From assembly GCF_001945605.1 (NCBI RefSeq), contig NZ_MPKA01000067.1, forward strand, positions 1-32,000: DNA of 32,000 nt, read 5' to 3'. Shown here one piece after another: positions 1 through 32,000 of this stretch. This stretch comes from Dubosiella newyorkensis. Lineage in GTDB: Bacteria; Bacillota_I; Bacilli_A; Erysipelotrichales; Erysipelotrichaceae. The notes beneath the pieces are model-generated. The model searched no databases. It saw only the letters and a list, made by a program, of their open reading frames with translations, and had not been told where the DNA came from. How positions within the stretch are numbered: position 1 is the first letter of the stretch; every line of letters begins with the position of its first letter. Position numbers and translations under genes: made by a program.

Positions 1-182
1 ATATACAACGATTCGATCTCCCGAACCGAATAGTCTTCGAATTCCGGAATCGTTTTTTTCACGATATAAGCCAGGATCGCCTTTTTGGAAAGCACCTTTT
101 TGCAGGCCGCATCGAATGTCTTTTCTTGATTCCATTGTAGCATAGGATACGAGAATATTTCTTCTCGAACAAAGCTGTACAT
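1..182 (-). CDS. hypothetical protein, N-terminal fragment (gene continues past window start)
   Basis: Open frame on minus strand from ATG (180-182), with a GGGGG SD-like run about 7 nt upstream. Translates MYSFVREEIFSYPMLQWNQEKTFDAACKKVLSKKAILAYIVKKTIPEFEDYSVREIESLY... No family assigned. Confidence 0.45.
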   Translation of the reverse strand, partial: MYSFVREEIFSYPMLQWNQEKTFDAACKKVLSKKAILAYIVKKTIPEFEDYSVREIESLY

Positions 183-241
183 AGTGATTCCCCCTTCTTA
201 TATTCAATACGACAAAAATCAAAAAAATGGTCCCAAAAAAG

Positions 242-278
242 AAAAGAACTTCTCCAAAAAATTTAGAGAAGTTCTTTT
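242..278. terminator. bidirectional intrinsic terminator hairpin after potCD
   Basis: AAAAGAACTTCTC-(11 nt loop)-GAGAAGTTCTTTT, with A/T runs on both sides, directly downstream of the potCD stop at 282. Confidence 0.75.
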
Positions 279-281
279 TCC

Positions 282-2186
282 TTAATTCGCGTTGCTTGCC
301 GCGATCTTCACTTTCGCGAACATATCGGCAATCATCTTTCGCGTATCCGCATTATATTCGAACACTTCATCGTTTTTATAACCTGTCCGCGGAACATACG
401 CGTTGATTCCTTCAAAATCTGTTTCGGCAAGCTCATCCTCCACCTCTTTATTTGGAGAAGTATACCCTACATAGCTTGAATTATCATACGCAGCTTCATA
501 TTGACACGTATAATTGATAAACGCGTACGCCAAATCAACATTTTCTGCATTCTTTGGAATAACCATCGCATCCGTCCACAAATTCGTACCACTTGTCGGC
601 AAATAGTATCCGATATTCTCATTTTCAGACATCACATACGCGGCATCCCCCGAATAGATCAAACCAAGCGCTTTACGACCTTGCGCCATATTATCTATGA
701 TCTCATCCGTCACGATCTCAGGATCCATTTCCTGCACACAACGAAGCAACCAATTATACGCTGCATTGATTTCTTCCGGATCCGAAGTATTCATCGAATA
801 GTTCAGCGCCTTCAAAGCCATCATGAACGAATCACGCTCCGAATCGTACAAATACAAATCACCTTTATACTTTGGATCCAAGAAAATATTGAACCCTTCC
901 TTTTCCAGATCAGAAAGAGGCACTTTATTTTTATCATACACGATTCCTACGCTGCCCCAGAAATAAGGAACAGAGTACGCATTATGTGGATCATACGCCA
1001 AATCAAGAACACTAGAATCCAAAAGATCCATTGAATCTTGGATCCGCGATGGATCCAAAGGTTGCAACAAGTCTTCCTGAATGAGCCGTTGAATCATATA
1101 ATCGCTAGGAATCAAAATATCATAACGATCTTTGTTCGCCACCTTGATATACATCTGCTCATTCGAATCAAATGTATCCATGACCACTTTGGCCCCTGTC
1201 TCCTCTTCAAAATCAGAAATGAAGTTTTCCCCAACATATTCTCCTGGCATATAGATATGGAGCGTTTGTCCCGCATACGGTTTACTTCCCGCTTGCCGAC
1301 CCCATCCAAACAAGCCGATCACTAGCGCAACAATAGCCACCGCCCCTACGATCTTTGGCCACTTCTTCTTTGGCAGAAGCTCTCCCATATTCACTTCTTC
1401 TTTCTTCACCATTTTCTTTCTCAAAAACGGAAGAATATTCATCAACACCAAACCGATCGTAATGAAAAGAACCACAAGCGTCGAAATCGCGTTGATGCTT
1501 GGATTCACGCGCTTCGACATCGTATACACCATGATCGAAAGGTTCTTTACCCCTTGACCTGTCGAAAAATAAGAAATGATAAAATCATCAAACGACATCG
1601 TAAACGCGATCAACGCTCCCGAAACGATTCCCGGCATGATCTGAGGAACAATAACTTTCGTGAGCGCCTGCCAAGGAGAAGCTCCAAGATCCATCGCCGC
1701 ATCTGCCAAATTTGGATCCAAGCTTCTAAGCTTTGGCATGATCGAAAGCATCACATACGGAATACAAAAAGCAATATGCGCTAATAATAAAGTCGTAAAG
1801 CCTCGATCGATCTGGAACGTGATGAACAAAAGCATCAAGCCGATCGCCGTTACGATCTCCGGATTCATCATCGGCAAATCGTTGACCTGCTGAATATAAC
1901 GCTTCACCCACTTTTTCGAATACGCCATCCCGATCGCCGTGATCGTTCCTACGATCGTCGAAACAGCCGTTGCGATCAGCGCGATCACGATCGTGACATA
2001 TAACGATTCCATCATGCCATGATTCTTGAACATCGCCTCATACCAGCGCAGCGAGAACCCCGTAAAAGCCGTCAGCGATTTCGAATCATTGAACGAGAAG
2101 ATGATCATAAAAACGATCGGCAAGTAGAAAAAGATCAGCGCAAGCGTCATGATGACCTTGCCAAAAATTCTCTTGTCCTTCTGCAT
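282..2186 (-). CDS. potCD: spermidine/putrescine ABC transporter, fused permease (PotC-like) and substrate-binding (PotD-like) protein
   Basis: Uses the ORF-track frame 282..2228. Start moved to ATG 2186 because AAGGAGAG lies 6-7 nt upstream and this ATG abuts the potB stop. N-half is a multi-TM ABC permease with EAA loop DLGASPWQALTKVIVPQIMPG. An extra TM helix follows (WPKIVGAVAIVALVIGLFGW). C-half is PotD-like (YDILIPSDYM, YFWGSVGIVYDK). Confidence 0.9.
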   Translation of the reverse strand: MQKDKRIFGKVIMTLALIFFYLPIVFMIIFSFNDSKSLTAFTGFSLRWYEAMFKNHGMMESLYVTIVIALIATAVSTIVGTITAIGMAYSKKWVKRYIQQVNDLPMMNPEIVTAIGLMLLFITFQIDRGFTTLLLAHIAFCIPYVMLSIMPKLRSLDPNLADAAMDLGASPWQALTKVIVPQIMPGIVSGALIAFTMSFDDFIISYFSTGQGVKNLSIMVYTMSKRVNPSINAISTLVVLFITIGLVLMNILPFLRKKMVKKEEVNMGELLPKKKWPKIVGAVAIVALVIGLFGWGRQAGSKPYAGQTLHIYMPGEYVGENFISDFEEETGAKVVMDTFDSNEQMYIKVANKDRYDILIPSDYMIQRLIQEDLLQPLDPSRIQDSMDLLDSSVLDLAYDPHNAYSVPYFWGSVGIVYDKNKVPLSDLEKEGFNIFLDPKYKGDLYLYDSERDSFMMALKALNYSMNTSDPEEINAAYNWLLRCVQEMDPEIVTDEIIDNMAQGRKALGLIYSGDAAYVMSENENIGYYLPTSGTNLWTDAMVIPKNAENVDLAYAFINYTCQYEAAYDNSSYVGYTSPNKEVEDELAETDFEGINAYVPRTGYKNDEVFEYNADTRKMIADMFAKVKIAASNAN

Positions 2187-2187
2187 C

Positions 2188-3018
2188 CTATCTCTCCTTG
2201 TTGGCTTTTTGATCGAGCTTGCGGACAAAAAGCATCAAAAGCATCATTACGAGCGCCATGATCATCGAGATAGCCGAACCAAAATTCCATTCTCCCACAG
2301 TGATGAATTGATTCTCGATGACATTTCCAATCAAGAAATATTGACCGCCACCCAACAATTTTGGAATGAAGAAAGCCGAAACCGCAGGCAAGAAGACAAG
2401 CGTGATCCCCGAAACGACACCTGGAAGCGAAAGCGGAAACACGATACGCCAAAACGTTTGAAATTTATTGGCACCTAGATCCGAACTCGCATCCAGCAAC
2501 GAACGATCCATCTTCGAAAGCGACGTGTTGATCTGCAAGATCATAAATGGCAGAAAGTTGTACACCATACCAATCAACACAGCCGTTTGTGTATATAAGA
2601 GCTTGACATCATGAAACCCAAACAACGAAAGCAGCCAAGCAGCCGGTCCTCCATCGCTCAAGATCCCGATCCATGCATATGTACGAACTAGCATATTGAT
2701 CCACATCGGCACAGTGACCGCCATGATCAAGACACCTTGCATCTTTTCTGAACAGCGGGAAATAAAATACGCGATCGGATAGCCAAGCAACAAACAAATC
2801 GCCGTCGTCTTCAAAGCGATCCACAACGAACGCCACAAAATGATCAAAAAGTCTTTATCTGTAAAAAAGCGAATATAATTATCCAAACTCAACTGGAAGT
2901 GAACGATCGAGTTGCCCGGCTTCAAAAATGAATACATCAAAATCAAAATCATAGGGACAAGCAACATCACAAAACTCCAAATCAAGTAAGGGATCGCCAA
3001 TTGAGCAAACTTTTTCAT
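2188..3018 (-). CDS. potB: spermidine/putrescine ABC transporter permease PotB
   Basis: 276-aa multi-TM protein with EAA loop DLGANKFQTFWRIVFPLSLPG. TAATG stop/start overlap with potA. Confidence 0.92.
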   Translation of the reverse strand: MKKFAQLAIPYLIWSFVMLLVPMILILMYSFLKPGNSIVHFQLSLDNYIRFFTDKDFLIILWRSLWIALKTTAICLLLGYPIAYFISRCSEKMQGVLIMAVTVPMWINMLVRTYAWIGILSDGGPAAWLLSLFGFHDVKLLYTQTAVLIGMVYNFLPFMILQINTSLSKMDRSLLDASSDLGANKFQTFWRIVFPLSLPGVVSGITLVFLPAVSAFFIPKLLGGGQYFLIGNVIENQFITVGEWNFGSAISMIMALVMMLLMLFVRKLDQKANKER

Positions 3019-4601
3019 TAGAATCCCATCTTCTCCATCACATGAATATCTTCAGGCTGGAAGGAGAGTCCGACCTCTTTGCCTTCCTCCACAAAATCTG
3101 TCGTATGGATCTTCAATTCCCGACCTGTCGTCCAGAACGTCATCGGATAGATCCCTTCCTTGATCGTGTCTGGATCAAAGTTATAATCCACCGAAAGATC
3201 GACTTTCTCATCTTCATTGTCCAGTTTCCAGCCTTGCGCGTTCGCCCACGTCTTCAAATCCGTATCGAGAGCCATCGATTCTTTGATCTCATCGACCGTT
3301 TTAAAGAAGTTGAACGCCGAAACCGCCTCATTCGCCTTTTTATTCTCTACGACACGCTGATCGACCACCCAAATACGGCGTGTGATCGAAAGCCCATTGA
3401 TCGTAGAAAACGTGACCTCATATTGACCGATCTCGTTCTTTAAATCGGTATCCACTTTTTGGATCGGAAAATACTCATCGGTTTCTTTTGACCACGCTTG
3501 CGCATCGGCGCGAGCGATCAGAACCGACTCATCCCAATCCTTCATATCCTCGATATCGAGATAAAAGTCATTCGCCGAGATCCGAACATCTTCTTTTTCC
3601 ACGACATTGGTTTCGTTGTTGTTGACATGCATATTCACAGTCACATGCGTTCCAGGAACCGTCTCGACCATCACTTCATAATGCACACCTTTGAACAACA
3701 CGTTTTCTACCGTCCCAGTCAACTTGCCTTGATTCAGAGGTACGATATCAATATCTTCCGGACGAATGATGATATCCACATTCTCGTTTTCCTTGAATCC
3801 AACATCGACACAATCAAAATTCATATCATCAAAACGCACAAGCTTGTCTTTGAGCATCTTCCCTGGAATGATGTTCGATTCTCCGACGAACTGCGCTACA
3901 TATTTATTGACTGGTTCGTTGTAGATCTCTTGTGGAGAGCCCACCTGCTGGATCTCCCCCTCCTTCATAACCACGATCTTATCCGACATCGTCAGCGCCT
4001 CTTCTTGATCGTGCGTCACAAAAATAAACGTGATCCCGACCTCTTGCTGGATCCGCTTCAATTCGTACTGCATCTCCTTGCGAAGCTTGAGATCGAGCGC
4101 CCCTAACGGCTCATCCAAAAGCAGAACATTTGGCTCGTTTACCAACGCTCTTGCGATCGCGACCCGCTGCTGCTGGCCCCCCGAAAGAAGGGTGACATCT
4201 TTATTTTCATACCCCTCTAGACCAATTAGACGCAGCATCTTCATCACCTTCTGCTCGATGACATCTTTACTCATCTTTTTGATTTTCAAGCCAAAAGCGA
4301 TATTATCAAACACATTCATATGCGGAAAGAGAGCGTACTTTTGAAACACCGTATTCAGCTCCCGCTTATAAGGAGGCAGTTTCGCGATATCTTTTCCATC
4401 AAAGATCACTTCTCCTTTATCCGGTTCTAGAAAGCCGCCTAAGATCCGCAGTAGCGTCGTTTTTCCGCAGCCACTCGGCCCTAAGAGCGTCACAAACTCG
4501 TTTTGATAAATATCGAGATCGATCCCTTTCAATATGATCTGGTTGTCAAATTTCTTGACAATATTCTTAAATTGAATGATCTTCTTGTTTTCTTGTTCCA
4601 T
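3018..4601 (-). CDS. potA: spermidine/putrescine ABC transporter ATP-binding protein PotA with large C-terminal insertion
   Basis: Walker [10 protein letters not shown], signature [15 protein letters not shown], Walker [13 protein letters not shown]-loop FVTHDQ. The TOBE-like tail is interrupted by about 180 extra residues before the terminal [13 protein letters not shown] strand. AAAGGA RBS upstream. Confidence 0.93.
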
Positions 4602-4614
4602 GGTCTGATCCTTT

Positions 4615-5148
4615 CTAAAACATCGGAGGCATCGTGATCCAAAGCACCTTGGCTTCTTTGCGACTCGGATTCTTTAAATAATGACTTGGCGCCGCGTTCA
4701 AATAAAACGTCTCTTTCGCCTTGAGACGATACGTCTCTTTCCCCATCACTAGGCAAATATCGCCTTTCAGCACATAGCCAAACTCTTGGCCGCGATGTGG
4801 ATCGATCGTCTGCGAGATCCCATTGCCTTCTAGCGTGAGCAAGATCGGCTCCATCTCGTTTTTTTGCGCGTTCGGCACGATCCACTCGATCGTATACCCT
4901 TCTTGCTCGGAGACAAAAAAATCCTCCTTGCCAAAAACGACCTGCTCCTTTCCTTCTTCTTTAAAAAAGGAAGCGAGATTCGTTCCGAGCGCTTCGAGAA
5001 TATCTTCCAATGAAGAGATGCTCGGAGAAGTCAAATTCCGTTCGACTTGCGACAGAAAACCTTTCGTCAGCTCCGAACGAGAAGCGAGTTCCTCAAGCGT
5101 CAGATCATTGGTAAGACGCAGTTGTTTGATCTTTGTTCCAATGTCCAT
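4615..5148 (-). CDS. XRE-family HTH plus cupin domain transcriptional regulator (PuuR-like), first gene of the pot operon
   Basis: N-terminal HTH ([32 protein letters not shown]), C-terminal cupin-like beta region. AAGGAGCGGAG RBS. 13-nt gap to potA. Confidence 0.88.
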
Positions 5149-5335
5149 ACTCCGCTCCTTGTGTTTAAAATATAAAACTATTTATTTATATCTAACAAAC
5201 AATCATTATTATAAACAAAAAGTTTGCAAATACAATACACAACTGATTGCTATTTTTTTATTGTTATATCTCAAGCAAAACAATAGGGTTCCAACATAAG
5301 TGACCCTATACTAAATATTGAAAGAAGGAAAAAAA

Positions 5336-5623
5336 ATGGAACAAAAAGAATATCCAACCGATGCGTTCGTCAAAGAAGCGCACGAAAAACACATTCCGAT
5401 CATCGATGTGCGTCCAAAAGAAATGTATGAAGAAGGCCACATTCCAGGAGCGATCAATATCCCGCTCTCTACGATCCAAGATGCGGATGTCAAAGATGGA
5501 AGCTACCTCTATTGTATAATCGGCTACCACGCCGGACTCGCCCAAGAAGCACTCGCAAAAAGAGGCATCCACACGACCGATATCGGCGGACTCGATTTCT
5601 ATCACGGACCACTTGAAAAATAA
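5336..5623 (+). CDS. rhodanese-like domain protein
   Basis: IPIIDVRPKEMYEEGHIPGAINIP is the typical rhodanese N-motif; candidate active-site Cys is in YLYCIIGYHAG. ATG 5336 preferred over the TTG at 5318 in the ORF track (GAAGGA SD 8 nt upstream). Confidence 0.85.
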   Translation: MEQKEYPTDAFVKEAHEKHIPIIDVRPKEMYEEGHIPGAINIPLSTIQDADVKDGSYLYCIIGYHAGLAQEALAKRGIHTTDIGGLDFYHGPLEK

Positions 5624-5624
5624 A

Positions 5625-5651
5625 AAAGATAGAGCCAAAAACTCTATCTTT
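5625..5651. terminator. bidirectional terminator shared by rhodanese gene and trkH
   Basis: AAAGATAGAG-(7 nt)-CTCTATCTTT with T/A runs on both sides. The trkH stop codon lies inside the right arm. Confidence 0.8.
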
Positions 5652-7101
5652 TTATGAATTGCTTTCTTACGGAATACAGCGCGACAAAGACGACGAAAAT
5701 CTCCAAACGACCCAACACCATTCCGATCATTTCCACGAGCAAGACAGGCTCGATCGTCTGCGGTCCCGTCATTCCGAAAGACAAGCCGACCGTTCCTAAA
5801 GAAGAGGCAAAATCAAACAAGGCTTCGATCACGCCACAATTGGAAAACACACAAATCAAGAACGTCCCCGCCATCAAGATCAATATATAGACCCCAATAA
5901 AACAAAAGATCTGCCGGATCAAAGCATCTGTTGCCCTTACTTTTCCTTGCGTGCGCGTAAATTCGATCGAGGAAAGTCCAGGAACATCTTCCACTTCTCT
6001 TCTTATATGTGCTTTGATCGCCTTCAAAAACAAATCGACTCGCATGATCTTGATCCCTCCTGCTGTAGAGCCCATTCCACCTCCGATGATCATCAAAACG
6101 AGCAGCACACATATCGGAGCGGAGGTCCACTCTGCATACGACATCGAAGAAAAGCCCGTCGTCGAGATTGCCGAAATTCCATCTAGGAGCGCTTTTCGAA
6201 AACTCTCGATCCACGAAAAGTCCATCTGAAAGCGAAGCAGCACAGTCAATACCACAACAGAAGCGACGATCAAGCCGCTCATGAACTTGACTTCGCTCAC
6301 CTTCCAAACTTGCTTGAACTTGCCTTTGGTCAAAAGAAGCAGCACCGCAAAATTCGTCGTTCCAAACAACATCAATACGACCGTCACGAGCTCGATCGCC
6401 CAAGAATCGTATTCGCCAATGCTTCCAGCCTTTACCGAAAATCCTCCTGTCGAAAGAGAAGCCATCGCGTGGTTGATCGAATCAAAAAGAGGCATGCCCG
6501 CCATACAATAAGCCAACGTGCCTGCTGCCAACAAAAAAAGAAAGATCTTAAAGATCGTCCTTGCGGTTTTTTTCAAAGTCGGCATGAGCTGATCTGGATG
6601 CCCTTCGCTTTGAAAAAGCATCACATCGTGTGGGTCGTGTGTGACCATGACCATCATCATCACAAAGCCTAGGCCGCCACAAAACTGCATGAAGCTGCGA
6701 TGAAACAAAAAGATATGCGGCACTTGGTTTACATCCATGACTGAAAGGCCTGTCGTCGTCCATCCCGAAGTCGATTCAAACAACGACTGGATCAAAGGAA
6801 GCTGTCCAGAAAACACAAAAGGCATGGCGCCGATCAAGATCGCCCAAAGCCACGTCCCCACCACGACAAGCGCGCTCTTTTTTCCAAGAGCTGGACGGTT
6901 TTCTTTTGAAGATCCCTTTTTCTGACAAGAACGAACATAAAGCAGCGTCCCGATGCCAACGGAAAACAACCCACTGTATAAAAAAGACAAACTATATTTT
7001 AAATCTTGCGGATAAAACACCACCACCCCAATAGGAATAAGACATAAAAGCCCAATCAAGATCATTAGTTTACCAAAACAAATGTTTACGCTGCTTTTCA
7101 T
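5644..7101 (-). CDS. trkH: TrkH/KtrB-family potassium uptake membrane protein
   Basis: 485-aa polytopic protein with repeated pore-loop motifs (SGWTTTGLS, STGGFS, STTGFS, STAGGIK). AAAGGAGAAAAG RBS before ATG 7101. Overlaps the upstream trkA by 32 nt. Confidence 0.92.
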   Translation of the reverse strand: MKSSVNICFGKLMILIGLLCLIPIGVVVFYPQDLKYSLSFLYSGLFSVGIGTLLYVRSCQKKGSSKENRPALGKKSALVVVGTWLWAILIGAMPFVFSGQLPLIQSLFESTSGWTTTGLSVMDVNQVPHIFLFHRSFMQFCGGLGFVMMMVMVTHDPHDVMLFQSEGHPDQLMPTLKKTARTIFKIFLFLLAAGTLAYCMAGMPLFDSINHAMASLSTGGFSVKAGSIGEYDSWAIELVTVVLMLFGTTNFAVLLLLTKGKFKQVWKVSEVKFMSGLIVASVVVLTVLLRFQMDFSWIESFRKALLDGISAISTTGFSSMSYAEWTSAPICVLLVLMIIGGGMGSTAGGIKIMRVDLFLKAIKAHIRREVEDVPGLSSIEFTRTQGKVRATDALIRQIFCFIGVYILILMAGTFLICVFSNCGVIEALFDFASSLGTVGLSFGMTGPQTIEPVLLVEMIGMVLGRLEIFVVFVALYSVRKQFIKR

Positions 7102-7756
7102 TGCTCTTTTCTCCTTTCAGGATTTGGATCGCTTCTTGTTTTTGGACATCACTTGTGATCAGCACGAGCTGATCGCCTTCCATGATCGTCGTTTCTCCTT
7201 GGGGAACGAACAATCCATCCTGTCGTAAAATACTGCCAATCACAGTATTGCTCGGAAGCGAGAGCTCCCATAACTTTTTATGGATCGCAGCGTCGCTCGC
7301 CTCCATATCCAACTTGACGATCTGAAGTCCTTCTTCCAACCGCATTTCGTCCATAAACGCCTCTTGTTCGATCATGCGCGTGATCAAAGAGACTGCGCAG
7401 ACAACGCGATCGACCCCACATCGTATAAAGAACTTCTTGTTGGCTAAATTACTTACAAGCGCAGTCGTACGCACCTTTGGAAAAATATTCTTCGCTAGGC
7501 GGCAAATCATCAAATTGTCTTCATCTCGCGGACAGAGCGCAATGACTTGACAAAACGCTTCCATTTGCAGATCTTCAAGGACATAGGGTTTTGTCCCATC
7601 GGCACAAATAACTTTTGAAGGACGATATTCCATTAGCTTTTGACAATCTTCTTCGCTTTTATTGATCAAAACTGGCATCATTCCTCGAGTGGATAAAGAT
7701 TGGGCGAGCGATTTCGCTTTAGCGCGCCCTCCAACGATCAATACTTTTTCTTTCAT
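7070..7756 (-). CDS. trkA: TrkA-type RCK protein (TrkA-N Rossmann plus TrkA-C domain)
   Basis: KVLIVGGRAKAKSLAQSL Rossmann start. C-terminal TrkA-C-like region (GLQIVKLDMEASDAAIHKKLWELSLP...GDQLVLITS). GGAG RBS. Confidence 0.85.
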   Translation of the reverse strand: MKEKVLIVGGRAKAKSLAQSLSTRGMMPVLINKSEEDCQKLMEYRPSKVICADGTKPYVLEDLQMEAFCQVIALCPRDEDNLMICRLAKNIFPKVRTTALVSNLANKKFFIRCGVDRVVCAVSLITRMIEQEAFMDEMRLEEGLQIVKLDMEASDAAIHKKLWELSLPSNTVIGSILRQDGLFVPQGETTIMEGDQLVLITSDVQKQEAIQILKGEKSNEKQRKHLFW

Positions 7757-7759
7757 GTT

Positions 7760-8218
7760 CTATCTCCGTAAAATTTGCGTATTCTCGCTTTCCTTCTGCA
7801 ACAAAGAAGAACAGCGCTCTACCCATAGATCATCTAAACAAATCGTTTCGATCGCATAACCATCCATCACCTGTTTTCTTTCTGGATCGATTAAGCGGAC
7901 AAAGATCTTGGCATGCTCGTTACACTCTCTTAAAAGAAGAGCGCACATCACATTCGTGCAATCATCATTGGTCGTCACGAAGATCTGATCCATCTCTTTT
8001 ACGTGGACCATCGACAAATCATCCATATCTGTCACATTTCCGCATGCTTTCAATCCATCATAATTTGGAGATAGCTTGACGAAGGCCGCTTCGTTTTGGT
8101 CCACGATCGTGACGCTCTCTTCTCTTTGCGAACAAAGGCTCGCTAGAGAAGCGCCTAATCGAGAACATCCAAGAACGAGCACGTTATGTTCATGCTTTCT
8201 ATTTCTTCCTTTTACCAT
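7760..8218 (-). CDS. TrkA-N (RCK N-terminal, NAD-binding) domain-only protein
   Basis: NVLVLGCSRLGASLASLCSQREESVTIVDQNEAAF is a Rossmann beta-alpha-beta. Strong AAGGAGG RBS 7 nt upstream of ATG 8218. Confidence 0.82.
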   Translation of the reverse strand: MVKGRNRKHEHNVLVLGCSRLGASLASLCSQREESVTIVDQNEAAFVKLSPNYDGLKACGNVTDMDDLSMVHVKEMDQIFVTTNDDCTNVMCALLLRECNEHAKIFVRLIDPERKQVMDGYAIETICLDDLWVERCSSLLQKESENTQILRR

Positions 8219-8544
8219 GCTAGTAACCTCCTTTTCTTGGGCGTTTCTTCATACACGCCACTTCCTCGATATTCGACTTCGCTGAATAAAAATAAATTTT
8301 CTTTTGCGGGCGTATATGTCGAATCGAGTCCGACAGCAGCCCGAAAATGCTTGATCGCTGTTTGGCGGTTGCCGATCTTCATCAACAACAACCCCATAAA
8401 ATTATGTGGCTGCGGAGAATCTGGATATTCCATCATAAGATCCAAGATCTTCTGTCTTCCTAATTCATACTTTCTATTTTCTATATATTCACGAATTTCT
8501 TGACTTGCCTGCCGCAAGTTCATCGTTGTTTGTTCCACGTTCAT
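8212..8544 (-). CDS. small TPR-like repeat protein (start uncertain)
   Basis: HNFMGLLLMKIGNRQTAIKHFRAAVGLDSTYTPAKENL resembles a TPR helix pair. The ORF-track start at 8589 is a TTG without an SD. ATG 8544 follows GCGAGG, though the spacing is short. The 3' end overlaps the trkA-N gene by 7 nt. Confidence 0.6.
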   Translation of the reverse strand: MNVEQTTMNLRQASQEIREYIENRKYELGRQKILDLMMEYPDSPQPHNFMGLLLMKIGNRQTAIKHFRAAVGLDSTYTPAKENLFLFSEVEYRGSGVYEETPKKRRLLAW

Positions 8545-8643
8545 TGCCTCGCTTTCAACTACAGTATAAGCATACAGAAAACGATGCAAGAAAGGTGTGA
8601 GAGTCGACTTTTGAATGTTAGAATTGTGTGAGGAAAGAAAAAT

Positions 8644-10134
8644 ATGCTACAGACGACTCCAAAAGCGCAAAAATCGCTTCTTAAAAACCTTGGCATGATG
8701 ATCTTATGCCTTTTATTACCGACTGCGATCGGCTTTTTATTTATTTCCTTCAAGCTGAGCGACACGACGATCATCTTGTTGTATTTATTTGGCGTGGTTT
8801 TGTGCGCCAAGTTCACAGATGGTTTTTACTATGGGATCAACGCGTCGGTGATCGCGGTGATGCTCTTCAACTATTTTTTCACCGATCCCCTATTTACTTT
8901 GCGGGTGAATAATTCCGATTATCCGATCACGATGCTGATCATGATGATCATTTCCCTTTTGATCAGCACATTGACCTCGCAAGAAAAACAAAGCGCAACT
9001 CTCGCTCGGCATAGCGCCTTGCAAGCCACGACGCTCTACAACTTTACGAACACGCTTTTAGAAGCCAACGAGATCGAGCAAGCCCAAGAGATCATCGTTC
9101 GCTCCTTTAGCGACACGTTCCATACTAAAGCCGCTTTTTTACCTCAGACCAAAAAAGGCCAGGCGGCCCCTTATCTTCTCCAGCAAATCCAAGCGAACAC
9201 GATTAAGCATCGAAAATATCGACCAGAAAATCTAGAGCGCGAGTTTTCAAGTTGGCCCATCAAAAACAAAGAGGGCGCTTTTGGCTTGCTTTTGCTTCCA
9301 AAAATAAAAGAGGGCGGCTTTGACGAGGCTCAAAAACAACTCATCCATTCGATGTGCGCCTGCGCGGCTTTGGGATTGGATCGGATCGAGAACCTCCATC
9401 AATATATGGCTTCGCAAGAAAAGATCACCCAAGAACAATATCGTTCGAATTTGCTTCGATCCATTTCCCACGATCTTAGGACCCCGCTTTCAGGGATCAT
9501 GGGAACGAGCGAAGTCCTCATGCGACTTGAAATCTCTCAAGAAGAGCGTATCCAAATGGCGCAAGGTATTTATCAAGAGGCAAGCTGGCTTTATTCACTC
9601 GTTGAAAATATCTTGAATCTTACACGGATGGAAGAAGGACATCTTATTTTGAACAAGCAAGAAGCGCTTGCCGAAGAAATCATCGAAGCGGCTTGCTCGA
9701 CGGTCGAAAAGCGCAATAAAGATCGAACGATCCAAGTAAACATCCCCTCTGAGATCATCACGGTCGATGTCGATGAAAAGCTGATCGTTCAGCTGCTCGT
9801 TAACTTGCTTGAAAACGCGATCCGGCATACGCCCCAAGAAAATAAAGTCGAGATCGTTCTCGAAGCCGATCCTATCAAAAAAGAAGTCCGCTTTATTGTC
9901 CAGGATGAAGGCGAGGGAATCGGCAAAGAAGATTTGCCACATATTTTTGAGCCTTTTTATACATCGAGCCAAAATCAAAAAGATCGAGCGCGCGGCATCG
10001 GACTTGGTCTTGCGATCTGTCGTTCGATCGCCCAAGCGCATGATGGAGAACTGACAGCGCATAATCGTTGTGATCGAAGCGGCGCTCGATTCATATGCAC
10101 CCTCCTTATGACAGAAAGGAAAGATCTATCGTGA
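8644..10134 (+). CDS. sensor histidine kinase, KdpD C-terminal type (DUF4118 membrane domain, GAF-like, HisKA, HATPase), lacking the N-terminal KdpD/Usp sensor domains
   Basis: Four-TM N-terminus typical of the KdpD membrane module. H-box SISHDLRTPLSGI, N-box LLENAIRHTP, G-boxes DEGEGI and GIGLGLAICRSIAQAH. Confidence 0.88.
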   Translation: MLQTTPKAQKSLLKNLGMMILCLLLPTAIGFLFISFKLSDTTIILLYLFGVVLCAKFTDGFYYGINASVIAVMLFNYFFTDPLFTLRVNNSDYPITMLIMMIISLLISTLTSQEKQSATLARHSALQATTLYNFTNTLLEANEIEQAQEIIVRSFSDTFHTKAAFLPQTKKGQAAPYLLQQIQANTIKHRKYRPENLEREFSSWPIKNKEGAFGLLLLPKIKEGGFDEAQKQLIHSMCACAALGLDRIENLHQYMASQEKITQEQYRSNLLRSISHDLRTPLSGIMGTSEVLMRLEISQEERIQMAQGIYQEASWLYSLVENILNLTRMEEGHLILNKQEALAEEIIEAACSTVEKRNKDRTIQVNIPSEIITVDVDEKLIVQLLVNLLENAIRHTPQENKVEIVLEADPIKKEVRFIVQDEGEGIGKEDLPHIFEPFYTSSQNQKDRARGIGLGLAICRSIAQAHDGELTAHNRCDRSGARFICTLLMTERKDLS

Positions 10135-10817
10135 ATATTTTAATCATCGAAGACGATCAGCAGATCCGCAGCTTTCTAAGCTACATTTTAGAAAAAGAAG
10201 GATATCATCCAGAGATGGCGGCGACAGGAAAAGAAGGGCTCCAATTGCTGAAAGAAAAAGAATTCCAGTTGATCTTGCTGGATCTAGGTTTGCCCGATCT
10301 TGATGGAATGCAAGTAATCGAGAAAGTCCGCGCCGCTTCCAATCTTCCGATCCTCGTGATTTCGGCCCGCGATCAAGATCACGAAAAAGCGGACGCCCTT
10401 GATCTAGGCGCTGACGATTATTTAACGAAGCCATTTTCAACGACCGAACTTTTAGCCAGGATCCGCACGGCCCTTCGTCATGCCCAAAATGAAAACAAGA
10501 CCCAGGCCGCCCTTGTCAAAAGCGTGCAAGGGTTGACGATCGATCTTGATTCTCATCGTGTCTTTGTCAACGAAAAAGAGATCCATTTGACGCCGCTTGA
10601 GTTTTCGCTTTTAGCGTGCTTATTCGAGCAAATTGGCAAAGTGTATACGACGCAAGCGATCTTGCAAAAAGTATATGGGACCCAATATGGAAGCGATACG
10701 CGGGCGTTGCGCACCTTGATGGCTTCTCTTCGCCGCAAGATCGAACCTCAGCCAGCTAAACCGCGCTATATTTTAACGGAAATTGGTGTCGGGTATCGTT
10801 TGAACGATCACGCATAA
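10131..10817 (+). CDS. OmpR-family response regulator (KdpE-like)
   Basis: Receiver domain (ILIIEDD..., LILLDLGLPDLDG, K in LTKPF) plus winged-helix domain (LTPLEFSLL..., GVGYRL). GTG 10131 preferred: GAAAGGAAAG SD 7 nt upstream and GTGA overlap with the kinase stop. The ORF-track ATG 10095 has no SD. Confidence 0.9.
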   Translation: MNILIIEDDQQIRSFLSYILEKEGYHPEMAATGKEGLQLLKEKEFQLILLDLGLPDLDGMQVIEKVRAASNLPILVISARDQDHEKADALDLGADDYLTKPFSTTELLARIRTALRHAQNENKTQAALVKSVQGLTIDLDSHRVFVNEKEIHLTPLEFSLLACLFEQIGKVYTTQAILQKVYGTQYGSDTRALRTLMASLRRKIEPQPAKPRYILTEIGVGYRLNDHA

Positions 10818-10850
10818 AAAAATGATGGATCTTGGAGCCATCGTTTCAGA

Positions 10851-10881
10851 CTGCCGTCCAATAGAGTGTCGGCAGTTTTTT
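10851..10881 (+). terminator. intrinsic terminator after the response regulator gene
   Basis: CTGCCG-(13 nt)-CGGCAG followed by TTTTTTC. Confidence 0.7.
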
Positions 10882-11282
10882 CTTTTTGCAACTGTTACCT
10901 ATCCTACTCATATACTATATTTAGAAGTATTTCTACAAAAGCCATGAAACCCGATTCGATATTAACGATCGATTCCCGGGATAATTCAAAGCTTGATTTT
11001 TTTGGATTACTTTTGAGATCGTTTCCCATTTTTTAATGACCTCTTTATCTGAATAATCATCAACGCTCAATTTATTTTAAGGAGGTTTTTTTCATGTCTG
11101 ATGAATATTCATGTCACGATCAGAAAACAAGCGCATTGGATCAGGTTTTCTAGATCATTCTCAACGAATGCATTCAGAACAGATCCAGCATTTTCAAAGG
11201 CCCTACAAACATACGAAGAGAAAACCCTCACAAAAAATGAATTTAAGTTATCCAAAAACTTGACAGATTTCCAGTATCTAGC

Positions 11283-12254
11283 TTACTTTGACAAATCAAC
11301 ATGAAGCAAATCCGCTCGCTCCTTGATCAATCGTTTCACGTTTTCTTTTTCTTCTTCAGGCAAAAAAGATTGTTCGCACGCTTCCAAAAAAAGATCAATA
11401 TTTTTCAGCATTCGTTCGATTAGTCTTTCAGCAGTTTTCTTTTCGATCTCAATTGAATGCGCAAACTTCAAAAAATCCCCTCGCCTCAAATTTCGTTTTT
11501 TTCCATTCAACGTTAAAGCGGTTTGATCTAAATCTGTAGGCATCACGATATTAACAGGAAGTTGATCATACACCGGAGAAAGCTGATATACACCCGCTTT
11601 GTTTTGAATCAACGAGAAATTTTTTAAATGCATATCGGAATTGCCAATAAGAAACGCAAAAACAAGCCGGATAAACAATTCAGTCAAGTCGAATTGATAG
11701 AAAGCCGAATATTTTTTTATCGTTTTCGCACACCGCTCATAAGAACTGTTGTATTTGTCTTCCGTTAAACGGTTCTGAAGCTGGCAAAAATCTTCCATCG
11801 CCATTTTTACGACTTTTTTCTTTTTCTCCACCCGGTCAATTCGTTTCGTAATATACGCCAACGTCCCGTTTGTTAATCGAATCAACCCGAATGGGACGGC
11901 AGGAATCTTAGCGATTTGCGCAAGACGCATCCCCAGCTGCTCAAATTCAGGAAGATAAGAAAATTTTTCTGTTTGTGGTTTTAAAATATACCCTGTCGGA
12001 TAATCCACGATCGTTAACCTCGATCCCGTCTCTTCTTCGATCAAATGTAAAGAAAGCTTTTTTTGAACGCCAGGCACCGTATATCCTTCGCTTACCGTTT
12101 TTCGGGCGATTTCCTGCAAGATCGAATCATCCAAATCAAGAACCGGATGCAAAGTCATTCCGAAAAATTTTTTAGTACATCCCGTATGCCATTGCGACTC
12201 CATTTCTTCTGGCGTAGGATCGACAAGCTCTTTGCCACAATATAAACATCTCAT
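11283..12254 (-). CDS. hipT: HipT-like serine/threonine kinase toxin (HipA C-terminal kinase core only)
   Basis: Gly-rich loop TVPGVQKKLSLHL, catalytic motif IGNSDMHLKNFSL, Mg-binding LSPVYDQLP. N-terminal CxxC...HxxC knuckle (MRCLYCGKELV...WHTGCTKKFFG). ATGA overlap with hipS. Confidence 0.88.
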   Translation of the reverse strand: MRCLYCGKELVDPTPEEMESQWHTGCTKKFFGMTLHPVLDLDDSILQEIARKTVSEGYTVPGVQKKLSLHLIEEETGSRLTIVDYPTGYILKPQTEKFSYLPEFEQLGMRLAQIAKIPAVPFGLIRLTNGTLAYITKRIDRVEKKKKVVKMAMEDFCQLQNRLTEDKYNSSYERCAKTIKKYSAFYQFDLTELFIRLVFAFLIGNSDMHLKNFSLIQNKAGVYQLSPVYDQLPVNIVMPTDLDQTALTLNGKKRNLRRGDFLKFAHSIEIEKKTAERLIERMLKNIDLFLEACEQSFLPEEEKENVKRLIKERADLLHVDLSK

Positions 12255-12574
12255 CTTTCACTCTCTCCCCATATAGACACATTTCCAATGGCATCTTTAC
12301 AAGCTACAAGCAACACGCCAAAACGATCTTTACGATCAAGCTTCCAGTTTTGGATTGTCACATCATACAACCATCCTTCTGGAATTAGTCCATCAAAAAA
12401 AGGAAATAACACAGACGATTCATATGGTTCTTCGCGAAGCGGCAAAGTCAAGCTGACATCTTTCGCACCTTTTATGGCTAAATAGTCTTTTTCATAGGAA
12501 AAACGATAGCCGCTATCCGTCTCTTCAATGGTTCCGGCTTTTTGTTCCTCCACCCATACATTTCCTTTTCTCAT
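12251..12574 (-). CDS. hipS: HipS-like protein (free-standing HipA N-terminal subdomain)
   Basis: 107 aa. GTIEETDSGYRFSYEKDYL...SLTLPL...FPFFDGLIPEGW...RFGVLLVACKDAIGNV matches the HipA N-terminal (couple_hipA) pattern. Overlaps both neighbours by 4 nt. Confidence 0.82.
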   Translation of the reverse strand: MRKGNVWVEEQKAGTIEETDSGYRFSYEKDYLAIKGAKDVSLTLPLREEPYESSVLFPFFDGLIPEGWLYDVTIQNWKLDRKDRFGVLLVACKDAIGNVSIWGESER

Positions 12575-12780
12575 TCCTCGCTCCGTTTCAAATCACCCGG
12601 CACCGCTTCCTTGCCAAACATCCTCAGCGCCTTGTTCACCTTGTCCATTCGAACCGTTTCCTTTCCTTGCTCCAGTTCTCGGACAAACCGCAATCCCAGT
12701 CCAGCTCGCAAGGCGAACTCCTCCTGCGTGATTCCAAGTTTTCTTCGCTCCGTTTTGATATAGTTTCCAATCGTTGTCAT
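12571..12780 (-). CDS. hipB: HipB-like XRE-family HTH protein
   Basis: 69 aa. IKTERRKLGITQEEFALRAGLGLRFVRELEQGK is a Cro/C1 HTH. First gene of the three-gene operon. Confidence 0.85.
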   Translation of the reverse strand: MTTIGNYIKTERRKLGITQEEFALRAGLGLRFVRELEQGKETVRMDKVNKALRMFGKEAVPGDLKRSEE

Positions 12781-12786
12781 GTTGAC

Positions 12787-12887
12787 ATTTTATACCTTAT
12801 CGGGTACATATTCAACAAAAACCACGATATAATACCTTATCGGGTATAAAAACGGATATTCCATCTGTGTGAGTACCCGAACGGGTA
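12787..12887 (-). promoter_or_regulatory. hipBST promoter with three TACC-N6-GGTA palindromic operators
   Basis: Read on the minus strand: -35 TTGAAT (12810-12815), 17-nt spacer, -10 TAAAAT (12787-12792), only 6 nt before the hipB ATG. Operators: ATACCTTATCGGGTA at 12792-12806 (inside the spacer) and 12832-12846, and TACCCGAACGGGTA at 12874-12887. They sit about 40 bp apart. Confidence 0.65.
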
Positions 12888-12974
12888 TAATTTTGTTTAA
12901 GAAAAAAAGAACTATGCTCGCTTCTAGTCTTGCCTAGAAACTTACACAGTTCAATTTACACTCTTACTTTTTTC

Positions 12975-13739
12975 TCAACCTTTGATATAGATCGGCGTTG
13001 AATCCGCCATGATCTGTTGCGCGACTTGCTGGGTCGAAAACATGAATTCGATCGCCTTATGATCGGTCTTTCCTTTGCACGCTTCGCCTAAGCGTTGAAA
13101 GAGCTTAGGATCTTGCGGATCCATATCGACGATGCAAAGCCAATGCACTTCCTCGCCTTCAATACGTTCCTTCAAATACATCGACTGGATGCTTGGAAGC
13201 TCTTGAGCTTCTTGATAGAGCGCCTGGATGAGCGCTTCGACTTTTTTGACCGGCTCGCGCACTTGCAGCTTTTCGCCTTTTTTGATCCGTGTCGGTTTGA
13301 TCACTGTCTTCTTTGTCTTTTGGATGCCTTCTAAAAATTCAACATCGATCGGAACGTTGATCGAGAATGGATCGAGCACGATCCCTTCGACTTGATCTTT
13401 GGCCATTTCCACGAACGGCATGAATTGATCGAAAGACAAGACGAGCGTATGGACGCTTTCGTCTTGGTTCCATGAGCTGAGCTCTTCATAGTCCGTGAAC
13501 ATTGGAAAGTAGTATCTTCCTTTGTCATCCTGCAATAAAAGCAGCTGGATCTGGGTGTCTGGCTCGAACACGAGCTGACCGTTTTCATCCTTATCGGGTT
13601 TTTTATCCCATTTGGCTGGAGCGAGAACATCCGTATCTCGCAAGATGCGGGCCATGTTCGTGATCGTTTCTTGATTTTCGTTTTCACGAAGCGCTTCGAG
13701 CGCTTTTTTTAATTCAGTATTCTTATATACATTTGCCAT
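12975..13739 (-). CDS. SseB-family protein
   Basis: DVLAPAKW...GRYYFPMFTDYEELSSW...GIVLDPFSINVPI is the SseB N-domain pattern; there is also a C-terminal SseB_C-like region. ATG 13739 preferred (GGAG 8 nt upstream, 2 nt after the pmbA stop) over the ORF-track 13763. Confidence 0.75.
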   Translation of the reverse strand: MANVYKNTELKKALEALRENENQETITNMARILRDTDVLAPAKWDKKPDKDENGQLVFEPDTQIQLLLLQDDKGRYYFPMFTDYEELSSWNQDESVHTLVLSFDQFMPFVEMAKDQVEGIVLDPFSINVPIDVEFLEGIQKTKKTVIKPTRIKKGEKLQVREPVKKVEALIQALYQEAQELPSIQSMYLKERIEGEEVHWLCIVDMDPQDPKLFQRLGEACKGKTDHKAIEFMFSTQQVAQQIMADSTPIYIKG

Positions 13740-13741
13740 AT

Positions 13742-15070
13742 TTATTCTCCACTGACTGCGCATTTTTCAAAAAGAATGCTAGGACAAACAACTTGCTTAT
13801 ACGTCCAGTCCATATCGTTTCCGATCGCCACGACATGGTTCATCAAATCCAAGAACGTGCCTGCGATCGTGATCAAAGTGACCGGCTCTGATCTTTTTCC
13901 ATCCTTGACTCTATATCCGGAAGCCTGCAAAGAGAATTGCGTCGAGACAAAATGAATCCCCGCATGCAGTCCCATCAGATCCGTGATGACTAAGCCATTC
14001 TGCATTTGCTCCATCAAGCCATCCAGATCTTTTTCTCCTGGGACGATGCTCAAATTCATCGGCTGCACGCTCACTGGCGAAGCATACCCGGACTTGAAGC
14101 CATTGCCTGTGCTTTCCGTATTCATCTTGATCGCCGATTTGATATCATAGAGCGCTTGCTCGAACACGCCATGATCGACGAGCACCTTACGCTTCGTCAA
14201 AACTCCTTCATCATCAAAATTCGCGATGCTCAAAGCGTTAGGATCTCTTGGATCATCGATCACGCTGACCTGTTCAGAAAAGATCTTCTTGCCTAGATCC
14301 TTAGCGATCGGCGAGATCCCTTTCGCGATCAAATCGCCCGAGAAAAGACCCGCAAACGCTCCGAAAAGCGAACTCATCGCATCTTTTTCTAAAATGATCG
14401 GACATGTTGTCGATGGAATCGAGCGCGCCCCTAATTGATCCAGCGCCTCTTGACACACCTCTTTCACAAAAGCGTCTATATCGAACGTATCGAAATTCTC
14501 GACGACCTCGACCTTTGTCGCGTCTTTATAGACCCCGTTTTCGAGAGCGACGATAGAACAAACAAGATATTGAACTTGGTCCTCGTCTTCTAAATGCAGG
14601 CCGAGCGAATTCGTGATCTCGCGCGCCCCTTTTCCTTCCTCATAGCCAAGATAGCCGACTTGGACGATCCGTGGATCGTAGGCTAGACATTTTTCTTCGA
14701 TCTTGTCCATCGTCTTTTCCACTTGCTGCATAGAAGGCTGTACCCATTGCCGAGAAGAAACCGCTTTTTCTTCCAAAGGCTTTGGTGTGGCGAACACGAC
14801 TTTTTCAGGCGTCTGGATCGTCTTGGCTTGATCGACGAGCTGCTTGAGCACGCTATCCATCTTCGAATCGTCCACTTGTTCAAGAGCGATCATCGCCACA
14901 TTGCCATCGACGATCCCTCTTAGCGATGTCCCTAAGATCTTGCTTGTCACAAAGGTATCCATCGCATGCTCGTACCACGTCATTTCCTTTGACGCGCTAA
15001 GCGATTGATAGATCTCAAAAGATTCTAAGCCAAGCTCCTTGGCTTTTTCGATCCAAGCTTGCTTATTCAT
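13742..15070 (-). CDS. pmbA: PmbA/TldE-family metalloprotease partner
   Basis: 442-aa TldD/PmbA-fold protein without HExxxH. Overlaps tldD by 8 nt. Confidence 0.88.
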   Translation of the reverse strand: MNKQAWIEKAKELGLESFEIYQSLSASKEMTWYEHAMDTFVTSKILGTSLRGIVDGNVAMIALEQVDDSKMDSVLKQLVDQAKTIQTPEKVVFATPKPLEEKAVSSRQWVQPSMQQVEKTMDKIEEKCLAYDPRIVQVGYLGYEEGKGAREITNSLGLHLEDEDQVQYLVCSIVALENGVYKDATKVEVVENFDTFDIDAFVKEVCQEALDQLGARSIPSTTCPIILEKDAMSSLFGAFAGLFSGDLIAKGISPIAKDLGKKIFSEQVSVIDDPRDPNALSIANFDDEGVLTKRKVLVDHGVFEQALYDIKSAIKMNTESTGNGFKSGYASPVSVQPMNLSIVPGEKDLDGLMEQMQNGLVITDLMGLHAGIHFVSTQFSLQASGYRVKDGKRSEPVTLITIAGTFLDLMNHVVAIGNDMDWTYKQVVCPSILFEKCAVSGE

Positions 15071-16451
15071 TGGCAGTACCTCCTACGGTGATCTCTTTGA
15101 CTCTAAGTCTTGGCTGTCCTACATCGGTCGGGATCGAACCGCTGATCGAACCACACATTCCTTGGGCCCGTTCCAAATTATCTCCCACCATATCGATGTT
15201 CATCAAGATCTCTTGTCCCGTTCCGATCAAAGAAGCGCCTTTGACCGGATCGGTGATCTTTCCGTTTTCGATCATATAGCCTTCTTGCACCGCAAAATTG
15301 AATTCTCCCGTTTGAGGGTTGACGCTGCCTCCCCCCATCTTTTTGGCATATAAACCACGCTCGATCCCTTTAAGCATGTCTTCAAGAGTATCCGTGCCTG
15401 GTGCGATATACGTATTGGACATTCGAGACGTTGGCTCGTATTTATACGATTGCCGGCGGGAAGAGCCACTAGAGGCCATACCCATTCGACGGCCATTGAG
15501 CGTATCGATCATATAGCTTTTTAAGATACCATGATCGATCAAGACGCGGCGTTGTTGCGGATTGCCTTCGTCATCGATATTTTGCGAGCCCCACGCATTC
15601 GGGATCGTTCCATCATCGATGGCCGTGACTTTTTCATTGGCGATCTGTTCGCCTAGCTTGTTGGCGAAGACAGATTGATTTTTAGCCACCGCTGTCGCTT
15701 CCAAGGAATGCCCGCACGCCTCATGGAAAATGACACCGCCAAACCCATTATCGATGATGACAGGCATCTTGCCCGAAGGGCAAGGCTTGGCTTGGCTGAG
15801 GACAAGCGCGATCCGAGTGGCTTCTTTCCCGATCGAGCTAGGACTTGTCGTTTCAAAAAATTCAAGCCCCATGCTTCCTCCAGGCGAACAAGCGCCCGAC
15901 TGGAGCGTTTTTCCATCGCTTACATACGAGCTGATCGCCATACGTACCCGGTGACGATCGTCTTGGACAAGACGTCCATTCGAATTCGAGATCTGTACCT
16001 TTTGATGAACGCTCGCCAGCGAAGCCGACACTTTTTCCACCTTCTCACTCGCCTCATAAGCGGCTTGGCTTCCTTCCATTAAAAGATCCACTTTCTCTTG
16101 AAGGGGACTGGCAAGCGGATCGATACGGATCGGATGCTTGTCTTCGATCTTTTCTTCCTTCAATTGGACCTTGACACCCTCGTCTTTTGGACCTAACGCG
16201 TCCACAAGGTCGGCGATCACATTTTTGAGCGAGTCCATATCTTCAATATCCGTATAGCCATAGACAGATTGAACGCCTTTATATAAGCGGATCCCTACTC
16301 CTGAACTTTGCGAGCGGTCCACGCCCTCAACGACCTGATTGAGCATGGAAATACTTTCTTTATTCGTATCTTCTTCAAAGATTTCCGCAAAATCGGCTTC
16401 GGAGCGCATGCACAAAGTGAGCAGTTCTTCCAACTGTTCTTTTTTTAACAT
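15063..16451 (-). CDS. tldD: TldD metalloprotease
   Basis: 462 aa with zinc motif HEACGHSLEA and C-terminal GMCGSISGSIP typical of TldD. Confidence 0.9.
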   Translation of the reverse strand: MLKKEQLEELLTLCMRSEADFAEIFEEDTNKESISMLNQVVEGVDRSQSSGVGIRLYKGVQSVYGYTDIEDMDSLKNVIADLVDALGPKDEGVKVQLKEEKIEDKHPIRIDPLASPLQEKVDLLMEGSQAAYEASEKVEKVSASLASVHQKVQISNSNGRLVQDDRHRVRMAISSYVSDGKTLQSGACSPGGSMGLEFFETTSPSSIGKEATRIALVLSQAKPCPSGKMPVIIDNGFGGVIFHEACGHSLEATAVAKNQSVFANKLGEQIANEKVTAIDDGTIPNAWGSQNIDDEGNPQQRRVLIDHGILKSYMIDTLNGRRMGMASSGSSRRQSYKYEPTSRMSNTYIAPGTDTLEDMLKGIERGLYAKKMGGGSVNPQTGEFNFAVQEGYMIENGKITDPVKGASLIGTGQEILMNIDMVGDNLERAQGMCGSISGSIPTDVGQPRLRVKEITVGGTANE

Positions 16452-16473
16452 GGTTTTCCTTCTTCCTATTTTA

Positions 16474-16482
16474 TATAGAACA
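16474..16482 (-). promoter_or_regulatory. extended -10 element (TGGTATAAT) upstream of tldD
   Basis: Minus strand reads TGGTATAAT about 22 nt upstream of the tldD ATG region and downstream of the preceding terminator. No clear -35. Confidence 0.4.
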
Positions 16483-16509
16483 AATTATACCACAGAAGAA
16501 CGAAAAAAA

Positions 16510-16532
16510 AGCAGACAAGCGACTTGTCTGCT
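16510..16532 (-). terminator. intrinsic terminator after the 166-aa gene
   Basis: Minus strand: AGCAGACAAG-TCG-CTTGTCTGCT followed by TTTTTTTT. Overlaps the stop codon. Confidence 0.85.
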
Positions 16533-17031
16533 AAATCAAGATTTTCTCGAGCGTATGCCGGACGATATCGTTTACCATATTCACGCTCAGCGATTTCTGG
16601 AGCTGTTTTTCTTTTTGGCTTTGCCATTGATATAAGATCATACTGCTTTCATCTTCATAATAGGCATACAAAACGATAATATACAACGAATCGAGGATCT
16701 CGTACAATTTTGAATCTTTTTCGCAAGAGGACATGACCAAAATAAGCTGCGAACGAAGCGCTAAGATCCGAGATGAAAACGTTGTCTTTGGGGCTGAAAA
16801 ATCGATCGTCATCCCGCCTTTACCCGTGCATACGACCCCTTCCTTATCGGTGAACGAATACAATAAATCGCAATGTTGATCATCAAGATATGTATTGATC
16901 TCATTGAGCAGATCTTTCCATTGTTTCATTGCGATTTCATGCGCTTTATATTGATATTCGGCTTCTAGGCGCTGCAGTTCATCGCTCCAGTGCGAGAGGT
17001 CAAATGAATAAGTTTTTTCGTTTTTATACAT
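16531..17031 (-). CDS. hypothetical protein (166 aa)
   Basis: Long ORF with AAAGGAAAAGGAAT RBS, its own promoter and its own terminator. No recognisable motifs. Confidence 0.7.
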   Translation of the reverse strand: MYKNEKTYSFDLSHWSDELQRLEAEYQYKAHEIAMKQWKDLLNEINTYLDDQHCDLLYSFTDKEGVVCTGKGGMTIDFSAPKTTFSSRILALRSQLILVMSSCEKDSKLYEILDSLYIIVLYAYYEDESSMILYQWQSQKEKQLQKSLSVNMVNDIVRHTLEKILI

Positions 17032-17061
17032 ATTCCTTTTCCTTTAAATATTCTATGGAAA

Positions 17062-17089
17062 ATTCTAACGATATTTAAGTAAATGTCAA
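17062..17089 (-). promoter_or_regulatory. sigma-A-type promoter of the 166-aa gene
   Basis: Minus strand: TTGACA (17084-17089), 16-nt spacer, TAGAAT (17062-17067). Confidence 0.55.
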
Positions 17090-17116
17090 TTAAATATGTG
17101 TTAAAAAAGTGATACA

Positions 17117-17863
17117 TTACATTGTAAGCGCTTCCTTGATCGATTTTGCGAACAAATGAACAGGTTCTGGGGCTTCTCGACCATACTTTTCACATAATTG
17201 AACGATCGCGCTTCCAATGATGATCCCATCGCTTTTTCTTGCCATTTGTCGAGCTTGTTGAGCGTTCGAGATTCCAAATCCGATAAGACAAGGTATGGGG
17301 GTGTAATCTCGAGCTTGCTCGATCACATCAAAGATCTCTTCATGCAAGCTGGCTCTTGTTCCTGTGATTCCTAAAGAAGAAACACAATACAAGAAGCCGC
17401 GCGCTTTTTTGGCGATCTTTTCTAAACGCGAAGAGGAAGTCAACGTGATCAAAGAGATCAAATCGATCTGGTACTTTCGGCAAATCGCGTCGAACTCTTC
17501 CTTTTCTTCGTAAGGCACATCGGGCAAAATAAGGCCTTGAAGACCTACCTCCTGCATCCGCTGGACAAATTTTTCGATCCCATAAGCAAAAACGACATTC
17601 GAATACGTCATGACATAAAGCGGGATCGTATACGTTTTTCGCACTTTTTCTACGAGTGAAAAGAGGGCGTTGGCATCCACATTTTGTTGGAGGGCCCTTG
17701 AAGAGGCGGCTTGGATCACTGGCCCTTCGGCTACAGGATCGGAAAATGGGATCCCTAGCTCGATCGCGTCCGCGCCAGCTTCCACTAAAGAAGCGATGAG
17801 CTTTTCGCTCGTTTCAAGATCAGGATCTCCACACATGATATACGGAATAAAGGCTTTACTCAT
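17117..17863 (-). CDS. trpA: tryptophan synthase alpha chain
   Basis: [17 protein letters not shown] and GFGIS motifs. Overlaps trpB by 8 nt. Confidence 0.95.
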
Positions 17864-19040
17864 AAATTTCTTCTCCTTGATAGCGCGCTAAGGCAGCACA
17901 ATCTTTATCTCCTCGTCCAGATACCGTGACAACCAACACTTTGTCTTTTCCTAGAGTCGGAGCCAGCTTTTTGACATATGCAAGAGCGTGAGCGCTCTCG
18001 ATAGCAGGAATGATCCCTTCGATCTTCGAGACGTATTGAAAAGCTTCCAAAGCTTCATCGTCTTTGATCGGAACATACTTGGCTCTTCCTTGATCAGCAA
18101 GATGGGCGTGTTCAGGACCAATGCCCGGATAATCGAGTCCGGCAGAAATCGAATACACGGGCGCGATCTGTCCTTTCTCGTCTTGGCAGAAATACGATTT
18201 CATGCCATGAAAGATACCAAGTTTCCCTACGGCCATCGTAGCGGCAGTCTCGTTTATGTCAATGCCCCTTCCAGCCGCTTCTGCGCCAATGAGCTCCACC
18301 TCTTTTTCATCAATATAATGATAAAAGCTTCCGATCGCGTTGGAGCCTCCACCTACGCAAGCGATGATCGCGTCGGGCATCCGTGCTTCCTTTTCTAAGA
18401 TCTGTTCTTTTGATTCTTTGGAGATGATGGCTTGAAAATCGCGCACCATGCTTGGAAAAGGATGAGGGCCCATGACGCTTCCTAAACAATAGTGCGTATC
18501 TTCGATGCGTCGGGTCCATTCGCGCATCGCTTCGTTGACTGCATCTTTCAAGGTGGCTGTCCCGCTTGTCACAGAAACGACTTCGGCTCCCAAAAGCTTC
18601 ATTTTATAGACATTGAGCGCTTGGCGCACAATATCTTCCTGTCCCATATATATAACGCATTCCATGCCAAAGAGAGCGGCCGCGGTGGCGGTGGCCACGC
18701 CGTGTTGTCCAGCGCCTGTTTCGGCGATGAGCCTTTTCTTCCCCATTTTTTTGGCGAGCAGCGCTTGCCCCAGCACGTTGTTGATCTTATGGGCTCCTGT
18801 ATGGTTGAGGTCTTCGCGTTTCAAATAGATCTTGGCGCCCTTTAGATCTTCGCTCATTCTTTTGGCGAAATAGAGGGGCGAAGGTCGATTAGCGTATTCT
18901 TTTAAAAGTGTCGTCAATTCTTCTTGAAAGGCGGGATCCTCTTTATAGTGCGTATAGGCTGCCTCGAGTTCTTCAAGAGCGTGCATGAGGGTTTCGGGAA
19001 CATATTGTCCGCCATGGATTCCAAATCTTCCTTTTGTCAT
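17856..19040 (-). CDS. trpB: tryptophan synthase beta chain
   Basis: PLP-lysine motif [19 protein letters not shown], and [15 protein letters not shown] at the N-terminus. Confidence 0.97.
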
Positions 19041-19639
19041 TGTGGTTGTCCTTTCATTTTTTGGATGAGTTCTTGAATGCGGGCTGCCGTTTTTTGACCA
19101 TTCTCTTCGGCGCCGCTCGATACATCGATCATATAAGGTTCATAGCGCATAGCTTGCCGGATATTGTGGGCATCGATCCCTCCGGCGAGGGCGAATTTTC
19201 GCTTGACCTCTTGTAGCTGGTCCCAATCGAACGTCTTTCCTTCTCCTTTTCCCGCATCGAGAAGCACGAGATCGGCTTTTGACGCGTTTACCGTATCAAA
19301 GGATAGTTTAGGATCGACTTGGAAGGCTTGAATGATCGGGACTGTTGTTTGTTTTTTTAATTGTTCGATCATGTCTTCTTGTTCTTGGCCATGGAGCTGT
19401 ATGGCGTCGATCGAGCCTTCTTGAACGAGGTCGAGCATCGTATCTAGGGGAGCGTCGACAAATACGCCTACTTTCATGATGCTTGGATCAAGCTTGTCGG
19501 CGAGTTTCTTGATTTCTTGTTTTTGGATCGAGCGTTTTGATGGTGGATAGTCGATCACGAAGCCGACCATATCGATCTTGGCTTGATTGACGGCTTGGAT
19601 GTCGGTTTCGTTTTTGAGTCCGCAGATCTTGAGTTTCAT
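19037..19639 (-). CDS. trpF: phosphoribosylanthranilate isomerase
   Basis: MKLKICGL... start, 200 aa. Positioned between trpC and trpB with 4-nt overlaps on both sides. Confidence 0.92.
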
Positions 19640-20415
19640 AGTCGTTTCCCTTCGAGTCGTTCGAGCGCTTCTTTTTTATTGTCCGAGCGCATCATATATT
19701 CGCCAATCAGCACGGCGTCGACATAGTTTTGTTTGAGCTTGTCGATTTGTTCTTTCGAATCGATGCCGGATTCGCAGACAAAGAGCGTGGATGGCGGGAT
19801 GTTGTCGCGAAGCTGCAGGCTTTGTTCGATGTTGACGGAAAAGTCGCGTAGATCGCGATTGTTGATGCCAACGATCTTAGCCCCTGCCCTAAGCGCTTTG
19901 GCGATATCTTCTTCATTTCTGCTTTCGACTAGAGCGTCCATTCCAAGTCGATGCGTGAGTTCTAAATAGCTTTTGAGTGTGGCTTCATCTAAAAGAGAGG
20001 CGATCAATAAAATGGCGGAAGCTCCCAATGCGGCCGATTCATAGATCATATAGGGATCAATGATAAAATCTTTGCGCAATACGGGAATAGAAACGGTTTT
20101 GGCGATTTGTTGGACATATTCGCTTTTTCCTAAAAAGAATTCGGGTTCGCTCAATACGGAGATCGCGTGCGCGCCGGCTTGTTCGTATTGTTTGGCGATT
20201 TCAAGAGGTTCAAAGTGTTCTTTGATCACTCCTTTGGAGGGCGAGGCTTTTTTGACTTCTAAAATATAGGCGAAATCTTGGTTTTTAAGCGCCTCATAAA
20301 AGGAGGGATGCGTTGGTGTTGGTGTTTCGAGCAGCTTAGAAAGAGGTACGGTTCTTTTTTGGTGTTCGACGCGCTTTCGCGTGCTGGCTACGATTTGTTC
20401 TAAAATATTAGGCAT
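19636..20415 (-). CDS. trpC: indole-3-glycerol phosphate synthase
   Basis: ILEVKKASPSKG, VLSEPEFF, VGINNRDL motifs. Confidence 0.95.
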   Translation of the reverse strand: MPNILEQIVASTRKRVEHQKRTVPLSKLLETPTPTHPSFYEALKNQDFAYILEVKKASPSKGVIKEHFEPLEIAKQYEQAGAHAISVLSEPEFFLGKSEYVQQIAKTVSIPVLRKDFIIDPYMIYESAALGASAILLIASLLDEATLKSYLELTHRLGMDALVESRNEEDIAKALRAGAKIVGINNRDLRDFSVNIEQSLQLRDNIPPSTLFVCESGIDSKEQIDKLKQNYVDAVLIGEYMMRSDNKKEALERLEGKRL

Positions 20416-21418
20416 AGCTGGCCTCGATCATTTTTTGTAGGATGTTGTATGGGGCGAAGGAGTCGAGTTGTCGTTCGGCTAAACGGACACCTTCAAGGAG
20501 CGAATTGACTTTGTTTGCGGCATAAAGAGCGGCTCCAGCATTGAGGCAGACGGCTTGGCGTTTGGCGCCTCGTTCTTTGCCTTGCAAGATGTCGAGGGTG
20601 ATTTTGGCGTTCTCTTGCGCGTTTCCGCCGACGAGCGCTTCTTTGGGCTGACGTTCATAGCCAAATTGTTCGGGTTCGATCGTATATGTATGAAATTGTC
20701 CTTGGTCGATTTCGCAAACATAGGTGGCGTCGCTCATCGAGATTTCATCGAGTCCATCGAGTCCATAGACGACAAGGCCTCTCTTTACGCCAAGCTGGCT
20801 CAATACGTGGGCCATCGTTTCGACTAAGTCTTTGGAAAAGACGCCCATGACTTGGGTGGTGGCTTGAGCTGGATTGGTGAGGGGTCCTAAAATATTGAAG
20901 ATCGTTGGGATCTTGAGTTCTTTGCGCACAGGGGCGGCGTATTTCATTGCCGGATGATGGTTAGGGGCGTATAAAAAACATATGTTGGCGGTTTCTAAGC
21001 TGTCTAGGCATTGTTTTGGGGTGGTGTTCAAGTTGAGGCCGAGGGCTTCGAGACAGTCGGCGGCCCCGCATTTGGAGGAGGCGGCTCGATTGCCATGTTT
21101 AGCGACTTTGATGCCGGTGCTGGCGATCACGAACGAGGCGGTCGTCGAGATATTGAATGTGTTGGAATGGTCGCCTCCTGTTCCTACGATTTCGAAGACT
21201 TCGTCTTTTGGGTGGATCTGAATGGCGGCGGAGCGCATGCCTTGGGCGGAGCCAACGATTTCTTCGATGGTTTCTTTTTTCATTTTTAGCGCGATCAAAT
21301 AGGAGGCGATCAAAGCGGGGGAGCAATTTCCTTGCATGATTTCTTCCATGACGTTTTTGGCTTCGTTTTGATCAAGGGAGTGGTTTTGGGCTAGTTTTTG
21401 GATGGCGGTTTGGATCAT
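20408..21418 (-). CDS. trpD: anthranilate phosphoribosyltransferase
   Basis: GTGGDHSNTFNIST and KHGNRAASS motifs. Confidence 0.95.
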   Translation of the reverse strand: MIQTAIQKLAQNHSLDQNEAKNVMEEIMQGNCSPALIASYLIALKMKKETIEEIVGSAQGMRSAAIQIHPKDEVFEIVGTGGDHSNTFNISTTASFVIASTGIKVAKHGNRAASSKCGAADCLEALGLNLNTTPKQCLDSLETANICFLYAPNHHPAMKYAAPVRKELKIPTIFNILGPLTNPAQATTQVMGVFSKDLVETMAHVLSQLGVKRGLVVYGLDGLDEISMSDATYVCEIDQGQFHTYTIEPEQFGYERQPKEALVGGNAQENAKITLDILQGKERGAKRQAVCLNAGAALYAANKVNSLLEGVRLAERQLDSFAPYNILQKMIEASYA

Positions 21419-21975
21419 GATTGGATTCCTTTCATTAGATTGGCGATGATTTGCGTGCCTTGGGGGCTCAAGATCGATTCGGGATGAAACTGCACCCCAT
21501 ATACAGGATAGGTCGTATGTTCGATGGACATGATTTCTTCTTCACAGATGCTGGTGGTTTTTAAGTGTTCTGGAAGTTTTGTGATGGCTAGCGAGTGGTA
21601 GCGCCCTCCTTCAAAGGTGTCGATATTTTCGAATAATGGGCTTGGTTGTGTCACTTGGATCGTTTTGGCTTTGCCGTGGATCTTTTCTTTGGCGTAGCCA
21701 ATTTCTCCGCCTAAGGCGAGGGCGATCGCTTGATGGCCAAGGCAGACACCAAAGATCGGATAGGTCGTATAGAGCTGTTGGATCAATTCGATGCAGATGC
21801 CAGCGTCTTCGGGTCGTCCTGGTCCTGGAGAGAGGACGATGAGCGCTGGATCGAGCTTTTTGATCGTTTCGATATCGATTTCGTCATTTCTTGCGACTTG
21901 GACTTCATCATAGCTGGCGAAGCAGTGGTATAGGTTGTAGGAGAACGAGTCGTAGTTGTCAATGAGCAAGATCAT
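21415..21975 (-). CDS. trpG: anthranilate synthase component II (glutamine amidotransferase)
   Basis: Triad context GVCLGHQ and FHPES. 186 aa. Confidence 0.95.
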   Translation of the reverse strand: MILLIDNYDSFSYNLYHCFASYDEVQVARNDEIDIETIKKLDPALIVLSPGPGRPEDAGICIELIQQLYTTYPIFGVCLGHQAIALALGGEIGYAKEKIHGKAKTIQVTQPSPLFENIDTFEGGRYHSLAITKLPEHLKTTSICEEEIMSIEHTTYPVYGVQFHPESILSPQGTQIIANLMKGIQS

Positions 21976-22059
21976 AGTGGGCTCCTTTCTGGATCGATTG
22001 CAGGATCGACGAGGCTTTGATGTGACATTCTTGGAATTCGCGTTCTGGGTCGGAATCGG

Positions 22060-23415
22060 CTACGATGCCAGCCCCGACCGAATATAGAGTTGGTCTTCTT
22101 TTTTGTAGGCGAGGCGGATGCCGATGCAAAAATCGAGGTTTTGGCTGAAATCAATGTAGCCAAAGGCGCCTCCATAAATGCCGCGTTCGCTTTGTTCGAG
22201 TTCTTGTATGATTTGGCAGGCGCGAAATTTGGGCGCGCCAGAAAGTGTTCCTGCTGGCAAGGTGGCAAATAGGGCGTCGAGTGGATGGGCGCTTTCTAAA
22301 AGTTCGCCTTGGATGGTGGAGGCTAGGTGCATGAGCGTAGAGAAGCGGACGATGTCTTGGTAGCGGGATACGTGGATCGTTTGGTTTTTGCAGATTTTTC
22401 CAAGATCGTTGCGTCCTAGGTCGACGAGCATGTCGTGTTCGGCTTTTTCTTTTGGATCGTGTTTGAGTTCATATTCGAGTTGTTGGTCTTCTTGTTCGTT
22501 TTTGCCTCTTGGGCGAGTTCCCGCTAATGGGTAGGTCATTACTTGGCGATCATGGACGGCGATGAGCGTTTCTGGACTGGCGCCTGCGAGTTCGAGATCG
22601 TCCATGTGGGCGTAAAATAAATAGGGGCTTGGATTTTGGATGCGAAGTCTTTGATAGAGGGAAAAGAGGCTTCCTGTCACTTTGGCTTGCATCCGGTTGG
22701 AGAGGACGACTTGAAAGATGTCGCCTTCTTGGATATATTGTTTGGCTTTGGTCACGTTTTGGATAAAAGCGGGTTTTTCAAATTGGAGGCTGAAGTCTTC
22801 TAAGATCGTGAATAGTTCGCTGTTTTGCGTGATTTCGTTTTCGTGAAGTTTTGTTTCGAGTTCTTCGATTTGTTTTTGGGCCTTTTTATAGTTGGTTTCT
22901 AGATCGTTGGTTTGGATGCCGCTGATCAAGTGGATCTTGTGTTCATAGTGATCGTAGGCGATCAGGGTGTCATACATGGCTAGATCGAAGTCGTTGAACA
23001 TGGTTTGTTTGCTGAAGCGAAGTTTGGGTTCGCTACAGCGCAGGCTTTCGTAGGCGAAATAGCCGACCAATCCTCCGCAGAAGAAGGGGTAGAGATTGGG
23101 GGTCTGTTGTTGGTCGATCATGGCTTGTAGTGCTTGTTTGGGGTCGGTTGTTTTTTGGTGGGTTTTTGTGTCGTGGAGCCGATCGTGTATGGTGAGGGTC
23201 TCATTTTTGTATTGGATGGTGTATTGGGGTTCGTAGCCCATATAGGAATAGCGGTCTTTTATGGAGCTTTCGAGCAAAAACGAGCGAGAGGTGCCAGCTT
23301 TTACTGTTTGGAAGAGGTCAATGGCGTTTTGATCGGCCTCGATCGTTTTGATGAGGGGGATGCGTTTGGCGTGGGTTTGTTGATAGATAGTTTGGATTTC
23401 ATAAAGATCGTTCAT
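22060..23415 (-). CDS. trpE: anthranilate synthase component I, C-terminally truncated by an apparent 1-nt frameshift (intact gene would span 21959..23415)
   Basis: LAGTRPRG and GGAFGYIDF motifs. The frame ends ...YIRSGLAS*. The expected continuation GAGIVADSDPEREFQECHIKASSILQSIQKGAHYDLAH* is encoded in a different frame right after a C4 run (22072-22075, plus strand). GAGGAG RBS. Confidence 0.85.
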   Translation of the reverse strand: MNDLYEIQTIYQQTHAKRIPLIKTIEADQNAIDLFQTVKAGTSRSFLLESSIKDRYSYMGYEPQYTIQYKNETLTIHDRLHDTKTHQKTTDPKQALQAMIDQQQTPNLYPFFCGGLVGYFAYESLRCSEPKLRFSKQTMFNDFDLAMYDTLIAYDHYEHKIHLISGIQTNDLETNYKKAQKQIEELETKLHENEITQNSELFTILEDFSLQFEKPAFIQNVTKAKQYIQEGDIFQVVLSNRMQAKVTGSLFSLYQRLRIQNPSPYLFYAHMDDLELAGASPETLIAVHDRQVMTYPLAGTRPRGKNEQEDQQLEYELKHDPKEKAEHDMLVDLGRNDLGKICKNQTIHVSRYQDIVRFSTLMHLASTIQGELLESAHPLDALFATLPAGTLSGAPKFRACQIIQELEQSERGIYGGAFGYIDFSQNLDFCIGIRLAYKKEDQLYIRSGLAS

Positions 23416-23432
23416 CGTTTTTCTCCTCTATA

Positions 23433-23712
23433 GAAAAAGCCCGTCCTTAACGAAGCTTTTTCTTCGTCAAGGACGAGCTTGATTTATTTCTATAGCCCGC
23501 GGTGCCACCTTGATTCTTCGAGTTTGAAGCGCTTTAGAATGCAATCACATTCTTGATCTTTTACGCAGATCGTACGTCATAGAGTACTCGGAATGTTCCT
23601 TTGACTATGCCCTCGGCGGTCCATTTGGCAGTTCGCTTTTCTATCTGGCTTCCACCGTCCCAGACTCTCTATGAGCGCGTCGCTGCTTTGATCTCCGCTT
23701 CATCGGTTTGGT
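23433..23712 (-). promoter_or_regulatory. T-box riboswitch leader, tryptophan-specific (UGG specifier), with terminator/antiterminator
   Basis: Read on the minus strand: AGAGAG bulge motif (23665-23670); specifier context CCAAA-UGG-ACC (UGG = 23621-23623); T-box sequence AAGGUGGCACCGCG (23498-23509); then terminator CGTCCTTGACGAAG-AAAAAG-CTTCGTTAAGGACG plus GCUUUUU (23433-23475), directly before the trpE RBS. Confidence 0.88.
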
Positions 23713-23719
23713 TGGGTAC

Positions 23720-23748
23720 AGAATACAGAGTTTGAAAATAAATGTCAA
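23720..23748 (-). promoter_or_regulatory. trp operon promoter
   Basis: Minus strand: TTGACA (23743-23748), 17-nt spacer, TATTCT (23720-23725). Confidence 0.6.
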
Positions 23749-23803
23749 ATAATTTTCTCTTTTTTTCTGAATATAATTGTAACTTCTAGAAAATTTACAA
23801 AAA

Positions 23804-23827
23804 AAACAGATCCCGAAGAATCTGTTT
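23804..23827. terminator. bidirectional terminator (UUCG-tetraloop hairpin) after nanE and the small ORF
   Basis: Minus strand: AAAACAGAUUC-UUCG-GGAUCUGUUUU followed by a T run. A-run on the other side. Confidence 0.85.
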
Positions 23828-23828
23828 T

Positions 23829-23915
23829 CTATCCTTTATTTTGGAGGGTGATGATCAATATGAACGCGATCACGCCCATGATCGTCCAAAATAAGTATTT
23901 TTTCCAGTTTTGCAT
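23829..23915 (-). CDS. possible 28-aa hydrophobic peptide (MQNWKKYLFWTIMGVIAFILIITLQNKG)
   Basis: Not in the ORF track (too short). ATG preceded by GAGGTGG 6 nt upstream, one predicted TM helix, placed between the nanE stop and the terminator. Confidence 0.3.
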   Translation of the reverse strand: MQNWKKYLFWTIMGVIAFILIITLQNKG

Positions 23916-23963
23916 GGATGCCACCTCGTATCTTTGTTTCATTATACGAGATGGAGCGTGTTT

Positions 23964-24656
23964 TTAGTCTTCGATTGCTTCCACGAATCGTCTTGTGATC
24001 ACTTGTGGGCGGGTAATGATGGAGCCGACAACGACGCTGTACGCGCCTAGGTCGAGGACGCGTTTAACTTTTTCTGGCGTATCGATATTTCCTTCTCCGA
24101 TCACTGGATGCTTTGCGGTTTTTAGAAGTTCGCGGATGATTTCGAAATCGTTGGTTTCGATCTTATCGCCTTCGCTTTCTGAGGTATAGCCTACGAGCGT
24201 CGTTCCGATAAAGTCAAAACCTAGATCATCGGCGTGGCACATTTCTTCGAGTGTCGCGCAATCGGCCATGAGTGGCTGGTCTGGATATTTGGCGCGGATC
24301 TCTGCGTAGAATTCGTCGAGTGTTTTGTTGTCGGGACGTTGGCGGCATGTGGCATCGACGGCGATCACGTCGGGTCTTTGTTCCATGGCCATTAGTTCGT
24401 CGACTTCTTTCATCGTTGGGGTAATGTAGACGTGATTGTCTCCATATTGGCGTTTGATGATGCCAATAATCGGAAGGTCTACTTCTTTTTGGATTTCTTG
24501 AATGTCTTCGACGGTGTTGGCGCGGATGCCGCTTGCTCCGCCTTCCTTGGCGGCTTTGGCCATTCGGCCCATGATAAAGGACGAGTGCAGCGGTTCTTCA
24601 GGAAGCGCTTGGCACGATACGATCAGTTTTCCTTTGGCTTGTTCAATTCGACTCAT
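23964..24656 (-). CDS. nanE: N-acetylmannosamine-6-phosphate 2-epimerase
   Basis: LIVSCQALPEEPLHSSFIMGRMAKAAKEGGASGIRAN, IGTTLVGYT and VVVGSIITRP are close to characterised NanE sequences. Confidence 0.92.
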   Translation of the reverse strand: MSRIEQAKGKLIVSCQALPEEPLHSSFIMGRMAKAAKEGGASGIRANTVEDIQEIQKEVDLPIIGIIKRQYGDNHVYITPTMKEVDELMAMEQRPDVIAVDATCRQRPDNKTLDEFYAEIRAKYPDQPLMADCATLEEMCHADDLGFDFIGTTLVGYTSESEGDKIETNDFEIIRELLKTAKHPVIGEGNIDTPEKVKRVLDLGAYSVVVGSIITRPQVITRRFVEAIED

Positions 24657-24707
24657 TGTTTTCTCCTTTGAATGGTATATCTTTATGCGAATATTATACT
24701 TATTTTC

Positions 24708-25328
24708 TCAAGAAATCGCAAACGGCAAAAGCAGATCCTTCGTGTCGAGCAGTTGGTGCTTGATGACGACTAGATCGGCATAAGAGATTGTGTCGTATTC
24801 GGCGCGCTGTAGTTGCAGCTGCATAAAGGAGATCAAGGTGGCTAGAGAGGCCCAGGTGGCGCTTTCGCCCTTGCCTTGGTCGACTAGAGTGTGGATATTG
24901 GATTCGTTCAAGGCTTGCAGATAGGAAAAGAGGGTCGTTTGGGCGCTTGGCATTCCGGCAAGCATTTCTTTTAAATGGGGGTAGAGGCTTGTTCTGCAGG
25001 CGTTCAAGAGCGCTTTGGCGTAAAACAAGACGGATGCGCTGTAATCAGCGTCCAGGTCTTCGTCATAGTATTCTTCGAGGTCGATGGCGGCTTCGAGAGC
25101 GTCTTGCATCGTGCCTGGCAGGTTTTCAAATTCTTCTTCGATCATATTGAGTTTTTGAAAGAGCGGGTCGGTTTCTTCGATTTCTTCTTGTGCTTGTCGT
25201 TCCATGTTGGGTTCGATATCGCCTCGCATCATATTTTGGGCTATGGATTGTAGGTTGGCTTTTTCTTCTTCGCTGAGGGAATCGACCATTTTTTGGATGG
25301 CGCTAAAATCTATATCATTCCAATTCAT
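24708..25328 (-). CDS. hypothetical acidic protein (206 aa)
   Basis: ATG 25328 preferred (GGAGGATATACA upstream) over the ORF-track start at 25412. Asp/Glu-rich N-half. No recognisable family. Confidence 0.7.
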   Translation of the reverse strand: MNWNDIDFSAIQKMVDSLSEEEKANLQSIAQNMMRGDIEPNMERQAQEEIEETDPLFQKLNMIEEEFENLPGTMQDALEAAIDLEEYYDEDLDADYSASVLFYAKALLNACRTSLYPHLKEMLAGMPSAQTTLFSYLQALNESNIHTLVDQGKGESATWASLATLISFMQLQLQRAEYDTISYADLVVIKHQLLDTKDLLLPFAIS

Positions 25329-25396
25329 TGTATATCCTCCGTTATGATTTATTGTAACAGATGGAAAGGGGTTTTCAGAAAAATTTTCAAAGTTTC

Positions 25397-25425
25397 TTGA
25401 ACAACTTTTCATTTCCTCGTATAAT
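25397..25425 (+). promoter_or_regulatory. ilvC promoter
   Basis: TTGAAC (25397-25402), 17-nt spacer, TATAAT (25420-25425). Confidence 0.7.
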
Positions 25426-25436
25426 GCTCGTTATAG

Positions 25437-26477
<1,041 letters not shown>

Positions 26478-26493
26478 AAAGAAGATAAAAAAA

Positions 26494-26552
26494 ACAAAGA
26501 GAGAAATCAGCGCTCTATCAGCGATCTGTATTTCAGCTCTTTGTTTTTTTAT
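26494..26552 (+). terminator. ilvC terminator (long imperfect hairpin)
   Basis: AACAAAGAG...(about 35 nt, internally paired)...CTCTTTGTT followed by TTTTTT. Confidence 0.7.
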
Positions 26553-26694
26553 GAAAAACTCGTAGGCAAGCCCCGCTCATGCGGGGAAATACTAACAAGT
26601 CCTCTTCAATAAGCACATCAGATTTAATGCCTACTTTTTTTCTTTCTTCAATCATAACATAACATGAACACTTCTATTTATAATGTTTAAAAAA

Positions 26695-27372
26695 TCAATC
26701 TGGTTTAAATCTATAAATATCTAAAGGTTGTCTACTCTGATCTTTCCATTCCTTCCAACCATTTATTGCTTTTCCAATTACTACCGAACCCGCCGTGGAT
26801 GGAGAATGACAAATAACATTTTGTTGCAAAATATTATTCTTAATCTGCGCATTTTTTCTGCATTCAGGCAGTCGATCCTGATCTGATGGAGCACATGTAC
26901 TTCCTTTGAGTACAATAAAATTCCCATCCTTCACTTCCATAGCGGCTTTCACCAACCCAAACCCCTTAACTTTTCGATTCAAAAAATACGTTCCTTCTGG
27001 AATATTTCCGCATTCTTCATTACTTCTTCTTTTCTTTGTGGCTTCAGTAAACACTTGTTCTTTTGTTTCCATACTTGGATAGATTTGAAGTCCTTCAAAT
27101 GACGACAAAAGCTGTATTACCAAATCTAGATCCAATGCAAAAAGCTCTGTATTTGGAACTCGACTCTTACTAAAAATATCATCCAATAAAGCCTCTTTTT
27201 CATCATAATCATTCACTTCAATCGCAAATTTTCTGCGTAATCCAGTTACATTTGAATATCCATTACGCTCTAAGTTATACATGCGTGATTCAAAATTATT
27301 TTTCCCTGTTTTTCCGATCTTAATCAATCCAGGAACAACAGTACTCATCACATAGATTATTCCTTTAGCCAT
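26695..27372 (-). CDS. T5orf172 (GIY-YIG-like) domain protein with DUF4357-like C-terminal domain
   Basis: N-terminal GIIYVMSTVVPGLIKIGKTGKNNFESRMYNL...TELFAL pattern. C-terminal FIVLKGS...SPSTAGSVVIGKAINGWKEWK pattern. AAGGAT RBS. Confidence 0.75.
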   Translation of the reverse strand: MAKGIIYVMSTVVPGLIKIGKTGKNNFESRMYNLERNGYSNVTGLRRKFAIEVNDYDEKEALLDDIFSKSRVPNTELFALDLDLVIQLLSSFEGLQIYPSMETKEQVFTEATKKRRSNEECGNIPEGTYFLNRKVKGFGLVKAAMEVKDGNFIVLKGSTCAPSDQDRLPECRKNAQIKNNILQQNVICHSPSTAGSVVIGKAINGWKEWKDQSRQPLDIYRFKPD

Positions 27373-27401
27373 ATAATTATCCTTATGTTTTGCTTTTAAA
27401 T

Positions 27402-27430
27402 ATTATATCGCACTCATAAAGCTTCATCAA
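27402..27430 (-). promoter_or_regulatory. promoter of the T5orf172 gene; its -35 lies inside the 18-bp inverted repeat
   Basis: Minus strand: TTGATG (27425-27430), 17-nt spacer, TATAAT (27402-27407). Confidence 0.5.
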
Positions 27431-27439
27431 CGTAAGTCG
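27422..27439. repeat. inverted-repeat arm L (CTTCATCAACGTAAGTCG); plus-strand relic of an hsdS 3' end (..IKLHQRKSLLKS*)
   Basis: Exact reverse complement of 28404-28421. Read on the plus strand it encodes LHQRKS, the conserved C-terminal motif of HsdS. Confidence 0.85.
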
Positions 27440-27450
27440 CTATTAAAATC

Positions 27451-28377
27451 TTAACCGAGTGTGGATAAAGATCTCATAACCAGATCTATATCCTTGTTTT
27501 CTAATTCTTGAATAATATGTATATAAGTCTTTTGGGTCGTAGTCATACTCGCATGTCCTAACCGACGTGCAACACTTGCTGTGGAAACACCCGCAAACAA
27601 TAACAATGAGGCATGAGTATGACGAAGTCCATGAATTGTAATGACTGGAATATTCGTCTCCCTGCAGTGTCTAGCCAAAACATCATTTGCTGTTGAATTA
27701 TAGATTTTCTTATTTACAAAAATCGGATCTTCTTCCGGTAAATTTTTAACTAACGTTGAAAATTGAACGACTGTTTGCCAATCAATTTGAATTTTACGAA
27801 CAGAAGAAGCATTCTTGGTAGGTAAAAAACCGCCACTTCCTTTGTAATCCCAAGTTTTTGAAACCGATATAGTTTGCCTAGAAAAATCAAAATCTTTTGG
27901 TGTAATAGCAAGAGCTTCTGAAAATCGCATTCCTGTTTTAGCTACAAGCAAAATAAACCAATCCCATGAAATTTCTTCTTTTAAATAAAGAGAGGCTATA
28001 AGAGTATGGAGTTCATATTGATTTAAGTATTTAATTTTCTTATCCCTGGGCTGTTTCCCTTTTATGATTGCTTTACGTGTTGGATCTCTTGGAATTAGAC
28101 CTTCATCAACCGCATCTAAAATAGCTCCCTTTAGCTGATGATGAAAATCCATCGTAGTTTGTTTTTCGTGATCTAGAGCATAATCATTCAAAATCTGTTG
28201 ATACGTTATTCTAGATAAATCTCCAAGATGTAAATTAGGCGCTAACTTTTTTACCCACCTCAATGACATATAATACTTATTTAATGTTACGTCACGAATA
28301 GCACCTTTCTTATAAACTTCGATCCATTTTTCAAAATATTCCCAAAACAGAATTGTATTATTAACTTCATTAATCAT
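27451..28377 (-). CDS. tyrosine site-specific recombinase (phage-integrase family, hsdS-shufflon type)
   Basis: Catalytic residues in GMRFSEALAI (R), HGLRHTHASLLL (HxxR) and LGHASMTTTQKTYIHI (H, Y). ATG 28377 has GGAG 9 nt upstream. The ORF-track ATG 28401 (ATGA overlap with the hsdS' stop) is an alternative start. Confidence 0.9.
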   Translation of the reverse strand: MINEVNNTILFWEYFEKWIEVYKKGAIRDVTLNKYYMSLRWVKKLAPNLHLGDLSRITYQQILNDYALDHEKQTTMDFHHQLKGAILDAVDEGLIPRDPTRKAIIKGKQPRDKKIKYLNQYELHTLIASLYLKEEISWDWFILLVAKTGMRFSEALAITPKDFDFSRQTISVSKTWDYKGSGGFLPTKNASSVRKIQIDWQTVVQFSTLVKNLPEEDPIFVNKKIYNSTANDVLARHCRETNIPVITIHGLRHTHASLLLFAGVSTASVARRLGHASMTTTQKTYIHIIQELENKDIDLVMRSLSTLG

Positions 28378-28403
28378 CTTTTTTTCTCCATCTTTGTTCA
28401 TAA

Positions 28404-28421
28404 CGACTTACGTTGATGAAG
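28404..28421. repeat. inverted-repeat arm R (CGACTTACGTTGATGAAG) at the 3' end of the silent hsdS cassette
   Basis: Exact reverse complement of 27422-27439. Encodes LHQRKS on the minus strand. Confidence 0.85.
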
Positions 28422-28959
28422 GGTGATAAGGTGATCGAGATAATTAAAAAAATTTCCAATCTTTCCTTGTTCCACTAGAGATTTTGGATAAGATATATAA
28501 GTTGACTTTAAAGAAGTTTTAGAAATTGAACTAACTTTAATCCCTTGTGTTAACGGGAGCAATTGATCATGATAATAAGCTGAATTTAAATAATAGCCAA
28601 GATAACGTGGCGCAAATTTACTTTGTGGTCGATAAGGAATAGTATGTAACCCAGAAATCACAATTTCTTCCGTTAATCCTTCAATTTCTGTACATTTCCC
28701 CACAGTTTCATCTTCAGCTGTATCTGCCATAACGATATCGCCATTTTTTAAAAATGATTCTTTATATTTTGAAATGATAGATTCATCTTTTATTGTTGGT
28801 AATTCCTCTTTTTTTACATTTAGTACTTCACTAAAAATAACTAATAAATCTCCATAGTGAACATTTTTAACTTTTCCTTCTCCAGACGATAGTTCAGCTC
28901 TTGAAAGAGTATTATTTTGTAAGTTTATAAATGCTTCGCCTAACCTTCGCTGTTCCCAA
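28407..28959. repeat. 553-bp direct repeat, copy 1 (TRD1 cassette)
   Basis: Same orientation as 31418-31970 (offset 3011 bp). One mismatch (28413 T vs 31424 C); 28414-28959 is identical to 31425-31970 by eye. Confidence 0.9.
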
Positions 28960-28999
28960 ACAAAAACAAAAGGAGAGCAAAAAAAATAAATTGGCTCTC
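28958..28999 (-). terminator. weak terminator-like hairpin between hsdM and the silent cassette
   Basis: Minus strand: GAGAGC-(15 nt)-GCTCTC followed by CTTTTGTTTTTGTTT. Confidence 0.4.
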
Positions 29000-29083
29000 A
29001 AATTCTCTCTTTCAATTTTTTATAACAAATTGGATTGAATTGAATCAAATTGAACAAAAAATCTATATTTTTTATATGAGTTT

Positions 29084-30697
29084 CTACTGAATTGGGGTTA
29101 ATCCTAACATTTTTAATTGTTCATTGATTTCTTTTTGAAGCTTTTGAATCTCTTCATCATCTTTAGATATTTCACGAATGACTGCTTCAAGATCAATTTC
29201 TTCTTCAGGCTCAGAAGTATCAACATATCTTGGAATGTTTAGATTATAATCATTACTCTCTATCTCAGCGTAAGTAGCTACATGTGAATACTTATCTATA
29301 TCTTCTCGATTCTTGTAAGTTTGGTAAATTTTTTCAATATTCTCTTTTGTTAAAATATTTTTGTTTTTTATTTTTTCGTACTCGTTGCTTGCATCAATAA
29401 AAAATACATCTCTAGTCTTTTTGTTACGCTTTAGAACCATAATAATGGTTGGAATACTCGTTCCATAAAACAAATTAGCTGGTAATCCAATAATAGTATC
29501 AATCAAGTTTTTCTTAATTAGATTTTCTCGAATCATTCCTTCTGCAGCACCTCTAAAAAGAACTCCATGAGGTAATACGATTGCCATAGTTCCTTCACTA
29601 TTTAGATGAAAGAGTCCGTGAAGAAGAAATGCATAGTCCGCTTTAGATTTTGGAGCAGTTCTTCCATAGTCTTTGTATCGCGGATCTTTAATCGTGCTTT
29701 CAGTTGGTTCCCATTTTGCAGAATATGGCGGATTTGCTACGACCGCATCAAATGAACGTGGATGATCGATTCCTTTTGCATCTGGTCCATCTGGCCAGTC
29801 TCTCCCCAACGTATTCGCATTACTAATATGCATATTTTGATAGTTAACACCATGCATCATTAGATTCATCCGAGCTAAGTTATATGTTGTTGTATTCATT
29901 TCTTGCCCATAATATTGAATAGCTCCCGGTTTATGACCACCTTTTAACTCATCTCCTACCGTAAGCAGCAAAGAACCTGACCCACAAGTAGGATCGTATA
30001 CAGTAAAGGCTTGCTTTTCAGCTTCTTTATCTTCTGTTACAATCTTAGCCATTACTATAGAAACTTCGTGAGGAGTATAAAACTCTCCGCCCTTTTTTCC
30101 TGCTGACGCAGCAAATTGTTGAATTAAATACTCATAAATTGATCCTAAAACATCTTTTCCAGAATCATCTTTATAAGCAATATCATTCACTAAATTTACA
30201 ATTTTATTTAACGACTTTGCACGATCAACCGTTGTCGTTCCTAATCGAGAGTCGCCTAAATTTACATCACTAAATACGCCATAAAAGTCAATCTCGGCTT
30301 CCTTATTCATTTTGGTACTCGCATTGAATTCATCAAATATTTTTTGATAATCGCTTGGAATCACCTTAGAATTATTAATTTTATCGATTAAGGATTGCCA
30401 TGTATTCTCAGGCATAATTCCATAACCAAGAGCTGAAGTTAATTCTTCCAAAAAATCTTTTCTATTTTCTTCATTATTGGCATCTTTTGCATAAGCTTCA
30501 TTAACCGTCATACCAGGTTCAACTATTATCAAGTCTTGATCAACCAAATAATTCATCTGTTTTTCTGAAAGATACCGATAAAACATAAAAGCTAAAATAT
30601 AGTTTTTATATTCAGAAGCATCCATTGTTCCACGAAGCTTATTAGCCATCTCCCAAAGAGAAGACTTGATTTCATCTAATTTTCTTTTTTCTGACAT
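29084..30697 (-). CDS. hsdM: Type I restriction-modification system methyltransferase subunit
   Basis: N-terminal HsdM_N pattern (LWEMANKLRG..YKNYILAFMFYRYLS), AdoMet motif DPTCGSGSLLL, catalytic NPPYS. Confidence 0.95.
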   Translation of the reverse strand: MSEKRKLDEIKSSLWEMANKLRGTMDASEYKNYILAFMFYRYLSEKQMNYLVDQDLIIVEPGMTVNEAYAKDANNEENRKDFLEELTSALGYGIMPENTWQSLIDKINNSKVIPSDYQKIFDEFNASTKMNKEAEIDFYGVFSDVNLGDSRLGTTTVDRAKSLNKIVNLVNDIAYKDDSGKDVLGSIYEYLIQQFAASAGKKGGEFYTPHEVSIVMAKIVTEDKEAEKQAFTVYDPTCGSGSLLLTVGDELKGGHKPGAIQYYGQEMNTTTYNLARMNLMMHGVNYQNMHISNANTLGRDWPDGPDAKGIDHPRSFDAVVANPPYSAKWEPTESTIKDPRYKDYGRTAPKSKADYAFLLHGLFHLNSEGTMAIVLPHGVLFRGAAEGMIRENLIKKNLIDTIIGLPANLFYGTSIPTIIMVLKRNKKTRDVFFIDASNEYEKIKNKNILTKENIEKIYQTYKNREDIDKYSHVATYAEIESNDYNLNIPRYVDTSEPEEEIDLEAVIREISKDDEEIQKLQKEINEQLKMLGLTPIQ

Positions 30698-30703
30698 ATT
30701 CTT

Positions 30704-30720
30704 TATCCTATTAAATAGGA
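30704..30720. promoter_or_regulatory. 17-bp perfect palindrome ATCCTATT-A-AATAGGAT just upstream of the hsdM ATG
   Basis: Lies between an AAAGGAGA SD-like sequence and the hsdM start (7 nt from the ATG). Function unknown. Confidence 0.3.
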
Positions 30721-30760
30721 TTCTCCTTTCTTTTATATCAAATTGTAATCTGCTTAATCA

Positions 30761-32000
30761 TTAAACAAACATTTGTTGTAAGAGTCCTTTTTTCAATTCT
30801 TTCAAGTGATCTAGCTTTCGCTGATGAAGGGTAATAAGATGGTCAATCTGGTTAAAAAATAAAGCGATTCTTTCTTGTTCTTGTTTTGAAGGATAAATCA
30901 TCAAATATTTCAACATTTCTTCAATCTTTAATACTCGATTTCTTCCAGCTCCTCCTGGTGAAGATAACCATAAATGATGACGAAACCGCTCATCAATAAT
31001 CACATATCGGAAAAAATCTGGAACCATATCATCGTGAAACGAGAACTGAGGGAATCGATGAGAAACAAGCTTTCCAGCATCGTTTATATCTGTAATAGCT
31101 ACAGCATGTTCCCATCCAAAAGTAATATTTACGATAAATTTTCCCTCTGCTACCCGATACATCTGGGCTGTCTCTAACTCATTCCCTTTTTTTACGTAGC
31201 TGTGAAAAGTACCTTTTGCATGACTTCTAATGCCTAAACGATTATATCCTTCATGGGGCGTATTTACAGCATCGACATATTTATCCACTATTTCTCCAAA
31301 CCTACGCTGTTCCCAATCGTTTTTGAATCCTGGGAAGCGTAACTCGGGAACTTTTTCTCCATTTTTTGGAAACATTTTTTGCAATAAGCCTTTTTTTAAC
31401 TTTTTTAGATCATCAAGCTTACGCTGATGAAGGGTGATAAGGTGATCGAGATAATTAAAAAAATTTCCAATCTTTCCTTGTTCCACTAGAGATTTTGGAT
31501 AAGATATATAAGTTGACTTTAAAGAAGTTTTAGAAATTGAACTAACTTTAATCCCTTGTGTTAACGGGAGCAATTGATCATGATAATAAGCTGAATTTAA
31601 ATAATAGCCAAGATAACGTGGCGCAAATTTACTTTGTGGTCGATAAGGAATAGTATGTAACCCAGAAATCACAATTTCTTCCGTTAATCCTTCAATTTCT
31701 GTACATTTCCCCACAGTTTCATCTTCAGCTGTATCTGCCATAACGATATCGCCATTTTTTAAAAATGATTCTTTATATTTTGAAATGATAGATTCATCTT
31801 TTATTGTTGGTAATTCCTCTTTTTTTACATTTAGTACTTCACTAAAAATAACTAATAAATCTCCATAGTGAACATTTTTAACTTTTCCTTCTCCAGACGA
31901 TAGTTCAGCTCTTGAAAGAGTATTATTTTGTAAGTTTATAAATGCTTCGCCTAACCTTCGCTGTTCCCAAGGTTCCGTAAATCCAGGGAATCTCAACTTA
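30761..32000 (-). CDS. hsdS: Type I R-M specificity subunit, two TRDs (5' end at or beyond the window edge)
   Basis: Two TRDs, each preceded by RFPGF..WEQRR and followed by HLITLHQRKLD..LKKGLLQ.MF. The ORF-track start at 31996 is a TTG and the frame is still open at base 32000. Confidence 0.9.
   Translation of the reverse strand, partial: KLRFPGFTEPWEQRRLGEAFINLQNNTLSRAELSSGEGKVKNVHYGDLLVIFSEVLNVKKEELPTIKDESIISKYKESFLKNGDIVMADTAEDETVGKCTEIEGLTEEIVISGLHTIPYRPQSKFAPRYLGYYLNSAYYHDQLLPLTQGIKVSSISKTSLKSTYISYPKSLVEQGKIGNFFNYLDHLITLHQRKLDDLKKLKKGLLQKMFPKNGEKVPELRFPGFKNDWEQRRFGEIVDKYVDAVNTPHEGYNRLGIRSHAKGTFHSYVKKGNELETAQMYRVAEGKFIVNITFGWEHAVAITDINDAGKLVSHRFPQFSFHDDMVPDFFRYVIIDERFRHHLWLSSPGGAGRNRVLKIEEMLKYLMIYPSKQEQERIALFFNQIDHLITLHQRKLDHLKELKKGLLQQMFV
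31418..31970. repeat. 553-bp direct repeat, copy 2 (TRD1 of the expressed hsdS)
   Basis: See copy 1. Boundaries coincide with the WEQRR-coding core (CGCTGTTCCCAA) and the LHQRK-coding core (CTTACGCTGATGAAG). Confidence 0.9.

Follow-up and report, generated by a model that had tools for sequence, protein, structure and literature searches.

Inverted copies of an hsdS core sequence enclose the tyrosine recombinase gene of a Type I locus in Dubosiella newyorkensis

Genes and core sites of the locus

The stretch of DNA analyzed here, called the window throughout, comprises 32,000 nucleotides of Dubosiella newyorkensis (assembly GCF_001945605.1, contig NZ_MPKA01000067.1, positions 1 to 32,000 of the forward strand). 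Its last part belongs to a Type I locus with the order hsdR-hsdS-hsdM, a start-less TRD cassette, the gene of a tyrosine recombinase (int) and an inverted stub of 34 nt. The genes of this locus that lie in the window (hsdS, hsdM, the cassette and int) are all on the minus strand. The full-length hsdS (30761..32000), which we take as the expressed copy, has its first 16 codons past the window end. A look-up of the hsdS product of the window returned no entry. As a proxy for the sequence beyond position 32000 we used a contig of the same species (L097) that is 100% identical over 32000-31303. It carries the full N-terminus of hsdS and, directly upstream, hsdR, which places hsdR just past the end of the window; no further copies of the core sequence described below were found upstream of hsdR in this contig. 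Next to hsdS lies hsdM (29084..30697), which matches PF02384/PF12161 and TIGR00497. It is followed by the silent cassette (28398..28964), a start-less PF01420 element that ends on LHQRKSL and a stop codon. The names in the protein cluster of this cassette likewise give D. newyorkensis. Cassette and hsdS share an exact direct repeat of 546 bp on the minus strand (28414..28959 equals 31425-31970), bounded by TTGGGAACAGCG (WEQR) and CTTCATCA (LHQ), so that the same domain, TRD-A, occupies both the silent slot and position 1 of the full-length hsdS.

The int gene (27451..28377, minus strand) encodes a tyrosine recombinase of 308 amino acids counted from M9 (PF00589, E=3e-20). It has the motifs TGMR, HGLRH, LGH and TYIH, corresponding to the R/HxxR/H/Y signature. 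The open reading frame runs from 28401 to 27451 and offers an alternative ATG at 28401, but M9 at 28377 is the likelier start because it is preceded by GGAG, homologues are called at 308 amino acids and tblastn matches begin at residue 9. This putative ribosome-binding site (28386..28389, minus strand) aligns with GGAGG in relatives. An NCBIfam search of Int gave generic Xer-like matches only, all below the cut-off, and hence no finer family name from that source. Directly downstream of the stub follows a DUF4357/T5orf172-type gene (26695..27372, minus strand), which is outside the conserved module; no DUF4357 homologue adjoins int in the other loci.

A core that encodes QRK, A(T/A)CAGCGTAAG, flanks each TRD in this hsdS family. 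On the 5' side of a TRD stands the W site, TTGGGAACAGCG(T/A)A(G/A)G, encoding WEQRK, and on the 3' side the H site, CTTCATCAGCG(T/A)AAG, encoding LHQRK; the two have A(A/T)CAGCGTAAG in common. In hsdS these direct cores are W1 (31955-31969), H1 (31418-31432), W2 (31301-31315) and H2 (30815-30829), while the silent cassette consists of a W core (28944-28958), TRD-A and an H core (28407-28421).

The int gene itself is enclosed by two inverted copies of this core. The right arm (28404..28421, minus strand) is of the H type, carries the LHQRKS codons and forms the 3' end of the silent cassette. It lies 2 nt from the first ATG of the int reading frame and 26 nt from the likely start. The left arm (27422..27439, plus strand, CTTCATCAACGTAAGTCG) is a perfect 18-bp copy and the sole inverted core of the locus: the reverse complement of 28404-28421 is identical to it at 18/18 positions. 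Continued inward, the match reaches 22 bp at the cost of a single mismatch, and the two sides are 82% complementary over 34 nt (27413-27446 against 28397-28430). The 964 bp between the arms (27440-28403) hold int and its ribosome-binding site only. The left arm is part of the stub (27413-27446, plus strand), 34 nt left from an inverted hsdS 3' end. Here an open reading frame (27377..27454, plus strand) ends on ..YYIALIKLHQRKSLLKS (also written ..LIKLHQRKSLLKS) and a stop; it converges with int, and its stop codon (27452-27454) overlaps that of int (27451-27453).

A preliminary description of this DNA had claimed a perfect 18-bp inverted repeat, extending to 22 bp with one mismatch, around 964 bp with the whole recombinase coding sequence and its ribosome-binding site. 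Each of these claims proved exact. Its derivation of the arms from the hsdS LHQRK core is supported. The right arm is indeed the 3' end of the silent hsdS cassette, which is start-less and closes with ..LITLHQRKSL. The near-copies it had placed in the expressed hsdS are there as well (31418-31432 with one mismatch, 30815-30829 with two), both in the orientation opposite to the left arm.

No other exact inverted repeat in the 32,000 nt, with arms up to 3 kb apart, is as long, and in 100 dinucleotide shuffles, where the longest inverted repeat measured 12-17, a length of 18 was never reached. When up to two mismatches are allowed, four copies of the 15-nt core are found where 0.06 would be expected: one on the plus strand (27422) and three on the minus strand (28407, 30815 and 31418). 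A further inverted core within hsdM (29264-29274) came into question as a partner, but it is missing from the listing of a related locus (L059) and was taken as chance.

A scan for promoters and terminators found its best site of the region, a 10/12 match to the consensus, at 27402..27430 on the minus strand; it faces the DUF4357 gene, and its -35 element, TTGATG, sits within the left arm. On the plus strand the scan found no promoter-like site facing the left arm. The nine sites in total compare with 12.1 in shuffled sequences, and since this count is not above the shuffles, the scan gives nothing firm on orientation-dependent expression. The right arm and the likely start of int are only 26 nt apart, so that any promoter of int must lie outside the enclosed segment. 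It is therefore reasonable to suppose that flipping out of hsd read-through would silence int.

The enclosed recombinase gene in related loci

Is this arrangement an oddity of one genome? The preliminary description had treated it as a peculiarity, with repeats otherwise flanking TRD cassettes, but in this recombinase subfamily it is the rule. Relatives of Int at 73-79% identity occur in more than 532 genome loci, mostly of gut Firmicutes, and 59 of the 73 fetched loci with enough flank carry inverted cores tightly around int. A bracket was called where TCA(A/G)CG(T/C)(A/G)(A/G)G is found inverted 0-8 nt before the extrapolated start of the reading frame and 10-35 nt after its stop; elsewhere this motif has a density of 8.8e-5 per nt. 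By the nature of their upstream and downstream arms, the brackets divide into 37 stub/stub, nine cassette/stub (the window among them), five cassette/cassette and two stub/cassette loci, and the remaining six lost one arm at a contig end. In the literature searched we came across no account of a repeat pair enclosing the recombinase gene alone and kept as stubs.

The relatives form a graded series from full inverted cassettes down to short stubs. In five loci (L016, L034, L052, L053 and L062) a full inverted half-cassette stands at the position of the left arm, which identifies that arm as the remnant of an inverted hsdS 3' end and bears out the relic proposed earlier. In the downstream stubs only ATCAgCGTAAG(c/t)a.tt is kept, while the flanks are decayed or diverged. 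The two arms of a locus also co-vary. Around the core end (-2 and +1 to +3), 232 matches were counted against 174 +/- 8 in 2000 shuffled pairings (maximum 203), and for loci with a stub as upstream arm the count was 149 against 121 +/- 7. This co-variation could also arise from repeated re-creation of the stub instead of selection for pairing.

A second, paralogous locus of D. newyorkensis provides an informative comparison. It has the order hsdM-hsdS-Fic-hsdR-cassette-cassette-int, and its recombinase gene is 86.7% identical to that of the window. Both of its int-flanking arms are changed to TCAGTATAAGTCGC (14/14), whereas its internal H sites retain CAGCGTAAG or CAGTGTAAG. The three substitutions are thus common to both arms and missing from the internal sites, making the arms a private pair. 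Tyrosine recombinases require identical overlap regions in their partner sites, so private and co-varying arms are the expected look of a maintained pair. Taken together, the conservation across the family, the co-variation and the private variants in the paralogue make the core-int-inverted core pair look like a real recombinase substrate; most likely the arms are a maintained and functional pair of sites.

Known systems support the assignment of the core. In Enterococcus faecalis Efa4125I/EfaH25I, with the locus order hsdR-hsdM-hsdSA-efiA-hsdSB, hsdS inversion was located experimentally at ATCACTCTTCATCAGCGTAAGT... (also given as ATCACTCTTCATCAGCGTAAGTTAGAACAG) and TGGGAACAGTGTAAG (Huang et al. 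2020, PMC7672463). The counterparts in the window are ATCACCCTTCATCAACGTAAGT and TGGGAACAGCGAAGG. A relative of Int with 57% identity lies between inverted hsdS genes in L. ultunensis (NZ_CP059830), of which an hsdS (15345-16556) is listed under long-read confirmation of predicted programmed inversions (PMC9881135). The closest relatives in a plasmid collection come from Enterococcus raffinosus (65.7%) and Listeria innocua (64.8%), the latter with the layout hsdS-int-inverted-hsdS. In view of these parallels in E. faecalis, L. ultunensis and Listeria innocua, the arms are best read as copies of the recognition core of this family and not as a chance palindrome. An IS-like mobile element, that is, a recombinase with terminal inverted repeats, was also considered and rejected: the module is always found at hsdS or hsdR ends, its arms consist of hsdS codons, and target duplications are missing.

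TRD reassortment and the orientation of int

Among contigs of the species with identical HsdM, the TRDs between the cores differ. Position 2 of hsdS holds TRD-B in the window and in L102, another TRD in L097, L098 and L105, and TRD-A in L100, L101, L103 and L104. The silent slot holds TRD-A in the window, L097, L098, L102 and L105, TRD-B in L106, and two other cassettes in L100 and L101. Both TRD-A and TRD-B are thus found in the full-length hsdS as well as in the silent slot, and both also occur in the paralogous locus, there with several H-site junctions and deletion derivatives. The segments are bounded by direct W and H cores, sit in different slots in different contigs, and have their junctions inside the cores. 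L100 is a case in point: there the sequence to the left of W2 passes into the beginning of TRD-A within AACAGCGTAGG|TTAGG. One contig (L099) reads repeat-hsdM-repeat with both TRD2 alleles, which could stem from a circular molecule, from mixed strains or from a loop in the assembly. Because TRDs vary between cores among contigs with identical HsdM, the locus is a working TRD shufflon despite cassettes that are all direct. Likely routes, we infer, are excision and reintegration or an exchange of cassettes between sister chromosomes, and this second route would also account for the identical TRD-A in two slots.

Can we also see int in the other orientation? In D. newyorkensis, some 60 contigs from many samples, covering both loci, show one orientation only. 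Contigs that carry the int or hsdM of the window locus agree with the window, as do its DUF4357 surroundings, where int 3' end, stub and DUF4357 follow each other as in the window in 8/8 places listed (24 contigs with the exact protein), and 16 contigs of the paralogue (13 + 3) share one int orientation; collapsing of similar places in the contig data could hide strand changes in such counts. Logan contigs (public short-read assemblies, k=31) run continuously through either arm. A break of such contigs at 28327 was dismissed as a recombination junction, as it lies k-1 = 30 nt from the end of a 41-nt stretch (28338-28298) that is identical between the int paralogues. No flipped configuration was found in any public D. 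newyorkensis assembly examined, assemblies showing the majority state only.

The flipped state would have the junction ..GCACTCATAAAG-core-TTATGAACAAAGATGG, with a cassette reading frame ending in ..SLLKS, and in the paralogue one ending in ..YKSLFLLLAQSR. An exact look-up in a collection of 15 billion proteins returned neither of these flip-state products, while their native counterparts are present on 4-19 contigs. A scan of metagenome contigs for the exact 18-mer gave 11 matches, all in unrelated contexts with 32-61% GC, and is uninformative on an alternative orientation.

Between species, 55 of 57 loci with hsdR have int co-directional with it, and two have it flipped. In L057, hsdR ends 57 nt away from the 3' end of int, whereas in 55 other loci hsdR is followed by a co-directional int. 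Loci L059 and L038 have the window-like order hsdR-hsdS-hsdM-cassette with a convergent int. Flips of int alone do exist between species, but they are rare. In D. newyorkensis, the orientation of int is fixed or very strongly biased, co-directional with hsdR/hsdM. The working flip switch envisaged in the preliminary description thus finds no support, with the same orientation in all contigs shown of both loci and with flip-state proteins absent where native ones are present. A fast, balanced or frequent switch is not supported; rare flipping of int in this species may occur.

A probable partner pair for the recombinase and its meaning

How does the locus compare with described phase-variable systems? 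The E. faecalis inverton likewise combines a Type I locus with a tyrosine invertase gene after hsdS, and its two cores (…CTTCATCAGCGTAAGT… and TGGGAACAGTGTAAG) are the H and W cores of the window. Invertase genes may lie inside or outside an inverton, and that of E. faecalis lies inside the invertible segment (PMC7672463), just as int lies between its two arms here. In E. faecalis, however, the repeats are within two full inverted hsdS genes and TRDs travel with the inversion, whereas in the window the TRD-bearing copies are all direct, with a 34-nt stub as inverted partner, and int is alone in the segment. The cod/ivr locus of Streptococcus pneumoniae (SpnIII) also uses a 15-bp inverted repeat in hsdS ends, a specific PsrA-dependent substrate (PMC4948785), and its recombinase gene (PsrA/CreX) sits between copies of hsdS and moves with some of the inversions (PMC7672463). 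Yet every SpnIII inversion exchanges TRDs and no repeat pair surrounds psrA alone. PsrA itself has no significant sequence homology to other invertase clades, the one of E. faecalis included (PMC7672463). Closer to the direct cassettes of the window is SpnIV/tvr, where a tyrosine recombinase encoded in the locus reshuffles TRD segments that lie between direct repeats (Kwun et al. 2018, PMC6265443). The tvr recombinase gene, however, is on the excised circle, whereas int lies outside all direct-core segments, downstream of the last direct core (H3), which makes the fit to this excision type only partial.

With its three Type I genes (hsdM, hsdS and hsdR) together, a cassette besides the full hsdS, and an invertase homologue, the locus shares several features of the invertons, but its TRDs are not inside inverted repeats, the W and H cores of hsdS and cassette being all on the same strand. 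The locus behaves like a phase-variable Type I system that lacks the defining inverton feature. In its layout, with short inverted recombination sites on either side of a recombinase gene of about 1 kb, the bracket also recalls the Salmonella H-segment. There hin, encoding a serine recombinase, lies within its own invertible segment of about 1 kb between 26-bp hix sites, and the outward promoter for fljBA is the point of that switch. Unlike Hin, the window enzyme is a tyrosine recombinase, and no conserved gene is placed under outward control, the downstream genes being variable (DUF4357, DUF1643 and others).

We consider it rather probable that the inverted repeat is the cognate core site pair of the locus-encoded tyrosine recombinase, in a Type I locus that shuffles TRDs. 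The conserved module consists of a core, about 25 nt with the ribosome-binding site, int, 10-35 nt and an inverted core, and probably descends from an hsdS-int-inverted-hsdS arrangement. In the window the distal cassette has shrunk to the 34-nt stub, with the core kept in perfect match to the proximal arm. If the two arms are a maintained partner pair, the recombinase could in principle invert its own 964-bp gene segment. Such a flip would affect no more than the direction of int with respect to hsd read-through and the last codons of the silent cassette. The specificity changes seen in the species come from TRD exchange at W and H cores between directly oriented slots.

Three other accounts of the repeat have to be weighed. 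That Int often inverts its own gene, with an ON state by read-through and a promoter-less, convergent OFF state that gates shuffling, is in our judgment unlikely. A perfect partner pair around int and its ribosome-binding site alone, a right arm so close to the likely start that any promoter is outside the segment, the lack of a plus-strand promoter-like site toward the left arm in the region scanned, a conserved bracket with co-varying arms and the rare flipped loci of other species would all suit such a self-regulating switch. What speaks against it is the count of orientations: no flipped state among the roughly 60 contigs of the two D. newyorkensis loci, no flip products in the protein collection and a cross-species bias of 55:2, although a locked OFF state should accumulate and not be rare.

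The opposite extreme would be an inert relic, the left arm being the undecayed end of a deleted inverted hsdS cassette without a role, and Int acting only within hsdS. The stub does read as an hsdS C-terminus, relatives are graded from full inverted cassettes to short stubs, the flipped orientation is never seen in the species, and the overlap of the arm with a promoter-like -35 might impose a local constraint. This constraint, tied to the DUF4357 gene, cannot account for the bracket in other loci, and an invariant 11-nt core amid diverged flanks in 37 stub/stub loci, the co-variation of arms within loci and the three substitutions of the paralogue that are common to its arms and not to its internal sites leave an inert stub quite improbable. 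Finally, the stub might serve as a pivot for large inversions with H1 or H2 that flip hsdM, cassette and int, giving a whole-system ON/OFF change or TRD exchange in several steps. Such larger inversions through hsdM, raised in the preliminary description, could draw on the stub as the only inverted core, on the near-copies H1 and H2, on CTTCATCA being common to all four cores, and on the many relatives that have direct cassettes throughout and no inverted site other than the downstream stub. H1 and H2, however, depart from the stub sequence in the CAR position and in +1 to +3 (CTT/CTA against TCG), where true partners co-vary. The predicted truncated HsdS (…LHQRKSLLKS) is absent from the protein collection, in which exact look-up found no H1xstub or H2xstub chimera on record, and the flanking hsdS part and the cassette are co-oriented in every contig with this hsdM. 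We regard a pivot of this kind as very improbable.

What would a cognate site pair around int mean? Phase-variable Type I systems reset the methylome and the phage resistance of whole populations, and to our knowledge the control of their recombinases is known for only a few pathogens. Were the bracket maintained as a relic only, the locus would be ordinary within a known class. If it is functional, it would define a minimal recognition core of about 11-14 bp, A(T/A)CAGCGTAAG plus three private bases, for a recombinase family widespread in gut commensals, and would add a control layer on the recombinase gene itself. It would also explain how two paralogous shufflons coexist in one genome without cross-recombination. 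A bolder extension, which we offer tentatively and hold to be doubtful, sees in core-int-inverted core an autonomous, recombinase-only inverton present in hundreds of Type I loci of gut bacteria, which would gate shuffling by turning its promoter-less gene out of the hsd transcription unit and whose private, co-evolving arms would insulate paralogous shufflons in one genome from each other. A locus with direct cassettes only still reassorts its TRDs, and surveys that search for inverted repeats inside hsdS would miss such loci.

Exchange of TRDs between directly oriented slots

When the contigs whose HsdM is identical to that of the window (L097-L106) are compared with window 28400-32000, the TRDs are seen to vary from sample to sample between the W core and the H core, the WEQRK-coding 5' and LHQRK-coding 3' boundary sites of each TRD. 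Across these contigs and the window, both the silent slot and the full-length hsdS occur with the allele TRD-A and with the allele TRD-B, and L100 and L101 carry two different silent cassettes. This variation is evidence that TRDs are reassorted among slots in direct orientation. A 188-aa half-HsdS-like ORF, located past the window end in L097 (4861-5427), upstream of hsdR and overlapping its start, contains neither W nor H cores and apparently lies outside the shuffling set.

The direct repeat flanking hsdM

Within the window TRD-A is present twice, in the silent slot and in position 1 of hsdS. These are the copies of a 546-bp exact direct repeat (28414-28959 and 31425-31970) that flank hsdM, and recombination between them would remove 3011 bp, including hsdM, by deletion or excision. 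The 4213-bp contig L099 (GCA_948596625.1) follows the path TRD-A, alternative TRD2, hsdM, TRD-A, window-type TRD2. This path has several possible readings: an excised circle or tandem form, a population of mixed composition, or a loop made by the assembler via the 546-bp repeat.

Inverted cores and a promoter-like site

Many relatives (L017, L023, L025, L044, L066, L078, L082 and similar loci) share the layout hsdM-hsdS-(small ORFs and half cassettes, all direct)-hsdR-stub-int-stub, in which the sole inverted core is the stub downstream of int. The window holds an extra inverted copy, CTCAGCGTAAG (29264-29274, plus strand), antisense in the 3' part of hsdM. As the related L059 locus has no inverted core at the matching place, this copy is probably a chance occurrence. 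Among the promoter-like sites of the region the best is TTGATG-17-TATAAT (27402-27430, minus strand), which has its -35 element within the left arm and would drive the DUF4357/T5orf172 gene.

A second shufflon in D. newyorkensis

A paralogous shufflon (L115-L122) has the gene order hsdM(848 aa)-hsdS-Fic-hsdR-cassette-cassette-int. Thirteen contigs, drawn from several samples, carry a deletion derivative of it, hsdM-[N-terminus+TRD-A]-int, which has lost hsdR. TRD-A and TRD-B are common to both loci. The two int paralogues are identical over 41 nt (window 28298-28338), which is why many Logan contigs (public short-read assemblies, k=31) begin at 28327. The shared stretch also shows that the two loci are present together within the same samples.

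Follow-up and report, generated by a model that had tools for sequence, protein, structure and literature searches.

A direct duplicate of one hsdS recognition module in Dubosiella newyorkensis and its probable origin in tvr-like module shuffling

The last few kilobases of the window (the whole 32,000-nt stretch of DNA analysed here) belong to a chromosomal Type I restriction-modification (R-M) system of the mouse-gut bacterium Dubosiella newyorkensis, in which one DNA-recognition module (TRD) occurs twice. Our analysis confirmed that this repeat is real and that its second copy is an unexpressed spare of the module. We regard the locus as probably (with a probability of about 0.6) a tvr-like direct-repeat TRD shuffling locus, in which the duplicate of module T1 would be a by-product of non-reciprocal core recombination that makes hsdM together with TRD2 excisable.

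Anatomy of the repeat and the silent cassette

All genes of the locus lie on the minus strand, in the order hsdS (T1 as TRD1, T4 as TRD2), hsdM, a silent T1 cassette and a tyrosine recombinase gene, followed by an inverted 18-nt copy of the LHQRK core. The expressed hsdS (30761–32000, with two Pfam Methylase_S stretches) loses its initial ~15 codons past the window end, and its N-terminus is visible in the near-isogenic L003; the window's protein matches P0122, an HsdS of 427 aa from D. newyorkensis, at 100% identity. The conserved central and C-terminal regions of HsdS are 73% identical to each other, and conserved helices separate the two TRDs. The TRD2 module T4 spans 30815–31315, from its WEQR core (31305–31315) to its LHQRK core (30815–30829). 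Between the two repeat copies sits hsdM (29084–30697), encoding the N6-adenine methyltransferase subunit (Pfam N6_Mtase, E=6e-115, and HsdM_N). The window contains no hsdR; in L003 the gene (1064 aa; HSDR_N, ResIII, EcoR124_C) lies directly upstream of hsdS, and by this comparison it probably lies just outside the window in the present strain. A half-size hsdS-like ORF upstream of hsdR (L003 4861–5427) was rejected as a source of cassettes, having neither of the two cores nor any repeat in common with hsdS.

The repeat comprises 28407–28959 and 31418–31970, which are co-directional, 553 nt long and offset by 3011 nt, with a single mismatch (28413/31424) and a longest perfect run of 546 nt (28414–28959), as the earlier note had described. 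A match of this length with one mismatch cannot have arisen by chance. Identity ends sharply at both borders: on the coding (minus) strand the repeat opens 1 base ahead of the WEQR core TGGGAACAGCG (28948–28958 and 31959–31969) and closes at the LHQRK core CTTCATCA(A/G)CGTAAG (28407–28421 and 31418–31432), bearing out the claim that its borders are the two conserved hsdS cores. The first copy (31418–31970) is the expressed TRD1 module, with CTTCATCAGCGTAAG as its LHQRK core; the second forms most of the silent cassette hsdS' (28398–28959), which has CTTCATCAACGTAAG at the same place and ends in ...LHQRKSL*.

The description of this element as a silent hsdS cassette is supported, and part of the reasoning first offered for it stood. 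No ATG or ribosome-binding site precedes the cassette, although gene callers set an in-frame start ~33 nt 5' of it (a 197-aa ORF in L003 and L004). The weak terminator proposed upstream is recognisable as a hairpin (28973–28999) in the hsdM-to-cassette spacer (28960–29083, minus strand), made of GAGAGC (28994–28999) and GCUCUC (28973–28978) around a 15-nt loop and followed by a U-rich tail. However, a terminator scan did not detect it and the region does not fold better than shuffled sequences, leaving a terminator between hsdM and the cassette without statistical support.

A collapsed or mis-joined repeat, raised earlier as an assembly artefact, is very unlikely. Short-read assemblers do mishandle the region. 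The order in L005 is T1-T2-hsdM-T1-T4, with hsdM followed by T1, the central region and T4, while L008 forms a closed cycle of 3011+30 nt. Both are hints of a circular intermediate, and both can be assembly effects. Yet the arrangement of the window contig recurs in two same-species MAG assemblies, the 91-kb contig L003 (8698–9250 and 11739–12291) and the 32-kb contig L004. Other short-read contigs (L001, L002, L011 and L103) stop exactly at the repeat ends, as a true repeat predicts, and the one-position difference between the copies fits the flank of each.

Conserved cores and the movement of modules

Each TRD is bracketed by the two cores, TGGGAACAGCG (WEQR) and ACC-CTTCATCA (LHQRK), and all three WEQR and all three TRD-linked LHQRK cores of the window lie on one strand. 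Five TRDs take differing positions (TRD1, TRD2 or silent) among near-identical D. newyorkensis strains. T1 is both TRD1 and the silent cassette in the window, L003 and L004 but TRD2 in L006, while T5 is silent beside the recombinase in L006 and L007 and is TRD2 in L012; these differences in T1 and T5 separate strains with identical HsdM. Additionally, a 21-nt match confined to the 3' end of T4 suggests that this module takes the TRD1 position in L006. The window and L003 show zero differences from 30838 to 22913 and differ only in the TRD2 module between its WEQR and LHQRK cores, which is T4 in the window and T2 in L003 and L004. All of this variation is between assemblies or samples and could reflect rare homologous recombination or horizontal exchange.

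The module borders in sister strains fall inside 9–14 nt of common core sequence. Polymorphisms within the cores follow the flank and not the TRD, which places the crossovers in TGGGAACAG and ACCCTTCATCA; the lone mismatch between the repeat copies follows the flank in the same way. In a comparison of loci from 80 species, all 104 WEQR 12-mers read TGGGAACAGCGT, and 39 of 81 LHQRK 15-mers read CTTCATCAGCGTAAG, against ~1% expected from codon usage. By these counts, synonymous sites in the cores are conserved beyond coding need.

In 18 of the 26 related loci with at least two cores, every core lies on the recombinase strand. The Huintestinicola group has a duplicate of the same kind, 529 nt long and with hsdR between the copies; in L109, 5114–5642 equals 8840–9368 at 100% identity with hsdR in between. 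The expressed TRD1 and the silent cassette of L076 are 99% identical, and L014, L054 and L104 hold further parallel duplicates. The Huintestinicola group also contains two precise core-to-core deletions, both removing hsdR: L110 equals L109 minus 4545–9455 (WEQR core to WEQR core), and L113 equals L108 minus 5685–9360 (LHQRK core to LHQRK core), although L110 and L113 possibly, like L005 and L099, could be assembler paths through repeated TRDs. Together with the sister-strain borders, these deletions bear out the earlier proposal of exchange at the conserved cores.

The recombinase and the origin of the duplicate

The recombinase gene (27451–28377, minus strand; 308 aa, Pfam Phage_integrase) abuts the silent cassette immediately downstream. 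Its ATG at 28377 has a GGAG 8 nt upstream; translation could alternatively begin at an ATG at 28401, which overlaps the stop codon of the cassette. P0001 is annotated as a D. newyorkensis integrase. The protein is 54–66% identical to integrases from Listeria, Ligilactobacillus, Enterococcus and Mycoplasma records, including 65% to a L. innocua integrase set between two opposed hsdS genes, and over 500 genomes link its family to loci with multiple hsdS sequences. All NCBIfam matches of the protein were to generic Xer/integron-integrase models and fell below cut-off, PADLOC offered no model for it, and the sole matches in a PDB sequence search were integrase domains of the phage/Tn type. The match on L. 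salivarius pMP118 had no annotated hsdS adjoining it in the PLSDB table and was left out of the architecture comparison. Beyond the recombinase, an inverted LHQRK core with no TRD attached (27413–27446, plus strand; 18-nt perfect match CTTCATCAACGTAAGTCG at 27422–27439) pairs with 28397–28430, and these two arms flank the recombinase gene only. The inverted core is also found in L001–L004, L103, the P0005 group and several other genera, and decay to a remnant does not by itself account for this retention. The earlier note was silent on both the recombinase and the inverted core. We infer that the adjacent recombinase catalyses the core events. Its linkage to the locus is not proof of catalysis, because spnIII of pneumococci is reported to invert even where no site-specific recombinase is known (PMC6620402).

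Since all modules are co-directional, recombination between like cores cannot invert them. Within one chromosome it would delete or circularise the intervening DNA, whereas if the partners were two chromosome copies, or a circle (a presumed intermediate) and the chromosome, modules could be translocated, swapped or duplicated. The repeat may have formed when non-allelic cassettes, each on a different chromosome copy, recombined by a double crossover at a WEQR core and an LHQRK core, or by collapse of a tandem [T1-TRD2-hsdM] array. By either route T1, expressed as TRD1, would also become the sole silent cassette, and the suggestion of a recent duplication or gene-conversion-like event is the best description of the repeat's origin. 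In this state the silent cassette would bring no new TRD, though it could still yield an hsdS(T1-T1) allele with T4 shifted to the silent site. The 3011-bp unit of hsdM and TRD2 could be deleted through core recombination or by RecA acting on the 553 nt of identity; the geometry given earlier for this loss, which leaves N-term-T1-LHQRKSL*, is correct.

Recombinase-mediated cassette exchange (Cre/FLP with two heterospecific sites) swaps a cassette between two DNA molecules, and silent-donor gene conversion (pilE/pilS, vlsE) makes the expressed copy identical to the silent donor by non-reciprocal copying. Identity of expressed and silent copies is likewise the state found in Dubosiella, but these systems serve as mechanistic analogies only.

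The repeat might instead be a static relic, a one-off duplicate made by RecA-dependent gene conversion or unequal crossover and now inert, with a recombinase that acts on inverted sites only or not at all and with strain differences due to horizontal exchange of hsdS modules. We consider this unlikely, though it is the strongest of the alternatives. The window, L003 and L004 share one fixed configuration with identical copies, just T1 and one other TRD are left, and no within-sample variants could be demonstrated. The sole pair of inverted repeats has the recombinase gene itself between its arms, the recombinase relatives whose hsdS architecture was inspected in annotated records are all in inverted arrangements (L. 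innocua), and inversion is the published mode for such loci (PMC7672463). However, the module borders lie within 9–14 nt of identity, which is too little for RecA to exchange efficiently. This is true of four or more independent relocations in D. newyorkensis, and such borders recur in the P0005 and Huintestinicola groups. The synonymous-site conservation of the cores also speaks against a relic, and most of the family has the co-directional layout, which one would hardly expect if the enzyme could do nothing there.

A programmed ON/OFF switch, in which the direct repeat would serve reversible excision of hsdM and TRD2 and so toggle the whole R-M system, had been suggested earlier and is improbable. 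The geometry permits excision, the hsdR-less forms L110 and L113 persist in long contigs of a related species, and tvr loci show a shortened form after loss of the circle (PMC6265443). Nevertheless, the D. newyorkensis assemblies yielded neither a deletion form nor a circle junction. A circle without recombinase, origin or addiction module would rarely re-integrate, RecA-mediated loss through the 553 nt of identity would be irreversible, and the leftover N-T1-SL* would have no central helix. In related loci the places taken by identical duplicates vary (silent-silent, TRD1-TRD2), which fits a by-product better than a dedicated switch.

Direct-repeat shuffling remains our preferred reading, and several observations weigh against it. 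In contrast to tvr, the excisable unit does not include the recombinase, and an origin-less hsdM circle would be lost unless quickly re-inserted. The repertoire in this strain has collapsed to T1 and T4, and the locus may therefore be effectively locked, although we think that shuffling is still active. This reading also offers no source for the T2/T4 difference between near-isogenic strains. JGI metagenome contigs, scanned for exact matches to the junction of cassette and recombinase, gave none.

Place among known phase-variable loci

More tentatively, and with somewhat less than even odds, we propose that in this widespread recombinase family of gut Firmicutes Type I specificity is usually varied by direct-repeat recombination at two hyper-conserved cores and not by inversion. 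TRD modules would be moved, duplicated or deleted together with hsdM or hsdR, and regular outcomes would include duplicated TRDs, palindromic TRD-TRD alleles among them, as well as deletion states that lack restriction or the methylase. If so, the window would capture one such state, and direct-repeat shufflons would be common and not the rare exception assumed by the inverton literature. Surveys of phase-variable Type I systems look for inverted repeats beside an 'invertase' (Huang et al. 2020, PMC7672463; a 2025 preprint on gut epigenetic phase variation, PMC11741434), and loci with direct repeats only would escape them or be read as static. With an active direct-repeat mode, TRDs could be duplicated, specificities could become symmetric and hsdM or hsdR could be lost, none of which inversion can bring about. 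It would also change how one looks for phage defence and heterogeneous methylomes in gut Firmicutes, the mouse commensal D. newyorkensis among them. Short-read assemblies of such loci would then be unreliable.

Inversion-type hsdS shufflons ('epigenetic invertons') were described in Listeria, Ligilactobacillus salivarius, Enterococcus and Mycoplasma (Huang et al. 2020, PMC7672463). The Dubosiella locus resembles them in having a site-specific recombinase adjoining multiple hsdS sequences, TRDs bracketed by the same WEQR and LHQRK motifs, and the local order of hsdS 3' end, recombinase and inverted LHQRK core; its recombinase relatives come from records of the same genera, the L. innocua one from an inverted hsdS arrangement. 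In contrast, invertons carry the silent hsdS inverted relative to the expressed one and switch by inversion, whereas Dubosiella has no inverted TRD and no inverted repeats bracketing a TRD segment, and an inverted form was seen on no contig. Inversion in Dubosiella cannot alter hsdS, because the only inverted repeat flanks the recombinase gene. Among 46 loci sampled by Huang et al. (2020), a single exception, that of Sphaerochaeta halotolerans, has direct repeats. It shares with Dubosiella a recombinase-positive multi-hsdS Type I locus with direct and not inverted repeats, but it belongs to another phylum and was mentioned, not analysed, in that study.

The direct orientation, called atypical of hsdS shufflons in the earlier note, is unusual but not unprecedented, as direct-repeat hsdS shuffling is already known from the S. 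pneumoniae tvr locus (SpnIV), where TvrR drives excision and reintegration between direct repeats (Kwun et al. 2018, PMC6265443); a word search of that paper for 'duplicat' gave no match. The excised tvr circle, which comes from between hsdM and hsdR, includes the recombinase together with the TvrAT toxin-antitoxin pair. The Dubosiella recombinase gene is instead outside the repeats, downstream of the last one, and the unit between them contains hsdM and TRD2 (hsdR in most relatives). No toxin-antitoxin pair is present in Dubosiella. The tvr and Dubosiella loci are both Type I R-M loci with several co-directional TRDs, two kinds of direct repeat, a tyrosine recombinase in the locus and a weak terminator-like element upstream of it. 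In both, strains differ by variants comparable to 2+1, 2+2 and shortened forms, and the same TRDs stand at differing positions in close strains.

Architecture of the duplicated locus

The window contains a 553-nt direct repeat (28407-28959 and 31418-31970, offset 3011 nt) whose copies share one orientation, have sharp edges and differ at a single position (28413), in agreement with the near-perfect duplicate described in an earlier note from the sequence alone. Each copy extends from one base before TGGGAACAGCG (WEQR core) through CTTCATCA(A/G)CGTAAG (LHQRK core), confirming that the repeat is bounded by the two conserved hsdS stretches that bracket each TRD module. All genes of the R-M locus are coded on the minus strand. 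hsdS runs from 32000 to 30761, with its first ~15 codons outside the window as judged from the identical N-terminus in L003, a 91-kb MAG contig of D. newyorkensis, and is followed by hsdM (30697 to 29084). After a 124-nt spacer comes a partial hsdS (28959 to 28398) ending in LHQRKSL* and lacking both an ATG and an RBS, as expected of the silent cassette proposed earlier. The weak terminator suggested ahead of this cassette fared less well: the spacer does form a hairpin with six pairs, a 15-nt loop and a U-rich tail, but a terminator scan missed it and the region folded no better than shuffled sequence. Next is a tyrosine recombinase gene (28377, or 28401, to 27451). Both the recombinase and HsdS match annotated Dubosiella newyorkensis proteins at 100% identity. 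hsdR is absent from the window itself and lies directly upstream of hsdS in L003.

A further LHQRK core, beyond the recombinase and in inverted orientation (27422-27439), has no TRD, yet is retained in D. newyorkensis, in a second contig group (P0005) and in several other genera. It is overlapped by a promoter-like TTGATG-17-TATAAT (27430 to 27402, 10/12 matches) facing a T5orf172/DUF4357 gene, which closely follows the recombinase on the minus strand (27372 to 26695) and has the convergent ilvC beyond it. The T5orf172/DUF4357 gene matches the PADLOC candidate defence family PDC-S57 (E=1e-105), so the R-M locus adjoins another putative defence gene; the P0005 group has an Mrr-type nuclease gene at the equivalent position. 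The rest of the window consists of ordinary chromosomal genes (trp operon, nanE, ilvC, transporters), and a toxin-like HipA_C-domain kinase gene (11283-12254, minus strand) amid housekeeping genes has no relation to the repeat. In L003, a 188-aa half-size HsdS-like ORF (4861-5427) overlaps the hsdR start and gives weak MAD5/specificity-subunit matches; it contains neither core and has no repeat in common with hsdS.

TRD modules change position between strains

The same duplicate, of a TRD termed T1, is present in two MAG contigs of D. newyorkensis, L003 and L004 (32 kb), and several short-read contigs end exactly at its limits. An artefact of one assembly, one of the readings offered in the earlier note, is thus very unlikely. 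A further contig, L008 (1-3041; SRR34092366), is 30 nt (k-1) longer than the 3011-nt repeat unit and forms a closed cycle, unbroken at the branch between N-terminus and T1, for which low coverage or an excess of circle or tandem junctions are possible causes.

All D. newyorkensis contigs available were cut at both cores, and clustering of the modules gave five TRDs (T1 to T5). The window reads hsdS(T1-T4) hsdM [T1] recombinase, with the silent cassette in brackets, L003 and L004 read hsdS(T1-T2) hsdM [T1] recombinase, and L006 reads hsdS(T4?-T1) hsdM [T3][T5] recombinase, where the placement of T4 at TRD1 is based on a 21-nt match to the T4 3' end; parts of the L006 layout recur in L007, L009 and L010. 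T5 stands at TRD2 in L012 and 14 more samples. T1 is therefore seen at TRD1, TRD2 and the silent site, and T5 at the silent site and TRD2. The window and L003 show zero differences from 30838 to 22913, and their R-M loci differ solely between the WEQR and LHQRK cores of TRD2 (31302-30839). Polymorphisms within the cores track the flank rather than the TRD, including the A or G at the ninth LHQRK-core base that constitutes the single mismatch of the 553-nt repeat. Because these polymorphisms travel with the flank, crossovers must fall in TGGGAACAG and in ACCCTTCATCA, both shorter than ordinary RecA exchange requires. The flank-linked polymorphisms and the confinement of strain differences between cores bear out the earlier proposal of exchange at the cores.

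In the P0005 group, whose recombinase is 85% identical to that of the window, the genes run hsdM-hsdS-Fic-hsdR-[cassette][cassette]-recombinase-Mrr. Two TRDs that one contig carries as silent modules (T8 and T9) are expressed in another, with border overlaps of 22-25 nt; TRDs change position here as in D. newyorkensis. One contig of this group (L099, 1-3328) passes from hsdM-N-T8-central-T14 straight into the inter-cassette linker, T15 and the recombinase, with Fic-hsdR left out; this is a deletion form, or else the contig jumps via a duplicated TRD.

Direct repeats, duplicates and deletions in the recombinase family

Homologues of the window recombinase number in the thousands and come from gut Clostridia, Negativicutes and other MAGs, with many called as TRD fusions; the best 120 listed are at least 75% identical. 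We fetched 80 genome loci of the family (72-79% identity). Across these species loci, all 104 WEQR 12-mers are TGGGAACAGCGT, and 39 of 81 LHQRK 15-mers are CTTCATCAGCGTAAG, compared to ~1% expected from codon usage. The cores are thus conserved as DNA beyond the protein requirement, which argues for a DNA-level role, most simply that of recombination sites. In 14 of the 18 family loci where the hsdS in reach amounts to 1.5 kb or more, hsdS is co-directional and only direct repeats occur. Exact WEQR cores occur at least twice in 26 loci; they lie all on the recombinase strand in 18, all on the opposite strand in one and on both in seven. Inverted hsdS is absent from most relatives of the window recombinase.

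Identical direct TRD duplicates recur across the family. The expressed TRD1 equals a silent cassette in a Kineothrix locus (L076, 99%), two loci carry silent-silent duplicates (L014, L054), and two others have two like TRDs inside a single hsdS (L044, L063). The L104 locus (10001-15564) encodes a 617-aa three-TRD hsdS followed by four more hsdS ORFs; it holds nine co-directional cassettes (nine LHQ cores) with tandem units or duplications of 603 and 1891 nt, and no inverted repeat. Ten contigs, most of 50-800 kb, carry one identical recombinase annotated Huintestinicola sp., in layouts 2+1, 1+2 and 2+2. In one of them (L109) a silent cassette duplicates the expressed TRD2 (529 nt, 100%) and hsdR separates the two copies, a direct parallel to the window duplicate. 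L110 (69 kb) equals L109 minus 4545-9455, a deletion from WEQR core to WEQR core with a 21-nt overlap, and L113 (121 kb) equals L108 minus 5685-9360, from LHQRK core to LHQRK core with a 35-nt overlap. Both have flanks 99.9-100% identical to the intact forms and have lost hsdR, leaving hsdM-hsdS-recombinase; they would be methylation-only Type I states in natural gut populations. Deletions of the kind foreseen for the window have natural examples in this family, at both cores, and duplicates and deletions are, on these sequence comparisons, probably regular outcomes in this family.

Proposed mechanism and known systems

We infer that the locus recombinase acts on the cores and that recombination may still occur in the window strain. 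With co-directional sites, a tyrosine recombinase would delete or circularise DNA within one molecule and integrate or exchange between two. Reciprocal excision and re-insertion keeps TRD copy number, so duplicates require a non-reciprocal step. Exchange between non-allelic cassettes on two chromosome copies, with one crossover at a WEQR core and one at an LHQRK core, could give the same TRD at the expressed and silent sites in both daughters. Alternatively, a tandem array could arise from unequal exchange or circle integration and later lose one unit. The order T1-T2-hsdM-T1-T4 in L005 (1-4213; GCA_948596625.1) would, if real, be such a two-unit array; the window and L003 types would each follow from a different deletion, and this common precursor would explain near-isogenic strains differing only in TRD2. 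L005 may instead be a chimeric assembler path in a mixed sample. From its present state the window could regenerate the same arrangement, form hsdS(T1-T1) with a silent T4 by WEQR-core excision and LHQRK-core re-insertion, produce single-TRD hsdS forms or lose the 3011-bp hsdM+TRD2 unit; given the 553-nt identity, RecA-dependent loss would be possible as well. The reading of the duplicate as an ON/OFF switch is unproven. Overall, the cassette, core exchange and deletion geometry of the earlier interpretation hold and the artefact does not, while the recombinase and the tvr precedent had been overlooked.

We read the window repeat as a by-product configuration of a locus that shuffles TRDs. It brings to light a family-level pattern of direct-only architecture, duplicates and deletions removing hsdM or hsdR, which we did not find in the literature located. 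In an inverton survey, direct-repeat loci were a small minority (1/46 sampled; PMC7672463), and a 2025 preprint on gut epigenetic phase variation describes inverted repeats and contains neither "direct repeat" nor "excision" in its text (PMC11741434). The window recombinase is 54-66% identical to integrases in Listeria, Enterococcus, Mycoplasma and Ligilactobacillus records, genera for which hsdS inversion has been published (PMC7672463), and groups by homology with the integrases of these genera. The L. innocua locus, for example, is laid out in the classic convergent, inverted fashion (hsdS, integrase, opposed hsdS-hsdM-hsdR). The inverted repeats bracketing a TRD that define inversion-type shufflons are missing from the window locus. 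We take as working analogue the pneumococcal tvr locus, where two kinds of direct repeat support TvrR-driven excision and reintegration through circular intermediates, with a shortened form upon circle loss (PMC6265443). In contrast to tvr, the window recombinase lies outside the excisable unit, the locus has no toxin-antitoxin pair, and the excisable unit carries hsdM, or hsdR in most relatives.
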